Shown here in pieces: positions 1 to 64,000 of a stretch of DNA of 64,000 nucleotides (position 1 is the stretch's first letter; every line of letters starts with the position of its first letter). The notes under the pieces are model-generated. The model saw nothing but the letters and a program-made list of their open reading frames with translations. It ran no database searches and had not been told where the DNA came from. The stretch is taken from NCBI GenBank assembly GCA_023410875.1, contig JAEYPH010000062.1:14184-78183 (forward strand), read 5' to 3'. Source of the DNA: Bacillota bacterium. Its GTDB lineage: Bacteria; Bacillota; Clostridia; Christensenellales; UMGS416. The translations under genes were made by a program, and so were the position numbers.

Positions 1-1
1 C

Positions 2-379
2 CATGGTTCCATCAATCTTGGCAGGCAGACCTCCTCGACAAAGCTGATTCTGGATGCCGTCACAGAGCTGTTTGAGCGTATCGTTGACAAAAACCTTCTG
101 ATCAGAAGAGTCAACATCACAGCCAATCATGTTGTCGATGAGGCAAAGGTTCAGAATATGGGCAAGTTTGAACAGCTTGATCTTTTCACGGATTACGTGG
201 CTGCCCAGGCAAAAAAAGAGGAGGAAGAAGCCGCGTTTGCACGGGAAAACAGGATGCAAAAAGCAATGCTTCAGATAAAAAAGAGATATGGAAAGAACGC
301 CATTCTAAAGGGTATGAATCTGGAGGAGGGCGCTACCACAATAGACCGGAACAGGCAGATTGGAGGGCACAAGGCATGA
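2..379 (+). CDS. Y-family DNA polymerase (DinB/UmuC-like), C-terminal part; 5' end lies outside the window
   Basis: Frame is open from the window edge. HGSINLGRQTSSTKLILDAVTELFERIVDKNLLIRRVNITANHV..FEQLDLF..IKKRYGKNAILKG resembles the little-finger/C-terminal tail of Y-family polymerases. Stop overlaps the next start (ATGA 376-379). Confidence 0.6.
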   Translation, partial: HGSINLGRQTSSTKLILDAVTELFERIVDKNLLIRRVNITANHVVDEAKVQNMGKFEQLDLFTDYVAAQAKKEEEEAAFARENRMQKAMLQIKKRYGKNAILKGMNLEEGATTIDRNRQIGGHKA

Positions 380-804
380 CTGGAGCATATGACGATATCA
401 TCAATCTACCGCACCATGTCTCTGCGACGCGCCCCAGAATGACAGCTATGAACCGTGCAGCTCAGTTTTCCCCCTTCGCCGCACTGACTGGCTATGATGC
501 TGCCATCAAAGAAACCGCAAGACTGACTGACAAGAGATTAGAATTGGACGAGTACAGCAAGGACGCATTGAGCCATAGGCTGCAAACCGTAGCAGATCGG
601 ATCAAGGAGCGTCCCGAAATCGCAATCGCCTATTTTCTGCCGGATGCAAAGAAGAACGGCGGTGCTTATCTTGCTGCCGTTGGTTCTGTCAAAAAAATAG
701 ACGACTATGAACGGGTTGTCGTTATGACAGATGGCACAGCGATCCCCATCGATGAGATCATCAGCATAGAGGGGCAAGTATTTGAAACGACGTGCGACGG
801 ATAA
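376..804 (+). CDS. YolD-like protein (usual partner of Y-family polymerase genes)
   Basis: 142 aa. Motif RAAQFSPFAALTGYDAAIKETARL is typical of YolD-like proteins. Translationally coupled to the polymerase gene. Confidence 0.6.
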   Translation: MTGAYDDIINLPHHVSATRPRMTAMNRAAQFSPFAALTGYDAAIKETARLTDKRLELDEYSKDALSHRLQTVADRIKERPEIAIAYFLPDAKKNGGAYLAAVGSVKKIDDYERVVVMTDGTAIPIDEIISIEGQVFETTCDG

Positions 805-813
805 AGAACGCAG

Positions 814-837
814 AGGGAGCGCCATATGGCGCTCCCT
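814..837. terminator. GC-rich hairpin between convergent genes
   Basis: AGGGAGCGCC-ATAT-GGCGCTCCCT, a perfect 10-bp stem between the YolD-like stop and the gatB stop. No long U-tract. Confidence 0.4.
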
Positions 838-863
838 GTACTTGATATGTTGAGTTGAAAGGA

Positions 864-2318
864 TTACTCCTTGCCGCTCTCCTCCAGCAGCACCCGCTTG
901 GCCGTTTCCGGGTCGGCCTTGCCGCGGGTTTCCTTCATCATCTGCCCCATCAGGAAGCCAAACACCTTGGGGTTGCCTGCCTTGTGGTCGCGCACGGCGT
1001 CGGCATTGGCGGCGATGACACGGCGGGCGGCCTCGGCCAGCGCGCCGGTGTCGGACACCTTGGCCAGGCCGTGCTTCTCCACAATGGTCTTTGGGTCGCC
1101 TTCTCCTGAGAACATGCGTTCCAGCACGGCCTTGCCCGTGGTGCTGTTGATCGTGCCGCCCTCCAGCAGGTTCACAAGCTCGGCCAGCTGCGCCGGGGTG
1201 AAGGGCAGCGCGGCAAAGGTCGTGCTCTCGTCCTCCTTGACGCGGCGCAGGATGTCGCCCATAAGCAGGTTGCTGACGGCCTTGGCGCTGGCGGCGCCGG
1301 CGGCGGACTCTTCGAAGAAGCAGGCCATGGCCGGGTCGGTCGTCAGGATCGCAGCGTCATATTCCGGCAGGCCGTAGTCTCGCACATAGCGGGCGCGCTT
1401 GGCCTCGGGCAGCTCCGGCAGTGCCTCGGCCAGCCGGGTCATCCATTCGTCGTCCAGCACGATCGGCAGCAGGTCCGGGTCGGGGAAGTAGCGGTAGTCG
1501 TTGGCTTCTTCCTTGCTGCGCATGGCAATGGAGCGGCCCTTGTTGTCGTCCCAGCGGCGGGTCTCCTGCACCACGCGGCGGCCTTCTCCCAGCTGCTCTA
1601 TCTGGCGGGCTGCCTCGCTCTTGGCGGCGCGCACGATGGCCTTCAAGGAGTTGAGGTTCTTCATCTCCGTGCGGGTGCCCAGCGGGCCGCCCACAGGCCG
1701 CACGCTCAGGTTGATGTCGGCGCGCAGGTTGCCCTTTTGCATCTGGCATTCGCTGACGCCGGCAAACTGCAGGATGGCCCGCACGGTGTCCACGAAGGCG
1801 CCGGCCTCCTCGGCGGAGCGGATGTCCGGCTCGGTGACGATCTCGATGAGCGGCACGCCGCAGCGGTTGAAGTCCAGCAGCGTGGAGCGGCCGTAGGCGT
1901 CGTGCAGCGACTTGCCGGCGTCTTCCTCCAGGTGGATGCGGTTGATGCGCACCGCGCCCTCGCGGGCGTTGCCCTGCTCGTCGGTGTAGGCAAAGCGCAC
2001 CAGGCCGCCCTTGCACAGCGGCTGATAGAGCTGGCTGATTTGGTAGGCCTTGGGCAGGTCCGGGTAAAAGTAGTTCTTGCGGTCCATGTTGGCGTGGCGG
2101 TTGATCTCGCAACCCAGCGCCAGGCCGGCGGTCACGCACTTTTCCACGGCCTCGCGGTTGAGCACCGGCAGCGTGCCGGGCATGGCTGTGCACACCGGGC
2201 ATGTGTGGGTGTTGGGCTCGCCGCCGAACTCCGTGGAGCAGCCGCAGAACACCTTGGTTTTGGTGTTCAGCTCGCAATGGATTTCCAGACCGATGACGGT
2301 TTCGTATGCTGTACTCAT
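864..2318 (-). CDS. gatB: Asp-tRNA(Asn)/Glu-tRNA(Gln) amidotransferase subunit B
   Basis: 484 aa. N-terminus MSTAYETVIGLEIHCELNTKTKVFCGCSTEFGGEPNTHTCPVCTAMPGTLPVLN is the GatB signature. Lies 13 nt downstream of gatA. Confidence 0.95.
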   Translation of the reverse strand: MSTAYETVIGLEIHCELNTKTKVFCGCSTEFGGEPNTHTCPVCTAMPGTLPVLNREAVEKCVTAGLALGCEINRHANMDRKNYFYPDLPKAYQISQLYQPLCKGGLVRFAYTDEQGNAREGAVRINRIHLEEDAGKSLHDAYGRSTLLDFNRCGVPLIEIVTEPDIRSAEEAGAFVDTVRAILQFAGVSECQMQKGNLRADINLSVRPVGGPLGTRTEMKNLNSLKAIVRAAKSEAARQIEQLGEGRRVVQETRRWDDNKGRSIAMRSKEEANDYRYFPDPDLLPIVLDDEWMTRLAEALPELPEAKRARYVRDYGLPEYDAAILTTDPAMACFFEESAAGAASAKAVSNLLMGDILRRVKEDESTTFAALPFTPAQLAELVNLLEGGTINSTTGKAVLERMFSGEGDPKTIVEKHGLAKVSDTGALAEAARRVIAANADAVRDHKAGNPKVFGFLMGQMMKETRGKADPETAKRVLLEESGKE

Positions 2319-2331
2319 GGCGTTACCTCGC

Positions 2332-3787
<1,456 letters not shown>

Positions 3788-3801
<14 letters not shown>

Positions 3802-4438
3802 CGTCGGACTCCTGTACCTTGGATCGTTTTCTCAACACAACCGATTGAAAGGCGACGTTGTCGTCGGCCTCAATGACGGTGAACTCCACAATGTCGAAAT
3901 GCCGCTCCAGCACGGCCTTCAGGTGGTCGTGGGCGAAGAAGGAGAAGAACCGCTTGGGTTCGCAGACGTCCTCCTCGCGGACGCCCTCGAAATCTTTGCC
4001 GCCGTACACGCCCATGTGAAAAAGGCCGGCGGGGTTCAGCACGGCGTCGATCTGCCGCAGCACGGCGTCCAGATTGTCCTTGCGCACGTGCAGCAGGCAG
4101 TTCATGGACCACACGGCGTCAAAGGTTCTGTCCAGCTCATTCAGGTGGAAGAAATCCAGCACCTGGGCGCGCAGGCCCTTTTGCCTGCACAGCTCGACCA
4201 TGTTCGGCGACAGATCGGTGGCCGTCACGTCCAGCCCGTGGTCGGCGAAGAACCGGCTGTCCTTGCCGGGGCCCGCGCCGATCTCCAGCAGCGAGGTCTT
4301 GTTCTCCTTCAACAGCAGCTCAAGGAACGCCGATCTGGGGTGCAGCTTCCACGGCTGTATGTCGCCACTTTCCCTGTCCCGGGCGTTGGCGTCGTAGGAC
4401 AGGCGCAACGAAGCCTTAATATCTTCCTGCATGGTCAC
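3788..4438 (-). CDS. class I SAM-dependent methyltransferase, substrate unknown
   Basis: 216 aa. Motif I LLEIGAGPGKD followed by the acidic loop VTATDLS. Its stop overlaps the gatA start by 14 nt, and it lies between gatC and gatA. Confidence 0.8.
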
Positions 4439-4471
4439 CTCTTAACGGTTTTCTTGGGGGCAATGTGCCGC

Positions 4472-4759
4472 TTACTCGATCACCTTGGGCACGGCAAAGC
4501 AGCCGTCCATCTGTTGTGGCGCGTTGGCCAGCAACGCTTCCCGTGCAAAGGGGGAGGGCTCGCCGTCGGCGCGCAGCACGTTCTGTATGGGCAGCACGTG
4601 CTCCATGGGGGCGACGCTGGAGGTATCCAGCTCGTTGATCTCCTGGGCAAAGCCCAATATGCTCTGCATGTCGGCGGCCATGGCCTCCAGCTCCTGCTGG
4701 TTGAAGCTCAGCTTGGCCAGCTTCGCGATGTATGCGGCGTGTTCGGTCGTGATGTCCAT
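4472..4759 (-). CDS. gatC: Asp-tRNA(Asn)/Glu-tRNA(Gln) amidotransferase subunit C
   Basis: 95 aa. MDITTEHAAYIAKLAKLSFNQQELEAMAADMQSILGFAQEINELDT is typical GatC. AAGGAGAG RBS present. Confidence 0.9.
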   Translation of the reverse strand: MDITTEHAAYIAKLAKLSFNQQELEAMAADMQSILGFAQEINELDTSSVAPMEHVLPIQNVLRADGEPSPFAREALLANAPQQMDGCFAVPKVIE

Positions 4760-4783
4760 ATGCTCTCCTTAGGGTTAACGCGC

Positions 4784-6106
4784 TCAGGGTTCCACGCGGT
4801 TCATGTCCCGGGGGAACAGCGCCGCCCAGCGCACGTTGTCCAGCCCCAGCAGTTGCATCGTCAGGCGCTCCAGGCCCAGGCCCAGGCCGCCGTGGGGCGG
4901 CGCGCCGTATTTGTGGGTCATCAGGTATCCTTCGAAATCCGCCGGGTCCAGGCCCATGCGGCGCATCTTGGCCACCTGCATGTCATAATCATGGATGCGC
5001 TGGCCGCCGGAGGTGATCTCCAGCCCGCGGAACAGCAGGTCGAAGCTCAGCGTGACCTCGGGGTTCTCCGGGTCTTCCATGACGTAGAAGGGCCGCGCCG
5101 ACGTGGGGTAGTGGGTCACGAACAGGAACGGGCAGCCCAGCTCCTCCTCGGCGTATTGGCACAGCAGCACTTCTTCCTGGGGCTCTATGTCGTTGTAAGA
5201 CGTGATCTTGCGGCCGTACTTGCTCTCCAGAACCGCCTTGGCTTCGTGGAAGGGGATGGACGGGATGCCATCCTCGCCGATGCGGGGCATCTTGACGTCC
5301 AGCACGCGCAGCTCCTCGGCATACTCGCGCTGCAGCAGGTCCAGCGTGTAGCGCAGCAGGCCGGTCTCCATGTTCATCACGTCGAACATGCCGTCGATGA
5401 AGCCCATCTCAAAGTCCATGCTCGTGTATTCGTTGAGATGGCGGCTGGTGTTGTGGCGCTCGGCGCGGAACACCGGGCCGATCTCGAACACGCGCTCGAA
5501 CACCGGCACCATGGCCTGCTTGTAGAACTGGGGGCTTTGGGCCAGAAACACCTTGCGGTCGAAGTATTGCAGTTTGAAGAGGTTGCTGCCGCCCTCTGCG
5601 CCGGCGCCCACGATCTTGGGTGAATGGATCTCGGTGAAATCCTGCGCCGTCAGATATTCGCGGAAGGCGCGGCTGAGCGCCTCCTGCACCTTGAAGGCCG
5701 CGCGCATGGCGGGGTTGCGCAGCGCAGCCGGGCGGTATTCCAGCGAGGCCTCTATGGAAATGTGGCTCTTGCGTTTGTTGATCGTAACAGGCAGCGGCTC
5801 GGCGAAGCGCGAGAGCACTTCCACGGAGCTTAAGCTGATCTCAAAGCCATAGGCGGCGCGCCCGTCGGCGCGCACGATACCCTGGGCGCGGATGCCGTAG
5901 CCTTCGCGCAGGTCCAGGCATTGGGCGGTCAGCGCCTCGTCGGCCACGCATTGCAGCACATAGCGCCCGGTGCGCAGCATGACGAAGGCGAAGGAGCCCA
6001 TATCGCGGATTTTATGCACAATTCCGCATATTGTTACGGGGCCATTGGCGTTTTTCAGGCCTTCCAAAGTGAGTTTCGGGGGGACCAAACCGGAGACGAC
6101 GGCCAT
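4784..6106 (-). CDS. aspS: aspartyl-tRNA synthetase, archaeal/type-2 form (probably non-discriminating)
   Basis: Class II aaRS motifs FRAERHNTSRHLNEYTSMDFE and GGLGLGLERL. About 440 aa. I moved the start to ATG 6106 (GGAGG 5 nt upstream) from the ORF-track start at 6157, which has no RBS. Operon with gatCAB supports a non-discriminating role (inference). Confidence 0.85.
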   Translation of the reverse strand: MAVVSGLVPPKLTLEGLKNANGPVTICGIVHKIRDMGSFAFVMLRTGRYVLQCVADEALTAQCLDLREGYGIRAQGIVRADGRAAYGFEISLSSVEVLSRFAEPLPVTINKRKSHISIEASLEYRPAALRNPAMRAAFKVQEALSRAFREYLTAQDFTEIHSPKIVGAGAEGGSNLFKLQYFDRKVFLAQSPQFYKQAMVPVFERVFEIGPVFRAERHNTSRHLNEYTSMDFEMGFIDGMFDVMNMETGLLRYTLDLLQREYAEELRVLDVKMPRIGEDGIPSIPFHEAKAVLESKYGRKITSYNDIEPQEEVLLCQYAEEELGCPFLFVTHYPTSARPFYVMEDPENPEVTLSFDLLFRGLEITSGGQRIHDYDMQVAKMRRMGLDPADFEGYLMTHKYGAPPHGGLGLGLERLTMQLLGLDNVRWAALFPRDMNRVEP

Positions 6107-6188
6107 AAAAACCTCCAAACCCGCGGATTTGCCGATCTCCGCGGGAAAATCTTTCATACACGCTTCATGATGGATGATAATTTATACA

Positions 6189-6218
6189 ATTATACTCCTT
6201 TTTGGCAGGGTCGTGCAA
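6189..6218 (-). promoter_or_regulatory. putative sigma-A promoter of the aspS-gatCAB operon
   Basis: Minus strand reads TTGCAC, an 18-nt spacer, then TATAAT, about 75 nt upstream of the aspS start. Confidence 0.35.
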
Positions 6219-6265
6219 GTAGACTTGCAAGGACGTCCATGGATCGATGCATCAAATTTTGTGGT

Positions 6266-6293
6266 TGCTTTTTGACTGTCCTTTTGCTATAAT
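6266..6293 (+). promoter_or_regulatory. putative promoter of tRNA-Thr
   Basis: TTGCTT, a 16-nt spacer, then TGcTATAAT (extended -10), ending 27 nt before the tRNA 5' end. Confidence 0.4.
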
Positions 6294-6319
6294 ACCTTTC
6301 GCACCGGACAAACAATTTT

Positions 6320-6395
<76 letters not shown>

Positions 6396-6437
6396 GAAAG
6401 CAAAAGCCCCACCGCAAGGTGGGGTTTTTGCTTTCTC
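6396..6437. terminator. rho-independent terminator after tRNA-Thr (possibly bidirectional)
   Basis: AGAAAGCAAAAGCCCCACC-GCAA-GGTGGGGTTTTTGCTTTCT. A long stem with a U-run on the plus strand and an A-run on the other side, facing the GntR gene end at 6467. Confidence 0.6.
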
Positions 6438-6466
6438 TTATTACCGCTTCATGAGAATCTGACCGC

Positions 6467-6844
6467 CTACTCCTGGGCATCGTAATGTCGGTTGATCGCC
6501 CGTACAACTTCCTCACGCGATATGCCATGCTCCTTGTAGTACGCAACGTCCTTGGCTATCTTTGCATCCAGCAGCACATGGAGCTTGTTGCGCAGATCGC
6601 GGGCGGTTACGTCAGCGACAAAACAGCCCCGGCCCACCATGGAATGGAGCAAGCCATCGCGTTCCAGCTCCTCCCACGCCTTCTTGATCGTAATCACACT
6701 GACGCGCAGCTGCTTGGCGACGGTGCGTATCGGCGGCAGCATCGTGCCGGGCGGCAGTTTGCCGCTCATGATCTGCGCGCTGAGCTGCTCGTAAATCTGC
6801 TGGTAGATCGGCATATCTGACGCGCCGGAGATGATGATGTTCAT
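6467..6844 (-). CDS. GntR family transcriptional regulator (YtrA subfamily)
   Basis: 125 aa. Winged-HTH PPIRTVAKQLRVSVITIKKAWEELERDGLLHSMVGRGCFV with a short C-terminal tail, typical of YtrA-type regulators encoded with ABC transporters. Confidence 0.85.
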   Translation of the reverse strand: MNIIISGASDMPIYQQIYEQLSAQIMSGKLPPGTMLPPIRTVAKQLRVSVITIKKAWEELERDGLLHSMVGRGCFVADVTARDLRNKLHVLLDAKIAKDVAYYKEHGISREEVVRAINRHYDAQE

Positions 6845-6847
6845 CGA

Positions 6848-7486
6848 TTATAGATCGACTTTCTCAAACCGTTTTACCGAAAGCCGGTAGGAAGCGACGG
6901 TAAACCCGAAGAACAGCGCGATCCCGACAGCCAGCACGCCCAGATGCAAACCGATGTGCTGCGTGCCGTCCAGCACCCGGGCGGCCGGCACAAGCAGGAC
7001 GAGCATTTCGATGCCCGCGGCGATCAGCATGACCACGGCGGTGGCTACAGTAATGGGGATAGCGGTCTTGTAGGCGGTCTTATAGAACATCGGGAGCATG
7101 ATCAGATTGAATATTCCGTAGATCATAAACCCAAAGCCGATGTATGCGATGTTGGCATCAAGCATGAAGCTGCCCTGGGGATAGATCGCCATATTGATCA
7201 GTACGAATGCGGCCGTCACCACTAGCTGCAACAGCTCGAGCAAAGCCATGCTGAGCACGCGCGCCTTCACGATGTCGCGTCGGCGCACCGGCAGCAGCGC
7301 GGTGAACATGAGGTCGTTCTGCGCCTTGGAGCCGGAGAAGATATTGGGCACGGAAAAGAAGAAGAAATACATCAGCGCGAAGAAATACAGCCACTGCGGT
7401 ATCAGCACCAGGGCGCCGAACAGCGACATCAGCAGGAACGATGGGTGTATCGTCAGGCGAAACTCCTTATACACCAAATTCTTCAT
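6848..7486 (-). CDS. ABC-2 type transporter permease / polytopic membrane protein
   Basis: 212 aa and strongly hydrophobic (about 6 TM). Start overlaps the upstream ATPase stop by 4 nt. Confidence 0.65.
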   Translation of the reverse strand: MKNLVYKEFRLTIHPSFLLMSLFGALVLIPQWLYFFALMYFFFFSVPNIFSGSKAQNDLMFTALLPVRRRDIVKARVLSMALLELLQLVVTAAFVLINMAIYPQGSFMLDANIAYIGFGFMIYGIFNLIMLPMFYKTAYKTAIPITVATAVVMLIAAGIEMLVLLVPAARVLDGTQHIGLHLGVLAVGIALFFGFTVASYRLSVKRFEKVDL

Positions 7487-8334
7487 GAAGCACGCTCCTT
7501 CTTGGCGTAATAGATCATGATGTCTTCTAGGCTGGGCGCCTCCACAGCGAGGCCCTCGCCGGCGTGCAGGTCGGCCGTCCGGATCAGCCCGGCGAAGCCA
7601 AACGCATTTTCCTTGCTGGAAATCAAGCGGCTCGTGAGCGTGGGCAGCTGCTCCTGTGTGCCCTTGACCACGCGGTAAGAGGCGATCAGGTCGTCCTTTG
7701 AGCGGCTTTCGATGATACGGCCGTTTTCAATATAGGTGATATAGTCGGCGCACTTCTCCAAGTCGCTCGTGATGTGGGTGGAGAACAGTATGCTTCTCTC
7801 ACCGTCCTCGATCAGCTCCTGGAAAAGCTCCAGCAGGTCATCGCGAGCCACGGGGTCCAGGCCGCTGGTCGGCTCGTCGAGCAACAGCAGCCTTGCGTGA
7901 TGGGACATAGCGAGTGCCAGCGAGTACTTCACGCGCATGCCGCTGGACAATTCGTCCACCCGTTTGTTTTCGTCCAGCGCGAAGCGGCGTATATAGGTGT
8001 TGTAAGTCTTGTCATCCCATCGCGGATAGAAGCGACGCACGACCTGTGTGATGTGTCCAATCCTGCTCTTTTTGTAGTAATCGACGCCACCAATCATTAG
8101 GCCGATCTGCTGCTTGAGTACGAGCTCGTTCTCCACGAAGTCCTGATCCAGTATGCGCACCGTGCCGCCGTCGTGGTGCACCAAATTAAGTATGCATTTA
8201 AGCGTCGTCGTCTTGCCTGCGCCATTGCTGCCGATGAACCCCATGATGTATCCGGTTTCGAGCGAGAACGACACATCGCGCAAGCTGAAACTTGGGTAAT
8301 GCTTGCAGAGCCCCTCCACTGACAATATGGACAT
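7483..8334 (-). CDS. ABC transporter ATP-binding protein
   Basis: Walker A GSNGAGKTT, signature LSSGMRVKYSLALAM, Walker B LLLLDEPTSGLD. Start set at MSILSVEGL (ATG 8334, AGAGAGG RBS) rather than the ORF-track start at 8376. Confidence 0.9.
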   Translation of the reverse strand: MSILSVEGLCKHYPSFSLRDVSFSLETGYIMGFIGSNGAGKTTTLKCILNLVHHDGGTVRILDQDFVENELVLKQQIGLMIGGVDYYKKSRIGHITQVVRRFYPRWDDKTYNTYIRRFALDENKRVDELSSGMRVKYSLALAMSHHARLLLLDEPTSGLDPVARDDLLELFQELIEDGERSILFSTHITSDLEKCADYITYIENGRIIESRSKDDLIASYRVVKGTQEQLPTLTSRLISSKENAFGFAGLIRTADLHAGEGLAVEAPSLEDIMIYYAKKERAS

Positions 8335-8355
8335 GATTAACCTCTCTTTCGGAGA

Positions 8356-8405
8356 TTGTGTATAAATGGTATGCACAATATACTATTTTCTCGGAAGCCT
8401 GTCAA
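8356..8405 (-). promoter_or_regulatory. putative promoter plus inverted-repeat operator of the ABC-permease-GntR operon
   Basis: Minus strand reads TTGACA, a 17-nt spacer, then TATATT, followed immediately by the inverted repeat TTGTGCATA-CCATT-TATACACAA (one mismatch). This placement fits YtrA-type autoregulation. Confidence 0.45.
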
Positions 8406-8494
8406 GCATGGTAAGGAGTTTGCAGGAGTTGTTTCTGCGAGCCGACCTTGCTTTATGACTCAGGATATAGTTCGATGTTTTTTGCTATATGGAT

Positions 8495-8562
8495 GCTGAT
8501 GTAGCTCAGGAGGGAGAACAGTAAGGACGAGGTCACCAGTTCGAATCTGTTTAAGAGCTCCA
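8495..8562 (+). pseudogene. decayed tRNA-Thr copy
   Basis: GTAAGGACGAGGTCACCAGTTCGAATCTGtTTAAGAGCTCCA matches the 3' 43 nt of the tRNA at 6320-6395 with one mismatch. The 5' part keeps only GCTnnnnTAGCTCAG. The anticodon-stem 5' half is missing and the acceptor stem has 2 mismatches. The upstream TTTTGCTATA matches the -10 region of the intact gene. Confidence 0.6.
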
Positions 8563-8568
8563 GTAAAA

Positions 8569-8616
8569 CCTCGGTTGAACGCTCACTTATGAGTGATTCA
8601 ATCGGGGTTTGTTTTT
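8569..8616 (+). terminator. rho-independent terminator after the tRNA remnant
   Basis: CCTCGGTTGAA...TTCAATCGGGG forms an 11-bp stem (two G-U pairs), followed by TTTGTTTTT. Confidence 0.5.
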
Positions 8617-8761
8617 GTACTCTGGACAACATAGCGAACCGAGTCGAGATCGCTTGGCAGAGGCTATCACTGCCTCTAGCTATGCGTTTTTATTCAGTTC
8701 CTTAGCCTTTGCCAGGTGTAGCACGACGAGCTACTCTGCCCCTTTGCTCATGTGATGCGGT

Positions 8762-8796
8762 GAAAAGAAAAGACCGCCCTCAGATGAAGGCGGCCT
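8762..8796 (-). terminator. rho-independent terminator of the 8812-9555 gene
   Basis: Minus strand reads GCCGCC-TTCATCTGAG-GGCGGTC followed by TTTTCTTTTC. Confidence 0.5.
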
Positions 8797-8811
8797 GCGA
8801 CGGATCGCATT

Positions 8812-9555
8812 TTAGTTGTTTTCAAATACCATGGTTATCTTTTCGTTGTTAAAGAAACTGAATGCCGCGGCGTCAAGATCAATCTGAATTTTCATCCAGC
8901 CTTTCGGCACCTCATATGCCAATTGACCACGCAGTTTCTTACCTGCTGCAATAGTACCGTCCATCGTCTTAATCGAGTCGTCTGCTATCTGTGCAGATAT
9001 GGATTCGTTCATTGCTAGATCATCAACGTAAGCGTCAAACATAATCATAGAGCTGAAACTAACCTCTGAATCAGATGTGTTTTCGGCCAAAAGGACGATT
9101 TGGACAAACTCCTTACCATCTTCGGGTTTGTTGTATTCGTCTCCTTTAACTTTTTTAAAGCTTTCTATTGTCAGTTTAAACTCAGACGCTTGAATGACAT
9201 CCCCGGTGGTGAAGGTCTGGACGCTCGGAGACGACGACGCATCCTGTCCGGGCTCGCCTGAGGTCTTGCCTACTAACGAGGGAGGAGTCGCGGTAGCGCT
9301 TAGCGCGTCTGATACGGACGACATGCAGGATACGAAGACAATGATCACGATAATGATTATGACACCCAGTGCGATCAAGGATGCGATCAAGCAGCCCCTT
9401 TTCTTCTTTTGGGGTGGGTTTTGAACCACGTAAACGGGGGAGGGCTGCGGAGCTTGCGAGGATTGTGCTGGCGCTACGCCGGAAAGGGCTTGCCCGCACT
9501 TTTGACAAGAGATTGCTTTGTCGTCGTTCTGAGCACCACATTTGTTGCAATACAT
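8812..9555 (-). CDS. zinc-ribbon, single-pass membrane protein with extracytoplasmic beta-rich domain (DUF4352-like, from memory)
   Basis: 247 aa. N-terminal CxxC..CxxC (MYCNKCGAQNDDKAISCQKCG), a PQ-rich linker, a TM segment (LIASLIALGVIIIIVIIVFV), then a soluble domain. AT-rich gene. Confidence 0.6.
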   Translation of the reverse strand: MYCNKCGAQNDDKAISCQKCGQALSGVAPAQSSQAPQPSPVYVVQNPPQKKKRGCLIASLIALGVIIIIVIIVFVSCMSSVSDALSATATPPSLVGKTSGEPGQDASSSPSVQTFTTGDVIQASEFKLTIESFKKVKGDEYNKPEDGKEFVQIVLLAENTSDSEVSFSSMIMFDAYVDDLAMNESISAQIADDSIKTMDGTIAAGKKLRGQLAYEVPKGWMKIQIDLDAAAFSFFNNEKITMVFENN

Positions 9556-9635
9556 AGTCGATCCTCCTCATATTCTGGCGTGTATATCCAAACTATCATA
9601 TACTACCTGCGAAGATTGTCGAATGGTGCCAGATC

Positions 9636-10220
9636 TTATTCTATAGTCAAGATTTTGCTTACTTTTATTTTGCCGCGAGAAGCCATAACCTCAACCGTAA
9701 GGTCTGAGGCATCTCCCGCTTTATAGGCGCAGAATACCTTTTGTATGGCTCCGGGCTGCACTTTGTTTGAGGATGAAGCGTAATCGATTTCTGTATTTCC
9801 TATAATAAAGAACTGGCTGAGTTGCACGCCGTTCTGGTAAACTGTCGTATCAAATTCAGAACTGAAGGTAGTCACTTCGTCACCTTTATTTGTCCATTCG
9901 TAAACGATAATGACCAATTCTGTGTCGCCGAAAGATTCTCCCGTAATTGCTTCGAGTATTTTTACGTCGTGGCTGCCCGGCATTTCCGGTTTAACTGTCT
10001 GGGTTAGAACTGGATATTCAGTGGATGTTGCAATATAGCCGATAAGAGCCGGAACTATGATTACGACAACACCTAAAAAGAGAACGCCGAATGTGACCAA
10101 TCCAGCGATTAAGCACCCTGATGTTTTCTTTTTAACCGGTATCTTGGGTACGGGTGCGCCGCATTTCGTGCAATAATCCGCTCCTGCCATGAGAGGACTG
10201 CCACATCTTCTACAGTTCAT
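9636..10220 (-). CDS. zinc-ribbon, single-pass membrane protein (same architecture as 8812-9555)
   Basis: 194 aa. MNCRRCGSPLMAGADYCTKCG, a TM segment, then an extracytoplasmic domain. AT-rich. Confidence 0.55.
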   Translation of the reverse strand: MNCRRCGSPLMAGADYCTKCGAPVPKIPVKKKTSGCLIAGLVTFGVLFLGVVVIIVPALIGYIATSTEYPVLTQTVKPEMPGSHDVKILEAITGESFGDTELVIIVYEWTNKGDEVTTFSSEFDTTVYQNGVQLSQFFIIGNTEIDYASSSNKVQPGAIQKVFCAYKAGDASDLTVEVMASRGKIKVSKILTIE

Positions 10221-10365
10221 GTCGCGCTCTCCAGTGGTGCCTACAGTATCTTACGGGTAAGGCCATGACGAAGGAGGCATTATAGTAATCGCCTGGATTA
10301 TACCAATTCATCCATGTGTTATCAATAAAAACTGCAAAAAGTTGCCGAAGAATGCCGTTTTCACA

Positions 10366-11151
10366 TCACCTGTGCAGGTCTGCCTCCCGTTCGAGGACAC
10401 CCTCCCAATCGTCTTTCACCTTCTGATAGCCCATCTCATTCATGAACACAAACATGGCATCCAACAGCCTTAGTTGATCCTCCGCATTAGCATCTTTCGC
10501 GATGCGTTCCATAATGATTAGCAGTTCGCCATCGGGCAGCGGCTTTCTAATCAGCATGTGGAGCAGGTATGGCGCCCGATTGAGGAATGGCGCAACAAAT
10601 CCGTTGGCTGCCCACAAGGTTTCCACAAGGAATTCCATAGACCGTGCGGCCATTTGATACATGCCGAAGGTAAATCCGTGCCTGCGGCACTTGAGGGAGC
10701 GAAATACACCGTCATAATAGCTGTCCAGCTTTGCGGATATGATGCCGCCCAGTTCACACTGCGGGTAGCGAATTATTTCCCTCACGATATGCTCAAGCCT
10801 ACCATGGTCATCCAGCACATACATTGCATGCAGCAATTCGCGCACATCCGGGCCGCCGCGTGCATAGGCTTCAAGCTCAGATTCGGACGTTGCCCAGCAA
10901 TCCACATGTCGGCGCAGCTTGATGTGGGGCTCACGGTATTCCGGATGCCTTTTGAGCGCTTCATCGGTGAACACGACTTGTATGTCGTAGTCCGATGTTT
11001 CGTCGTCCATGCCTGCCGATATGGAACCAAGCAACATCGCTCCAACAAGCCCATCAAAGCCGTAGAGTTGCTTTGTCAACTCCCGGCGAATATATTCGAG
11101 TTCAGTCAAAATAGGATAGCCTCCCTCAATCAATGGGGATATGTGCCTCAA
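10366..11151 (-). CDS. nucleotidyltransferase-domain protein (KNTase/aminoglycoside-NTase-like fold)
   Basis: 261 aa. Minimal NTase motif LLGSISAGMDDETSDYDIQVVF (GS...D.D) plus a helical C-terminal domain. Substrate not inferable. Confidence 0.5.
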   Translation of the reverse strand: MRHISPLIEGGYPILTELEYIRRELTKQLYGFDGLVGAMLLGSISAGMDDETSDYDIQVVFTDEALKRHPEYREPHIKLRRHVDCWATSESELEAYARGGPDVRELLHAMYVLDDHGRLEHIVREIIRYPQCELGGIISAKLDSYYDGVFRSLKCRRHGFTFGMYQMAARSMEFLVETLWAANGFVAPFLNRAPYLLHMLIRKPLPDGELLIIMERIAKDANAEDQLRLLDAMFVFMNEMGYQKVKDDWEGVLEREADLHR

Positions 11152-11157
11152 ACAGTA

Positions 11158-12543
11158 TCAGCCCTTATTAACCCACACCGCAACCGCCGGCAAAACAAGC
11201 TTATTCCGCTCATACAAAGCGGGAATCTCTCTTTCCTGCAGCGGCGCATCCTGGCAGCCGACCTCCACGGTCACAGAAGGGATGCCCCCATGGGCCATCG
11301 CCCAGTCCTTGAACCCGCCGGCCTCCAGCTCATCATCCTTTGTCGGCGCATATCCGGTTACATCCTGAATGGCCCGAGCAAGGTCATAAGATTGCTTCAC
11401 GACACTTACATCGTCGCCGTAGTCATAGTACAGCATGGAGCCCGTAGCGTGGTAGCTGACCGTCGCCGCGAAGGAATGCTTTTGTGCGTATTGCGCCAAG
11501 GCCCGGCTCTCGCTCTGATCCACCGGCGCGGCCCCTTTGTAGCGCTCGGACGAGGGCTGATCCCGTATGTCCAGCTCGTCCCACGAAGCATCGAAGTTCC
11601 TATTCAGGTCTACGCCCCGCGCGTTGGCCTTCCATAGAGCTGCATACTCATCGGGGCTGCTTTTCGTGTACCTATTGGCCTTGTCACTCTCGTATATCGC
11701 CATCTGCTGTTCCGACAGCACACGCTGCTGGCTGATCTTGACGCCGTCGGGGTTGCTCATGGGTATGATGTGGAAGCTCACGTCCTCCAGCGCCTCTTTG
11801 ATCGAGCCGCCCATGAAGTCGCGGCTGCCGGATGCAAGCATGTACTCCGCCTGGGCCATGACCAACCAGACGGTCGCGTGTTCCCGCCCATGCATGGCCC
11901 CCTGCACGAGCACCTGATGCTTGGCGTCCGGGTTCCCGACGATCATGACCGGGATATCCGCGCCCTCCTCGCTACGGCCTATGCTGCCCAGCGTCACCTT
12001 GGAGGGATACTTCTTCTTGAGCTTCTCCATGTCGTCCAGCATTTGTTCGTAGCTGTAGTTCTCCACCGGGCGCACGATGCGCAGCTCGCTCTCGAACCCG
12101 CCGGACGCGGGCTTCACATAGCTCGAGAGGATATAGCCTTCCAGTGAGCCGTATTTGACCTTTGCAAACACCCCTATGAACCCGAGGACTTCCACGGATT
12201 CTCCCTTGAGCACCTTGCGGATGGACTTGGCTCCATAGTCCGGCGCTTCGCGCAGGGATACGGATTCATCACAGTTGGCCAACCACTCCGCTGCGCCGGC
12301 GTTGGGGGCAAGAACATTGGTGGGCGTAGGCTCAAACCGGCTATGGGCGGTTGCGCCGGCGGTGTTCATCGGCTGGCCCTCCTGGCGCTTGCCGGCTGTG
12401 ACGTCGGGATCGGCAGGCATTCCCCAGGCGGCGGGCGGCTCGAAGTGAGCCATCTGGCCCAGAAAGACGCCTATACCCGAACAGGCGCTCAAAAGCAGGA
12501 CGCACAGCGCCGGCAGCAAGATTGTGATTTTATTGTATTTCAT
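11158..12543 (-). CDS. M14-family metallocarboxypeptidase lipoprotein with SH3-like domain
   Basis: Lipobox LLLSAC. An SH3b-like segment (SVSLREAPDYGAKSIRKVLKGESVEVL). M14 zinc motif HGREHAT. Start set at MKYNK (12543) instead of 12594; the RBS is weak, so the start is uncertain. Confidence 0.7.
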   Translation of the reverse strand: MKYNKITILLPALCVLLLSACSGIGVFLGQMAHFEPPAAWGMPADPDVTAGKRQEGQPMNTAGATAHSRFEPTPTNVLAPNAGAAEWLANCDESVSLREAPDYGAKSIRKVLKGESVEVLGFIGVFAKVKYGSLEGYILSSYVKPASGGFESELRIVRPVENYSYEQMLDDMEKLKKKYPSKVTLGSIGRSEEGADIPVMIVGNPDAKHQVLVQGAMHGREHATVWLVMAQAEYMLASGSRDFMGGSIKEALEDVSFHIIPMSNPDGVKISQQRVLSEQQMAIYESDKANRYTKSSPDEYAALWKANARGVDLNRNFDASWDELDIRDQPSSERYKGAAPVDQSESRALAQYAQKHSFAATVSYHATGSMLYYDYGDDVSVVKQSYDLARAIQDVTGYAPTKDDELEAGGFKDWAMAHGGIPSVTVEVGCQDAPLQEREIPALYERNKLVLPAVAVWVNKG

Positions 12544-12681
12544 GGTTTCGTTCGCTAAGCTCCGTTTTTCTTTTGTTGCGGCGATGCGGCACAAAGCGCG
12601 GCAATCTCCGGTTGTGCGACAACTCTTAGACTCGCGAACCCGGAGAAACGTTCCACGCGCGCTTGCCTCAGTCCAGAGCTT

Positions 12682-12987
12682 TCAGCCCCTCATCAGCGCA
12701 ACCCGGTAGGGGAACAGTTCCGCGCTCATGATCCCCTCGGCCACCGCCGGGTCATCGCCCATGATCGCCAGAGCTTGCTCCTCCGATTCGGCCTCCAGTA
12801 TCACGATGCCGAATGTCTTTTCATCCTGCCCCGCAGTTTTTCCAGCCAGTATCAGGCGCTCCCCCGCCAGCAGCGCCTGCAGATGGGCGAAGTGCCTGCC
12901 GACGATTTGATTCTCCCGCTCTGTCCAGTTCTCTTCCTTCCATAACGGCGGTATCAACTTCAACATGTATAGAAATTGCTTTGCCAT
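12682..12987 (-). CDS. YciI family protein
   Basis: 101 aa from MAKQFLYMLKL... The pattern ..GRHFAHLQALLAGERLILAGKT..FGIVILEA.SEEQA..IM..DPAV is typical of YciI-like proteins. Start trimmed from the ORF-track start at 13056. Confidence 0.65.
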   Translation of the reverse strand: MAKQFLYMLKLIPPLWKEENWTERENQIVGRHFAHLQALLAGERLILAGKTAGQDEKTFGIVILEAESEEQALAIMGDDPAVAEGIMSAELFPYRVALMRG

Positions 12988-13136
12988 CGTATGTATCCTT
13001 TCATTGGCATGGGACCATGGTATCACCGTATCATGGCGCTGCCAAGCGTTCGGCACGCGATTCTGATGGGTCGCTCAGTCTATGGTATAATGCGCCGGTG
13101 AAGCCGTTTCGTCTAGGACGGAAAAAGGAGGAATCC

Positions 13137-13568
13137 ATGGATCGCGTCAAGTTTCCCGTAGCCGTGCATCTCTTTCTAGTGCGTGGGCAGCAGGTTCTGC
13201 TGCTCAGGCGATACAACACCGGCTATGAGGACGGCAATTTCAGCGTGGTCGCCGGCCATCTGGATGGCGCAGAGGACGTCTACACCGCCATGATCCGCGA
13301 GGCCAGGGAGGAGGCGGGTATCGATATCGACGTGCGGGATCTGGAGATCGTGCAGGTCATGCACCGGAAAAAGGCCGATGAGGAACGCATCGACTATTTC
13401 CTGCGCTGTGAGCGCTGGAGCGGTGAAATCCGCAACATGGAACCCCACAAGTGCGATCTGCTGGTGTGGCACCGGCTGGAAAGCCTGCCGGACAACACGA
13501 TCGATTACATCCGCGAGGCCATCCAAAACTACAGAAGTAAAGTGAATTTTTCTGTTTTCGGCTGGTGA
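13137..13568 (+). CDS. NUDIX hydrolase
   Basis: Nudix box GHLDGAEDVYTAMIREAREEAGI. AAAGGAGG RBS precedes ATG 13137. The upstream part of ORF 12813-13568 is antisense shadow. Confidence 0.85.
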   Translation: MDRVKFPVAVHLFLVRGQQVLLLRRYNTGYEDGNFSVVAGHLDGAEDVYTAMIREAREEAGIDIDVRDLEIVQVMHRKKADEERIDYFLRCERWSGEIRNMEPHKCDLLVWHRLESLPDNTIDYIREAIQNYRSKVNFSVFGW

Positions 13569-13718
13569 GAGGATGCTCACCCTCCAACTCTTCCCACCGT
13601 CTGGCTTGTCAGGCATCAATTCTACTGTTTCTCCTGTAATAGCACACAAACCTCATTTGTGATTATCCCATTTACCTTGTATTGTATAAGTATCATAAAT
13701 GGAAGGGGAGGCCGACAA

Positions 13719-13967
13719 TTGGATAAAAGAGGAGTTGGAGCACTGTTTTGTCTGACGGCAGGCATACTGTTTTCCGCCAGATATTTGACCGCCGCCGTGT
13801 TTATGTCGGGTGTTTCATCGTGGGGCGGAGATTTGTTTGCCGCTGGACTGGAGTATGTAGGCGCACCCTTGCTCACCCTTAGCATCGTCAGTCTTTTGGT
13901 CGGCGTTTGCTACTTGGTGTGGGCTGAGCTTTCTGACAAAGAGAACAGACGCAATAAAATTGAATAA
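13719..13967 (+). CDS. small hydrophobic protein, hypothetical
   Basis: 82 aa if TTG 13719 is used (GGAAGGGGAGG lies 7 nt upstream). Two to three predicted TM segments. No recognisable family. Confidence 0.3.
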   Translation: MDKRGVGALFCLTAGILFSARYLTAAVFMSGVSSWGGDLFAAGLEYVGAPLLTLSIVSLLVGVCYLVWAELSDKENRRNKIE

Positions 13968-14111
13968 GTATAATCTGTAAGTGGCTACCAACATTTATTG
14001 ATGGCTATTTTGGGCTTATCGCCCGGCGATAATGCGGGCGATAAGCCAGGAGCTATAACAAGTCGTCTGAATCGCAGATGATGCTACAGCATCATCTGCG
14101 AAAATGTGGTA

Positions 14112-14867
14112 TTACTTGCAATAGATTGCCACCGCGTCCCTTAAGAATTCCGCGCACCCCGGCGCGATCTTGTCATAGTATTCGGTGAAGCGGGGATCGT
14201 CCACATACATCTGCGTGACACCCAGATGGGCCTCGCGGCTGTAGCTATCCCAAAAGAAGCACAGCCACCGCTTGTGCAGCTCGCAGGCCTTTTGCGCCAG
14301 CTCGCTGGCCGGGTCGCCCTGGGCGAAGGCAGCCTTGAGCGTGTCGTTAAGCTCCTGGGTGAGGGCCTCCATACGGGCATATTGCTCGCGGGTCATGCCC
14401 ATAACCTTGGCATTGGACTTGTTCACGGCGTCGTCGCCGAACTTGGTGCGCGCCTCGGCCCCAAACTGCCTTTCGTTCTCGTCGATCGTTTCTTGCTTAA
14501 AGCACTCGAACTTTTCCTTGTCACTCATATCAATTTCTCCTTTCATGTCTTGCAGTGTGCGCTCCAACGTGCCCAGTAGCCGCTGCAGCCGCTGGATGCG
14601 CTGGTTGAGCAGCTCGCGCTGCTGCATGAGCGCCTGCTCGCGGTTAAAGTCGGGGCTATCCAGCAGCGTGGATATTTCCTCCAGCGGGAAATCCAACTCC
14701 CGCAGGAAGAGGATTTGCTGCAGACGCTCCAGCTCCGCCGGCCCGTAGAGCCGATAGCCCGCGTCGGTGCGCCCGCCAGGTCGCAGCAGGCCGATGGCGT
14801 CATAGTGGTGCAGCGCCCGCACGGTGACGCCGGAGAGTTTTGCCAGCTGCTGTACGGTGTAGGTCAT
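14112..14867 (-). CDS. MerR family transcriptional regulator, TipAL/Mta class
   Basis: N-terminal MTYTVQQLAKLSGVTVRALHHYDAIGLLRP..AGYRLYG MerR HTH, a coiled coil, and a C-terminal TipAS-like domain. AAGGAGG RBS precedes ATG 14867. Confidence 0.85.
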   Translation of the reverse strand: MTYTVQQLAKLSGVTVRALHHYDAIGLLRPGGRTDAGYRLYGPAELERLQQILFLRELDFPLEEISTLLDSPDFNREQALMQQRELLNQRIQRLQRLLGTLERTLQDMKGEIDMSDKEKFECFKQETIDENERQFGAEARTKFGDDAVNKSNAKVMGMTREQYARMEALTQELNDTLKAAFAQGDPASELAQKACELHKRWLCFFWDSYSREAHLGVTQMYVDDPRFTEYYDKIAPGCAEFLRDAVAIYCK

Positions 14868-14892
14868 TGGGAGGCCTCCTTTTGACAACGCC

Positions 14893-14923
14893 AGTGTAAA
14901 CCATCACGCTGCGTCAGGGTCAA
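14893..14923 (-). promoter_or_regulatory. MerR-type promoter with 19-bp spacer and internal dyad
   Basis: Minus strand reads TTGACC, then ctgacgcagcgtgatggtt (19 nt), then TACACT. The spacer contains the imperfect dyad TgACGC-A-GCGTgA. The over-long spacer is the hallmark of MerR-regulated promoters. Confidence 0.5.
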
Positions 14924-14958
14924 GCATTTTCTATAAAGTTTTTTGTCGGTTGTTCGGA

Positions 14959-14987
14959 TTGATGCATGGCGGGGGATGCTGTATGAT
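14959..14987 (+). promoter_or_regulatory. putative promoter of the ATP-grasp pair
   Basis: TTGATG, a 17-nt spacer, then TATGAT, divergent from the merR promoter. This places the transcription start downstream of the ORF-track start 14950 and favours ATG 15028. Confidence 0.35.
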
Positions 14988-15027
14988 GGAAGGAACAAAC
15001 CGCGATTTCATCGCCATCGGGAGCGCA

Positions 15028-15915
15028 ATGAGTTCACTGACCACCTGGTTGATATACAACGGTTCCCTGCAGACGCCCAAGTTCGCCGAGCTCGTGCAGT
15101 GGCTGTGCCGCAGCCTGCAAGACCATGATGTGCACCCCGAGGCCCTGAGCAACACGCAGGTGGCCGCGGTCATCGACGGCGGCAGCATCGCCCTGCGGGC
15201 GGAGTTGCCGGATTTCGTACTGTTCTGGGACAAGGACATCCGCCTGGCGCTGCAACTGGAGGCGCTGGGCCTGCGGCTTTTTAACCGGTCACAGGCCGTG
15301 GCCACGTGCGACGACAAGGCGCTCACGCACATCGCTTTGAGCAACCGCGGCATCGCGATGCCCCGCACGCTGGTGGCGCCGCTGGTGTTCCCGGGGCACA
15401 GCGAGCATGACGGGCGCTTTGTGCAGCGGGCCATGGATGAGCTGGGTTTCCCGATGGTCGTCAAGGAGTGCTTCGGCTCCTTTGGCGCGCAGGTGTATTT
15501 GGTGCACAATGAGAAGGAACTCGATGACTTGCATCGCCGGTTGATGCATACGCCCCATCTGGCGCAGGAATTCATCGCCTCGAGCTGCGGGCGGGACGTG
15601 CGCTTGCAGGTTGTGGGTGACCGTGTGGTGGCCTCGGTGCTGCGTGTGAGCGACCACGATTTCCGCGCCAACGCCAGCAACGGCGGCGCGATGCACCCCT
15701 TCGACGCGCCGCGGGAGTTCGTGGACATGGCGGTGCGCTGCTGCGACATCCTGGGTGCGGACTTCGCCGGCGTGGATTTGCTCTTTGGGCCGGAGGATCA
15801 ACCGCTGCTGTGCGAGGTCAATTCCAACGCCCATTTCAAGAACCTGTACCACTGCACCGGCGTGGACGTGGCGGACGCCATGGCCCGCCACATGCGAGAG
15901 GTGATGTTGCGATGA
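15028..15915 (+). CDS. RimK-family ATP-grasp ligase (alpha-L-glutamate-ligase-like), paralog 1
   Basis: ATP-grasp core PMVVKECFGSFGAQVYLV, EFI....GRDVRLQVVGDRVV, RimK-like DFRANASNGGAM, and GADFAGVDLLF...LLCEVNSNAHF. Start uncertain (15028 preferred; the ORF is open from 14950). Confidence 0.75.
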   Translation: MSSLTTWLIYNGSLQTPKFAELVQWLCRSLQDHDVHPEALSNTQVAAVIDGGSIALRAELPDFVLFWDKDIRLALQLEALGLRLFNRSQAVATCDDKALTHIALSNRGIAMPRTLVAPLVFPGHSEHDGRFVQRAMDELGFPMVVKECFGSFGAQVYLVHNEKELDDLHRRLMHTPHLAQEFIASSCGRDVRLQVVGDRVVASVLRVSDHDFRANASNGGAMHPFDAPREFVDMAVRCCDILGADFAGVDLLFGPEDQPLLCEVNSNAHFKNLYHCTGVDVADAMARHMREVMLR

Positions 15916-16730
15916 AGCGCGGCTGGCTGCTGTATGCCCGCGCGGAATACCTGCGCAACCGTCCTTTTGCGGATTTGTTCGTGCACATGGGCGGCTCATA
16001 CGGGCTGGATGTCGCCCTCAAGCTCAGCGAAGAGCTGACGCTGCCGCTGGGCGATTGGGCACAACCGGAGTTTGTCATCAACCGCACCCGCGACGCGGGG
16101 TTGGCGGCGCTGCTGCAGGATATGGGCTGCCGCGTGTTCAACCCAGCGGCCACGGCGCTGTGCGGCAACGACAAGGCCCATGCGCTGGCGCTGGCCCGGC
16201 GGCTGGGGCTGCCGGTTCTGCCCTCGGTCCTGTGCGCCAATTCGCCTGAGGCGCTGGTGCGCCACGGCCTGGGCTACCCCGTGGTGGCCAAGGACCCGGC
16301 AGGTCACGGCGGCAGCGCCGTGTTCCTGGCCCGCGATGAGGACGCGCTGCTGGGCTGCGCGCTGCGCATCCCCGGCAACCGGGTGCTGGTGCAGCGGTTG
16401 AGCGACGAGCCCGGTGTGGATGTGCGCTTTTATGTGATCGGCGGCGAGGTGCTCCAGTCCGTGCGCCGCAGCAGCCGCACGGATTTTCGCGCCAATGTCT
16501 CTTTGGGCGGCACGGCGGAACTCTACGAGCCAATGGCGCAAGAACTTGCCATGGTACGCCGGATGTGCGGGGCACTAACGCTGGATTATGCCGGTGTGGA
16601 CTTCATCCGCCACGGCGGCGCTTTGTGCTTCAACGAGCTGGAGGACATGGTGGGCAGCCGTGCGCTGTTTCAGCTGGGCCACAACCCCGTACCCGATTTC
16701 CTGGCCCATATTCAGCGCGTTTTGGCGTAG
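15912..16730 (+). CDS. RimK-family ATP-grasp ligase, paralog 2
   Basis: YPVVAKDPAGHGGSAVFLA, VLVQRL....GVDVRFYVIGGEVL, DFRANVSLGGTA, and LDYAGVDFI....CFNELEDMVG. Start overlaps the paralog-1 stop (ATGA 15912-15915). Confidence 0.75.
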   Translation: MKRGWLLYARAEYLRNRPFADLFVHMGGSYGLDVALKLSEELTLPLGDWAQPEFVINRTRDAGLAALLQDMGCRVFNPAATALCGNDKAHALALARRLGLPVLPSVLCANSPEALVRHGLGYPVVAKDPAGHGGSAVFLARDEDALLGCALRIPGNRVLVQRLSDEPGVDVRFYVIGGEVLQSVRRSSRTDFRANVSLGGTAELYEPMAQELAMVRRMCGALTLDYAGVDFIRHGGALCFNELEDMVGSRALFQLGHNPVPDFLAHIQRVLA

Positions 16731-16814
16731 AGGAGACAGAATTTTACAACTCGGTCAAGACAGGGCCATATAAACGGGGTATAATAAACCCGTATATGCG
16801 TCCGGGAGGAATCG

Positions 16815-17720
16815 ATGGATATCCACAATGAACAAAAGCTGGCCGTGCTCATAGACGCGGAGAACGTTTCCTATGGCTGGGTGAAGCCCATCATGGCGGA
16901 GATCGCCCGCTATGGCAACCCGACCATCAAGCGCATCTACACCGACTGGACGCAGCCCGCCGCCGGCGGCTGGAAGAATGTGCTGCTGGAATACGCGATC
17001 ACGCCGATCCAGCAATACCGATACACGTCCGGCAAGAATTCCTCGGATTCAGCGATGATCATCGACGCCATGGATCTTCTCTATTCCCAGAAGGTGGACG
17101 GCTTCGTGATCGTCAGCTCCGACAGCGATTTTACGCGGCTGGCCCAGCGCCTGCGCGAGGCCGGCATGCGCGTCATAGGCATAGGCGCCAAAAAGACCCC
17201 CGTGCCCTTCAAGGCCTCCTGCGAGCGCTTCATCTACATAGAGAACCTCAAGGAGGGCAACGGCGAGCCCCCTGTGGCCGTGGTGGCCCCGGCGGCGCCG
17301 GCGGCCGCGCCGGCCAGCGCTTCTGTTGCGGCCAACCAGCAGGCCCACCCGCCCAAGAGCGGCAACGGCAAGGCCGCGCAGAACGCCCAGGCAGTGCAGG
17401 CCGCCCAGGCCGCTGCGGCGGCTGCAGCCGCCATCGTGGCCGCTGCCACCGCGCCCGACCCGCAAGACGACGAGTCCTTCACGGTGGACAAGCTCACCAA
17501 GATCCTGCAGACGACAATTGCCGACGTGGCCGAGGAATCCGGGTGGGCATCGCTATCCGACGTGGGCAGCCTGCTGGCCAAAAAGATGCCCGACTTCGAC
17601 ACCCGCAACTATGGTCACCGTACGCTTACGCCGCTCATCGAATCGCTAAGCGCCTTCGAGGTGGACAAGCGCCAGACCGGCCGGCCCAATATTTGGCACG
17701 TATACATCAAGAACAAGTAA
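16815..17720 (+). CDS. NYN-domain (LabA-like) protein with C-terminal OST-HTH/LOTUS domain
   Basis: N-terminal KLAVLIDAENVS...GKNSSDSAMIIDAMDLLY..VDGFVIVSSDSDFTRLAQRLREAGMRVIG (NYN). An Ala/Gln-rich low-complexity linker. C-terminal ..LSDVGSLLAKKMPDFDTRNYGHRTLTPLIESL.. (OST-HTH-like). Confidence 0.8.
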   Translation: MDIHNEQKLAVLIDAENVSYGWVKPIMAEIARYGNPTIKRIYTDWTQPAAGGWKNVLLEYAITPIQQYRYTSGKNSSDSAMIIDAMDLLYSQKVDGFVIVSSDSDFTRLAQRLREAGMRVIGIGAKKTPVPFKASCERFIYIENLKEGNGEPPVAVVAPAAPAAAPASASVAANQQAHPPKSGNGKAAQNAQAVQAAQAAAAAAAAIVAAATAPDPQDDESFTVDKLTKILQTTIADVAEESGWASLSDVGSLLAKKMPDFDTRNYGHRTLTPLIESLSAFEVDKRQTGRPNIWHVYIKNK

Positions 17721-17728
17721 CGAATATC

Positions 17729-17762
17729 AGGTACGACGCATTGCGCCGTACCTTTATTTTGC
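17729..17762 (+). terminator. rho-independent terminator
   Basis: AGGTACGaCGCA-TT-GCGCCGTACCT followed by TTATTTT. Confidence 0.55.
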
Positions 17763-17777
17763 TCAAGGGAGTGCAAC

Positions 17778-19742
17778 ATGGAGAACAAGACGAGCAACCC
17801 GCTGCCCCTCAAGGATGTCAAGATTCGCGACGGCTTCTGGAGCCGCTATCAGGACTTGGTGCGCGAACAGGTGCTGCCGTACCAGTGGGAGGCGCTCAAT
17901 GACCGCATCCCCGGCGCGGAGCCCAGCCATGCCATGCACAATTTGCGCGTGGCCGCCGGCCTGGACAAAGGGGAGTACGAGGGCCTGGTGTTCCAGGACA
18001 GCGACGTGGGCAAGTGGCTGGAGGCCGTGGGCTACAGCCTGCAGACCAAGGCCGACCCTAAGCTGGAGGCACTGCTGGACGAGGTGGCCGCCGTGCTGGA
18101 AAAAGCCCAGGGCGAGGATGGATATCTGAACTCCTACTTCCTCGTCAAGGAGCCCAAGGGCCGCTGGACCAACCTGTGGGAGTGCCACGAGCTCTACTGC
18201 GCCGGCCACCTGATCGAGGGGGCCATCGCGTGCTGGCAGGCCACGGGCAAGCGCAAGCTGCTGGACATCGTGCGCCGTTATGCCGATTACATCGACAAGA
18301 CTTTTGGCCCCAACAAAGGCCAGATTCGCGGCTACGACGGCCACGAGGAGATCGAACTGGCGCTGGTCAAGCTGTACCGCGCCACCGGCGAAAAGAAGTA
18401 TTTGAAGTTGGCGAACTTCTTTGTGGAGGAGCGCGGCAAGCAGCCCTATTTCTTCGATATCGAATGGGAGAAGCGGGGCAAGACCGGCCACTGGGCCAAG
18501 GGGCCTGTGCCCGCGCCGGGGCTCAGCGCCGCCTATAACCAGGCCCACGCGTCGGTGCGCGAGCAGACCAGCGTGGAAGGGCACTCGGTGCGCGCCGTGT
18601 ATCTGCTGACCGCCATGGCCGACCTGGCGCTGGAGAACAAGGACGAAACGCTGCTGGAGGCCTGCCGCACGCTGTGGGACAACGTGACCCGGCGGCGCAT
18701 GTACGTGACCGGCGGCATCGGCTCCACGGCCCACGGCGAGGCCTTCACGATGGATTTTGACCTGCCCAACGACACCATTTACGCTGAAACATGTGCCTCC
18801 ATCGGGCTCATCTTCTTCGCCCAGCGCATGCTGCGCCTGCAGCCCAAGGGTGAATACGCCGACATCATGGAGCGGGCGCTGTATAACACCGTGCTGGCCG
18901 GCATCGCCCAAGACGGCAAGCGCTTCTTTTATGTGAACCCGCTGGAGGTATGGCCGGAGGCGGGGCTTAAGAACCCCAGCCGCCGCCATGTGCTCACGCA
19001 GCGGCCGCCGTGGTTCGGGTGCTCGTGCTGCCCGCCCAACGTGGCGCGCTTGCTGGCTTCACTGGGCGATTACGCGTTTACCCAGGGCGGAGACACCGTG
19101 TATTGCCATCTGTATGTGGGCGGGCGCGTGCAGCTGGACGTGGCTGGTGGCCCGGTGCTGCTGGCGACCACGTCGGAGCTGCCCTGGAACGGCGCTGTTG
19201 GCATGAAGATCACGACGGCCCAGCCCCGGCAATTCACGCTGGCGCTGCGCATCCCGGCGTGGTGCGCCAACCCCAAGCTGCGCATCAATGGCGAGGAGCA
19301 GATGCTGCTGGGCCTCGTGCGGGACGGCTATGCCTATGTGCGCCGCATCTGGAAGGAAGGCGACACGCTGGAGCTGGACCTGCCCATGCGCCCGGTGCGT
19401 GTGCGCGCCACACCGGCGATACGAGCCGACATCGGCAAAGTCGCCGTGCAGTGCGGTCCCATCGTCTACTGCCTGGAGGAAGAGGACAACGGCGACGAGC
19501 TTCACGAGGTTGTGCTGCCTGCGGGCAATGCCTTGAAGCTGGAATACGATGAGGAACTGCTGGGCGGGTGCAACGTCGTCTGTGCCGACGGCCTGCGGCC
19601 CAACGCCGCCGCGTGGGGCGAGGAGCCCTATCTGGCCGACGTCCCCAACACCTATTACCAGACCAAGCTGCTGTTTATTCCGTACTATTTGTGGGCCAAC
19701 CGCGATCCAGGTGAAATGCTCGTGTGGGTGCGCGAGGGCTGA
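17778..19742 (+). CDS. glycoside hydrolase family 127 (beta-L-arabinofuranosidase-like, DUF1680)
   Basis: 654 aa. The N-terminus ..LKDVKIRDGFWSRYQDLVREQVLPYQWEALND.. and the Cys-rich ..CSCCPPN.. motif are typical of the GH127 HypBA1 family. Confidence 0.85.
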   Translation: MENKTSNPLPLKDVKIRDGFWSRYQDLVREQVLPYQWEALNDRIPGAEPSHAMHNLRVAAGLDKGEYEGLVFQDSDVGKWLEAVGYSLQTKADPKLEALLDEVAAVLEKAQGEDGYLNSYFLVKEPKGRWTNLWECHELYCAGHLIEGAIACWQATGKRKLLDIVRRYADYIDKTFGPNKGQIRGYDGHEEIELALVKLYRATGEKKYLKLANFFVEERGKQPYFFDIEWEKRGKTGHWAKGPVPAPGLSAAYNQAHASVREQTSVEGHSVRAVYLLTAMADLALENKDETLLEACRTLWDNVTRRRMYVTGGIGSTAHGEAFTMDFDLPNDTIYAETCASIGLIFFAQRMLRLQPKGEYADIMERALYNTVLAGIAQDGKRFFYVNPLEVWPEAGLKNPSRRHVLTQRPPWFGCSCCPPNVARLLASLGDYAFTQGGDTVYCHLYVGGRVQLDVAGGPVLLATTSELPWNGAVGMKITTAQPRQFTLALRIPAWCANPKLRINGEEQMLLGLVRDGYAYVRRIWKEGDTLELDLPMRPVRVRATPAIRADIGKVAVQCGPIVYCLEEEDNGDELHEVVLPAGNALKLEYDEELLGGCNVVCADGLRPNAAAWGEEPYLADVPNTYYQTKLLFIPYYLWANRDPGEMLVWVREG

Positions 19743-20428
19743 TGCTCATAGACGGGTTGCAGGACGCGGTGTTCCTGCGCCGGGACAACCGCTTTGCCGC
19801 GCGGGTGCTGTGGAATGGGCGGGAGGCGCTGTGCCATGTGCCCAACTCCGGCCGGCTGGCCGAGCTGCTGATGCCCGGCGTCGCGGTGCGCGTGCGACCC
19901 GCACCCGAGGGCCGTCGCACGGCGTGCTCGCTGCTCATGGTGCATAATCTGGGTTGCTGGGTCGTCATCAACGCCCACCTGGCCGAGGTCGTGGCTTGGG
20001 ATGCCATCTGCGAGGGCCTGGTGCCGGGGCTTGCCGATGTGCGCGCCTTGCGCCGTGAGGTGGCCCACGGCGACAGCCGCTTCGATATGTCTTGCACCGT
20101 GGACGGGCAGACGCAGTACATCGAGGTCAAGTGCGCCACGCTGCAGCGCAATGGTGTGGCCATGTTCCCCGACGCGCCCACCGAGCGGGGCCGCAAGCAC
20201 CTGCGGGGCCTGGCAGCGCTGGCGGGTCAGGGCGTGGGCTGCCATGTGCTCTTCGTGCTGCAGCATCCTGCCGCCCAGTCCTTCGCTCCCAACACCGCCA
20301 CCGACCCGGAGTTTGCCCGGCTGCTGGGTGAGGCCATCGCCGCCGGTGTGCGGGTGCAGGGGCTCATCTGCCGCGTGGATGAGGATCACATCGAGGCTAC
20401 GGAGGCTTTCCCGATCACCGGCGTTTAG
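19742..20428 (+). CDS. sfsA: sugar fermentation stimulation protein SfsA
   Basis: RRDNRFAARV..CHVPNSGRLAELL.. and YIEVKCATL...AMFPDAPTERGRKHLRGL match SfsA. Start overlaps the GH127 stop (TGATG). Confidence 0.85.
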   Translation: MLIDGLQDAVFLRRDNRFAARVLWNGREALCHVPNSGRLAELLMPGVAVRVRPAPEGRRTACSLLMVHNLGCWVVINAHLAEVVAWDAICEGLVPGLADVRALRREVAHGDSRFDMSCTVDGQTQYIEVKCATLQRNGVAMFPDAPTERGRKHLRGLAALAGQGVGCHVLFVLQHPAAQSFAPNTATDPEFARLLGEAIAAGVRVQGLICRVDEDHIEATEAFPITGV

Positions 20429-21012
20429 TGGGGGAGAAAGAGCGACACCGCGCAGTACACCAGCAGCAGCGCCATAATCGTGTTGACGATGCGGGCGTGC
20501 CGCTGGAACAGCCGTTGAAACAAGGAACCGCCCAGCGCCCAGCATGCCGTGGATATAGCGCCCAAAGCGGCCAGGAACACGACGATACCCGCCAGAGCCG
20601 GCAAGCTGAACGCATCGGGCTGCAGGAACGTCGTAGCGATCGTGATGCCATAGAGGATGCCCTTGGGGTTGACGAACTGCAGCGCCATGGCCGTGAAGAA
20701 GCCCAAATGCGTCTTTTCCTCGCCATGATTGCCGGGCTTGCTGCGCCACACCTTCCACGCCAGCCACAGCATGTAGGCTGCGCCCAGCGCGGTCATCACT
20801 GGCTGCACCTTGGGCAGCGCCCTGTACAGCGCCGCGCTGAAGGCAACGCACGCGCCCAGAATCAGCAGGAAACCTGCGCCCACGCCGAAACAGAACGGAA
20901 GGCTGCGCCGGAAACCGTGCTTGCCGGCGTTGGTCATGGCCATGATGTTGTTGGGCCCCGGCGTAAACGTCGTGACCAGCGCATAGGTCAAAAAGGCGGC
21001 CAGATTGTGCAA
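20425..21012 (-). CDS. LysE/RhtB family amino-acid exporter
   Basis: 195 aa. N-terminal FLTYALVTTFTPGPNNIMAMTNAGKHGFRRSL is the family signature. Six hydrophobic segments. Confidence 0.85.
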   Translation of the reverse strand: MHNLAAFLTYALVTTFTPGPNNIMAMTNAGKHGFRRSLPFCFGVGAGFLLILGACVAFSAALYRALPKVQPVMTALGAAYMLWLAWKVWRSKPGNHGEEKTHLGFFTAMALQFVNPKGILYGITIATTFLQPDAFSLPALAGIVVFLAALGAISTACWALGGSLFQRLFQRHARIVNTIMALLLVYCAVSLFLPH

Positions 21013-21122
21013 GGGGCTTCCTCCTCCCGAATGTGTGATATAATGGTTGAGATGTGCAGGATACTGATTCGTGCAACATCATGATATGATTCGTGCAGTA
21101 TATTGTCAATGGGAGTATTAGC

Positions 21123-21674
21123 GTGGACAGCCTGAACAGCATCATTGCGGAAAATCTCAAGCGTTTACGGGAAGAGCGCAAGCTGAGCCTGGATACGCTG
21201 GCGCGTATGAGCGGCGTCAGCAAGAGCATGCTGGGCCAGATCGAGCGCGGCGAGGTCAACCCGACGGTGGCCACCGTGTGGAAGATCGCCAATGGCCTCA
21301 AGATCAGCTTCACGGCGCTGATGAGCCGGCCGGAGCAGGACATTGAGCTCGTGGAGCGCGACCAGGTGCAGCCCTTCGTGGAGGATGACGGCAAGTTCCG
21401 CAACTATCCTCTGTTTCCCTTCGACGAAACCCGACGGTTCGAGATGTATTCGGTGGAAATAGACCCCGGCGGCGCCTTGAGCGCCGAGGGCCACCTGCAG
21501 GGCAGCCAGGAGTTTCTGACCGTGTCGCAAAGCGCGGTCACCGTGCGCGTGGAGGACGTGGACTACGTCGTGCAGCCCGGCAACGCGCTGCGCTTCAAGG
21601 CCGACCGGCCCCACAGCTACCGCAACGACAGCGCGCAGCAGGCGCTGGTCAGCATGATCATCTACTATCCGTGA
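21123..21674 (+). CDS. XRE-family HTH regulator with C-terminal cupin domain
   Basis: LKRLREERKLSLDTLARMSGVSKSMLGQIERGEVNPTVATVWKIANGL plus a cupin beta-barrel. Divergent from the LysE exporter. GTG 21123 preferred as start (GGGAG upstream). Confidence 0.8.
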   Translation: MDSLNSIIAENLKRLREERKLSLDTLARMSGVSKSMLGQIERGEVNPTVATVWKIANGLKISFTALMSRPEQDIELVERDQVQPFVEDDGKFRNYPLFPFDETRRFEMYSVEIDPGGALSAEGHLQGSQEFLTVSQSAVTVRVEDVDYVVQPGNALRFKADRPHSYRNDSAQQALVSMIIYYP

Positions 21675-21688
21675 CAGGAGTGTGGCCC

Positions 21689-23041
21689 ATGAGCAACGAA
21701 CATTTCCCGGAAATCCTTGAGAGCGCCCTAGCTGTGCGCCCCTCGCCGCGGCAGCTGGCGTGGCAGCGCATGGAGTTCTACGGCTTTGCCCACTTCGGCG
21801 TCAATACGTTCACCAACCGCGAATGGGGCCTGGGCGATGAAGACCCGGCGATCTTCAACCCCACGGAGTTCGACGCCCGCCAGTGGGTGCGCGCGTGCAA
21901 GAGCGCCGGCATGACCGGGCTGATCCTCACATGCAAGCACCACGACGGCTTCTGCCTGTGGCCCAGCAAGTATACGGAGCACTCGGTGAAGAACAGCCCC
22001 TGGCGCGGCGGCCGCGGCGACATGGTCGCCGAAGTGGCTGCCGCCTGCCGCGAGGGCGGCCTGCGCTTCGGCGTCTATCTTTCGCCGTGGGACCGCCACG
22101 AGCCATCTTATGGCCACGGCGACGCGTACAACCGCTACTATCTGAACCAGCTGGAAGAGCTGCTGACCAACTATGGCGACGTGTTCTGCGTGTGGCTGGA
22201 CGGCGCCTGCGGCGAGGGAAGCAATGGCAAGCGCCAGATGTACGATTGGGACGCATGGTTCGCGCTGATCCGCCGGCTGCAGCCGGGAGCGGTCATCTCC
22301 ATCTGCGGGCCGGACGTGCGCTGGTGCGGCAATGAGGCCGGCCGCTGCCGGCCCAGCGAATGGAGCGTGGTGCCCGCCAGCCTGCGCGACGCCGAGCGGA
22401 CCGCCGAGAAGAGCCAGAAGGCCGACGACGGCGCCTTCTCCCGCCGTGTGGACACGACCGACGACGACTTGGGCAGCCGCGAGGCCATTGCCGGGGCGGG
22501 GGAGCTGGCTTGGTATCCCGCCGAGGTCGATACGTCCATCCGCCCCGGCTGGTTCCATCACCCCGAGGAAAACGACAAAGTGCGTACCTGTGACGAGCTG
22601 CTGCACATCTATGAGAATGCCGTGGGTGGCAACGCCGCGCTGCTGCTGAACATCCCGCCGGACCGGCAGGGGCTGTTCCACGAGGCCGACGTCGCCGTGT
22701 TGGCGGAATTGGGTGACAGAATCCGGGCAATTTATGGCAGTGATCTGGCTGCTGGCGCAATGCCTGGGCAGGAGACGGAGGAGTTGCTGTTGCCGCAGCC
22801 TGTGGTCATCGATACGGTGATGCTGATGGAGAACGTCGAACAGGGCCAACGGGTGGAATCTTTCACGCTGGATGCGCTTGTCGATGGCGCTTGGCAACAG
22901 GTATTCACTGGAACTGTCATAGGATATAAGAAGATCTGCCGATTTGGGCCGGTGCTGACCGCTGGGCTGCGATTGACGGTCACCCAGGCGCGGGCTTGCC
23001 CGCAGATCGCACACATGAGCGCCCACCGGCACGCTGAGTAG
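21689..23041 (+). CDS. alpha-L-fucosidase, GH29
   Basis: PSPRQLAWQRMEFYGFAHFGVNTF, LILTCKHHDGFCLWPS, and FGVYLSPWD are typical of GH29. Start at MSNEH (AGGAG upstream). Confidence 0.85.
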   Translation: MSNEHFPEILESALAVRPSPRQLAWQRMEFYGFAHFGVNTFTNREWGLGDEDPAIFNPTEFDARQWVRACKSAGMTGLILTCKHHDGFCLWPSKYTEHSVKNSPWRGGRGDMVAEVAAACREGGLRFGVYLSPWDRHEPSYGHGDAYNRYYLNQLEELLTNYGDVFCVWLDGACGEGSNGKRQMYDWDAWFALIRRLQPGAVISICGPDVRWCGNEAGRCRPSEWSVVPASLRDAERTAEKSQKADDGAFSRRVDTTDDDLGSREAIAGAGELAWYPAEVDTSIRPGWFHHPEENDKVRTCDELLHIYENAVGGNAALLLNIPPDRQGLFHEADVAVLAELGDRIRAIYGSDLAAGAMPGQETEELLLPQPVVIDTVMLMENVEQGQRVESFTLDALVDGAWQQVFTGTVIGYKKICRFGPVLTAGLRLTVTQARACPQIAHMSAHRHAE

Positions 23042-23053
23042 GGAGGGAACCCA

Positions 23054-23203
23054 ATGGCTCGCATCAACCGCTTGAGCCTGCTGCGCGCGGCGCTCCTGCT
23101 GGCGGCCGTCGCGTTCATCGCCATCGGCGTGGCGCGCGGCGAGGTGCTGGAGGTGTTCCGTAAGGCCGCGACGCTGTGCCTGCAATGCATCGGCATCGGT
23201 TAG
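23054..23203 (+). CDS. 49-aa membrane mini-protein with C-terminal CxxC (CD1871A-like family, name from memory)
   Basis: Below the ORF-track size cutoff; translated by hand. MARINRLSLLRAALLLAAVAFIAIGVARGEVLEVFRKAATLCLQCIGIG. GGGAGGG RBS 6 nt upstream. Ends 10 nt before the polyferredoxin gene. Confidence 0.55.
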   Translation: MARINRLSLLRAALLLAAVAFIAIGVARGEVLEVFRKAATLCLQCIGIG

Positions 23204-23213
23204 GGGTTCTGCG

Positions 23214-24077
23214 ATGAATCGTATCAAGCGCATATGGGTGCAGGCCCTGGCCGCTCTGGCCGCCAACGCCAATCTGGGCGGATTCGCAGATGGCACGATC
23301 TATCGGGGAAAAAGCAAGTCCGTGTGCCTGCCGGGCTTCAACTGCTACAGCTGCCCCGGCGCGCTGGCCGCATGCCCCATCGGTGCGCTGCAGGCGGTGC
23401 TGGGCAGCGCCCGTTATCAGTTCACGTGGTATGTGCTGGGCACGCTGCTGCTGTTCGGCCTGATCGCCGGGCGGTGGATCTGCGGCTGGCTGTGCCCCTT
23501 CGGGCTGTTCCAGGACCTGCTGCACCGCATCCCCACGCCCAAGTGGAAGGTGCCGCGCCGCCTGCGCTGGCTGCGGTATACCAAATATGTGCTGCTGGCC
23601 GTGCCGGTGGTGCTGCTGCCGATGTTCTTCGTGGGCCCCACGGGCATCGGGGAGCCGTGGTTCTGCAAGGTCATCTGCCCCAACGGCACGATCTTCGGCG
23701 CACTGCCGCTGATGGCGGTCAGCGACGCTCTGCGCCAATCGGTGGGGTTGCTGTTCTTCTGGAAGCTGGGTCTGGCGCTGGCCATCGTGGCGCTGTGCGT
23801 GGTGCTGTACCGCTTCTTCTGCCGTTTTCTGTGCCCGCTGGGGGCCATCTACGGCCTTTTCAACCGCATCGCCTTTGTGCACATGTCCGTGGACCGCCAC
23901 CGCTGTACCAACTGCCGGGCCTGCGCCCGCGCCTGCAAGATGGATGTCGAGCCGCACAAAACGCCTAACTCGCCGGAGTGCATCCGCTGCGGTGACTGCC
24001 GTAAGGCGTGCCCCCATGGGGCGATATCCATGGGAGTGACTGCCGGGGAGAAGAAGAAAGAAGCGCCGACACAATAA
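23214..24077 (+). CDS. membrane-bound 4Fe-4S binding protein (NapH/MauN-like polyferredoxin)
   Basis: 287 aa. N-terminal CYSCPGALAACP, several TM segments, and C-terminal CTNCRACARAC / CIRCGDCRKACP ferredoxin motifs. Confidence 0.8.
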   Translation: MNRIKRIWVQALAALAANANLGGFADGTIYRGKSKSVCLPGFNCYSCPGALAACPIGALQAVLGSARYQFTWYVLGTLLLFGLIAGRWICGWLCPFGLFQDLLHRIPTPKWKVPRRLRWLRYTKYVLLAVPVVLLPMFFVGPTGIGEPWFCKVICPNGTIFGALPLMAVSDALRQSVGLLFFWKLGLALAIVALCVVLYRFFCRFLCPLGAIYGLFNRIAFVHMSVDRHRCTNCRACARACKMDVEPHKTPNSPECIRCGDCRKACPHGAISMGVTAGEKKKEAPTQ

Positions 24078-24529
24078 TGTTTATGGAGAACAACATGATC
24101 AAGCATAAGGTATGGGTGCTTATTCTGGTTATTCTCGCGTTTCTGCTAGGAGTATCGTTATGCTTGGTTGGAATTCTAGTTGTTGTTCATCCCACGAACA
24201 GAGTGATTGAAACGTGGAAACAACCGGATGACATTGCGTACAACGATTTTGGACCATACTATTTATCCGTTGTGGAAAGCAGCCTGGATATAAGCCATTT
24301 GCCGTTTGCGGTGGAGAGACAATACTATTTATACGTAGGAGCCGACAGCGGCAAGCCAGTGTATGGACACGTTATTGACTTCTCTTTTCATCCTGACACA
24401 TCACATCTCTATGATTTAGAAGAGTTTATCAAGATGTCAAATGTCACTTGGTCCAGCGAAGGTGTTACATTCGAAGAGGCCTCAGGGCACAAGCTTTATA
24501 TCCCTAGAAGCATGCTTAACGCAAGATGA
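24077..24529 (+). CDS. hypothetical membrane-anchored protein (AT-rich orphan gene)
   Basis: About 150 aa with an N-terminal TM (VWVLILVILAFLLGVSLCLVGILVVV). Markedly lower GC than its neighbours. Alternative starts at 24083 and 24095. Confidence 0.45.
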   Translation: MFMENNMIKHKVWVLILVILAFLLGVSLCLVGILVVVHPTNRVIETWKQPDDIAYNDFGPYYLSVVESSLDISHLPFAVERQYYLYVGADSGKPVYGHVIDFSFHPDTSHLYDLEEFIKMSNVTWSSEGVTFEEASGHKLYIPRSMLNAR

Positions 24530-24566
24530 GCCAGTAGTGAAGGGCTCGATCCTATAATTTGTGAAT

Positions 24567-24732
24567 AAAAGGGGCTGTCACACTAGCCACATATTGTCAT
24601 ACTCATACAAAAGATTGGGCCGAAGGTTTCCAAAGGGCGATCGGAAAGCCCTTTGGTCGCGCCTGGAGGCGCGAAATTTTCCTCGCATTGTATAAAGTAT
24701 ATACTATGTGCTTAGTGCGACAGGCCCTTTTG
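24567..24732 (+). repeat. structured intergenic element, copy A (long closing stem plus conserved two-hairpin core)
   Basis: The core at 24619-24663 is identical to 27477-27521. Local hairpins are CCAAAGGGC/GCCCTTTGG and TCGCGCC/GGCGCGA. The outer arms at 24567-24612 and 24686-24732 are mutually complementary (read by eye). Confidence 0.6.
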
Positions 24733-24742
24733 TAAGTGACGC

Positions 24743-25690
24743 TTATTTCAGCCACCTCTCCAGCAACTCCACACCCCGTTGCTCCGCCTCATATGCCCTG
24801 AGAATGTTGCCGTGTAGCGCGTCCAGCAGCTCAGGAGTGGGGAAGGCCGGGTTCAGCCGGACCAGATAGAGCGCAGCCCGCAGTTCGCCCGCGACCTGCG
24901 CGTATGCCGCGGCCGCGGGGGTCAGAGTTGCGTCGCCGGCGGCCACGCCCCGCAGCCAGATGGCCGCGCCCCGGCGCAGCGACGCATAGGTGGCAATGTA
25001 ATACAACGACGGGAAGCCTGCTTGGTCGACATTGCGCACGAGGTTGGCCCAGTGGGGGTAGGCGGCCAGGCCGTTTTCATAGTTGGGCCGGTCCTCCCAC
25101 TCGCGGCCCCGGGCGTGGTCAACGGCGACTTGTATCGTGCGCCGCGCCAGCTCCGCGGGGGTTGCACCCGAGGGCTTGCCGGGCACCGTGACCGACAAGA
25201 TCGGGATTTCCCGCTTTCCCAATTGCGCGTAGGGCAGCGTCTGGCGCTCGTTCCGTATGCTCAGCGTGTCGTAGGCCTGGGCGTCGTCGTCATACCCAAT
25301 GACGACACCCCACTCGGGGATGCCGATGTCCCACACGACCGGCGCGACGCCGCTGTCTATGGCCTCCACGATGGCGCGGTGGGCCTGCTCGCAGCGCTCG
25401 GCCTCCTGCGCTTCCTCGTGCCACAGGCGGGAGATGTACGTGCAGTCATAGCCGTTCAGCTCCACGCCGGTCTTCAGCAGGTTGAAATCGAAGATGCTCG
25501 TGGCGCTGGGGCAGTTGGCCTTGGTGTCCACCCAGATGCGAAAGGCGAAGGCGCTGGCGCCGGTGACCGATTCCCGGCTTACGGCGTATCCCGCGTACGT
25601 CAGAGACGAGGCCAGCATGTGGGTGAAGGAGAAGGGAATCTCGCCGGGTTCAGTGGGCAGCATCGTGAAGTGTTGCAACTGGTTTTTCAT
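24743..25690 (-). CDS. hypothetical protein (possibly BtrH-N/peptidase-C39-like fold, weak)
   Basis: 315 aa from MKNQLQHF (AAAGGAGG RBS). No firm motif recognised. Its start lies inside the 3' end of the AraC gene (41-nt overlap). Confidence 0.5.
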   Translation of the reverse strand: MKNQLQHFTMLPTEPGEIPFSFTHMLASSLTYAGYAVSRESVTGASAFAFRIWVDTKANCPSATSIFDFNLLKTGVELNGYDCTYISRLWHEEAQEAERCEQAHRAIVEAIDSGVAPVVWDIGIPEWGVVIGYDDDAQAYDTLSIRNERQTLPYAQLGKREIPILSVTVPGKPSGATPAELARRTIQVAVDHARGREWEDRPNYENGLAAYPHWANLVRNVDQAGFPSLYYIATYASLRRGAAIWLRGVAAGDATLTPAAAAYAQVAGELRAALYLVRLNPAFPTPELLDALHGNILRAYEAEQRGVELLERWLK

Positions 25691-26552
25691 GGTCGGCCTC
25701 CTTTTGCTTGATCGGCATATAGATTCTCTCAATGAATGTACGGCTCTTCTCGCAGTAGGTCTCAAAGCTGGGCCTTGCTGTGTCCATGCGGTAGGTTGAG
25801 TGGGGCAGCCAATGGCCGATGGCGTGGTCCCACGTGCGGTGGATGGTCTCCACGAAGGTCAGCGCGTCGGCGGGCGGTGTCGCGAAGACGGCATAGAGCC
25901 CCGGCGGGATGGGAACCAGCTCGCTGCCAGGTGGACCGGCCCGGTCGCTCCACAGGCCGCAGACGTAGCGCCAGGAGCCGTCGGCCGCCCTGGGCAGGCT
26001 GCATCCCACGTCGTCATACCACCCATCGTTAGGGCAGCCGGGCAGCGTGAGCGCCAGCCCTTGGGCATGATAGCGGTTCCAGAACTGGGGCACCAGGCCA
26101 TGCCTGGCATCGGTTGGCACGGCCAGCCCATAGCCGCACACCGTGCCGCCGGGGAAGGCGGCAACTTCCGGGTCAGCGATGGGCATAGGCTCGCTGTGCA
26201 GCCGGAAGGGCTCGGTCACATGCAGGCTGATGCCGCTGCCCCGGTAGCGCCCGGGCGTGATGCCGTGCTCCGCGGCGAAGGCCCGCAGGAAGGTTTCCGT
26301 GGACTCGAACCCCCACCGGAATGCAATGTCCACCAGCGGCTCCGTGCCGGCGGCGATGTCCGCCCCGGCGCGGGCCAGCCGCCGCTTGCGTACATAGTCC
26401 ATGGGCGCCAGGCCTGTCACGCTGTGGAAGATGCGGCAGAAGTGGTAGGGGGAGTAGCCCGCCGCCGCGGCGCAGCGCTCCAGCGTGAGCTCTTGCTGCA
26501 GGTGCGCCTCGATGAAGTCCAGCGCCCGCTGGATGTGCTCCTGATACCGCAT
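25650..26552 (-). CDS. AraC-family regulator with GyrI-like effector-binding domain
   Basis: N-terminal ..LTLERCAAAAGYSPYHFCRIFHSVTGLAPMDYVRKRRL...IAFRWGFESTETFLRAFAAEHGITPGRYR (double HTH), followed by a GyrI-like C-terminal half. Start at MRYQEH (GGAAGGAGAG RBS). Confidence 0.85.
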   Translation of the reverse strand: MRYQEHIQRALDFIEAHLQQELTLERCAAAAGYSPYHFCRIFHSVTGLAPMDYVRKRRLARAGADIAAGTEPLVDIAFRWGFESTETFLRAFAAEHGITPGRYRGSGISLHVTEPFRLHSEPMPIADPEVAAFPGGTVCGYGLAVPTDARHGLVPQFWNRYHAQGLALTLPGCPNDGWYDDVGCSLPRAADGSWRYVCGLWSDRAGPPGSELVPIPPGLYAVFATPPADALTFVETIHRTWDHAIGHWLPHSTYRMDTARPSFETYCEKSRTFIERIYMPIKQKEADHEKPVATLHDAAH

Positions 26553-26695
26553 GCGCCGCTCTCCTTCCCACAGCGGCAGTATATCATGGCTATGTGGGGA
26601 TATGTTTGACGATTCTTGCGCATTGTGCGTGCCTGCTGCAGATTGTATAATGGAGCAAACGGACGGCGCGAGCCTCCAGATCAATGCGAGGAACC

Positions 26696-27241
26696 ATGGC
26701 AGACCCGATCATCGTGACGCCCTATGACGAGCGCTGGCCCGCGGAATTCCAGAAGGTGGGCCAGAGCATCCGTGCGGTGCTGGGGGAGCTAGCGCTGCGC
26801 ATCGATCACATTGGCTCCACGGCCATCCCCGGCCTGGCGGCCAAGCCCGTCATCGATGTGCAGGTGTCGCTGAAGTCCTTTGACCAGATCGACGTCATCG
26901 CGCTGGGCATGCGCTCCATCGGCTTCGCCTTCCGGCCGGACAACCCCGACAAGACGCAGCGATACTTCCGTGAGCTGCCCGGCAACCGGCGCACCCATAT
27001 CCATATGCGCCGCTCCGGCAGCTTTCAGGAGGCATTCTCGCTGCTGTTCCGCGACTATCTGCGCCAGCACCCCGAAGACGCCCGCGCCTATGAGGATAAC
27101 AAATACGAACTCTCGCTGATCCACAAGGACAACCGCCTGAACTATGTGGACGGCAAGGGGCCGCTGATCTGGCAGATCATCATGCGCGCCAACCGCTGGA
27201 GCCAGTCCACGGGCTGGCACCCAGGCCCCAGCGACGCTTAG
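26696..27241 (+). CDS. GrpB family protein
   Basis: IIVTPYDERWPAEFQKVGQSIRAVLGELALRIDHIGSTAIPGLAAKPVIDVQV is the GrpB (UPF0157) signature. Confidence 0.85.
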   Translation: MADPIIVTPYDERWPAEFQKVGQSIRAVLGELALRIDHIGSTAIPGLAAKPVIDVQVSLKSFDQIDVIALGMRSIGFAFRPDNPDKTQRYFRELPGNRRTHIHMRRSGSFQEAFSLLFRDYLRQHPEDARAYEDNKYELSLIHKDNRLNYVDGKGPLIWQIIMRANRWSQSTGWHPGPSDA

Positions 27242-27258
27242 AAGAGGAGTATATAAAG

Positions 27259-27420
27259 ATGGAAAAGAAGCAAGAGCAACCGTTGCTTTATGACCCGGCG
27301 CAGTGCCCGTGCTCCAACGCCAAGTGCGAGCGCAACCGCAACTGCGAGGCGTGCCAAAGTTTCCACCACGCCAGGGGCGGCCTTACCCGGTGCGAGCGCC
27401 GGGCGAAGAAGGAAAACTAA
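27259..27420 (+). CDS. 53-aa cysteine-rich mini-protein, hypothetical
   Basis: Below the ORF-track cutoff; translated by hand. MEKKQEQPLLYDPAQCPCSNAKCERNRNCEACQSFHHARGGLTRCERRAKKEN. GAAGAGGAG RBS. Six Cys plus HH, which suggests metal binding. Confidence 0.45.
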   Translation: MEKKQEQPLLYDPAQCPCSNAKCERNRNCEACQSFHHARGGLTRCERRAKKEN

Positions 27421-27424
27421 GAGG

Positions 27425-27594
27425 AAAGGGCTGTCGTGTTCGTCACATAACTGCATAATCATTCATAGTAATTGGTGCCGAAGGTTTCCAAAGGGCGATC
27501 GGAAAGCCCTTTGGTCGCGCCAACAGGCGCGAAATCCCTTCCCATTGAATGAATTATGCACTTTATGCGCTTAACGCGGCAGCCCCTTGGTTTT
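27425..27594 (+). repeat. structured intergenic element, copy B
   Basis: Same 45-nt core (27477-27521) followed by GCGCGAAAT. The arms GGGCTGTCGTG..CACATAACTGCATAATCATTCA and TGAATGAATTATGCACTTTATGCG..CGCGGCAGCCC differ from copy A but pair with each other. Confidence 0.6.
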
Positions 27595-27602
27595 GTTATA
27601 AG

Positions 27603-29867
27603 TTATTTAGTGCCTTCCACCACATAATCCGGTGCGTCCTTGGCCGGCAGGAAGGTTGATATCACTCCATCTCCTCCCTTGTACTTGATGAACACAACAT
27701 AGCCGCCTTCGCTGGCGAGGAACAGGCTGCGCGAGCGGGACAGCACCTCCTGCTGCTGCGCCTTGTCGGTCAGGAAGAGCTTCAGGCCATCGCGCTCCTT
27801 ATATCCTTCAATATCCTGCTGCGCCCCGAACCCGCTGTAGAACATCGGGAAGGAGTGCAGCGCATTGTAGTCGTAGGAGTGGCTTATCTTGCTGTAATCC
27901 AGCAGGCTGACATACTCAATCTCTGCGGTGTTCTGTATCGCGTCCATCCAACCGTTTTCCCGCAGGTAGGCCAGCGTTTCGGTGAACTGCTCCGTGACGT
28001 ATACAAATCCGCCCTCGTAGCCGGCGTCTTCCAACGTGCTGCCCTGCGCTGTGAACGCCAGGATGCACGTCTCCGGCTTTGCCGGCAGATAACGGTCCTC
28101 CGGCGTCTGGGCGGCCAGGTCGTTGGCGATGCAGTTCAGCAGATCTTTACGCCGCCGCTCCACAAGTTGAAGTCCCTCGATGGCACTAAAAAACGGCGCG
28201 CACAGATAAACGTTGCCAGCGCGATAGGGCGCGGTGTCCAAGCCAGGCTGTTCGTCCTCGTCCGACAGCAGATAGTCGCGATAGGCCTTTTTCACCGCCG
28301 CAGTGTTGTCCAGCGCCATCATGGCCCTGATCAGGTCCGGCGTCAGCGCTTGGTAGGCGCGGGTCACGGTGCTGCCGTTTGCCATCGTGTAGGTGATCTG
28401 GGTGGCAGCGCCATACGCCCGGCCGCCGTCCACTTTCATGGTCCGGTTCAGCAGGCCCACCTGTGTCAGCGCGCGGTGAACCTCAATCGCCGCGGCGATG
28501 TCTGCTTTGTCCACCAACGTAATGTCATTTTGAAAACTCATGTCCGGCACGAGCCCGCCCTGACCGCCACCGCCATTGTTGGGCATGTAGAAGTCCAGCC
28601 CGTTGTAGGTCATCTTTATGCTCTTCACGGCGTCGGCAGCCGGCACGAATCCGCTAAAGCCCAACCCGCCGGAAAGGAACCCCCCCGCCAGCGCCAGCAT
28701 GGCGGCCAGGCCTGCGCCCAAGGGCAGCAGGCCCTTCCACACCCGGCGGCGCAGCAGCCGCAGCGGGAGCGCCGCCGCCAGCATCACGCCGCCGGCTGAC
28801 GCCGCCGCGATGGACAGCATGGCGCCGGTGGAAAGCTTCATCGTGGTATACAGCGGCAGCATGTACACAAGCCCGAAGGCGAAGAAGCCGACGGTCAGCA
28901 TGCTGGCGTAGGCGGTGGCCTTGCCCGCGCCCAGCACGCCGGTGTGCTCCACACCGGTCTTCAGGAAGACCCGGTGGGCGAACCACAGCAGCGCGCCCGT
29001 GGCCGCCAGCCAACCCGGTATCAGTGCCCAGCGGATGGGCAGCGGGGGCAGGCTGGCCAGGTATTCCTGATAGCCGGTGACGAGTTTCGACTCGTGACTG
29101 AAGCGGCTGATATATTGGCTCATGAAGATCAGCGGATTCCAGTCCGACAGTTCGCGAACCAACGAGGTGTTCCAGCTGTAGTAGAGCGTATCTGAAAGGC
29201 CAAAGCCGTTGCCGGGCAGCAGGTGCAGCAGCAGCCCGTTCAGGCTCATCCCAAGCAGGGTGGGCAGCGCCATCAGGATCAACGAATAGGCGATGCCTTC
29301 TGCCAGCGTCTTGCAGGCGCAGCACACGAGCACGACTACGCTGTATAGTGCCAGTATCTGCAGGCCCATGCCCAGCGTAAAGAAGGCGATCCGCGCCAGC
29401 GCCAGCCCCACATCGGCGAACAGCACCAGGTTGACCGCCAGCGAAGCCAGCATTGTGACAACCAGTGGCAGCAGTGCGCCTGCGGCTCCCGCCGCGTAGC
29501 GCGAGCAGAACAGCTCATGGCGCGAAAGCCCCATGCCGAACCACGCGTTGGCGGCGCTGCGGTTGAAAAGGAAGCGGAAGGCCATCACGCCCTGCAGCAA
29601 TGCGGACAGCAGCGCCAGCGCCGGGAAAAACAGGCTCAGCGTCGAGCCGTCGAACAAGCAATACTTTATGGAGTTGTATGGGGCTTCGCCCTGCCCGTTG
29701 AGCGAGGTTATTATCACGATGATGGGCAGCACGATCACCGCCAGAAAGAGGATGGTGCACAGTATCGTCAGCAGCATGCCTTCGCCGATGGCCTGCCAGA
29801 AGGAGTGGGCCCACGGGCGGTACCGCCGCACCCTGCTATTCGCCGTCAAAGAGACCTGAGAAGTCAT
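27603..29867 (-). CDS. large polytopic membrane protein with about 330-aa C-terminal soluble domain (putative permease partner of the adjacent ABC ATPase)
   Basis: 754 aa. About 12 hydrophobic segments in the first 420 aa, then a non-hydrophobic domain with no motif I recognise. Overlaps the ATPase stop by 32 nt (start uncertain). Confidence 0.6.
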   Translation of the reverse strand: MTSQVSLTANSRVRRYRPWAHSFWQAIGEGMLLTILCTILFLAVIVLPIIVIITSLNGQGEAPYNSIKYCLFDGSTLSLFFPALALLSALLQGVMAFRFLFNRSAANAWFGMGLSRHELFCSRYAAGAAGALLPLVVTMLASLAVNLVLFADVGLALARIAFFTLGMGLQILALYSVVVLVCCACKTLAEGIAYSLILMALPTLLGMSLNGLLLHLLPGNGFGLSDTLYYSWNTSLVRELSDWNPLIFMSQYISRFSHESKLVTGYQEYLASLPPLPIRWALIPGWLAATGALLWFAHRVFLKTGVEHTGVLGAGKATAYASMLTVGFFAFGLVYMLPLYTTMKLSTGAMLSIAAASAGGVMLAAALPLRLLRRRVWKGLLPLGAGLAAMLALAGGFLSGGLGFSGFVPAADAVKSIKMTYNGLDFYMPNNGGGGQGGLVPDMSFQNDITLVDKADIAAAIEVHRALTQVGLLNRTMKVDGGRAYGAATQITYTMANGSTVTRAYQALTPDLIRAMMALDNTAAVKKAYRDYLLSDEDEQPGLDTAPYRAGNVYLCAPFFSAIEGLQLVERRRKDLLNCIANDLAAQTPEDRYLPAKPETCILAFTAQGSTLEDAGYEGGFVYVTEQFTETLAYLRENGWMDAIQNTAEIEYVSLLDYSKISHSYDYNALHSFPMFYSGFGAQQDIEGYKERDGLKLFLTDKAQQQEVLSRSRSLFLASEGGYVVFIKYKGGDGVISTFLPAKDAPDYVVEGTK

Positions 29868-30741
29868 ATTCTCCTACCTCCATTTCATCCAGAAACAACT
29901 CTTCCAACGTCATGGGCAGCTTTTCCACCAGCACCGGGGACAGCGCCGCCAGCATACCGTCTATCGTCGCTTCGTCGCCGCGGGAGAGGAACGTGGCCAC
30001 CCGCCCGCTGAGCTTGAGCTTGGCGCAGGAGATTGGCGTGAAGTCTTCCTCTTTGGCGTCGGCGGGTAGTATCACGCGGTATTGGCAGCGGGAGCTTCGC
30101 AGGTCGTGGATGGAACTGTTATAGACGATGTGCTGGCGGTTGATGACGCCGATGTGGTCGCAGAGGTCCTCCAGCTCCCGCAGGTTGTGGGAGGAGAGGA
30201 TCACCGTCGTGTCATGGCCGGAGATGATCTCCATCAGCAGCTGGCGCACAAGATTGCGCACCACCGGGTCCAGACCGTCGAACAGCTCATCCAGCAGCAG
30301 ATACTTGGGATGTGTGGACAGCGCCACTATGATGGCCGCCTGCTTCTGCATACCCTTGGAGAAACCGTTGATGCGCTTGTCGGGGTCCAGCTGAAACACT
30401 TTGGTCAGCTTGTCGAAGGTGCTCTGGTTCCAGCACGGGTAGAAGCCCCGGTAGAACCGCGCCATGCGCGCCATCGTGGCCTGCGGCAGAAAGAACACGT
30501 CGTCGGGCACGAAAAACATGTCCCTCTTTCTCTGGGCGTTGTCGAACACGTCCTCGCCCTCCACGAGCACCTTGCCCTCCTCGGGCTTGTACATGCCGAT
30601 GGCGCATTTGAGCAGCGTGGTTTTGCCCGCGCCGTTGTAGCCCACCAGCCCATAGACCGAGCCGCGCTCAGCCCGCAGGGAAAGACCCTGCAAAGCGGTG
30701 AAGTCGCCGTAGCGCTTGGTCAGGTTCTTGACCTCGATCAC
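29836..30741 (-). CDS. ABC transporter ATP-binding protein
   Basis: Walker A GYNGAGKTT, signature FSKGMQKQAAIIVAL, Walker B LLLDELFDGLD. Start overlaps the GntR stop by 4 nt. Confidence 0.9.
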   Translation of the reverse strand: MIEVKNLTKRYGDFTALQGLSLRAERGSVYGLVGYNGAGKTTLLKCAIGMYKPEEGKVLVEGEDVFDNAQRKRDMFFVPDDVFFLPQATMARMARFYRGFYPCWNQSTFDKLTKVFQLDPDKRINGFSKGMQKQAAIIVALSTHPKYLLLDELFDGLDPVVRNLVRQLLMEIISGHDTTVILSSHNLRELEDLCDHIGVINRQHIVYNSSIHDLRSSRCQYRVILPADAKEEDFTPISCAKLKLSGRVATFLSRGDEATIDGMLAALSPVLVEKLPMTLEELFLDEMEVGEYDFSGLFDGE

Positions 30742-31124
30742 GTACGATCATCCCTTTCTTCATTTTCTACGTACACATCTTGCAAGATGGCGCGCGCCTG
30801 CGCCGGTGTCAGCCCACTGGCCCGGGCGGCCTGCAGTGCCGTCCTGAGCTCCTCGGTGGCGCGTTTTTTCAACTGATCGCCGCCCAGCGCGTTGTCGGAC
30901 ACAAAGCTGCCGCGGCCAATCAGCGAATAGATGACGCCGTCGGCCTCCAGATCCTGGAACGCTTTTTTGACCGTGTTAACGTTGAGCTGGAGCTCCCGTG
31001 CCAGCTCCCGTATGGAGGGCAGCTGCTGGTGGGGCTGCAGCGCGCCCAGCAGGATCAGCTCCATGGTCTGGTTTTTGATCTGCTCATAGATCGGCACGCG
31101 GCTGCGCAAATCGATGGTGAACAA
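30738..31124 (-). CDS. GntR family transcriptional regulator (YtrA subfamily)
   Basis: 128 aa. PIYEQIKNQTMELILLGALQPHQQLPSIRELARELQLNVNTVKKAFQDLEADGVIYSLIGRGSFV. Confidence 0.85.
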   Translation of the reverse strand: MFTIDLRSRVPIYEQIKNQTMELILLGALQPHQQLPSIRELARELQLNVNTVKKAFQDLEADGVIYSLIGRGSFVSDNALGGDQLKKRATEELRTALQAARASGLTPAQARAILQDVYVENEERDDRT

Positions 31125-31157
31125 CGGGATGCCTCCTTCCGGGGCAAGTGTGATATC

Positions 31158-31201
31158 TGTGCTAGCACAATTAATATAGCCTCGCCATTCATCGCTGTCA
31201 A
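31158..31201 (-). promoter_or_regulatory. putative promoter plus perfect 12-bp palindromic operator of the GntR-ABC operon
   Basis: Minus strand reads TTGACA, a 17-nt spacer, then TATATT. The perfect palindrome TGTGCTAGCACA (31158-31169) lies 3 nt downstream of the -10. Confidence 0.5.
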
Positions 31202-31459
31202 GAGGGTTGTTATAAGACTATCTGCAAACTTAGTGGTAGAAAATAAAATGCAGAGCCGACCGCCGATTAATTCGGCGGGAGGAAACCGAATACAAAGCGA
31301 GAAACGGCACCATACCCGCCCACAGGCGTCTTCGTCTCCAAACAACAATGTATGTGCAAAATAAGTTGAGGAATCGCCCGACGACCGTCATCGTCGGGCG
31401 ATATACGTCCATTGTGACAAGATGTCTGAATCGCCAAGGCGCAACAGCGCCGCAGGCGA

Positions 31460-31490
31460 AAAAAGGCCCCGATCCTCGGATCGGAGCCTT
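31460..31490 (-). terminator. rho-independent terminator of tyrS
   Basis: Minus strand reads GGCTCCGATCC-GAG-GATCGGGGCC followed by TTTTTT. Confidence 0.6.
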
Positions 31491-31508
31491 CAATACGCGT
31501 AGTCGCTT

Positions 31509-32735
31509 TCATCCATTGTCTGTGTCCTCTATGAGCCGCACCGCCCGCAGCCGGCCACTCTGCAGGATGTCGCCGCTGCGCCAAGTGAGCTGTGGGCCGC
31601 TCTGGCGCTGGCCGTTGAGCCGCACCGCGCCCTGGGCGATCAGCCGCCGGGCCTCGCTTAAGGATGGTGCGAGGCCCGCTGCCAGCAGCAGCCTGGCCAA
31701 ATCCGCGCCATCTGGGCCGCATAGGGAAGGGGGCACGGCGAACGACGGCGCGTCCTGGGGCAGCTCCCGGCGGGAGAAGCGGCTTTCGAAGCGCTCCCGG
31801 GCATCGCCGGCGGCTTGGGCGCCATGGTAGAGCGTCGTCACGTCCACGGCCAGGCGCATCTTGGCGTCGCGGGGGTTCAGCGTGCCGGCGGTCAGGCCGT
31901 CGCGCATCTTGGCCAGCTCGTCAGGGTGGATGTCGGTGACCAGCTCGAAGTAGCGGGAGATCAGCCCGTCGGGGATGCTCATAAGCTTGCCCAGCATGTC
32001 GTCGGGGCTCTCATCCACGCCCACATAGTTGCCCAGGCTCTTGCTCATCTTCTCGCGGCCGTCCAGCCCTTCCAGCAGCGGCATGAAGATCGCGCACTGG
32101 GCATCCTGGCCGTAGGCGCGCTGCAGGTCCCGCCCGCAGAGGATGTTGAAGCGCTGGTCGGTGCCGCCCAACTCTACGTCGGCGTGCAGGTGCACCGAGT
32201 CGTAGGCCTGCATCAAGGGGTACAGCAGCTCGTGCACGCCGATGCTCTGCTGGGCGGTGAAGCGGTTGTGGAAGTCGTCGCGCTCCAGAATACGGGCCAC
32301 GGTGCTCTTGGCTGCCAGCCCCACGACGTCGGCGAAGCGCAGCTCTCCCAGCCATTCGCCGTTGAAGCGCAGTTCGGTCTTGGCCGGGTCCAGCACCCGC
32401 AAGAGCTGGCGCTCGTAGGTGCGGGCGTTCTCCAGCACATGTTCGGCGGTCAGAGCTGGCCGCGTGCGGCTGCGGCCGGTGGGGTCTCCGATGCGGCCGG
32501 TGAAATCGCCGATGATCAGTACCGCCCGGTGGCCCAGGTTTTGGAACTGGCGGATCTTGCGCAGCACCACCGTGTGCCCCAGGTGGATGTCCGGCGCCGA
32601 GGGATCCAGCCCCAATTTCACGGTCAGCGGCCGGCCCTCCCGGTCGGCGCGCAGCAGCTTGTCGCGCAGCTCGCCGGGGCTCACGATCTCCTGCGTGCCC
32701 TGTTCGAGTATGCGCATCTGTTCCTGGATGTCCAT
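31509..32735 (-). CDS. tyrS: tyrosyl-tRNA synthetase
   Basis: 408 aa. HIGH-type motif DIHLGH, KMSKS present, C-terminal S4 domain. AAGGAGG RBS. Confidence 0.95.
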   Translation of the reverse strand: MDIQEQMRILEQGTQEIVSPGELRDKLLRADREGRPLTVKLGLDPSAPDIHLGHTVVLRKIRQFQNLGHRAVLIIGDFTGRIGDPTGRSRTRPALTAEHVLENARTYERQLLRVLDPAKTELRFNGEWLGELRFADVVGLAAKSTVARILERDDFHNRFTAQQSIGVHELLYPLMQAYDSVHLHADVELGGTDQRFNILCGRDLQRAYGQDAQCAIFMPLLEGLDGREKMSKSLGNYVGVDESPDDMLGKLMSIPDGLISRYFELVTDIHPDELAKMRDGLTAGTLNPRDAKMRLAVDVTTLYHGAQAAGDARERFESRFSRRELPQDAPSFAVPPSLCGPDGADLARLLLAAGLAPSLSEARRLIAQGAVRLNGQRQSGPQLTWRSGDILQSGRLRAVRLIEDTDNG

Positions 32736-32765
32736 GTCTGCCTCCTTTTTGCTTTTCGGGAATAT

Positions 32766-33058
32766 AAAAAGCCCGCCCTCTGAAATTCAGAGGGCGGGCC
32801 ATTATTACAGCCTCGCGGTACCACCTCGGTTTGCTTGCGCCTCGCGGCGAAAGCCTTGACGGGAACGGCGGCATGCCGCGATTCCCCAGCGCTGTAACGG
32901 GCGCTCCCCGTCGGATGCCTACTGGGCCAGTACGATGGCCGTTTGGTCCGCCGCTCCGGGATGTATTCCGCTTCACCGCCCATCTCCCTTTCACCAGCCG
33001 GGAGCTCTCTGCGTGGGCTGGGCCAACCGTACTCTTTCCCATCGACGCTTTGCTGTTT
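32766..33058 (-). promoter_or_regulatory. T-box riboswitch leader, Tyr specifier (UAC)
   Basis: Minus strand shows stem I elements AGAGAGCTCC..GCTGGTGAAAGGGAG. The specifier loop GAA-UAC-A places the codon at 32963-32965. The T-box sequence AAACCGAGGTGGTACCGCGAGG is at 32811-32832. The terminator GCCCGCCCTCTGAATTTCAGAGGGCGGGC plus TTTTT is at 32766-32800. Confidence 0.9.
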
Positions 33059-33064
33059 TCGCAC

Positions 33065-33093
33065 ATTCTATCAGCGAGCCATGGTACTGTCAA
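33065..33093 (-). promoter_or_regulatory. sigma-A promoter of the tyrS T-box leader
   Basis: Minus strand reads TTGACA, a 17-nt spacer, then TAGAAT, immediately upstream of the leader. Confidence 0.6.
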
Positions 33094-33113
33094 GCCACTA
33101 TATTTTATGTTTT

Positions 33114-33929
33114 CTATAGCAAAACGGTATCCGCCGCTACAGCCTTGCGCCGCAGCGCTGCTGCCAGGCGGCCGGGCAGCCCGCCTGGCACGGGTAGCAG
33201 CGCACCTTCGGGGCACACATCCACGCAACGCATACACCGCAGGCATGCGTCGCCGTCGATGTCCACGTCGGGCATAGAGATGGCCGCCGTGGGGCAGCCC
33301 TGGGCGCACAGGCCGCAGCCGGTGCACGCCAGCGTGACCTCTGGCACCGGCAGCAGACGCCGGGGGCTCACGGCCCGCAGCGTGCCCAGCGGCCAGCCCC
33401 GCTGCGGCAGGCACGGCGCGCGCCGGCTGGGCTGGCTCTGTTGCATCGGCATGGCCGCACCGCGTTCCAGCCGGAAGCGCGCGTCGAAGCCCAGCTCTCG
33501 GGCGGTTGCCAAGTCACCTTCGCCGGGTCGTGGGTTGCCGCGGCATGGCCACAGCGGGTGCTCCGAGGGGAAGAGGCCGGCCGCCACCGGGCGCAGCCGC
33601 GCCTTGGTGGCCACAGCGTGCAGATCGCGCAGCGCGCTGCCGCAGCCCAAGCCGCCGTAGGTCGCGCACAGCACCGCCGGCTGGCCCACGGCCCACAGCC
33701 GCGACAGTGCCTGTGCCAGCGCCTGCGGCAGCGCGCCGTCGTGCACCGGCGCGCCCAGCAGCACGACGTCCTCCTCGCACAGGCCGCTGAAATCCGCCCG
33801 GGCCGGAGGCAGCGTCAGGTCCACCTCGCGGCAGTCTATGATGCCCATGCCCCGGGCTGTGGCGCGCACCACGGCGGCCGTGGATCCCGTCGGCGAGAAA
33901 AAGATCATCACCGCGCTGTACAGCCGCAT
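33114..33929 (-). CDS. flavodoxin-like protein fused to a 2x[4Fe-4S] ferredoxin domain
   Basis: N-terminal VMIFFSPTGSTAAV (flavodoxin-like). C-terminal CTGCGLCAQGCP and CLRCMRCVDVCP. Confidence 0.75.
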   Translation of the reverse strand: MRLYSAVMIFFSPTGSTAAVVRATARGMGIIDCREVDLTLPPARADFSGLCEEDVVLLGAPVHDGALPQALAQALSRLWAVGQPAVLCATYGGLGCGSALRDLHAVATKARLRPVAAGLFPSEHPLWPCRGNPRPGEGDLATARELGFDARFRLERGAAMPMQQSQPSRRAPCLPQRGWPLGTLRAVSPRRLLPVPEVTLACTGCGLCAQGCPTAAISMPDVDIDGDACLRCMRCVDVCPEGALLPVPGGLPGRLAAALRRKAVAADTVLL

Positions 33930-34053
33930 GGGTCCACCTCCGCATTTCTCAAAGGACTCCCCTCATACATATGCGATACGGAAGGCTTTCCATAACCGAT
34001 TGCACAGACCGAACACCCATGGTATACTTGCGAAAATCTTCGGAGGGACATAT

Positions 34054-34851
34054 ATGTCCGATGTCGTAGAGCGCTATTACGATGAGATCTGCGAGGACGA
34101 GTGGAACCGCCTGGTGCGCCACCGCCTGGAATTCGAGATGACCAAGGCGCTGCTGCTCCCCAAGCTGCCCCATGGCGCAGCGGTGCTGGATGTAGGCGGC
34201 GGGCCGGGGCGCTACAGCATCTGGCTGGCAGGCCTGGGCCACGACGTGACACTCGTGGATTTGAGCGCGCAGAACGTACGCCAAGCGCAGCAGGAGGCGG
34301 CCGCAGCCGGCGTGAGCATACGAGCGCTGCACGGCAACGCGCTGGCGCTGGGCGCACTGCCGCTGGGCCAATACGACGCCGTGCTGTGTATGGGCCCGCT
34401 GTATCACCTGAACGAGGAGGCCCAGCGCGCGCTGGCCATGGAGCAGTGCCTGGACCGCCTGAAGCCCGGCGGCCTGCTGGCGGCTAGCTTCATCAGTGCC
34501 TTCGCGCCGATCATCGACGCGCTCAAGAAATACCCCCACATCATCGACGAATACGACGCTCGCTTCCGCCAGTGGCTGCGCGATGGCCGCGGCCTGGCCA
34601 GCGGCGGGAGCTTCACCGACGCTTATTACATCCGCCCCGAGGAGGCCCGCGCATTTATGGAGGGCTTCGGCCTGCGCGACGGCACGCTGTATGCTACGGA
34701 ATGCCTGGGCGCGGCGGGGGAGGCCGCGCTGATGGCGCTGCCGGCAGAGCAGTTTGAGCGCTGGGTGTCGCTGCTGGCGACCATCGCCGCCGAGACCACC
34801 GTGCTGGGCTGCTGCGAGCATCTGCTTTATATGGGGCATAAGGCCAACTAA
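34054..34851 (+). CDS. class I SAM-dependent methyltransferase
   Basis: VLDVGGGPGRYSIWLAGLGHDVTLVDLS (motif I plus acidic loop). GGAGGG RBS precedes ATG 34054. The upstream part of ORF 33838 is shadow. Confidence 0.8.
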   Translation: MSDVVERYYDEICEDEWNRLVRHRLEFEMTKALLLPKLPHGAAVLDVGGGPGRYSIWLAGLGHDVTLVDLSAQNVRQAQQEAAAAGVSIRALHGNALALGALPLGQYDAVLCMGPLYHLNEEAQRALAMEQCLDRLKPGGLLAASFISAFAPIIDALKKYPHIIDEYDARFRQWLRDGRGLASGGSFTDAYYIRPEEARAFMEGFGLRDGTLYATECLGAAGEAALMALPAEQFERWVSLLATIAAETTVLGCCEHLLYMGHKAN

Positions 34852-34920
34852 TCAGACTACTAGATTGAATTTGAAAATAACGCAAAAAGAATCTGGCTCT
34901 ATGGACGCCAGTAAATCGGG

Positions 34921-34949
34921 GAGCTGCCAGCCAGGCGGCTCTTTTTCTG
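34921..34949 (+). terminator. rho-independent terminator
   Basis: GAGCTGCC-AGCCA-GGCGGCTC followed by TTTTTCTG. Confidence 0.55.
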
Positions 34950-35043
34950 TGTGCGCCACATCCACAAGCCATCATGCCGCCTCTCACGGACGACCCTTCG
35001 CGTTCATAAAGTGTAGTGTCATCAATGAGAAGAGGGTGGTTTC

Positions 35044-35880
35044 ATGTCCTCTGACGCGAGAAGTGTGCTTCTGATCGGCGGCGACCGGCGCAACATATAT
35101 CTCTACGAGTACTTAAAGAAGAATCCAGACATAGAGCTGCATGCGTTCGGCCTGCCCGTGGCCGACCGATCCCTGGCGGACATCTCCCGGGCCACCGGCG
35201 AGGCGGACGTCATCGTGCTACCGATGCCCAGCGAGCGCAACGGCATGGTGCCGCTGCAATCGATGGACACGGCTTATCCGCTGGACGTCATATTGCATGA
35301 TATGCGCGACGGCGCGTGGCTGGTGGGCGGTTTTCTTTCCAAGGAGCCTGAACGGGCGGGCGTACATGTGGTGAACCTGCTGGCCAGCGAGCGTTTCGCC
35401 CAGGCCAACGCCTGGCCCACTGCCGAGGGCGCCATCCGCGTGGCGCTGGAGCGCACCGAGCGTACGCTCAAGGGCTCGCAGTGCACGGTGCTGGGCTATG
35501 GCCGCATCGGCAAGGATCTGGTCAAGCTGCTCAAGGCCTTCGGCGCCGATGTTATCGCCACCGCCCGCCGAAAGGAGCAGTTGGAGGACATCGCCGCCAT
35601 GGGCGTCATCTCGGTGCACACCAACAACATTTCAGAAGCCTGCCGCGACAGCAACTTCATCTTCAACACCATTCCCAGCGTGCTGCTGACCGAGGACAAG
35701 CTGCGCGGCCTTCGCCGTGACGTCGTCATCATCGATCTGGCATCCAGCCCCTTCGGTGTGGACTTTAACGCTGCCGCCCGGCTCAAGCTGGACGCTCAGC
35801 CATACCAAAGCCTGCCCGGGCGCATGTTCCCGCGCACTGCGGCGGAAATCATCTACAACTGCATTAAGGAATTGCTTTAA
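35044..35880 (+). CDS. dpaA: dipicolinate synthase subunit A
   Basis: 278 aa. NAD-binding TVLGYGRIGKDLVKLLKAFGADV. Followed by dpaB and an aspartokinase, as in the Bacillus spoVF-dapG arrangement. Confidence 0.85.
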   Translation: MSSDARSVLLIGGDRRNIYLYEYLKKNPDIELHAFGLPVADRSLADISRATGEADVIVLPMPSERNGMVPLQSMDTAYPLDVILHDMRDGAWLVGGFLSKEPERAGVHVVNLLASERFAQANAWPTAEGAIRVALERTERTLKGSQCTVLGYGRIGKDLVKLLKAFGADVIATARRKEQLEDIAAMGVISVHTNNISEACRDSNFIFNTIPSVLLTEDKLRGLRRDVVIIDLASSPFGVDFNAAARLKLDAQPYQSLPGRMFPRTAAEIIYNCIKELL

Positions 35881-35902
35881 CGTTAAGGACGGAGGGAAAT
35901 CC

Positions 35903-36499
35903 ATGGAATTGACCGGCAAACGCATCGGGTTTTGCCTGACTGGCTCGTTCTGTATGATCGAAGCGGTGCTTCCTGCCATAGAGCAGATGCGTGCCGAAGG
36001 CGCGGACCTGATCCCCATATTCTCCACCAGTGTCTACGAATGGGACACGCGGTTCTTCAAGGCCAAGGACCTGATCGAGCGCGTGTACGATCTCACCGGC
36101 AAGCTGCCCCTGCACACCGTCGTGGATACCGAGCCCATCGGCCCCAAGCGCATGCTGGACATGGCGGTCGTGGCGCCCTGCACGGGCAACACGATGGCCA
36201 AGCTGGCGCTGGGCATCGTGGATACGCCGGTGCTGATGGCCGTGAAAGCCCACCTGCGCAACGGCGGCCCGGCGGTGCTGGCGCCCAGCACCAACGACGG
36301 CCTGACCAACTCCATGAAGAACATCGGCATGCTTTCCACGATGCGCAACATCTACATGGTGCCCTATGAGCAGGACAACTACCAGGGCAAGCCCAACTCG
36401 CTGGTGGCCCGCATGGAGCTCATCGTGCCCACGGTGAAGCAGGCTTTTGAAGGCCGCCAGATTCAACCCGTATTGTATAAAACCGGTGAAATGATATAA
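35903..36499 (+). CDS. dpaB: dipicolinate synthase subunit B
   Basis: 198 aa flavoprotein-like. KRIGFCLTGSFCMIEAVLPAIEQM...VVAPCTGNTMAKLALGI. GGAGGG RBS. Confidence 0.85.
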   Translation: MELTGKRIGFCLTGSFCMIEAVLPAIEQMRAEGADLIPIFSTSVYEWDTRFFKAKDLIERVYDLTGKLPLHTVVDTEPIGPKRMLDMAVVAPCTGNTMAKLALGIVDTPVLMAVKAHLRNGGPAVLAPSTNDGLTNSMKNIGMLSTMRNIYMVPYEQDNYQGKPNSLVARMELIVPTVKQAFEGRQIQPVLYKTGEMI

Positions 36500-36544
36500 T
36501 AACGGAAAACATCGGACACCCTAAGGGAGGCAAGGAGCCGCAAG

Positions 36545-37759
36545 ATGAGGATTTTGGTACAGAAATTCGGTGGAACTTCGGTGCGCACGCCGGAGGCCCG
36601 CGCCATGGCGATCGACAAGGTGATAGCCGCCAAGAAGAGCGGCTATGCGCCTGTCGTCGTCGTGAGCGCCATAGGCCGCTCCGGCGAACCATATGCCACC
36701 GATACGCTGCTGCAATTTGCCTTTGAGGCGGCCGGCGCGGAGATCAACCCCAGAGACAAGGACTTGTTGATGTCCTGCGGAGAGACGATCTCCGCAGTGG
36801 TCATGGCCGGCGCTTTTGAGGCCCGCGGGTACGCCGCCCGCGCCCTGACCGGCTGGCAGGCCGGCATCTTTACAAACGACCGTTTTGGCAACGCATCCTA
36901 TTATGAAGTGGACACCGCACGGCTGTACGAGCTGCTCAATACCGGCGTGATACCGGTCGTTACGGGCTTTCAAGGCATTACCCGCAGCGGCGACGTGACC
37001 ACGCTGGGCCGCGGCGGCAGCGACACCTCCGCCGCCATCCTGGGCTCAGCGCTCAAGGCCGAAGCCATAGAGATCTACACCGATGTGGACGGCATCATGA
37101 CCGCCGACCCCAGGCTGCTGCCCGAGGCGCGGGTGCTGCCGGACATCAGCTACAACGAGATGTTCCAGATGGCCGACCACGGGGCCAAGGTCATCCACCC
37201 CAAGGCCGTGGAGATCGCCATGCGCGGCAACGTGCCGCTGATCGTGCGCAACACGATGAGCGACCATGCCGGCACCCGCATCTCCGCCGAGGCGCCCGAA
37301 GGCATGCTGCACGGCGCCGACGTGCTTTCCTCCATCGCCAGCATCGGCGCGCGAACGCAGGTCAAGGTGGAGCGCGCAACGCCGGAGATCGAGAACCGCT
37401 TGCTGCGCGGACTGGCCGATGCCGACATCAGCATCGACCTGATCAATCTGTTCCCGGATTCCATCGTCTTCACGATAGACGACGACCGCGCCGTGCGTGC
37501 CCGGCAGGTGCTGGACGCCATCGGCTGCACCTATACGCTGCTGACAGGCTGCTGCAAGGTGTCCGCCATAGGCAGCCGCATGCGGGGCGTGCCCGGCGTT
37601 ATGGCGCGCATCATAAGCGCGCTGGCCGACGAGGGCGTCACCGTGCTGCAGACGGCGGACTCCCACATGACGATCTCCTGCCTGATCCGCTCAGAGGACG
37701 CCCAGCGGGCGGTGCGGGCTCTGCATGAAGAATTCCGGCTGTCTAAAAGCGGCGGCTGA
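36545..37759 (+). CDS. dapG: aspartate kinase (DapG-type, monofunctional)
   Basis: 404 aa. MRILVQKFGGTSV, GRGGSDTSAA, and C-terminal ACT domains. Same length and layout as Bacillus DapG (from memory). Confidence 0.9.
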   Translation: MRILVQKFGGTSVRTPEARAMAIDKVIAAKKSGYAPVVVVSAIGRSGEPYATDTLLQFAFEAAGAEINPRDKDLLMSCGETISAVVMAGAFEARGYAARALTGWQAGIFTNDRFGNASYYEVDTARLYELLNTGVIPVVTGFQGITRSGDVTTLGRGGSDTSAAILGSALKAEAIEIYTDVDGIMTADPRLLPEARVLPDISYNEMFQMADHGAKVIHPKAVEIAMRGNVPLIVRNTMSDHAGTRISAEAPEGMLHGADVLSSIASIGARTQVKVERATPEIENRLLRGLADADISIDLINLFPDSIVFTIDDDRAVRARQVLDAIGCTYTLLTGCCKVSAIGSRMRGVPGVMARIISALADEGVTVLQTADSHMTISCLIRSEDAQRAVRALHEEFRLSKSGG

Positions 37760-37823
37760 GTAAGTAACATATGAAACTAAGGGCCGACGTTACCGGCTCT
37801 TGGTTTATCAATAAACAAAATAC

Positions 37824-37962
37824 TGTTGACTTGCCTTCCCCTGGAGGGGAAGGTGGCGCGAAGCGCCGGATGAGGTGTTAAAGCTGGAAATACCACCTCA
37901 TCAGTCGCCTACGGCGACAGCTTCCCCTCCGAGGGGAAGCCATGAAGGCTACTTTGTCAACA
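37824..37962. repeat. palindromic five-hairpin mosaic element
   Basis: Terminal inverted GTTGAC...GTCAAC. Internal hairpins are CTTCCCCT/GGGGAAG, GGCGC/GCGCC, GGATGAGGTG/CACCTCATC, GTCGCC/GGCGAC and CTTCCCCT/AGGGGAAG, arranged symmetrically. Confidence 0.55.
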
Positions 37963-37966
37963 CGCT

Positions 37967-37992
37967 GAGAGCCGGCCATCCGGCTCTTTTTT
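37967..37992 (+). terminator. rho-independent terminator of dapG
   Basis: GAGAGCCGG-CCAT-CCGGCTCT followed by TTTTT. Confidence 0.65.
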
Positions 37993-38119
37993 CTTGGCCA
38001 AGATGCCGACGTCCTTTAGACATTTTTCCACATTTCTTTTACCAAGACAAAATGCGATGTTCCGTATCTGCTATCCGTGGTATCATAGGGTCCGTGGCAT
38101 TTTGCCCTCAGGAGAAATC

Positions 38120-38605
38120 ATGGCCCTGAACATCGTACTCGTGGAGCCGGAGATTCCACAGAACACCGGCAACATCGCCCGCACCTGTGCCGCCACCGGC
38201 GCGCGGCTGCACCTGGTGGAGCCGTTGGGCTTTTCCATAGACGACCGGTATCTCAAGCGAGCAGGGCTGGACTACTGGCCGCTGCTGGACGTGCAGCTGT
38301 ACCCGGATCTGGAGGCGCTGTTTGCGCGCAACCCCGGGCGCTATTTCTTCTGCAGCACCAAGGCCAAGCACAGCCACGCGGACATCGCCTATCGGGACGG
38401 CGACTATCTGGTGTTCGGCCGGGAGACGCGGGGCCTGCCCGAGGCGCTGTTGGCTCAGCACTACGAAAACGCGCTGCGCATCCCCATGATCGACGAGGCG
38501 CGCTCGCTGAACCTGAGCAACGCTGTGGCCATCGTCGTGTATGAGGCGCTGCGGCAGCTGGGCTTTCCGGATATGAAGCTGGGGGGGAGCCTGCGGGAAT
38601 ACTGA
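38120..38605 (+). CDS. trmL: tRNA (cytidine/uridine-34 2'-O)-methyltransferase TrmL (SpoU family)
   Basis: 161 aa. LNIVLVEPEIPQNTGNIARTCAATGARLHLVEPLGF and LVFGRETRGLP...RIPM....RSLNLSNAVAIVVYEALRQ. Confidence 0.9.
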   Translation: MALNIVLVEPEIPQNTGNIARTCAATGARLHLVEPLGFSIDDRYLKRAGLDYWPLLDVQLYPDLEALFARNPGRYFFCSTKAKHSHADIAYRDGDYLVFGRETRGLPEALLAQHYENALRIPMIDEARSLNLSNAVAIVVYEALRQLGFPDMKLGGSLREY

Positions 38606-39576
38606 TGAACGATTTGACGCAACAGGTATTGATCCTGATCCTGATGATGGCGCTGGGGTTCGGCCTGGCGCTGGGAAAGGTCATCAACGACGATGGGCGG
38701 GCACTGCTGACGAAGATCGTCATCCACGTGACCGCTCCGCTGCTGGTCATCAAGAGCTTTCAGATGGAATTTGAAACCCATTTGCTCATCAACATGGGCA
38801 TCATGGCAGCCTTCGGTTTTCTCTCGATGTTCGCGTTCTATCTGCTGGGCAGGCTGTGGCCGATCAAAGATATGGGCAAGAAGAAGGTGCTGTGGGAAGC
38901 TACTGTGTTCAGCAACTGCGGCTTCATGGGCTATCCGTTGCTCTTCAGCCTCCTGGGTGAAACCGGCGTGGTCTACGGCTCCGTGTATGTCATGGCGTTC
39001 ACCGTGTATCAATGGACCATCGGCGTCAGCATCTATGCCGGCAAAAGCGGCAGCATCAGGGAAGTCCTTAAGCAGCCGGGCCTGATCGCCGTGTTCATCG
39101 GCCTTGCGCTGTTTGTGACCGGCTGGCAGCTGCCGGGTTTTGTCAACGGCGCCATCAATTATGTGTCTGCGATGAATACGCCGCTGGCCATGATGATCGT
39201 GGGCGTGCTGGTGGCCGAAGGAGATTTCAAGCTGGTGCTGCGGGAGGGGCTGGCCTTCGTGGGGGCGGCGGTGCGCCTGGTGGCGCTGCCGGCGCTGGCT
39301 CTGCTAACCTTCTGGGCGCTGTGGGCGCTGGGTGTGCCCGGCGTGCCGGCCTTGGGCAGCGATACCGTGGCGGCTTGCGTGCTCATCACTGCTATGCCTG
39401 TGGCCGCTAACGTGGCCATTTTCGCCTCTATGTTCGGCGTGCGGCCACAGTTCGCCGCGCAGACGGTGCTGGTCAGCACGCTGCTCAGCGTGGTCACGGT
39501 GCCGCTGTGGATGTTCCTGCTTCAGATGCTCGTCAAGGCTGTGTCTGCGATTGGAGGCGGTGGCCCGACAGGCTGA
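38605..39576 (+). CDS. AEC (auxin efflux carrier) family transporter
   Basis: 323 aa and about 10 TM. Family-typical N-terminus with ..LLTKIVIHVTAPLLVIKSF. Start overlaps the trmL stop (TGATG). Confidence 0.8.
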   Translation: MNDLTQQVLILILMMALGFGLALGKVINDDGRALLTKIVIHVTAPLLVIKSFQMEFETHLLINMGIMAAFGFLSMFAFYLLGRLWPIKDMGKKKVLWEATVFSNCGFMGYPLLFSLLGETGVVYGSVYVMAFTVYQWTIGVSIYAGKSGSIREVLKQPGLIAVFIGLALFVTGWQLPGFVNGAINYVSAMNTPLAMMIVGVLVAEGDFKLVLREGLAFVGAAVRLVALPALALLTFWALWALGVPGVPALGSDTVAACVLITAMPVAANVAIFASMFGVRPQFAAQTVLVSTLLSVVTVPLWMFLLQMLVKAVSAIGGGGPTG

Positions 39577-40045
39577 GTACCAGGTGGGGCTCGGCCTTGG
39601 CCTGTGCCGAGGGGATGAAGCGCCCCTGGCGGTTGATGAACAGGCCGTCCAGCACGAAGCTGGCCTTCTGCATGCGCACTGGGCGCTGGCTGTAGATGGC
39701 CAGCAGGGCGTTCTCTTCCAAACCACCGGTGCGCTCCAGTATGCGCCGCTGGGCCTCAGAAGCCAGCGCCTGCGCCACACCGCAGCCTATAAAGGGTTCA
39801 AACACGACAAAATCCAATACTTCCGGCAGCAGATCCTCGGCCTGCTCGGCGCCGAACCACCCAACGCGGGCGAACCCCGCCGGCTGGCTGGCCACTTCCA
39901 CGACCAGCAAATCCACCTCGCCGCTGCGCGCCAGCACGAACCAGCGTTCCAGCGCCGCCGTGCCCAGGTCGCGCCCCTGGCGGCGGAAGGCTTCCGACAG
40001 CCCATGGTAATCCGACGGTAGCATGCTGCGCACGATGATGCCCAT
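39533..40045 (-). CDS. GNAT-family N-acetyltransferase (weak)
   Basis: 170 aa. A beta4-alpha3-like segment VVFEPFIGCGVAQALASEAQRRI. The 3' end overlaps the AEC gene convergently by 44 nt. Confidence 0.55.
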   Translation of the reverse strand: MGIIVRSMLPSDYHGLSEAFRRQGRDLGTAALERWFVLARSGEVDLLVVEVASQPAGFARVGWFGAEQAEDLLPEVLDFVVFEPFIGCGVAQALASEAQRRILERTGGLEENALLAIYSQRPVRMQKASFVLDGLFINRQGRFIPSAQAKAEPHLVLSLSGHRLQSQTQP

Positions 40046-40167
40046 GGCGTTCTCCTGTACCGATTATAAGCCCATTCTATGCGACAGTGAACAAAGGGGC
40101 AACCGGGGAAAGCTGCCGTTCCTTGACGAGTTTTGTTGGTTATGGGCCGGTGGGATTGTTCGCTATG

Positions 40168-40698
40168 CTAACTAAATTTATTAACTATATCAACTGTAGG
40201 ATATCCTAACACTCTTGCTGCATTATAGGCAATTAAATAGAAGTTGCTGTTATAAAGACTATGTAGAATTTTATTGATATCTTCATCGTTAAAATCAGGA
40301 AGTAGATAGATAACATCAATAAGTTGATATTCAGTCTTAGGTAGTTGTTTTGTCAACAGTAAGGTTGTTTTTTTTGCCTCCTCTAGCATTTTCTCGTCCT
40401 TATTAATAGAAAAAACAGCATGCGCTATTGCAATCCTGATAAAGCCATTGCTTCCCGGTAATAGATTATATAAATATGGCAATGACGAGAAAGACCTGAT
40501 ATGACCTAATCCTCTGATAGGCCATGAATCGTCTAAACTCAACGCATCTATTAACTCACTTTCTGCGATTTTCAAATCATCGGCTGAGAGCTCATCTAAA
40601 AGATTAAGTGGAACACCATCTTTTCTCTGTGCCCAGGTTTTGGCATTTAAAAATTCAGAACGGAAAATATTTAGGCTTTCTGATGGCTGAGAGTCCAT
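40168..40698 (-). CDS. hypothetical protein, helical-repeat-like (AT-rich islet)
   Basis: 176 aa. No motif recognised. About 32% GC in a hand-counted line. Confidence 0.45.
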   Translation of the reverse strand: MDSQPSESLNIFRSEFLNAKTWAQRKDGVPLNLLDELSADDLKIAESELIDALSLDDSWPIRGLGHIRSFSSLPYLYNLLPGSNGFIRIAIAHAVFSINKDEKMLEEAKKTTLLLTKQLPKTEYQLIDVIYLLPDFNDEDINKILHSLYNSNFYLIAYNAARVLGYPTVDIVNKFS

Positions 40699-40797
40699 AT
40701 CGACATTACCTTTCTTAGCAAAAAAATCCTCAGTCCAATATTAATAATCTTGAATAGATTTATCATCTTCCACCTCATAAGAGCATACGCACTTCAG

Positions 40798-41613
40798 CTA
40801 TTTTTTCTGCGCCATAAACATGCCGTACTCTCTGGGGAAATAAATGATTCCATGCTCATCCTTACATGAGTCGAAAAAATCCTGCAAACAGCCGACTCGT
40901 GACCTGTCAAAACCAGCCATTGCAGTTGAGGACAGTGCATACTCTACCAAGTCCGCCGAATCCGTTACCTCCAGAAAATCGGCATACAGATACAGTACGA
41001 CATCCTCAAAATTCTTTCTTAGCGGTTCTCGGGCAGTCTGCATCGTGAGGGGATAGTCGCTTTCTTTATAGACATCCAGGGATGGGTCAAACTCCTGCAG
41101 TTTCTCCCGCAGGAATCGGATTGCGCCATTTTTACCGAAGGTAAATGCATAAAAGATGCCTTGCGGCTTAAGCACGCGGTAAACCTCAGCAATTGCTTTC
41201 TGGATGTCTGGAACATGCTGCAACACAAGGATGGCAATGATCACATCGTAAGAATTGTCCGCCGCGTCTATGCTTTGGATATCCAGTTCACGGGCAGTAA
41301 CATTCGCAATATGACCAAACTTGCCTCGAACAATGTCAACCATCGCCGGTGAAAAGTCCGTCAGCTCCAGGGTTGCGCCCTCCGGCAGGGTCTCGATTCG
41401 CCCTTCCCACAGAGAGCCAGTTCCGCAACCTACCTCCAGAATGCGGCAGCCCTCAAAGAAATGATAATTCTCGAATGCCCAGTGCGCCCACTTCTTGTTC
41501 GTGTCATATTTCTGATGCAAGTTCCTGCGTGTGGCAAGATTGTCCTGTGTTTTGTATTGCTCCTGAACTGTACTGGGATTACTGATCTCCGGCATATACC
41601 AAAATCCTCCCAT
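40798..41613 (-). CDS. class I SAM-dependent methyltransferase (AT-rich islet)
   Basis: ILEVGCGTGSLWEGRIETLPEGATLELTDFSPAMV. Alternative start at 41595. Confidence 0.75.
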   Translation of the reverse strand: MGGFWYMPEISNPSTVQEQYKTQDNLATRRNLHQKYDTNKKWAHWAFENYHFFEGCRILEVGCGTGSLWEGRIETLPEGATLELTDFSPAMVDIVRGKFGHIANVTARELDIQSIDAADNSYDVIIAILVLQHVPDIQKAIAEVYRVLKPQGIFYAFTFGKNGAIRFLREKLQEFDPSLDVYKESDYPLTMQTAREPLRKNFEDVVLYLYADFLEVTDSADLVEYALSSTAMAGFDRSRVGCLQDFFDSCKDEHGIIYFPREYGMFMAQKK

Positions 41614-41869
41614 AGTATAAATCCGCAGTCAAAACTCACCCGTTTATTAGTCGATATTAATTATAGCATAAAAGATTGTGATTTTTTGGGTCGCGTGAAT
41701 ATTGCCTGCATCTTTCAATACGGCGAAGCGGTGCCATTGAGAGGCCGTATGCAATACGGCCCTACGAAATTGCGTAAGAAACTGGCAAGCGTTGCCACAA
41801 ACAAAAAAACCGCTTCACCCACCTACTAAACTTCGGCGGCAAAGCGGCTGACAAAAGAGGTTGGCGAAT

Positions 41870-43675
41870 TTAAACTGCTTTCATAAAGCGGTACTGCGCC
41901 TCGCAGAGCTCGTAATAAGCGCCCTTCTGTTCCATGAGTTCCTCGTGGCGGCCGGCTTCTATGATCTTGCCCTGATCCACAACCATGATGCAGTCGGCCT
42001 TGCGGATCGTGGAAAGCCGGTGGGCGATGACGAAGGACGTGCGGCCCTTGAGCACGCGCTCCAGCGCCTTCTGTATCAGCACCTCGGTGCGGGTGTCGAT
42101 GGAGGCGGTGGCCTCATCGAGGATCAGGATGCGCGGATCGGCCAGCAGCGCCCGGGCGAAGGAGATCAGCTGCTTCTGCCCGGTGGACAGGCGGCTGCCG
42201 CGTTCGCGCACTTCGGTCTGGTAGCCGTTCTCCATCTGCATGATGAACTCGTGGGCGTGCACGGCGCGGGCGGCCTCTATGACTTCCTCGTCGGTAGCGT
42301 CCAGCCGGCCGTAGCGCAGGTTGTCCATGATCGTGCCGGAGAAGATGAAGCTATCCTGCAGCATGATGCCCATCTGGGAGCGCAGCGAGTGCAGCTCCAC
42401 GTCGCGGATGTCGTGGCCGTCGATAAGCACGCGGCCCTTATTCACATCATAGAAGCGGCTTATGAGGCTGACAACCGTGGACTTGCCCGCACCGGTGGGG
42501 CCTACCAGCGCCACGGTCATGCCCGGCTTCACTTCAAAACTCACGTCGTCCAGCACAATCTGCCCGTCCTCATAGTCATAGCCGAAGGTCACATGATCGA
42601 AGGACACATGGCCGGTGATGGGGGGCAGGGGCTGCGCGCCTTCCTTGCTATGTATGATAGCCGGCGTATCCATGATCTCGTAGATGCGCTCCAGCGAGGC
42701 CATGGCCGAGAGAATTTCGTAATAGATGTTGGAGATCTGGTTTAGCGGGTCCCAGAAGCGGCCCAGGTACCACGTCATCGCGAACAGCGTGCCCATGGAG
42801 ATCGGGTCCACCGGCGCGTTGATCCAGCGCACGCCGAAATAGTAGATCAGGCATGTGCCCACGGAGCTTACGAGCTCGAAGGCGGGGAAGAAGGCCGCGC
42901 CCAGCTTGATCGCCTTCATCCACGTGCGGCGGATTTCACTGTTGGCGCCGCGGAAGATCCTGGAATTTTCCTCTTCCCGGGTGAAGGCCTGTGTCACGCG
43001 CATGCCGGCCAGGCTCTCGTGCAAATAGGCGTTCATCGTGCTGGACTTCCAGCGCACCTCGCGCCACGCCGAGCGGATGTGGGGCTTGAGCACGAACACG
43101 ATGATCAGCAGCAGCGGCACCACCGCGAAGGCCACCAGCGCCAGCCGCCAGTTGATGACCAGCATGATGGTGGCGATGGCAACCAGCGACAGTGCGTTGG
43201 TCAGCATGTTGACGATGCCCTGGGAAAACAGGCCCAGCAGCGAATCCACGTCGTTGATGACGCGCAGCATGATCTTGCCAGCCGGGCGGGAATCGAAGAA
43301 ATCAAAGCCCAGCGTCTGGATGTGGGTGAAAAGCTCCTCGCGCAGCGTGGCCAGCGCCCGGCGGCCGGTCACGTTCATCAGCCGCACCTTGGTGCGCAGC
43401 ATCACGGAGCCCAGCGCCGCCGCGCCAAGGATGGCCGCCACGATCCACGGCAGCAGAGAATAATCGCCGCCTGTGATGCTGCGGTCCAGCGCCAGGCTAA
43501 TCATGTAGGGCGACACCAGGCCGCACAGCATGTTGATGACCATCGCGACGATGCTCAAGGCCACCAAGCCCCTGTAAGGCTTCAGGTAGCTCAGCACCCG
43601 CAGGAAATAGTGGGTATTGAAGGAGCTTACAAACTTCTCATCGTCCAGCAGCAGCGCCCGTCTCGCTCTAGGCAT
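41870..43675 (-). CDS. ABC exporter, fused permease/ATPase (MdlB/type-I exporter), subunit 2
   Basis: 601 aa from MPRARRALLLDDEKF. Six-TM domain followed by GPTGAGKST, LSTGQKQLISFARAL and ILILDEATA. Start overlaps the upstream stop by 8 nt. The ORF-track N-terminal extension to 43828 is rejected. Confidence 0.9.
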   Translation of the reverse strand: MPRARRALLLDDEKFVSSFNTHYFLRVLSYLKPYRGLVALSIVAMVINMLCGLVSPYMISLALDRSITGGDYSLLPWIVAAILGAAALGSVMLRTKVRLMNVTGRRALATLREELFTHIQTLGFDFFDSRPAGKIMLRVINDVDSLLGLFSQGIVNMLTNALSLVAIATIMLVINWRLALVAFAVVPLLLIIVFVLKPHIRSAWREVRWKSSTMNAYLHESLAGMRVTQAFTREEENSRIFRGANSEIRRTWMKAIKLGAAFFPAFELVSSVGTCLIYYFGVRWINAPVDPISMGTLFAMTWYLGRFWDPLNQISNIYYEILSAMASLERIYEIMDTPAIIHSKEGAQPLPPITGHVSFDHVTFGYDYEDGQIVLDDVSFEVKPGMTVALVGPTGAGKSTVVSLISRFYDVNKGRVLIDGHDIRDVELHSLRSQMGIMLQDSFIFSGTIMDNLRYGRLDATDEEVIEAARAVHAHEFIMQMENGYQTEVRERGSRLSTGQKQLISFARALLADPRILILDEATASIDTRTEVLIQKALERVLKGRTSFVIAHRLSTIRKADCIMVVDQGKIIEAGRHEELMEQKGAYYELCEAQYRFMKAV

Positions 43676-45464
43676 CCAGAGCCATCCCCCTTTCGCCCAG
43701 CGCTTCTTCGAAGTCGCGGTATTGGTCCATGTAGATGCCCCAGTACAGGCCCCGCTTTTGCAGCAGGTCGCTGTGGGCGCCGCGCTCGGCGATGGCGCCG
43801 TTCTCCAGCACCAATATCTCGTCGGCATCCTTCACGGCGGAGATGCGGTGGGATATGAGCAGCGTGGTGCGCTGCGCGGCGCGCTTGGCCAGCGCCTGTT
43901 GTATTGCGTATTCGGTCTCCATGTCCACGGCGCTGGTCGCGTCGTCGAACACCAGGATGCTCGGGTTGTAGCACAACGCCCGGGCGATGGCGGCGCGCTG
44001 CTTCTGCCCTCCGGACAGGCCCATGCCGCGTTCGCCCACGATGGTGTTGTAGCCGTCTTCCAGCTTGGAGACGTATTCGCTGGCGCAGGCGGCCTCGCAG
44101 GCGGCGTCCAGCTCCTCGGGCGTGGCGTCGGGGTTGCCGAAGGCAATGTTGTTCTCCAGCGTCTCGCTGAACAGGAAGGTCTCCTGCATCACATAGCCGA
44201 TGCGGCGGCGCAGTTCCTTGAGCTTGTATTGCTTGACGTCGATGCCGTCCACGAGCACGGCGCCTTCGCCGCAATCATAGAAGCGGCCCAGCAGGTTCAC
44301 GATGGTCGTCTTGCCGGAGCCCGTGGCGCCCATGATGGCCAGCGTCTGGCCGGGCTTTACCTTGAAGTTGATGTGGCGCAGCACAGGCTCGTCCTCATAA
44401 CGGAACGTCACATCGCGGAACTCCACGAGGCCGGTGAAGGTCTCGGGCGCGCGGGCGTCTTCGGGTTCGCGAATCTCGGAGCCGAAGTCCAGATAATAGA
44501 ACAGGCGGTCGCCGGAGCTGATGGCCTGGGTGACCATATTGACGGTGTTGGCCAGGTTGCGCAGCGGCATCATGATCATCCAGATGTAGCCGATGGCGGC
44601 GATGAGCATGCCCGGCGTCACGATGCCCTGAGCAGCCAGGTGCCCAGCCATCATCAGCACCAGCACGCTGGGCAGCGCGCCCACGAAATCCAGCGCCGAG
44701 TTGAAGTTGGCGTTGGTGCGGGTGATGTTGATGCCGATGTCCAGGTGCTTGCTGTTCTGCTCGTTGAATGCTTCGACCTCGTGGTCCTCGCGGGCGTAGG
44801 CCTTCACGACGCGCACACCGGAGATGTTCTCCTGGGCGCGGGTGTTGAGCACGGCGTTCTGCTCGCGAATCTCCCGCTGCTGGGGCCGGGCGGTGCGGTC
44901 GAACTTCCACGCCAGAAAGGCTGTCACCGGCATCACGGCCGTGACGACCAGCGCAAGGCGCCAGTCCAGCGTAAACATCGCGATCAGCGAACCCACCAGG
45001 AAGATGCCGTGCTCGGCGATGACGGGCAGGCCGCCGGCCAGCAGCATGCGCACGGCATCCATGTCGCCGGTCATGCGGCTCATGATCTCGCCGATGCGGT
45101 GGTTGTCGTAGAAGCGGTAGGGCAGTTCGTGCAGATGGTCGTAGAGGCTCTGCCGGAAATCGAAGATGATGTTCTGGGAGATGCGCTCAAAGGTGACGCC
45201 GCGCACAAAGGCCCCCAGCGCGCGGGACATGGACAGCCCGATCAGCAGGCCCAGCACGCCGATCAGATACTCGGTGTGACCGCCCTTGATGACCTCGTCC
45301 ACAAGGAATTTTGACACATAGGGGCCGGCGATGAACGTGGCGACGAACACGAGGGTAAGCGACATTGCGAAGATGAACTTGCCACGATAGGGCTTGATTA
45401 ACCTAAGGATGCGCTTGAAACTATCCAATGCAACTCTCTCCGGCAGGGAAGTCCGGAATAGCAT
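43668..45464 (-). CDS. ABC exporter, fused permease/ATPase, subunit 1
   Basis: 598 aa. GATGSGKTT, LSGGQKQRAAIARAL, ILVFDDATS. Forms a heterodimer pair with the downstream gene. Confidence 0.9.
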   Translation of the reverse strand: MLFRTSLPERVALDSFKRILRLIKPYRGKFIFAMSLTLVFVATFIAGPYVSKFLVDEVIKGGHTEYLIGVLGLLIGLSMSRALGAFVRGVTFERISQNIIFDFRQSLYDHLHELPYRFYDNHRIGEIMSRMTGDMDAVRMLLAGGLPVIAEHGIFLVGSLIAMFTLDWRLALVVTAVMPVTAFLAWKFDRTARPQQREIREQNAVLNTRAQENISGVRVVKAYAREDHEVEAFNEQNSKHLDIGINITRTNANFNSALDFVGALPSVLVLMMAGHLAAQGIVTPGMLIAAIGYIWMIMMPLRNLANTVNMVTQAISSGDRLFYYLDFGSEIREPEDARAPETFTGLVEFRDVTFRYEDEPVLRHINFKVKPGQTLAIMGATGSGKTTIVNLLGRFYDCGEGAVLVDGIDVKQYKLKELRRRIGYVMQETFLFSETLENNIAFGNPDATPEELDAACEAACASEYVSKLEDGYNTIVGERGMGLSGGQKQRAAIARALCYNPSILVFDDATSAVDMETEYAIQQALAKRAAQRTTLLISHRISAVKDADEILVLENGAIAERGAHSDLLQKRGLYWGIYMDQYRDFEEALGERGMALDA

Positions 45465-45634
45465 TCCCCGCTCTGCGAAAACTAGTTTGGCGCTGCGGCA
45501 AAAAAGAGTGAAACCGCGTCTATTTTACTCATGTCGCCACCGTAATGCAACAAAAACCGCCCGAATTGTGGATTTGAATGAGAACATTTGTGGGAAGCTC
45601 TAAAAACAGGAAAGGTTCCCGCGGCGTGGCCGGC

Positions 45635-46792
45635 ATGTCGGCGTACTTCTTCCTGTTCGCCGCCAGCCTGAGCGCGTACACGAGCTTTGTGAGCCTGTGG
45701 CAGAGCCGGGCCTTGGGCCAGGGGCCCATGCTCATCGGCATATTGAGCGCCAGCAGCGCACTGGCGGCCTTTGTGGCGCAGCCGGCCCTTAGCCTGTTGG
45801 CCGACCGCAGCCGCACCAAAAACACCGTGCTGTGGGCGCTGCTGGCGGCGCAGGCTGCTGCTGCGCTGCTGCACCTGTGGGCGCGCCACTGGGCGGCGGT
45901 GGCGGCGGTCATGGCGGCATATACGGCGGTGCAGGGCGCGGCGCTGGCGCTCTCCAACGCGGTGATACTGGACAACCTGCGCAGGGACGACGCCGTGGAG
46001 CGCTTCGGCGCGGTGCGCCTGAGCTATTCCTGGGGCTTCGCGCTGTCGGCGGCGCTGGCGGGCGTGCTGGCGGGCCGCAGCATGAATCTTGTGTTTGTGC
46101 TGTGTGCGGCGGTCAGCCTGGCTGCGCTGCCCGCAAGCCGGCTCATGGGCCGGGTGCCCGGCGCGCAGAGGGCCAAGGGCCGCCGCATGGGCCTGCGTGC
46201 GCTGCTGCGCTACCGCCAGTTCTGGTTTTTTGTAACTTTCAGCCTGTGTCTGCACATCACCCACAGCCTGTCCATCTGCTTTCTGCCGCTCTACTTCGCC
46301 GACCTGAACGCCCCCAGCTGGGTGTACGGCTTGGGCATCTTTGCCATGGCCGCGGCAGAGACGCCCTTTCTGCTGGGCAGCGGAAAGATCATGAAACGCC
46401 TGAGCGTGCGCAAGGTGCTGCTGCTGCCGGGCTTGGCGTTCGTGCTGCGCTGGGCACTCACGGCGCTGTGCAACACGTGGGTTCAGCTGCTGCCGCTGTA
46501 TGTGCTGCATGGCGGCGGCATCATCGTCGTGTACTTTGCATTGTCCCGCTATGTCAGCGACGAGCTGCCCGAGGAGCTCTCGGCCACGGGCCAGGCCGTC
46601 GTGAATTCCGCGGTGGTCAGCCTCTCCAGGGTTGTGGGCGCGCTGCTGGGCGGCGCGCTCTCCGGCTCCATCGGCATGCGCAACACGTTCTGGTGCATGG
46701 CGGGCCTAAGCGCCGTGGCCACGGCGGCGCTGCTGGTCAGCGTATTCAGAAATAAAGAGCGGGAAACAGAGCCAAGGAACAATATGCTTTGA
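45635..46792 (+). CDS. MFS transporter
   Basis: About 385 aa with 12 hydrophobic segments. Loop motif LLADRSRTKN. Start set at MSAYFF (uncertain; the ORF is open from 45578). Confidence 0.75.
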   Translation: MSAYFFLFAASLSAYTSFVSLWQSRALGQGPMLIGILSASSALAAFVAQPALSLLADRSRTKNTVLWALLAAQAAAALLHLWARHWAAVAAVMAAYTAVQGAALALSNAVILDNLRRDDAVERFGAVRLSYSWGFALSAALAGVLAGRSMNLVFVLCAAVSLAALPASRLMGRVPGAQRAKGRRMGLRALLRYRQFWFFVTFSLCLHITHSLSICFLPLYFADLNAPSWVYGLGIFAMAAAETPFLLGSGKIMKRLSVRKVLLLPGLAFVLRWALTALCNTWVQLLPLYVLHGGGIIVVYFALSRYVSDELPEELSATGQAVVNSAVVSLSRVVGALLGGALSGSIGMRNTFWCMAGLSAVATAALLVSVFRNKERETEPRNNML

Positions 46793-46886
46793 TAACAATT
46801 CGCTTACATCCCGATGATCTTTTCATGAAACGGCCAGTATACAATAAATCTATTTGTTACTATTACAAATGATATCGGGAGGGGCC

Positions 46887-47549
46887 ATGGCGAACAGGAT
46901 TCTCATCGTCGAAGACGACCGGGCAATATCGGACTTCATCGCCAGCAACCTGCAATACACAGGATATGAATACGCCGTGTTTGCCGACGGGCTGGAGGTG
47001 GCTCAGTCCTTGCAACGGGACCATGGCTTTGATTTGGCGCTGCTGGACGTGATGCTGCCGGGCATGGATGGCTTTGAGCTCATGGAGTTGGTTGGGAAAT
47101 ATAACATACCGGTGATCTTCGTGACGGCCAGGGCCGACATCTCCTCCAAGATCAAGGGTCTGCGGGATGGCGCCGAGGACTACATCGTGAAGCCCTTCGA
47201 AGTGCTGGAGCTGCTGGTGCGCATCGAGAAAATACTGGACCGCCTGGGCAAACGCAACAGCATGCTGCATTTTCGGGACATCACCGTGAACCTGGAGGAT
47301 CGCGCGGTGTCGCTGGCCGGCGAGGCGGTGGCGCTCAAGCCGCTGGAATTCGATCTGCTGGTCATGCTCGTCAAATACAAGAACCGTACCATTCCCCGGG
47401 ACCGCCTGCTCAACGAGATATGGGGCGTGGATTTTGTCGGCGGCACCCGAACGGTGGACGTACACGTGGCCAACCTGCGCAGGAAGCTCAACCTGCACGA
47501 GGAACTCAAAGGCATATCCAAGATCGGCTACCGTCTGGAGGGGCAATGA
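46887..47549 (+). CDS. OmpR-family response regulator
   Basis: Receiver ILIVEDD...LALLDVMLPGMDG...KPF plus a winged-helix C-terminus ..RTVDVHVANLRRKL..IGYRL. Confidence 0.9.
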   Translation: MANRILIVEDDRAISDFIASNLQYTGYEYAVFADGLEVAQSLQRDHGFDLALLDVMLPGMDGFELMELVGKYNIPVIFVTARADISSKIKGLRDGAEDYIVKPFEVLELLVRIEKILDRLGKRNSMLHFRDITVNLEDRAVSLAGEAVALKPLEFDLLVMLVKYKNRTIPRDRLLNEIWGVDFVGGTRTVDVHVANLRRKLNLHEELKGISKIGYRLEGQ

Positions 47550-48928
47550 AGCTGTGGCTCAAGCTGTCGCTGATCTGCACCGTGCTGTTGTTCTTGATCG
47601 TAGGCATAAGCACTGCGCTGCTGTTGGCGGATTCCCGCGAACAGATCCTGCGCCTCACTGTCGAGAGCTCCATGAAGGAACTGGACAACCTGAACATATC
47701 GTTGTCCAATATGGTCGGCTATTATGGCAAGGAGAATACGCAGTCCATCGTGCAAAGCTCGCTGGTTCGATACTGTTTCTCCCGCCTGGCCGGCAAAACT
47801 GCGGCCCTGTATCAGGGGAAGGAGCCATTGCAATCCAATCTGGTATTCGAACCCGGCGAGCTGCTGTCGCTGGATTCTCTGCGGGCAGGGGAATCCACCC
47901 ATAAGCTCAGCACCGTCGCCGGCACAAGAATTCTGCTGACCGGCTGCAAAACCAAGCTGCTTTCACAGGAATATCGTATCTATCTGGTGAGTGACATTAC
48001 CGATGTGTACTACGGCATTTCTAAAATGGTCATAGAGTTCATCACCATCGCAACTGCCGTAATTCTGGCAGGGTCTGCGCTGATCGTGCTGCTTGTCCGC
48101 CTGGCTACCCGGCCGCTTAAGGACTTGAGCCAATCGGCCAGAAGGATTGCCCAGGGTGAATATGATCAGAGGGCAGACGTACACACGCGGGACGAGGTGG
48201 GGGAGCTGGCGCAGGATTTCAACGCCATGGCCGAAGCGGTGCAGACCCACTTCCAACGGCAGAAGGAGCTCATGCAGCGCCAGCAGCTTTTCATCAGCGG
48301 CCTCACCCACGAGTTCAAAACACCGCTGACGTCGGTGATCGGCCACTCCGAAACCCTGCTCTACACCAAAATGCCCGAGGATGTCGCCGCCAACTCCCTG
48401 GTGCACATCCATGAGCAATGCCGCTGGCTGGAACGGCTGACGCAAAAGCTGCTCCGGCTGGTTGCTCTGCAGGATGAGATCGAGCTCAAGGATGAATCGG
48501 TGGAGGCCCTGCTGGAGGCGGCCAGGGACAGTGTGGCGGAGACGCTGGATCAGCGGGGCGTCGCACTGAGCGTCTCCTGCGGCGTCGATACGCTGCCGAT
48601 GGATTATGACTTGATGATGAGTCTGGTAATTAATCTGGTGGATAACGCATCCAAGGCTTCCGCCCGTGGGCAAACCGTCGATGTGCTGGCCTATGACGGG
48701 ACTATCGAGGTGCGCGACCGCGGCATCGGCATCGCCGCAGAAGAACTGGATAAAATCACCGAACCCTTCTATATGGTTGACCGCTCCCGCAGCAAGCGCC
48801 TGGGCGGCTCCGGGCTGGGTCTGGCGCTGGTACGGGCCATTGCCGATGCCCACGGCGCCCGCCTGCACATCCAAAGCACGCCCGGACAGGGCACGTCGGT
48901 CATGGTCATATTCTCCGATAACAATTGA
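47546..48928 (+). CDS. sensor histidine kinase
   Basis: Two TM segments flank a sensor loop of about 150 aa. HAMP, H-box FISGLTHEFKTPLTS, and HATPase N/G boxes (NLVDNASKA, DRGIGI, GGSGLGLALV). ATGA-coupled to the response regulator. Confidence 0.9.
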   Translation: MKLWLKLSLICTVLLFLIVGISTALLLADSREQILRLTVESSMKELDNLNISLSNMVGYYGKENTQSIVQSSLVRYCFSRLAGKTAALYQGKEPLQSNLVFEPGELLSLDSLRAGESTHKLSTVAGTRILLTGCKTKLLSQEYRIYLVSDITDVYYGISKMVIEFITIATAVILAGSALIVLLVRLATRPLKDLSQSARRIAQGEYDQRADVHTRDEVGELAQDFNAMAEAVQTHFQRQKELMQRQQLFISGLTHEFKTPLTSVIGHSETLLYTKMPEDVAANSLVHIHEQCRWLERLTQKLLRLVALQDEIELKDESVEALLEAARDSVAETLDQRGVALSVSCGVDTLPMDYDLMMSLVINLVDNASKASARGQTVDVLAYDGTIEVRDRGIGIAAEELDKITEPFYMVDRSRSKRLGGSGLGLALVRAIADAHGARLHIQSTPGQGTSVMVIFSDNN

Positions 48929-49005
48929 TTTACATTTTCGTGACCTTTTTTCCGCCGGTTTGTAGGAAGATGGGAAGCACAAAGACGAATGAGGAAGGAG
49001 CACCC

Positions 49006-50577
49006 ATGAAGAAAGTCTTTTTGCTTGCCGCCTCGGCCCTGCTGGTGCTTAGCCTGTCAGCCTGCCAGCCGACGCCCAGCGAGAGCATCGTGAAGGGCAA
49101 AGACCTCGACAAGATGATTGAAAGCGCAACCAAGACCAAGCCCCCGACAGGAGCAACCGGCACGGCTGGTGAAACCGCCGCTCCTGCCGGCTCGATGATC
49201 GCCCAGCAGATGGGGGTGCAGCCCAAATACGTCAAGGAGCTCTCGGACGCCGCAGGCAAGGTGAAGATCCATGTAAACGCCGATGTCGTGGTGCCCGACG
49301 CCAAGGGCGTCACCGTGCAGCGGGTGCTGCCCCAGCCACTTACCCAGGCTACCGTGGATACGCTGATCGCCGGTCTGGTCAAGGGAAGGGCGCAGATGTT
49401 TGATGGGGATAGCTATAAACTATCCAAGAGCGAACTTCAGGAGCAGATTTTCAACTTCGAAGCGGCCATGACACAACTGAGCACCCAGGACGACGAGAAG
49501 GTGAATCCGAAATTAAGGGGGGAGGCGGGAAAGGCAGCCTTACAGAGCCAGCTGGATGACTTGAAGAAGCAGCTGGAAACCGCCCCGGATACGGCCACCA
49601 AAACGCCCAGTGAAGGCAAACTGCATGCGGATACCGATGGAGGCGCAGGCGAATCGCTGTATGCACTGGCCCAGAGCGAGCAAGGTGGATATGAGAGCTT
49701 CTGGACGATCAATGATCCATCGAGTAACGTCGCCTTTGTCCGCTATACATCCGAAAAGAATTCCTATTCCAAAAACATGGGCTACTTCTATTCCAAGACC
49801 GCGCTAGAGCAGGCTGAGGCCAGCGGCTATCGCATGGATGTCAGTTTGGCGGAGGTCGCACAGATTCCGGATGTTACGTTGACCGAGGAGGAGGCCAGGG
49901 ACAAAGCACAGCAGCTGCTTCAGGCGCTGGGTATCAATAACATGGTGTGCTATTCCGCCGAGAAGCAATACGGTGGCAGCAGTGAAACCACGATGGGAGG
50001 GACATTTGGAAGACTCTATGGCGATACTCCTTTCGTCAACCCGCGCAAAGCTGTCTGGTACTTGCGCTATGTTCGTGGCGTCAATGGTATCCCCACCACC
50101 TACACGGTGTGGGATTGCATGAAGACAGAGGAAGATTCCCCGGCTGCGCCGTGGTCCTATGAGGATATGACCTTTGCCATAGACGACAGCGGCATCGTAG
50201 GCTTCGAGTGGCGCTCGCCCTATCAGGTGACCGATACGGTCACGGAGAACTCCAATGTGATGTCCTTTGCCGAAGCGATGAACGTTTTTGACACGATGTC
50301 GCTGGCTGTGAACGCGTGGGACGGATATGCCGATGGCAGCCCCAACCTGAAGGGTATCGAGATCGACGTCACCGAGATCCGTTTTGGGCTGACGCGAATC
50401 ACCGAGCAGGACAAGCGCAACTCCGGACTGCTGGTGCCGGCGTGGGACTTCTTAGCGAACGTGACTTACATCATGGAGACCGATGGCAAGACCAAAAGGA
50501 TGACGGACGGTCCCGTGCCCATCCTGACGGTCAACGCCATCGACGGCAGCATCATCAACCGCAGTCTGGGCTATTGA
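49006..50577 (+). CDS. large lipoprotein, hypothetical
   Basis: 523 aa. Signal peptide with lipobox LVLSLSAC. AGGAAGGAG RBS. No catalytic motif recognised. Confidence 0.6.
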   Translation: MKKVFLLAASALLVLSLSACQPTPSESIVKGKDLDKMIESATKTKPPTGATGTAGETAAPAGSMIAQQMGVQPKYVKELSDAAGKVKIHVNADVVVPDAKGVTVQRVLPQPLTQATVDTLIAGLVKGRAQMFDGDSYKLSKSELQEQIFNFEAAMTQLSTQDDEKVNPKLRGEAGKAALQSQLDDLKKQLETAPDTATKTPSEGKLHADTDGGAGESLYALAQSEQGGYESFWTINDPSSNVAFVRYTSEKNSYSKNMGYFYSKTALEQAEASGYRMDVSLAEVAQIPDVTLTEEEARDKAQQLLQALGINNMVCYSAEKQYGGSSETTMGGTFGRLYGDTPFVNPRKAVWYLRYVRGVNGIPTTYTVWDCMKTEEDSPAAPWSYEDMTFAIDDSGIVGFEWRSPYQVTDTVTENSNVMSFAEAMNVFDTMSLAVNAWDGYADGSPNLKGIEIDVTEIRFGLTRITEQDKRNSGLLVPAWDFLANVTYIMETDGKTKRMTDGPVPILTVNAIDGSIINRSLGY

Positions 50578-50612
50578 TCCAACAGAATATGCACCAAATA
50601 TAACACAAACGA

Positions 50613-50655
50613 CCGAGGACAGGCTGTGAGGCGCAGCCCCGCAGCCTGTCCTCGG
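50613..50655 (+). terminator. strong hairpin / probable terminator after the lipoprotein gene
   Basis: CCGAGGACAGGCTG...CAGCCTGTCCTCGG, a perfect 14-bp stem. Only a weak U-tract (ACTTTT) lies 9 nt downstream. Confidence 0.45.
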
Positions 50656-50711
50656 CGTGCCCACTTTTCACACTCCGCACTGGATGTGCGATCAATAGAA
50701 ACGGATCAACG

Positions 50712-51479
50712 ATGAAAACAGACACCATGGCCTCCGACATCCGGCGAGCCCTGGCGGCAAAGGGTTTCGCTTCCGGCGTTGCCGCAATGACGCTTATGTT
50801 GGCTATAGCGTCGATCGAGACTTTGATTTCCGGATTGAGCGCAAAGCAACCCCTGCCCAATGGGTTTCACACGCAGCTGATTCTTTCGGCGCTGGCCAGC
50901 GACGACGTGGCGCTGGCGCTGCCCATTCTGTGCGCGCTGCCCTTCACGACGGCCTTTGTGGACGACATCAAGAGCGGCTACATCCGGCAATACCTGCCCA
51001 GAGCCGGCGTTCGCGGGTACATCCTGGGCAAGCTCATCGCCTGCGGCCTTTCCGGCGGGCTGGTTCTGGTGGCGGGCCTGGCGGCGGCCTACGGCCTGGC
51101 GGCGCTGGGGCTCACGCCCATGGAGCTGGCTCCGCTGCCTGACGCTGTAGTGCAACCCGTCTGGCCGGAGCTGACGCTGAACGCGCTGATCCTCTTTTGT
51201 TCCGGCGCACTGTGGTCGCTGGTGGGTTTTACGCTGGCCTCGCTGACGATGAGCCGCTACATTGCCTACGCGTCGCCGTTCGTCGTCTATTACGTGCTGA
51301 TCATACTGCACGAGCGGTATTTCAAGCAGTTTTTCGTGCTGTACCCCAAGGAGTGGTTGGTCCGCTCCCACGACTGGATGCTGAACGGCTATGGGATACC
51401 GCTGCTGCTGTTGGAGCTGGCGGCCATTATGGGCCTGGCCTGCGCACTGGTTATAAAGAGGAGGCTGGAGCATGTATAG
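50712..51479 (+). CDS. ABC-2-type membrane protein (permease 1)
   Basis: 255 aa with about 6 TM. First gene of a translationally chained set. Confidence 0.6.
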   Translation: MKTDTMASDIRRALAAKGFASGVAAMTLMLAIASIETLISGLSAKQPLPNGFHTQLILSALASDDVALALPILCALPFTTAFVDDIKSGYIRQYLPRAGVRGYILGKLIACGLSGGLVLVAGLAAAYGLAALGLTPMELAPLPDAVVQPVWPELTLNALILFCSGALWSLVGFTLASLTMSRYIAYASPFVVYYVLIILHERYFKQFFVLYPKEWLVRSHDWMLNGYGIPLLLLELAAIMGLACALVIKRRLEHV

Positions 51480-52368
51480 GGTTGCGCAAGCGTTCGCCGT
51501 AGCCAGGTACAACTTCCGGCTGTGGCACAAAAATCCACGGGTGATACTGACCTTCGCGCTGGCTTTCATACTGTGCTTTCTGCTATCAGACAAGGTGGTG
51601 CGGTTCGCGGCGGAATACAAGACCACGATGCAGATCGTGGAGGCCTTCGTGTGGACATTTGGTGACAGCACATCCATCCTGCTGTGCTCGCTGCTGCTGC
51701 TGCTGCTGTTTGCGGACATGCCGTTCATCAGCCCCGGCACGCCGTTCTTCCTGGTGCGCATCGACCGGCGGACGTGGATCGCCGGCCAGGCGCTGTACGT
51801 CGCCATGGCCACCGCGCTGTATATGGCGTTCATACTGGTTTCCACATCCCTGGTGTGCATGAGCAGCTCCTTCACCGGCAACATGTGGAGTGCCACAGCG
51901 GCCATTCTCGGGTATTCCGGCGCAGGCAAGGCTGTTGCGCTGCCGGCCTCGGTCAAGACGCTGGAGATGAGCACACCCTACGCGTGCATGGTCACAATCT
52001 TCCTGCTGATGCTGCTGTACGCGCTGCTGGTCGCCTTCCTGATGCTGTTGTGCAACATGCGGTTCGGGCACAGGGCGGGGGCGGTCAGCGTGTTCGTCTT
52101 CAATCTGTACGGGCTGGTGCTGAATCCGGAGTTCATCCGCACGGTGTTCCATTTGCCGGAGCGCCTGCAGTACAAGGCCAACGTCGCCGCGGGGTGGCTT
52201 TCACCGCTGAACCACGCGACATATTACATGCACAATTTCGGCTATGATCTGCTGCCACGGCTGTGGCAGACGTACGCGATCTTTGGTTTTCTGATCGTCC
52301 TGTGCTTCGTGGCGGCGCTCTGGGTCGCAAGGGGCTACAATTTCCACTTTGCCGGTACTGAACCATGA
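51472..52368 (+). CDS. polytopic membrane protein (permease 2)
   Basis: 298 aa with about 7 TM. Start overlaps the upstream stop by 8 nt. Confidence 0.6.
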   Translation: MYRVAQAFAVARYNFRLWHKNPRVILTFALAFILCFLLSDKVVRFAAEYKTTMQIVEAFVWTFGDSTSILLCSLLLLLLFADMPFISPGTPFFLVRIDRRTWIAGQALYVAMATALYMAFILVSTSLVCMSSSFTGNMWSATAAILGYSGAGKAVALPASVKTLEMSTPYACMVTIFLLMLLYALLVAFLMLLCNMRFGHRAGAVSVFVFNLYGLVLNPEFIRTVFHLPERLQYKANVAAGWLSPLNHATYYMHNFGYDLLPRLWQTYAIFGFLIVLCFVAALWVARGYNFHFAGTEP

Positions 52369-52394
52369 GACCGGAGGGATTGGAGGGAGTCGCG

Positions 52395-53036
52395 ATGGAT
52401 GCGGTGATCCGCGTGGAAGGCCTGAGCAAGAGCTTTGGCGAGGAACCGGTGCTCAAGGAGGTGACCCACGCCTTTGAGCAGGGCAGGATCCATGGAATCG
52501 TGGGCAACAACGGCAGCGGCAAGACCGTGCTGATGAAATGCATCTGTGGCTTTCTGCGGCCTTCCACCGGACGGGTGCTGGTGGGCGGCAGAGAAGTGGG
52601 CCGGGACATGGACTTTCCCGATGACATCGGCATCATCATCGAGACGCCGGGCTTCTTGCCGGGCCTCTCGGCCATGAAGAACCTGTCCATACTGGCCTCC
52701 CTGCGCAAGCGGATCGACGCGCAGACCATCGCCAGCACGATCCGCCTGGTGGGGCTGGACCCAGCCATGCACAAGCCGGTGGGCAAATTTTCTTTGGGCA
52801 TGCGCCAGCGCCTGGGCATCGCCCAGGCCATCATGGAGGACCCGTCGGTCCTCGTGCTGGATGAGCCCTTCAACGGCCTGGACAAGAGCGGCCAGGCCCA
52901 TATCCGCTCGCTCATCAAAAGTCTGCGGGCCGGCGGCAAGACGATATTGTTGGCCAGCCACAACCAGGTGGATATCGACGAGCTGTGCGACACCGTGTGC
53001 GAGATGGACGCCGGCGTGCTGACGGTGGTGCGATGA
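52395..53036 (+). CDS. ABC transporter ATP-binding protein, BcrA/lantibiotic-immunity type
   Basis: GNNGSGKT, FSLGMRQRLGIAQAI, VLVLDEP, LASHN. GGAGGGAG RBS precedes ATG 52395; the alternative start 52365 overlaps the upstream stop. Confidence 0.9.
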   Translation: MDAVIRVEGLSKSFGEEPVLKEVTHAFEQGRIHGIVGNNGSGKTVLMKCICGFLRPSTGRVLVGGREVGRDMDFPDDIGIIIETPGFLPGLSAMKNLSILASLRKRIDAQTIASTIRLVGLDPAMHKPVGKFSLGMRQRLGIAQAIMEDPSVLVLDEPFNGLDKSGQAHIRSLIKSLRAGGKTILLASHNQVDIDELCDTVCEMDAGVLTVVR

Positions 53037-53701
53037 TGGACGATCTGATCTGCCTGCAAGACGTGGACGTGAACCTGCGGGACGGCGCACGGGCGCTGCG
53101 CGGGGTTACGCTGCGCATCCGCTCCGGCGAGACGGCGGCCTTCCTGGGCGGCCCGGCGCAGGCCCGGGAGGCGCTCATGGGCGTGGTCGCCGGCATGGCG
53201 CCGGCCCGCGCCGGCGTCGTCCGCGTGGCAGGATATGAGTTGAGTACACTGAGCCCCGAAGCCGCGGCGGATTTCCGCGCTGCCCACATCGGGTATGTAC
53301 CCGCCGAGCCGTATTTCCTGCAAGGCCTAACGGCGCTGGAAAACGCGGCACTGCCGCTGAGCGTGCGCGGCATTGGGCGAGCCACGCGGGAGAAGGCGGC
53401 GATGGAGCTGCTGGAGAAAACCGGCCTGCGCCCCATGGCGTTTGCCCGTCCGGCCCGGCTCACGCGGCAGGAGCGGCTGCGGCTGGCACTGGCGCGGGCG
53501 CTGGCGGCGCAGCCGGACATCCTGCTGCTGGACGACCTGGCGGCAGGCGCAATGGCGGCGGAGCTTGCCCGCTTGCGCAGCATACTGGAGCAGCATCGGG
53601 TTGGGCGGACCATCCTGCAATTCGCGCAGGACGACGCCGTGCTTGCGCCGGACCGCACATTCCGAATCATTCATGCAGAAATGAGGGAGGATCCACGATG
53701 A
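53033..53701 (+). CDS. ABC nucleotide-binding-domain homolog (MacB/LolD-like fold) with all catalytic motifs degenerate
   Basis: 222 aa and alignable to LolD/MacB NBDs. At the Walker A position it reads GGPAQAREA. At the Q-loop it reads GYVPA. The signature is LTRQERLR, Walker B is ILLLDDL, and the H-loop is FAQD. Confidence 0.7.
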   Translation: MMDDLICLQDVDVNLRDGARALRGVTLRIRSGETAAFLGGPAQAREALMGVVAGMAPARAGVVRVAGYELSTLSPEAAADFRAAHIGYVPAEPYFLQGLTALENAALPLSVRGIGRATREKAAMELLEKTGLRPMAFARPARLTRQERLRLALARALAAQPDILLLDDLAAGAMAAELARLRSILEQHRVGRTILQFAQDDAVLAPDRTFRIIHAEMREDPR

Positions 53702-55185
53702 AAAAGATATGCCTTGCGACGGTGCTGATACTGGGCTTGCTCCTGGCGCCGGCTGTGGCGCTGGCCGCGGGGGCAACGGCCCAAACCACGCCCACACCCA
53801 CACCAACGCCTACATCCACGGTTACGCCCACGCCGACACCTACGCCCATTGCCAGCCAGGCGCCCCAGGAAACGCCGGAGCCGGCGGACGTCGGGTTCAC
53901 CGTGGACAACCAGAATGTCTACGAAGGCATGGACAAGGCCTATCAGCAGGGGTACACGCCCACCGTGCGCAATGGCAAGGCGGTCGTAATACTGCCGCTG
54001 ATCGCCAGCGGCGAGATGCGGGGGAATTCGCTGACGGCGGTCCCCAACCTGGGGGCCACCGGCGGCTCGCCGTTCGCGTTTCGCAACATCCAGGCCACGG
54101 TCAAGAAAAAGGACTGCGCCGTCAATGACGCAAAGAAGGTTGTCTCGGCCTATCTGATCCGCTTTGATCTGCCGCTGGTATCGGGCAGGGTCAACGGCGT
54201 CTATCCGGTGCAGATCGACGTGCAGGCGAAATCCGCCGGCGGCACGGCCATACAGCAGAGCTTTACGACCTATGTCACGATCCGGGATGGCAAAGACCCC
54301 AACAAAGTGGAGGCGCCGCCGAGCACGCCCAAGCCAGACTCGCAGCCCAAGGTGCTCGTCGAGAGCTACAAGGTGCAGCCCACGCCCATTGAGGCCGGCG
54401 CGGAATTCACGGCGACGGTGACGCTGCGGAACACCAACGAGAAGAGAGCCGTGCAGAACATGACCGTCATGGTGTCCGCGGACAGCCCCAACCTCACGCT
54501 GCTCAATGAGAGCAGTTCCTTTTTCATCCAGAAACTGGGCAAGAGCGAAACCGTGGATCTGGAGCTCAAGTTCCGTAGCGACCTGAACACGCCGCCGCAG
54601 CGCTACACGGTCACGCTGAGCATGGATTATGACAACGACGAGGCCGTGGCGCTGGCCAGCGCCGGCGCCTTCCCGGTGGAGATCGGGCAGCCGCTGCGGG
54701 TGGAGATGGCCGCGCCGGAGCTGGTCTCCACGGTGAACGCCGGGGATACCTTCGCGATGGCGCTGCAGGTCATGAACCTGGGCCGCGGCGCGGTTTACAA
54801 TGTGCGCTGCGAGCTGAATGTGCCGGGGCTGGTGCCCAGCGGCGCGGCGTTCATCGGCAACATGGAGGCCGGGTCCGCCGCCTCGCAGAAGATCGACGTA
54901 TTTGTGGGCACCAGGGACATGGGGCCGGACAAGAACGTCGGGAAATATGGGCTGACCCAGGGCGTCGTCAAGCTGCTCTATGAGGATGGTGACGGCAAGG
55001 AGTACGCTCAGGAATTCCCGGTATCCACGACGATCCAGGAACTGGTCATCACCAAGACCGAGGAGCCGGAGGAGGAGAAGCCCAAGCTGACGGGGCAGTG
55101 GTGGATTTCCGCGCTGATCGCCGCGGGCGTCGTCGCGGCGCTGGTCATCGCACTGCTGGCCCGCCGGAGGCGGAGCGCCGCATGA
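53698..55185 (+). CDS. secreted, C-terminally membrane-anchored surface protein with CARDB/COG1361-like beta domains
   Basis: Signal peptide, a Thr-Pro linker (TTPTPTPTPTSTVTPTPTPTP), repeated beta-rich modules, and a C-terminal TM plus basic tail (WWISALIAAGVVAALVIALLARRRRSAA). Confidence 0.65.
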   Translation: MKKICLATVLILGLLLAPAVALAAGATAQTTPTPTPTPTSTVTPTPTPTPIASQAPQETPEPADVGFTVDNQNVYEGMDKAYQQGYTPTVRNGKAVVILPLIASGEMRGNSLTAVPNLGATGGSPFAFRNIQATVKKKDCAVNDAKKVVSAYLIRFDLPLVSGRVNGVYPVQIDVQAKSAGGTAIQQSFTTYVTIRDGKDPNKVEAPPSTPKPDSQPKVLVESYKVQPTPIEAGAEFTATVTLRNTNEKRAVQNMTVMVSADSPNLTLLNESSSFFIQKLGKSETVDLELKFRSDLNTPPQRYTVTLSMDYDNDEAVALASAGAFPVEIGQPLRVEMAAPELVSTVNAGDTFAMALQVMNLGRGAVYNVRCELNVPGLVPSGAAFIGNMEAGSAASQKIDVFVGTRDMGPDKNVGKYGLTQGVVKLLYEDGDGKEYAQEFPVSTTIQELVITKTEEPEEEKPKLTGQWWISALIAAGVVAALVIALLARRRRSAA

Positions 55186-56324
55186 AGACCGTGGACGTGC
55201 TGCGCATCGCCGCAAGGGGCGCTCTGGGCAAAGGGGGCCTGCTGCCCACCGTGGGGATTGCCGCGTGCGTGTGCTGCCTATGCTTCGCCGGTGCGGGCAT
55301 GGTCAACGTGCGTCAAGAGCAGGCCTTACCCTGCGAACTGACGGTGGCGGCCGGGCAGGTCGGCCTTTCCTCCTCATCATCAGCGCAGCTGGAGCAAATC
55401 CCCGGTGTTGTGGCCGTTACGCCCACCGTGCAGTTCCAGGCGAAGCTGACAGCCGGCGAATACACAGCGAACCTGACCGTGACCGGCCTGCGGGGAGACT
55501 ATGTGAACCAGACGCTGCGGGAAGGCGTCTTATTTCCCGAGAACGCGGCAATGCCCTATCTGCTGCTGAGCCGAGCGGCGTGCGAGCAATTCCGCAAAGG
55601 CACGCTGGAATTTGGGAATGAAGAGCCCGACATCCGCTGGCTGGGCACCGGGCTGATCCTGCAATTGGGCGAAGGAAACAGCGTGTCCGCCCGGGTGTGC
55701 GGCATTCTCGACGGCAAAGCCGAGGAACAGCCGCCGCTGGTGCTGACGGACTATGAAAACGCGCAGGCGCTGCTGCGATCCGTGGGCCAGCCCGTGGACC
55801 CCCAGCAGATTCTCGTGCGCGTGCGGGGCAGCAGCGTCGCGCAACAGGTTGCGGAAAAGATCACAGGGCTGGGATACGCGGTGGCGCAGCCAAATGAGGG
55901 AATGGAACAGATCTGGGCTGCAGCCCGGAAGGAAGCCGGCTATCTGACCCTGCTGGGCGTGCTCTCCCTTTGCCTGGCGGTGTTACAGATGCGCGGTGCG
56001 AGGAAGCTGGCTTTGTGCCGGGGCCAGGGCGTTCTGTATGCTCTGGACTGGCTGGGAATGCGCCGTTCCACGCTGCGGAGGATCAACCTGACACGCACCC
56101 TGCTGACCGCGCTGTACGGCAATGCCCTTGGCCTGGTATTCCTTTCCATCCCCGCAATGATACAGCAGGACGTTGTGGCGGGCACCAGCTTCGCCCTGCC
56201 GGTGCCATGGTGGGTGTGGAGCTCCGGCTTCGCGCTGTCGTCGGTGCTCTTCATTGCCGCCAGTCAGATGAAGCAAAGTACAAACCTGCATCCTTTATCG
56301 GTGGGGGGAGGGGAGTATCTATGA
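55182..56324 (+). CDS. FtsX/MacB-type ABC permease
   Basis: 380 aa. TM1, an extracytoplasmic domain of about 230 aa, then three C-terminal TM segments. ATGA-coupled to the upstream gene. Confidence 0.7.
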   Translation: MKTVDVLRIAARGALGKGGLLPTVGIAACVCCLCFAGAGMVNVRQEQALPCELTVAAGQVGLSSSSSAQLEQIPGVVAVTPTVQFQAKLTAGEYTANLTVTGLRGDYVNQTLREGVLFPENAAMPYLLLSRAACEQFRKGTLEFGNEEPDIRWLGTGLILQLGEGNSVSARVCGILDGKAEEQPPLVLTDYENAQALLRSVGQPVDPQQILVRVRGSSVAQQVAEKITGLGYAVAQPNEGMEQIWAAARKEAGYLTLLGVLSLCLAVLQMRGARKLALCRGQGVLYALDWLGMRRSTLRRINLTRTLLTALYGNALGLVFLSIPAMIQQDVVAGTSFALPVPWWVWSSGFALSSVLFIAASQMKQSTNLHPLSVGGGEYL

Positions 56325-57367
56325 TCGATGATGCGCTTCAAGACACTTATATGAGAATTGACAGTGCGGTGATCGCCGCAAATCTGGAGGCGCTAAGGCG
56401 CCGAACCGGCAGCCGCATCATAGCGGTACTCAAGAACAATGGCTATGGGCTGTCCCTTGTGGATTATGCGCAGCTGTTGCACAGCCTTGGCATCGATTTT
56501 TTCGCGGTGGGAAGCGCGCAAGAGGCGCTGTGCTTGCGGCAAAATGGGATCGAGGCCGATGTGCTGGTGCTGACGCCGGAAACCTCGTGCACCAGATTGG
56601 CGGAACTTGCCACGCAGCAAATCACGCTGACCATTGGCAGCCTGGAGCAGGCGCAAGCCGTTCTATCCCTGGCCCATGGAGGGGAACCGCCGCCGGTGCA
56701 TGTCATGATCGACACGGGAATGGGGCGCTACGGGTTCACCGGACGGGAACTATCCGAATCCATTGATGTGCTCAAAGCACTGCGGATAACCGGCGTCTAC
56801 ACACACTTTTCCTCTCCCTACCGCAAGCCCGGTGTAACTGCCAGACAGTATCATGATTTTCTTCTTGCGATAAAAATATTTCGAGCCAATGGCGTGGTGC
56901 CGGGGATGCTGCACTGCTGCGCGTCCGGCGCCATGCTGCGGCATCCGGCGATGCACCTGGACGCCGTACGCATCGGATCAGCCCTACTGGGCAGAGTGCC
57001 ACGGGCCCAAGCATATGCCCTGCGGGACGCCGTGTGCCTGGTCGCGCCGGTCGTCGAAACCAGGAGGATAACCGGCCGATGCCGGATGGGATACAACGGG
57101 GGAATCCGTATCAAAAGCCCGACGAAAATCGGGATCGTAAATGCCGGTGTCGTCCATGGATATGCCTGGCAGAAACGGTTTTTCGGGTTGCTGCCAGCAA
57201 AGCAGTATGCGGTTGTGGATGATCGGAGAGTACCCATTTTGGGACCGTTGGGCGCCAATGCGTTGGCGCTGGACCTCACGGACGTTGCCTGCGATGGGAG
57301 CGCGGCTGTCCGCCTGCCCGTCAACCCCATCTATTGCACACAAAATATTGACCGCAGGTTCGTATAA
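56321..57367 (+). CDS. alanine racemase-fold (fold-type III PLP) protein
   Basis: 348 aa. IIAVLKNNGYGLS aligns with the Alr PLP-lysine motif AVVKANAYGHG. Also HVMIDTGMGRYGF and GVYTHFS. ATGA-coupled to the FtsX-like gene. Confidence 0.7.
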   Translation: MIDDALQDTYMRIDSAVIAANLEALRRRTGSRIIAVLKNNGYGLSLVDYAQLLHSLGIDFFAVGSAQEALCLRQNGIEADVLVLTPETSCTRLAELATQQITLTIGSLEQAQAVLSLAHGGEPPPVHVMIDTGMGRYGFTGRELSESIDVLKALRITGVYTHFSSPYRKPGVTARQYHDFLLAIKIFRANGVVPGMLHCCASGAMLRHPAMHLDAVRIGSALLGRVPRAQAYALRDAVCLVAPVVETRRITGRCRMGYNGGIRIKSPTKIGIVNAGVVHGYAWQKRFFGLLPAKQYAVVDDRRVPILGPLGANALALDLTDVACDGSAAVRLPVNPIYCTQNIDRRFV

Positions 57368-57405
57368 CCCATCGTCAAAGCCGCCGTCCGGGCTTTCATC
57401 CGCCG

Positions 57406-58647
57406 TCAGCCCTCGCGCGCAGCCTTGCTCATCGCCGCGGTGCTGCTGTACCACTCCAGCGCATCCACATAGATATGCGCCACATCGTCCATGCACAGCT
57501 GCAGGCCTGCTGCCAGCGTCGCGGCTTCGTCGAATTCACCCTGCTCATAGTGGAGCATCAAGGCATAGGTTCTGCCCAGCGGAGAGGAGAGGTCGCCGCG
57601 GATCAGGATGGCCTTGATCGTATCGGAAAGATTCAGGCAGCCCAGCAGGCTTTGGAAGGTGCAGCCGGTCAGCGCATCCAGCAGCGAGAACAGGCCCAGC
57701 AGCGCGTACTCGGCGCTTTGCCCGGCTTGCCCGGCGCGCCGTGCCAACAGGTCCAGGAACGTGGAGCGGATCAGAGAATGGGAAATCAGCACGTCCGGCT
57801 TGTTCCTGGCCAGGCGGGACAGCACCGACATGTTGACCCATTTGCGCACGCCTTCCATCCCCAGCATCACCACGGCGTCCTTCACCGACGAGAGCTTGTT
57901 GCGCCGGGCGTAGTAGGCGGAATTGACGAGCTTGATCGTGTCCAGCGAGAAGGCCACATCGCTTTCTATGGCGCTGATGATCTTGCCGAAGTCCGGCGAG
58001 GGTTCGTGGATGGCCTGCATCAGCTGCACATAGGCCATCTTGGTGGGCTGCACGGCCTTGGCGCTCAACGTGACCGGCCGGGCAAAAAAATAGCCCTGGA
58101 ACAGGTCGTAACCCAGCTTCATCGCGTGGACGAATTCGGCCTCGGTCTCCACCTTTTCGGCCAGAAAGCACAGCTTTCTGCTGCGATAGCGCTCGATGAT
58201 GGCCTGCTGCTGGCCGGCGTCGTTGGCTCGGAAATCCACCTTGATGACATCGGCCAGCTCCACCAGCGCGTCATAGCCCGGCTGCAGCACGTAATCGTCC
58301 AGCGCCAGCGTGTATCCAGCGGCCTTGAGCGCCCGGCACGCGGTCAGCACCTCCTCGGTGGGCTCCACGGTCTCCAGAATTTCCACGACGACTTGCTCGC
58401 GGGGCAGCAGCATCGGCACACCCTGCACCAGCAGGCAGGCGGTGAAGTTGATATAGGCCATCGTGTCGTCGGCCAGCACGTCCAGCCCATAGGACAAAAA
58501 GGCGCTGGTGATGACGCAGGAGGTCGCGTAGTCGCCATCTTGGGCGGTGTAGGCGCAAGCCTCGGGGGATTCCCGGTGCAGCAGCTCATAGGCGACGATG
58601 CTCTTGCGCCTGTTGAAGATGGGCTGCCTGGCAACATGCAACTGCAT
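57406..58647 (-). CDS. EAL plus HDOD domain protein, paralog A (EAL metal ligands retained)
   Basis: 413 aa from MQLHVARQPIF (GAGGAG RBS). YELLHR, INFT, EILET, LALDDY, IKVDF, AEKVET, and FQGYFF, followed by an HDOD region. Confidence 0.8.
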   Translation of the reverse strand: MQLHVARQPIFNRRKSIVAYELLHRESPEACAYTAQDGDYATSCVITSAFLSYGLDVLADDTMAYINFTACLLVQGVPMLLPREQVVVEILETVEPTEEVLTACRALKAAGYTLALDDYVLQPGYDALVELADVIKVDFRANDAGQQQAIIERYRSRKLCFLAEKVETEAEFVHAMKLGYDLFQGYFFARPVTLSAKAVQPTKMAYVQLMQAIHEPSPDFGKIISAIESDVAFSLDTIKLVNSAYYARRNKLSSVKDAVVMLGMEGVRKWVNMSVLSRLARNKPDVLISHSLIRSTFLDLLARRAGQAGQSAEYALLGLFSLLDALTGCTFQSLLGCLNLSDTIKAILIRGDLSSPLGRTYALMLHYEQGEFDEAATLAAGLQLCMDDVAHIYVDALEWYSSTAAMSKAAREG

Positions 58648-58706
58648 GGGCGACTCCTCGCGATCTTCCGGCGCCATTGCCGGTTCTATTGTGTTTTGCT
58701 GTGAGA

Positions 58707-59948
58707 TCAGCCTGGCTGGTTGGCAGCCTGCTTGAGCCAAATGTGGTCGTTGTACCATCGCAGGGATTGGATATAGACATCGGCAACGGTGTCCATCGGC
58801 ACACCCAGCGCCTGCGCATAGGCGGCGGCGCCTTCCCAGTCTCCGCGCTCGTAGCTCTGCATCAGCGCATAGGCGCCGGCCATGGCAGAATTTTTCTCTG
58901 TCTGCAGCAGCACAGCCTTGACCTCTTCGGAGATGTTGAGGCTGGTCAGCATCTTGTCAAAGGGACAGCTGGTCAGAGCGTCCAGCAGCGAGAAAAGCCC
59001 CAGCATGTAGAACTCCGGCGCGCGCCGGTGCAAGCCCAGCGCGCGGGCCAGCAGCTCCAGGAATTTGGAACGGATCAGCGATGTGCTCACCAGCACGTCG
59101 GGCTTGTTCTTGCCCAGCTTGGTCAGCGTGGAAAGCGTGATCCATTTGCGCACGCCCTCTATGCCCAATGTCACGATGGCCTGTTTGACCGAATAGATCT
59201 TGTAGCGCCGGGCGAAGTAGGCTGAGTTCACGAGCTTGATGGTCTCCAGCGACATGGCAACGTCGTTCTCTATGGCCACGATGATGCTCTGGAAATCCGG
59301 TTGTTCCTCGTTGACCGCCCGGATAAGCTGGATGTAGCCCAATTTGCTGATCGGTATGGTGCTGGCGGTGTAGATGACCGGATGGGCGAAGAAATAGCCC
59401 TGAAACAGCGAATACCCCATGATTTGCGCCGCGTCGAAAGCCGCATCGGATTCCACGCGCTGCGCGAGGAAGCGGGTGCTGCCATGCCGGGCGGCCAAAA
59501 GAGCCCGTTGGTCAGCCAGCGAACAATGCTGCACGTTGACTTTGATGATGTCCGCCAGAGTGAGCAGCCGGCTTTGGCTGTGTTCGGCGGTGAAGTTGTC
59601 CAGCGCGATTGTGTAGCCGGCGGATTTCAGCTTGCAGGCGGCGTCGTAGGCATCATCACTCTGCAGCACATCGGGGGAGAGCTCTATGCCCAGCTGCTCG
59701 TGGGGAAGCAGCGTGGGGATGCCCTGGGTCAGCAGAAACGGCGTGAAGTTGACATAGGCCATCTTGCCCTCGGTCAGCATGTCCAGGCCCAGCGTCAGAA
59801 AGCCGCTGGTCAGCACGCTGGAGGTGGCCTGGTCGTCGTCTTCAGCCTCGTAACGATTGGTGTTCTGGCTGCCCCTGTGCAGCAGCTCATAGGCCACAAC
59901 GTTTCTGGAAGCATCAAAAATAGGCTGGCGCGCCACATGCAAGTCCAT
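58707..59948 (-). CDS. EAL plus HDOD domain protein, paralog B (EAL motifs partly degenerate)
   Basis: 413 aa from MDLHVARQPIF. YELLHR and VNFT are retained. The other motifs read IELSP (not ELTE-like), IALDNF (DD to DN) and IKVNV (KxD to KxN). Confidence 0.8.
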   Translation of the reverse strand: MDLHVARQPIFDASRNVVAYELLHRGSQNTNRYEAEDDDQATSSVLTSGFLTLGLDMLTEGKMAYVNFTPFLLTQGIPTLLPHEQLGIELSPDVLQSDDAYDAACKLKSAGYTIALDNFTAEHSQSRLLTLADIIKVNVQHCSLADQRALLAARHGSTRFLAQRVESDAAFDAAQIMGYSLFQGYFFAHPVIYTASTIPISKLGYIQLIRAVNEEQPDFQSIIVAIENDVAMSLETIKLVNSAYFARRYKIYSVKQAIVTLGIEGVRKWITLSTLTKLGKNKPDVLVSTSLIRSKFLELLARALGLHRRAPEFYMLGLFSLLDALTSCPFDKMLTSLNISEEVKAVLLQTEKNSAMAGAYALMQSYERGDWEGAAAYAQALGVPMDTVADVYIQSLRWYNDHIWLKQAANQPG

Positions 59949-60035
59949 AGGATACCCCTGATATGATTGCTTCCCTCTATATACCACGAAAGAATAGAGG
60001 TAAACCCATCAAACAGGAATTATCCTTTATAAGAA

Positions 60036-60066
60036 GAACCGGCCGTTCCAAGCGGAAGGCCGGTTC
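60036..60066. terminator. hairpin between the EAL paralog promoter side and the SPT-like gene end
   Basis: GAACCGGCC-13 nt-GGCCGGTTC, 18 nt beyond the stop at 60084. Confidence 0.4.
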
Positions 60067-60083
60067 CAATGAAAACAGTTGAT

Positions 60084-61259
60084 TTACACTTTGGCAAACA
60101 CGCGTTTGAAGGCTTCCACAGCCTCGTCCATCTGGGCGCGGGTGTGGGTCGCGGTGTAGCTGGTGCGCAGCATGCACTGGCCCTGGGGCACCGCCGGCGG
60201 GATCACCGGGTTCACATAAACGCCTTCGTCGAAGAGCATCTTCGTGATCAGGAACGTGCGGTTCATGTCGTAGGTGTATATGGGGATGATGGCGGTGTTG
60301 CCGTCTACGATCGGGATGCCTGCATCCTTGAGGCGGGCGCGCATATAGCTGGCGATGTCGATGAGGGCCTTGGCCCGCTGGGGCTCGCTGCGGATGATGC
60401 GCAGCGCCGCCAGCGCCGCCGCCGCGTTGGCCGGCGGGATGGAAGCGCTGAAGATGAAGGGCCGGCTCTTGTGCTTGATATAGTCGATGACTTTCCTGCT
60501 GGCGGCCACGCAGCCGCCCAGCGACGCCAGCGATTTCGAGAACGTCGTCATGATCAGGTCCACTTCGTCGTCCAGGCCGAAGTGGGAGGCCGTGCCACGG
60601 CCGCAGTCGCCCACCATGCCCACGCCGTGGGCGTCGTCCACCATGACGCGAGCGCCGTATTTGCGGGCGATGCGGATGATGTCCGGCAGCTTGGCCAGGT
60701 CACCGCTCATGGAGAACACGCCGTCGGTGATCACGAGCTTGCCGGCCTCCTCGGGCAGGCGGGCCAACGTCTCCTCCAGGTCGGCCATGTCGCTGTGGCG
60801 GTATTTCAGGCTCTTCTTTGCGAAGCTCAGGCGGCAGGCGTCCACGATGCTGGCGTGGTTTTCCTCATCGTTGATGATGTAATCATGCCAGCCCATCAGC
60901 GTGGACACGATGCCCAGGTTGGTCTGGAAGCCTGTGCTGTACGTCAGCGCCGCGTCCTTGTGAAAGAAGTCGGCCAGTTCCGTTTCCAGCTGCTCGTGGA
61001 GCACCAGCGTGCCGTTGAGGAATCGGGACCCAGAGCAGCCGGTGCCGTATTGGTCCAGCGCGTCCTTGGCGGCCTGCACCGTGCGCGGGTCATGGGTCAA
61101 GCCCATATAGTTGTTGGAGCCGATCATGATGATGCGCTTGCCGTCGATGACGACCTCGGTATCCTGGGCGGTTTGCAGCGCATGGAAATAAGGATACAGC
61201 CCGGACGCTCTGGCGTCCTCAGCCTCGGTGTAGTTGAAACAACGCTCGAAGATGTCCAT
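60084..61259 (-). CDS. alpha-oxoamine synthase, serine-palmitoyltransferase-like
   Basis: 391 aa from MDIFERC (AGGAGGAG RBS). GSNNYMGLTHDP, GCSGSRFLNGT, DEENHASI, VMVDDAHG and PLP-lysine TFSKSLASLGG. Closer by eye to SPT than to KBL or BioF. Confidence 0.75.
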   Translation of the reverse strand: MDIFERCFNYTEAEDARASGLYPYFHALQTAQDTEVVIDGKRIIMIGSNNYMGLTHDPRTVQAAKDALDQYGTGCSGSRFLNGTLVLHEQLETELADFFHKDAALTYSTGFQTNLGIVSTLMGWHDYIINDEENHASIVDACRLSFAKKSLKYRHSDMADLEETLARLPEEAGKLVITDGVFSMSGDLAKLPDIIRIARKYGARVMVDDAHGVGMVGDCGRGTASHFGLDDEVDLIMTTFSKSLASLGGCVAASRKVIDYIKHKSRPFIFSASIPPANAAAALAALRIIRSEPQRAKALIDIASYMRARLKDAGIPIVDGNTAIIPIYTYDMNRTFLITKMLFDEGVYVNPVIPPAVPQGQCMLRTSYTATHTRAQMDEAVEAFKRVFAKV

Positions 61260-61460
61260 GAAACTCCTCCTGATTGATGAAAGATGAATGATGCGGATAT
61301 TGAACGCATTATACCACAACAACCATGCAACACCAACAATACGGATGCGTTTGGGCGGAAAACACCTTGAATTTCGCCGATTGTCACCTTATCATGTGGG
61401 ATATTGTATATTGTGGCTTGCGGCGCGCGTATAACCGCCCGCGCCGCGGGGGAGGCAAGC

Positions 61461-62267
61461 ATGGAGAACAGGAGGGTTGCGCTGGTTACCGGCGCGTCCG
61501 GCGGCATCGGCCAGGCTGTGGCGCGGGGCATGGCGCGGGAGGGCTGGCGTGTGTACGGCACCTCGCGCGGCGTGGCCGTCGGCGAGGTCGTCGAGGGGAA
61601 CGGCATCGCGATGGTGCGTATGGATGTGACCGACGACGAATCGGTGTCGGCTGCCGTGGCCCTGGTCCTGGTCCGGGAGGGACGGCTGGACGCCGTGGTC
61701 AACAACGCCGGCAGCGGCATCGCCGGCGCCATAGAAGACACCAGCGCCGCCGAGGCCATCGCCCAGTTCGACGCCAATTTTTTTGGCGTCGTGCGGGTGT
61801 GCCGTGCCACGCTGCCTCATCTGAACAAGACCGGCGGCATCATCATTAACATCAGTTCCGTGGCGGCGGCCACGCCCATCGCCTATCAGGCCATGTACAG
61901 CGCCAGCAAGGCGGCGCTGGAGGCGCTGTCGGCGGCGCTGCGCATAGAGGTTGCCCCTCAGGGCGTGCGGGTGACCAGCGTGCTGCCCGGCGACACGCGT
62001 ACTGGCTTCACCATAGCCCGGCGGCTGACGGCCACAGTCAGCCCCCATCACGAGGCGCGGCTGCGCCGGTCCCTTAAGCGCATGGAGCATGACGAGCAGA
62101 ACGGCGCACCGCCGCAGGCTGTGGCCGCCGTCGTGTGCCGGATGGCCCGTCGCGGCCACCCGCCGGTTCGCGTGGCCGTGGGCGCGTTCTATAAGCTGGT
62201 GTTGTTTTTGAAGCGTCTGCTGCCCGACCGCACGTTCAACTGGATACTGGGGCTGCTCTATGGTTGA
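61461..62267 (+). CDS. SDR family oxidoreductase
   Basis: TGASGGIGQA cofactor motif, NNAG, and catalytic YSASKAAL. Divergent from the SPT-like gene. Confidence 0.85.
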   Translation: MENRRVALVTGASGGIGQAVARGMAREGWRVYGTSRGVAVGEVVEGNGIAMVRMDVTDDESVSAAVALVLVREGRLDAVVNNAGSGIAGAIEDTSAAEAIAQFDANFFGVVRVCRATLPHLNKTGGIIINISSVAAATPIAYQAMYSASKAALEALSAALRIEVAPQGVRVTSVLPGDTRTGFTIARRLTATVSPHHEARLRRSLKRMEHDEQNGAPPQAVAAVVCRMARRGHPPVRVAVGAFYKLVLFLKRLLPDRTFNWILGLLYG

Positions 62268-62277
62268 GGAGGTAAAC

Positions 62278-63465
62278 ATGCACAGAGTTCCGCGTGAGGA
62301 GCTGCAGCGGCATATGGCCGCTTTTTTGGCACAGATGGACGCCCGCTGCCCCGATTGGCAGGCGGCGCTGGTCACCAGCCGCGTCAACCAGTATTATCTG
62401 ACCGGCTGCATGCAGGATGGGCTGCTGGTCATCCGCCGGGGGGAGCAGCCGGTGTTCTTCGTGCGACGCAGCTTGGAGCGCGCCCGCGAGGAATCGTTCT
62501 TTGAGCCTATACTGCCCATGGAGAGCTACCGCGACGCCGCGGCGGCCGCGCCGCTGGGCGCGCAGGCCGTGCACATGGAGGTGGAGACCACGCCGCTGGC
62601 CATGGCGCAGCGGCTGCAGAAGGCCTTCGGTTTTGCCCAGGCGCTGCCCATGGACGCCGCTCTGAGCTATGCCCGTGCTGTGAAAACCCCTTATGAGCGC
62701 GAGCTCTTGGAACGCTCCGGCGCTATACACCGCCGGGTCATGGTGGAGCGTGTGCCGGCGTTGCTGCGCGAGGGCATCAGCGAGGCCGATCTGGCCATGG
62801 CCATCTATACGGAGCTTGTGGACGCCGGCCACCACGGCGTCAGCCGTTTCGGCATGTTCGGCGCGGAATTCGCCGTGGGACAGCTGGCCTTTGGGGAACA
62901 TTCGCTGGCCGGCACCAGCTTCAACGGCCCTGGCGGCTCGGTGGGCCTGACCACCGCGGCGCCGGTGCTGGGCAGCCGGGAGCGCCGCCTGCGCCGCGGC
63001 GATCTGGTGTTTATCGATGTGGGCTGCGGTGTGGAGGGCTACCATACCGACTGCACGATGACCTATGTGTTCGGCGGCAAGCCGCCGAGGCAGGCCGTGC
63101 AGGCCGACGCCGCCTGCGCCGCCATCGAGGAGCAGGTTGCCCGAATGCTGCGGCCGGGGCATACGCCCGAGGGCATCTACCGCGCCGTAATGTCCGGCCT
63201 GGATGAGGATTTCCAGCGCGACTTCATGGGCTTTGGCGCCCGGCGGGTCAAGTTCCTGGGCCACGGCGTGGGGCTGCTGATCGACGAGCTGCCGGTGCTG
63301 GCCGAGGGCTTCCGCGAGCCCATCCTGGCGGGCATGGCCTTCGCCGTGGAGCCCAAAAAGGGCATTGCTGGCTTTGGCATGGTGGGCCGGGAAAATACGT
63401 TTTTAGTGGGAAAAGATGAGACGCGCTGCCTGACAGGGCTGTCTGAAACGCTGATTGTTGTCTAG
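62278..63465 (+). CDS. M24-family metallopeptidase (Xaa-Pro aminopeptidase-like)
   Basis: 395 aa. Creatinase-like N-domain and pita-bread C-domain with DVGCGVEGYHTDCTMT, HGVGL and FAVEP. Confidence 0.8.
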   Translation: MHRVPREELQRHMAAFLAQMDARCPDWQAALVTSRVNQYYLTGCMQDGLLVIRRGEQPVFFVRRSLERAREESFFEPILPMESYRDAAAAAPLGAQAVHMEVETTPLAMAQRLQKAFGFAQALPMDAALSYARAVKTPYERELLERSGAIHRRVMVERVPALLREGISEADLAMAIYTELVDAGHHGVSRFGMFGAEFAVGQLAFGEHSLAGTSFNGPGGSVGLTTAAPVLGSRERRLRRGDLVFIDVGCGVEGYHTDCTMTYVFGGKPPRQAVQADAACAAIEEQVARMLRPGHTPEGIYRAVMSGLDEDFQRDFMGFGARRVKFLGHGVGLLIDELPVLAEGFREPILAGMAFAVEPKKGIAGFGMVGRENTFLVGKDETRCLTGLSETLIVV

Positions 63466-63624
63466 ACAGGAGTTCTGACTGCTTGTAATGCTGGGTGATT
63501 ATTGGGTATAAAAACGTTTACACGTTCAATGTTCATATATTGACCGTGGTTTCTTGCCTTTATGCACTTATGCGTTTATAATGGATGCGCTTACGTCCAT
63601 CTATCGTTGAAAGGGGTTCGCCAT

Positions 63625-64000
63625 ATGAACGCTGTCGCAAAGACGATAAAGGTTCTGTCGCTCCTCGTCGCGGCACTGCTGGTCGCTTCTATGACCGGCT
63701 GCCAGTACATCCTGCCCAAAGAGGAGAAGCTGCAGGCGCCTCCGCTGGTGGAGCCCAGGGACGTCACCTACTCCACGGTGGAAGTCAAGAAAGGCAGCAT
63801 CGTGGACGCCGTGGCCGGCACGGGCAAGTTCCAGTCGGTCTATCGCGAGGATGTCTATTACACCGCCGGCGGCGGCCGCATCAAAAAGATCAACGTCAAG
63901 ATCGGCGACATGGTCAAGAAGGGCGACGTGCTCATGGAGCTGACCAACGACGATCTGGCCATGAATCTGAAGATCGCCGAGCTGCGCATGGAGCAGCAGA
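63625..64000 (+). CDS. efflux transporter periplasmic adaptor (HlyD/MacA-like) lipoprotein, 3' end outside the window
   Basis: Lipobox LVASMTGC. Biotinyl/lipoyl-like hairpin GGRIKKINVKIGDMVKKGDVLMEL. Truncated by the window edge. Confidence 0.7.
   Translation, partial: MNAVAKTIKVLSLLVAALLVASMTGCQYILPKEEKLQAPPLVEPRDVTYSTVEVKKGSIVDAVAGTGKFQSVYREDVYYTAGGGRIKKINVKIGDMVKKGDVLMELTNDDLAMNLKIAELRMEQQ

Follow-up and report, generated by a model that had tools for sequence, protein, structure and literature searches.

Can a nucleotide-binding domain (NBD) of the ABC superfamily remain useful once its motifs for ATP chemistry have been replaced? The question is raised by a stretch of 64,000 nucleotides from a Clostridia genome (contig JAEYPH010000062.1, positions 14,184 to 78,183; hereafter the window), in which two NBD genes adjoin in a single operon. 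A preliminary description of this DNA, made from the letters alone, singled out the second of these, NBD2 (53033..53701, forward strand), as a LolD/MacB-like domain that had lost every catalytic motif while directly following a canonical ATPase, and suggested that it could be maintained as a scaffold for an FtsX-type permease.

An ABC domain stripped of its motifs

The NBD2 frame is unbroken over 222 aa and is bounded by ATGA overlaps of 4 nt, on the 5′ side with NBD1 (stop codon at 53034-53036) and on the 3′ side with sec495 (start at 53698), which bears out its description as an intact ORF coupled on both sides. Both profile score and fold place NBD2 in the ABC ATPase superfamily, with PF00005 matching residues 22-168 at E 4.8e-12 and 47.1 bits against a cut-off of 25 bits (Pfam), about half of the 100 bits scored by NBD1. 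The top NCBIfam matches are YbbA, FtsE, LolD, and MacB, with none of the curated models at or above its cut-off, and NBDs of the same types lead the single-NBD matches among PDB sequences (phmmer E 1e-18 to 4e-24). The AlphaFold2 model, built from a 77-sequence alignment, has a mean pLDDT of 94.8, a value that partly reflects the dominance of canonical NBDs in the input alignment, and it matches YbbA, MacB, Spr0694, FtsE, BceA, and LolD with TM ~0.9 and a probability of 1.00 (Foldseek). The LolD/MacB-like assignment of NBD2 and the preservation of its fold and length are thus upheld, with the closest relatives being NBDs of the MacB/FtsE/LolD type, that is, of type VII.

The positions of the motifs were fixed by phmmer alignments to the solved structures of YbbA and MacB and by MAFFT alignments, which agree, as does the PF00005 match, with the placement made earlier by eye. 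In place of the Walker A motif GxxGxGK[ST] stands GGPAQAREA (53147..53173, residues 39-47), without the Lys-Ser/Thr pair, and within this region the three orthologs of the window clade share only GGxAxxRxA. The Q-loop Gln is replaced by A91, the signature LSGGQ/E by LTRQE (53459..53473, residues 143-147), and the His of the H-loop by Gln199 within FAQD (53621..53632). The Walker B strand ILLLDD (53519..53536, residues 163-168; all on the forward strand) keeps Asp167, with the catalytic Glu changed to Asp168. Two further losses were absent from the earlier list: the A-loop aromatic residue has become L15, and the D-loop PTGALD has become LAAGAM. Intact motifs at other positions, which the preliminary description had named as grounds for abandoning its claim, were looked for and are rejected, as no alignment shows one anywhere in NBD2. 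The loss of every catalytic motif is therefore confirmed, and with all of them gone from a single chain, so is the contention that NBD2 could not complete even one consensus ATP site with a partner. As far as its residues can be read, NBD2 is a pseudo-ATPase that presumably can neither bind nor hydrolyze ATP.

Type VII ABC systems, such as MacB, FtsEX, LolCDE, and BceAB, use ATP binding and hydrolysis to produce movements outside the membrane, and all type VII NBDs characterized so far are, to our knowledge, active ATPases. NBD2 resembles the NBDs of this class (MacB, FtsE, LolD, YbbA, BceA, and Spr0694) in its length of ~220 aa and in finding its best sequence and fold matches among them, and it is likewise encoded near a permease that joins a MacB_PCD-like extracytoplasmic domain to an FtsX-type TM bundle. 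It differs from them, as from any catalytically competent ABC ATPase, in lacking the A-loop, Walker A, Q-loop, signature, catalytic Glu, D-loop, and H-loop residues. With no full ATP-binding or catalytic motif left, ATP-powered mechanotransmission would not be available to NBD2; in essence, the system resembles type VII in its parts and should be unable to work in that manner through this domain.

The operon and its two ABC modules

The cluster to which NBD2 belongs is encoded on the forward strand and opens with a DUF6034 lipoprotein (49006..50577; PF19499, E 2.4e-73; lipobox LSLSAC), which lies upstream of the cluster in most related loci. Directly upstream in the window, an OmpR-type response regulator (46887-47549) and a HAMP/HisKA histidine kinase (47546-48928), both recognized by Pfam, probably regulate the cluster. 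The lipoprotein is followed by TM255 (50712-51479) and TM298 (51472-52368), two polytopic membrane proteins of 5-6 hydrophobic segments in conserved synteny, neither of which matches a Pfam or NCBIfam model, and then by NBD1 (52395..53036), which, if started at 52365 instead, would overlap the TM298 stop. NBD1 is a canonical LanF/DrrA-like ATPase in which an E-loop, IIIETPG, aligns to the Q-loop position, and replacement of the Q-loop by an E-loop is a hallmark of the LanFEG family (bioRxiv 10.1101/2025.10.09.681468). Its best NCBIfam match is the lantibiotic-protection ATPase TIGR03740 (E 3e-51), at 174.2 bits against a cut-off of 309.75. The module as a whole resembles LanFEG in its E-loop, in its two distinct membrane subunits, and in the lipoprotein and two-component system alongside, and TM255 and TM298 are likely to be LanE/LanG-like subunits serving NBD1. 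The LanE and LanG models do not match either membrane protein, no lantibiotic genes are found near the module, and LanFEG loci differ from this operon in having no second NBD, FtsX-like permease, or Ig-like protein.

The statement that NBD2 directly follows a canonical ATPase holds in that NBD1 is both canonical and adjoining, but the two domains belong to different ABC families, and NBD1 is not a natural dimer partner. NBD1 orthologs are 90-93% identical, with a dN/dS of about 0.08, and because this identity is the same with or without NBD2, NBD1 is independent of it. Given the different families and this independence, NBD1 is rejected as the dimer partner of NBD2.

Downstream of NBD2, sec495 (53698..55185, forward strand) encodes a secreted Ig-like surface protein that combines a signal peptide and a Pro/Thr linker with three Ig-like/CARDB beta-sandwich domains (CARDB E 9e-5, Pfam; AF2 model) and a TM anchor at the C-terminus. 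Its homologs are named 'COG1361 S-layer family', the structural matches of its model are generic tandem Ig-like proteins only, e.g. integrins and factor XIII (Foldseek), and it is present in 76 of 76 loci, always between NBD1/NBD2 and the permease. That permease, perm380 (55182..56324, forward strand), is FtsX/MacB-like according to PF12704 (E 2.3e-7), a weak match to PF02687 (E 0.011), and a TM scan, and it has the topology of a type VII permease: TM1, an extracytoplasmic MacB_PCD-like domain, TM2, a coupling loop (ALDWLGMRR, about 56031-56084, residues 284-301), TM3, and TM4. Because the permease evolves fast, a word-indexed homolog search returned only two proteins, and relatives were found instead with an HMM made locally from the collected loci. 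A phmmer search of PDB sequences, which include a YtrEF entry, gave no match for the permease, TM298, or sec495.

A composite of comparable gene content is YtrBCDEF of Bacillus subtilis, which combines an ABC-2/type V-like YtrB2CD with a type VII YtrE2F2, where YtrF carries MacB_PCD and FtsX (PMC11466899). The Ytr operon is induced by cell-wall antibiotics, and the phenotypes of its overexpression persist without either ATP-binding protein (PMC8060467). Both operons join an ABC-2-like NBD and two TM proteins to a MacB-type NBD and an FtsX/MacB_PCD permease, a likeness of architecture only, and YtrE itself matches NBD2 at E 3.9e-19 (phmmer). YtrBCDEF differs in its gene order, in encoding neither a DUF6034 lipoprotein nor an Ig-like surface protein, and in its regulator, a GntR repressor as opposed to the two-component system here. 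We also know of no report of degeneracy in YtrE.

From intact to absent: NBD2 across related loci

The gene cluster (DUF6034 lipoprotein, two TM proteins, NBD1, NBD2 where present, Ig-like surface protein, and permease) occurs in 76 Clostridia/Bacillota loci, which were found through a broader alignment after a contig scan with patterns from three close sec495 orthologs had given no match. Among the carriers are the cultured strains Guopingia tenuis NSJ-63 (L028) and Bacillus niameyensis SIT3 (L026). NBD2 is fully canonical in one locus, retains Walker A only in most, is fully dead in the window clade and in independent lineages, and is absent outright from most Lachnospiraceae loci. In three species (L033, L034, and L038), it is reduced to a ~60-aa remnant of the helical subdomain fused to the C-terminus of NBD1, lacking the whole RecA-like core. 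This remnant aligns with NBD2 residues 97-159 (hhalign probability 96%, E 2.6e-9; BLASTP E 9e-7) and has a dN/dS of 0.07-0.10, as tight as that of NBD1. Nearly all NBD2 relatives in the alignment lack the Q, signature, D-loop, and H residues, and Walker A has also been lost in 17 of 32 such representatives clustered at 50% identity, on several separate branches; the three Walker A-less representatives with a checked genomic context all lie in the same operon. Judged by these motifs, ATP chemistry is dispensable across the NBD2 family, and the NBD2 of the window lies at the extreme of a large family of degenerate NBDs, so far undescribed, whose members dropped Walker A on several independent occasions. 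Literature on DUF6034, on COG1361 with ABC, on pseudo-ATPases, and on degenerate type VII NBDs yielded no description of this family.

Such a series could also be produced by a vestige in decay, in which NBD2 would be functionless and its frame, flanked by ATGA overlaps on both sides, would stay open mainly since a stop or frameshift would be polar on essential coupled downstream genes. Several observations are consistent with this. The dN/dS of NBD2, 0.34-0.52 (NG86, three orthologs ~55% identical), is near the upper end of the values in the operon, with 0.30-0.45 for the permease and 0.07-0.2 for NBD1, TM255, and TM298; the window clade behind the NBD2 value has only three sequences, with synonymous sites near saturation, and locus L080, 100% identical across the whole operon, yields no unsaturated dN/dS. 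The N-terminus has a dN/dS of 1.08, ~65 residues of the beta-subdomain are deleted in frame in ortholog L002, and the repeated loss of Walker A and the absence of NBD2 from most Lachnospiraceae loci point the same way. Against decay, residues 131-170 (nt 53423-53542) have a dN/dS of 0.13 and overlap the C-terminal half of the helical subdomain and signature helix (53321..53509, forward strand, residues 97-159), the part that survives elsewhere as the NBD1-fused remnant, where dN/dS is 0.07-0.10. TALENAALPL (residues 100-109) is unchanged in the three window-clade orthologs, and ERLRLxLARALA is invariant at the same ~55% overall identity. Coupling requires an open frame only and leaves this constraint on the amino acids unexplained, and the lineages that dropped NBD2 also remodeled their permease. 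We therefore regard decay as possible, if unlikely.

The dN/dS comparison that had been proposed as a check for purifying selection comes out in favor of it, as 0 of 300 bootstraps reach a dN/dS of 1, and in a neutral simulation the NBD2 ORF stays open in 1.2% of runs at K=0.73, the divergence actually observed. Stops or frameshifts, which the preliminary description would have taken as the mark of a pseudogene, were looked for and found in none of the NBD2 orthologs; with this and the dN/dS of 0.13 over residues 131-170, a simple pseudogene is rejected. The NBD2 of the window is under relaxed but real constraint. Its portrayal as maintained rather than decaying accordingly holds for residues 131-170 but not for the neutral N-terminus, nor for other orthologs, given the in-frame deletion in L002 and the further lineages in which the domain has shrunk or been lost.

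A candidate role at the permease

The presence of NBD2 follows the cytoplasmic half of the permease. Among loci with a full-length permease and an NBD2 region covered by the contig, NBD2 is present in 29 of 29, and the permease is C-terminally truncated, ending after TM2 or TM3, in 25 of 25 loci without it; overall, in 54 of the 55 loci that could be assessed, NBD2 is present or absent together with the coupling loop and TM3-4. The extracellular domain is kept in every case, whether NBD2 is present or absent. As the co-losses represent perhaps 2-4 independent events phylogenetically, the 29/25 co-occurrence overstates its statistical weight. NBD2 and the permease also evolve at similar fast rates, ~4 times those of NBD1 and TM298, and the correlation of their distance matrices (r=0.86) fails to single out the permease because sec495 (0.88) and NBD1 (0.84; partial 0.66) correlate similarly with NBD2. 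Gene order and co-loss suggest that NBD2 belongs with the permease, lending comparative support to the scaffold role first envisaged for it, and the remodeling of the permease in lineages that dropped NBD2 argues for a functional dependence of the permease on this domain.

We consider it probable that NBD2 serves the permease as a cap or adaptor and has no catalytic function. The domain, probably as a dimer, would sit on the cytoplasmic face of the permease, where its helical subdomain would hold the coupling loop between TM2 and TM3, acting as a structural part and not as a motor. The conserved job of the permease would then lie in its extracytoplasmic domain, which probably works with sec495 and the DUF6034 lipoprotein. 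The sole ATP-driven part of the operon would be the LanFEG-like module of NBD1, TM255, and TM298, and the operon as a whole would probably be a cell-envelope or antimicrobial-peptide defense unit under the upstream two-component system. Some observations sit less easily with a cap: the high whole-gene dN/dS, the L002 deletion, and the many NBD2-less lineages also fit a domain on its way out, and the remnant fused to NBD1 hints at closeness to NBD1 and not to the permease alone.

The covalent fusion to NBD1 in three species can be cited for an adaptor that links the permease to NBD1, an arrangement that we think unlikely. Here, the helical subdomain would grip the permease coupling helix while the remainder of NBD2 contacts NBD1, such that one LanF-like dimer drives both the type V-like TM255/TM298 exporter and movements of the permease and the Ig-like protein outside the cell. 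If true, the operon would encode a hybrid, two-fold ABC supercomplex in which a type VII motor is redundant.

NBD2 might instead pair with NBD1 directly and modulate its ATPase cycle, as could be read from genes that always adjoin and overlap, from the fused remnant, and from the correlation of NBD2 and NBD1 distances. Degenerate nucleotide-binding sites are described in heterodimeric ABC exporters (PMC7828314; PMC11466899), and those of BmrCD, TM287/288, CFTR, and Pdr5-type proteins resemble NBD2 in that selection keeps non-consensus motifs for a structural or regulatory, not catalytic, role. In these exporters the degeneracy is split between the two NBDs, ATP still binds at Walker A, and one site retains the consensus, whereas NBD2 has lost both Walker A and the signature, leaving neither composite site consensus, and its sole candidate partner is of another family (LanF/DrrA-like with an E-loop versus MacB/FtsE-like). 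In addition, NBD1 is unchanged in roughly 45 NBD2-less loci, the fused remnant lacks the RecA-like core that forms the NBD-NBD interface, and NBD2 follows no feature of NBD1 as it follows the permease, all of which makes a regulatory heterodimer distinctly unlikely. It is highly improbable that NBD2 acts on the permease as a sensor or switch by binding a nucleotide or another phosphorylated ligand through a non-canonical pocket: most relatives keep Walker A without hydrolytic residues, suggesting binding without turnover as a once-selected state, and Asp167 persists, but the window clade has no P-loop Gly-Lys-Ser/Thr, A-loop aromatic, Q, signature, or H, its P-loop is unconserved beyond GGxAxxRxA, and the adenine-binding beta-subdomain is deleted in one ortholog.

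The NBD2 family offers a natural series of progressive motor disablement in a type VII-like system, in which the signature, Q, and H residues were lost first, followed by the catalytic Glu, Walker A, the complete RecA core, and in the end the entire domain, while the extracellular domain of the permease and the other operon genes remained conserved throughout. The helical subdomain would be the minimal part still selected in an NBD that no longer hydrolyzes ATP, and an FtsX-like extracellular domain is evidently useful without an ATPase of its own. NBD2-type genes should not be annotated as 'ABC transporter ATP-binding protein'. More broadly, an as yet unnamed envelope operon of seven genes emerges from the loci described here as widespread among gut Clostridia. 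It brings together a DUF6034 lipoprotein, a LanFEG-like transporter, an Ig-like protein, and an FtsX-like permease, and is probably concerned with antimicrobial-peptide defense or cell-wall stress.

Sequence and gene neighbourhood of NBD2

NBD2, the degenerate type VII-like nucleotide-binding domain (NBD), is encoded by an ORF of 222 codons (window 53033-53701, + strand) that is intact, as the preliminary description had stated. At either end it shares a 4-nt ATGA motif with its neighbour, the stop codon being involved on the upstream side and the start codon on the downstream side; the next two gene junctions are overlapped in the same way. Pfam ABC_tran (PF00005) matches residues 22-168 (E = 4.8e-12, 47 bits, versus 100 bits for the neighbouring ATPase NBD1), and the top NCBIfam models are YbbA, FtsE, LolD, and MacB, every score lying far under the family cut-off. 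In a phmmer search of PDB sequences, YbbA and the MacB NBD align over the full length of NBD2, and motif positions were set by these alignments together with MAFFT alignments. The Walker A equivalent reads GGPAQAREA and the signature LSGGQ/E has become LTRQE. Ala91 stands in for the Q-loop Gln, Gln199 for the H-loop His, and Leu15 for the aromatic residue of the A-loop; the D-loop is no longer recognisable, and Walker B (ILLLDD) retains its Asp with the catalytic Glu changed to Asp. The losses proposed earlier for Walker A, Q-loop, signature, catalytic Glu, and H-loop were thus right in every detail. That the NBD fold and length are kept also agrees with the AlphaFold2 prediction (mean pLDDT 94.8), whose nearest structures are the type VII NBDs YbbA, MacB, Spr0694, FtsE, BceA, and LolD (TM about 0.9); because the underlying alignment consists mostly of canonical NBDs, the model indicates fold compatibility and is not independent proof.

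The neighbourhood holds two ABC modules, not one. An OmpR-type response regulator and histidine kinase (46887-48928) and a DUF6034 lipoprotein (49006-50577) precede two different polytopic membrane proteins without family assignment, TM255 (50712-51479) and TM298 (51472-52368). These are followed by the canonical ATPase NBD1 (52395-53036), NBD2, a secreted surface protein (53698-55185) that carries three Ig-like/CARDB beta-sandwich domains and is anchored by a C-terminal TM segment, a permease (55182-56324) combining an FtsX-type bundle with a MacB_PCD-like extracytoplasmic domain, and lastly an alanine racemase. NBD1 does not belong to the MacB type; its best NCBIfam model is the lantibiotic-protection ATPase TIGR03740, then DrrA and GldA, and in its alignment Glu replaces the Q-loop Gln (IIIETPG), an "E-loop" described as the hallmark of LanFEG transporters (bioRxiv 10.1101/2025.10.09.681468). 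On these two grounds NBD1, TM255, and TM298 look like a LanFEG-like transporter. A type VII module, in turn, is what NBD2 and the permease downstream of it resemble. The same two-module logic is found in Bacillus subtilis YtrBCDEF, as YtrB2CD and YtrE2F2 (PMC11466899), where phenotypes remain without either ATP-binding protein (PMC8060467). In the gene calls for the source contig, NBD1 starts at 52395. With the alternative ATG further upstream, at 52365 (window 52365-52395), it would share an ATGA with the TM298 stop, giving an unbroken chain of overlapping genes from TM255 to the alanine racemase.

Just downstream of the operon lie two tandem EAL+HDOD paralogs (57406-58758 and 58707-59987, both - strand). 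In a second sample (L080), the DNA of the whole ABC operon is 100% identical to that of the window's contig, whereas one EAL paralog, an aminotransferase, an MFS gene, and an ABCB gene differ by 2-8%; such a mosaic points to recent recombination or to the operon having undergone a sweep. Contigs stem from the ENA metagenome assemblies ERZ28597986 and ERZ24910820. Two low-GC patches (8001-10000, 47%; 40001-42000, 44%; about 61% overall) are possibly acquired DNA, and contain a zinc-ribbon/DUF4352 protein (8812-9555, -) and a class I SAM methyltransferase (40798-41613, -), respectively. A separate ABC-2 transporter pair (6848-8376, -) comprises an ABC2_membrane_5 permease (6848-7486) and an ATPase (7483-8376), and a 754-aa ORF (27603-29867, -) has no Pfam match at E <= 0.001.

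Relatives of NBD2 and selection on the gene

The surface protein, a good marker, was used to retrieve 76 loci from GTDB species representatives, spanning Christensenellaceae, unnamed Bacillota MAGs, Lachnospiraceae, Oscillospiraceae, Guopingia tenuis, and Bacillus niameyensis. The gene order in all 76 is DUF6034, TM255, TM298, NBD1, [NBD2], surface protein, and in nearly all a locally built HMM finds a permease homolog directly downstream. The nearest operons to the window's occur in Christensenellaceae-like MAGs; no locus exceeds 52% identity to the window's surface protein among 185,579 GTDB species representatives, where the species is apparently absent.

The motif table contains a single fully canonical NBD2 (locus L072). 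Nearly all others keep Walker A (GxxGSGKT) and have lost the Q-loop Gln, D-loop, and H-loop His, with LSGGQ changed to LSxxE and, in relatives with Walker A, the catalytic Glu often lost too (DD, NE, or YE); in the window's own clade Walker A is lost as well. Of 66 single-domain representatives examined from an exhaustive profile search, 32 have neither signature nor H-loop, and among these Walker A is kept in 15 and lost in 17. On an NJ tree computed without the Walker A columns, the 17 are scattered, and basal members retain Walker A and the Asp-Glu pair. For three independent Walker A-less lineages that were checked (P0297, P0312, and P0333), the operon is the same in each case, and so are the overlaps. 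From these motif patterns, the window's NBD2 is the extreme case in a large, unnamed family of type VII NBDs that are non-catalytic, and in this family the ability to bind ATP has apparently been abandoned repeatedly. The canonical domain, from Candidatus Scybalosoma faecavium (L072:5112-5828; GTSGSGKST, Q, LSGGQ, DE, H), is paired with a longer, divergent 433-aa permease (L072:7418-8719); either this is the ancestral condition, or an ordinary MacB-type pair has taken over.

Among 5.8 billion proteins searched, the fully dead pattern recurs in only two further clusters, P0002 (53% identity) and P0003 (50%), each located in the same operon; a profile search of 1.84 billion representatives places this clade in a single 50%-identity cluster. 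Both share the substitutions GGxAxxRxA, LTxxERLRL, LLLDD, and SQEE, and P0003 has lost, in frame, the N-terminal strands and 25 residues after the P-loop helix, which together form the beta-subdomain that normally holds the adenine ring. Pairwise NG86 dN/dS within the clade is 0.34-0.52 for NBD2, 0.30-0.45 for the permease, 0.25-0.31 for the surface protein, and 0.07-0.21 for NBD1, TM298, and TM255; with synonymous sites close to saturation, omega tends to be overestimated, and the NBD2 test is thus conservative. None of 300 bootstraps reaches 1 for NBD2, and a neutral ORF of its composition remains open in 1.2% of substitution-only simulations at K=0.73; selection on NBD2 is therefore real. 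Constraint varies along the gene, from 1.08 over residues 1-31 to 0.13 over residues 131-170, a stretch that covers the latter half of the helical subdomain together with the signature helix and the Walker B strand. The earlier view that NBD2 is maintained and not decaying holds in that selection is real, but this selection is relaxed and regionally focused.

Co-loss with the permease and a fused remnant

In the permease alignment, the full architecture (TM1, extracytoplasmic domain, TM2, an ALDWLGMRR-like coupling loop, TM3, TM4) is found solely where NBD2 is present. In NBD2-less loci the permease stops just past TM2 (most Lachnospiraceae, 260-290 aa) or past TM3, with the extracytoplasmic domain kept in all cases. 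NBD2 accompanies a full-length permease at 29 loci, and 25 loci lack NBD2 and have a truncated permease; one locus (L039) combines a barely recognisable NBD2 with a truncated permease, and no assessable locus has a full-length permease without NBD2. These loci are phylogenetically non-independent, a rough tree suggesting a handful of loss events, but the direction of the association is consistent. Distance-matrix correlations of NBD2 are about equal for the surface protein (0.88), permease (0.86), and NBD1 (0.84), and NBD2 and the permease share a rate roughly four-fold above that of NBD1 and TM298; these measures are compatible with the permease as partner, but do not discriminate between candidates. 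In L052, L058, L063, L047, L075, and about 20 other Lachnospiraceae loci, the 260-290-aa homolog adjoins the surface-protein gene downstream and consists of TM1, an extracellular domain, and TM2, without FtsX bundle or NBD, in effect a MacB_PCD-like domain anchored in the membrane as a bitopic or two-pass protein.

In three Lachnospiraceae species, the NBD1 ORF is longer by about 110 residues (L033:4553-5584, L034:4562-5575, L038:4619-5584). The core of this C-terminal extension of the LanF-like ATPase, roughly 60 aa, is homologous to NBD2 residues 97-159, the helical subdomain and signature helix (BLASTP E 9e-7; hhalign probability 96%, E 2.6e-9), and lacks the RecA-like core; in these ORFs one ABC ATPase is fused to a fragment of another. 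The remnant is under strong purifying selection, its dN/dS of 0.07-0.10 being as low as that of NBD1 (0.05-0.07), with about 0.3 for the variable linker. Its equivalent in NBD2 includes the window-clade invariant stretches TALENAALPL and ERLRLxLARALA and overlaps the most constrained stretch, residues 131-170. In solved type VII transporters, the coupling helix of the permease fits into a groove lined by the helical subdomain. A short way downstream of the cluster, the fusion loci (L033:8472-12846, L034:8460-9161, L038:10190-10963) have a canonical MacB-type ATPase (GPSGAGKTT, LSGGEQQR, DEPTGALD, H), followed in L033 by a 1227-aa FtsX-family permease; it may belong to an unrelated BceAB/MacB-like system or be a functional replacement.

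Possible role of NBD2

The structural role for the FtsX-type permease suggested in the preliminary description is supported, with corrections, in that NBD2 is lost together with the permease's cytoplasmic half. We consider it probable, with moderate confidence in the explanation as a whole, that NBD2 is a pseudo-ATPase cap. Its helical subdomain would cap the cytoplasmic side of the permease, stabilising or positioning the four-helix bundle without a nucleotide cycle, and the LanFEG-like NBD1 module would supply the operon's energy. The permease's conserved contribution would be its extracellular domain, presumably working with the membrane-anchored Ig-like protein and the DUF6034 lipoprotein. 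By resemblance, the combination of two-component system, lipoprotein, and LanF-like ATPase suggests that the operon may be an inducible defence against antimicrobial peptides or cell-envelope stress.

A pure vestige, its ORF held open by translational coupling, would fit the high omega, deletions, and repeated losses, but is unlikely, leaving the amino-acid constraint on residues 131-170 and the fused remnant unexplained. It is also an unlikely proposal, if the most novel, that NBD2 links NBD1 to the type VII permease and a single ATPase thereby drives membrane modules of two kinds. Gene adjacency and the remnant fusion would also fit a regulatory NBD1-NBD2 heterodimer, which we regard as improbable, since the two NBDs come from different families, neither of the two composite sites would be consensus, NBD1 is unchanged upon NBD2 loss, and the core that forms the dimer is missing from the fused remnant. 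Cryptic ligand binding, plausible in relatives retaining Walker A, is hardly so for the window clade and is very improbable for NBD2.

Degenerate nucleotide-binding sites are well known; in the cases known to us, the degeneracy of each NBD is only partial, affecting half of it, and one consensus site is left. The open-access literature yielded no account of a type VII system whose NBD is free-standing and fully dead, nor any of DUF6034 or of the NBD2 operon, which is absence of evidence only. By itself the dead domain is a modest curiosity. The graded series from active motor through fused helical remnant to complete loss, with the permease remodelled in parallel, makes for an unusually clear natural experiment on the role of an ABC domain once ATP hydrolysis ceases.
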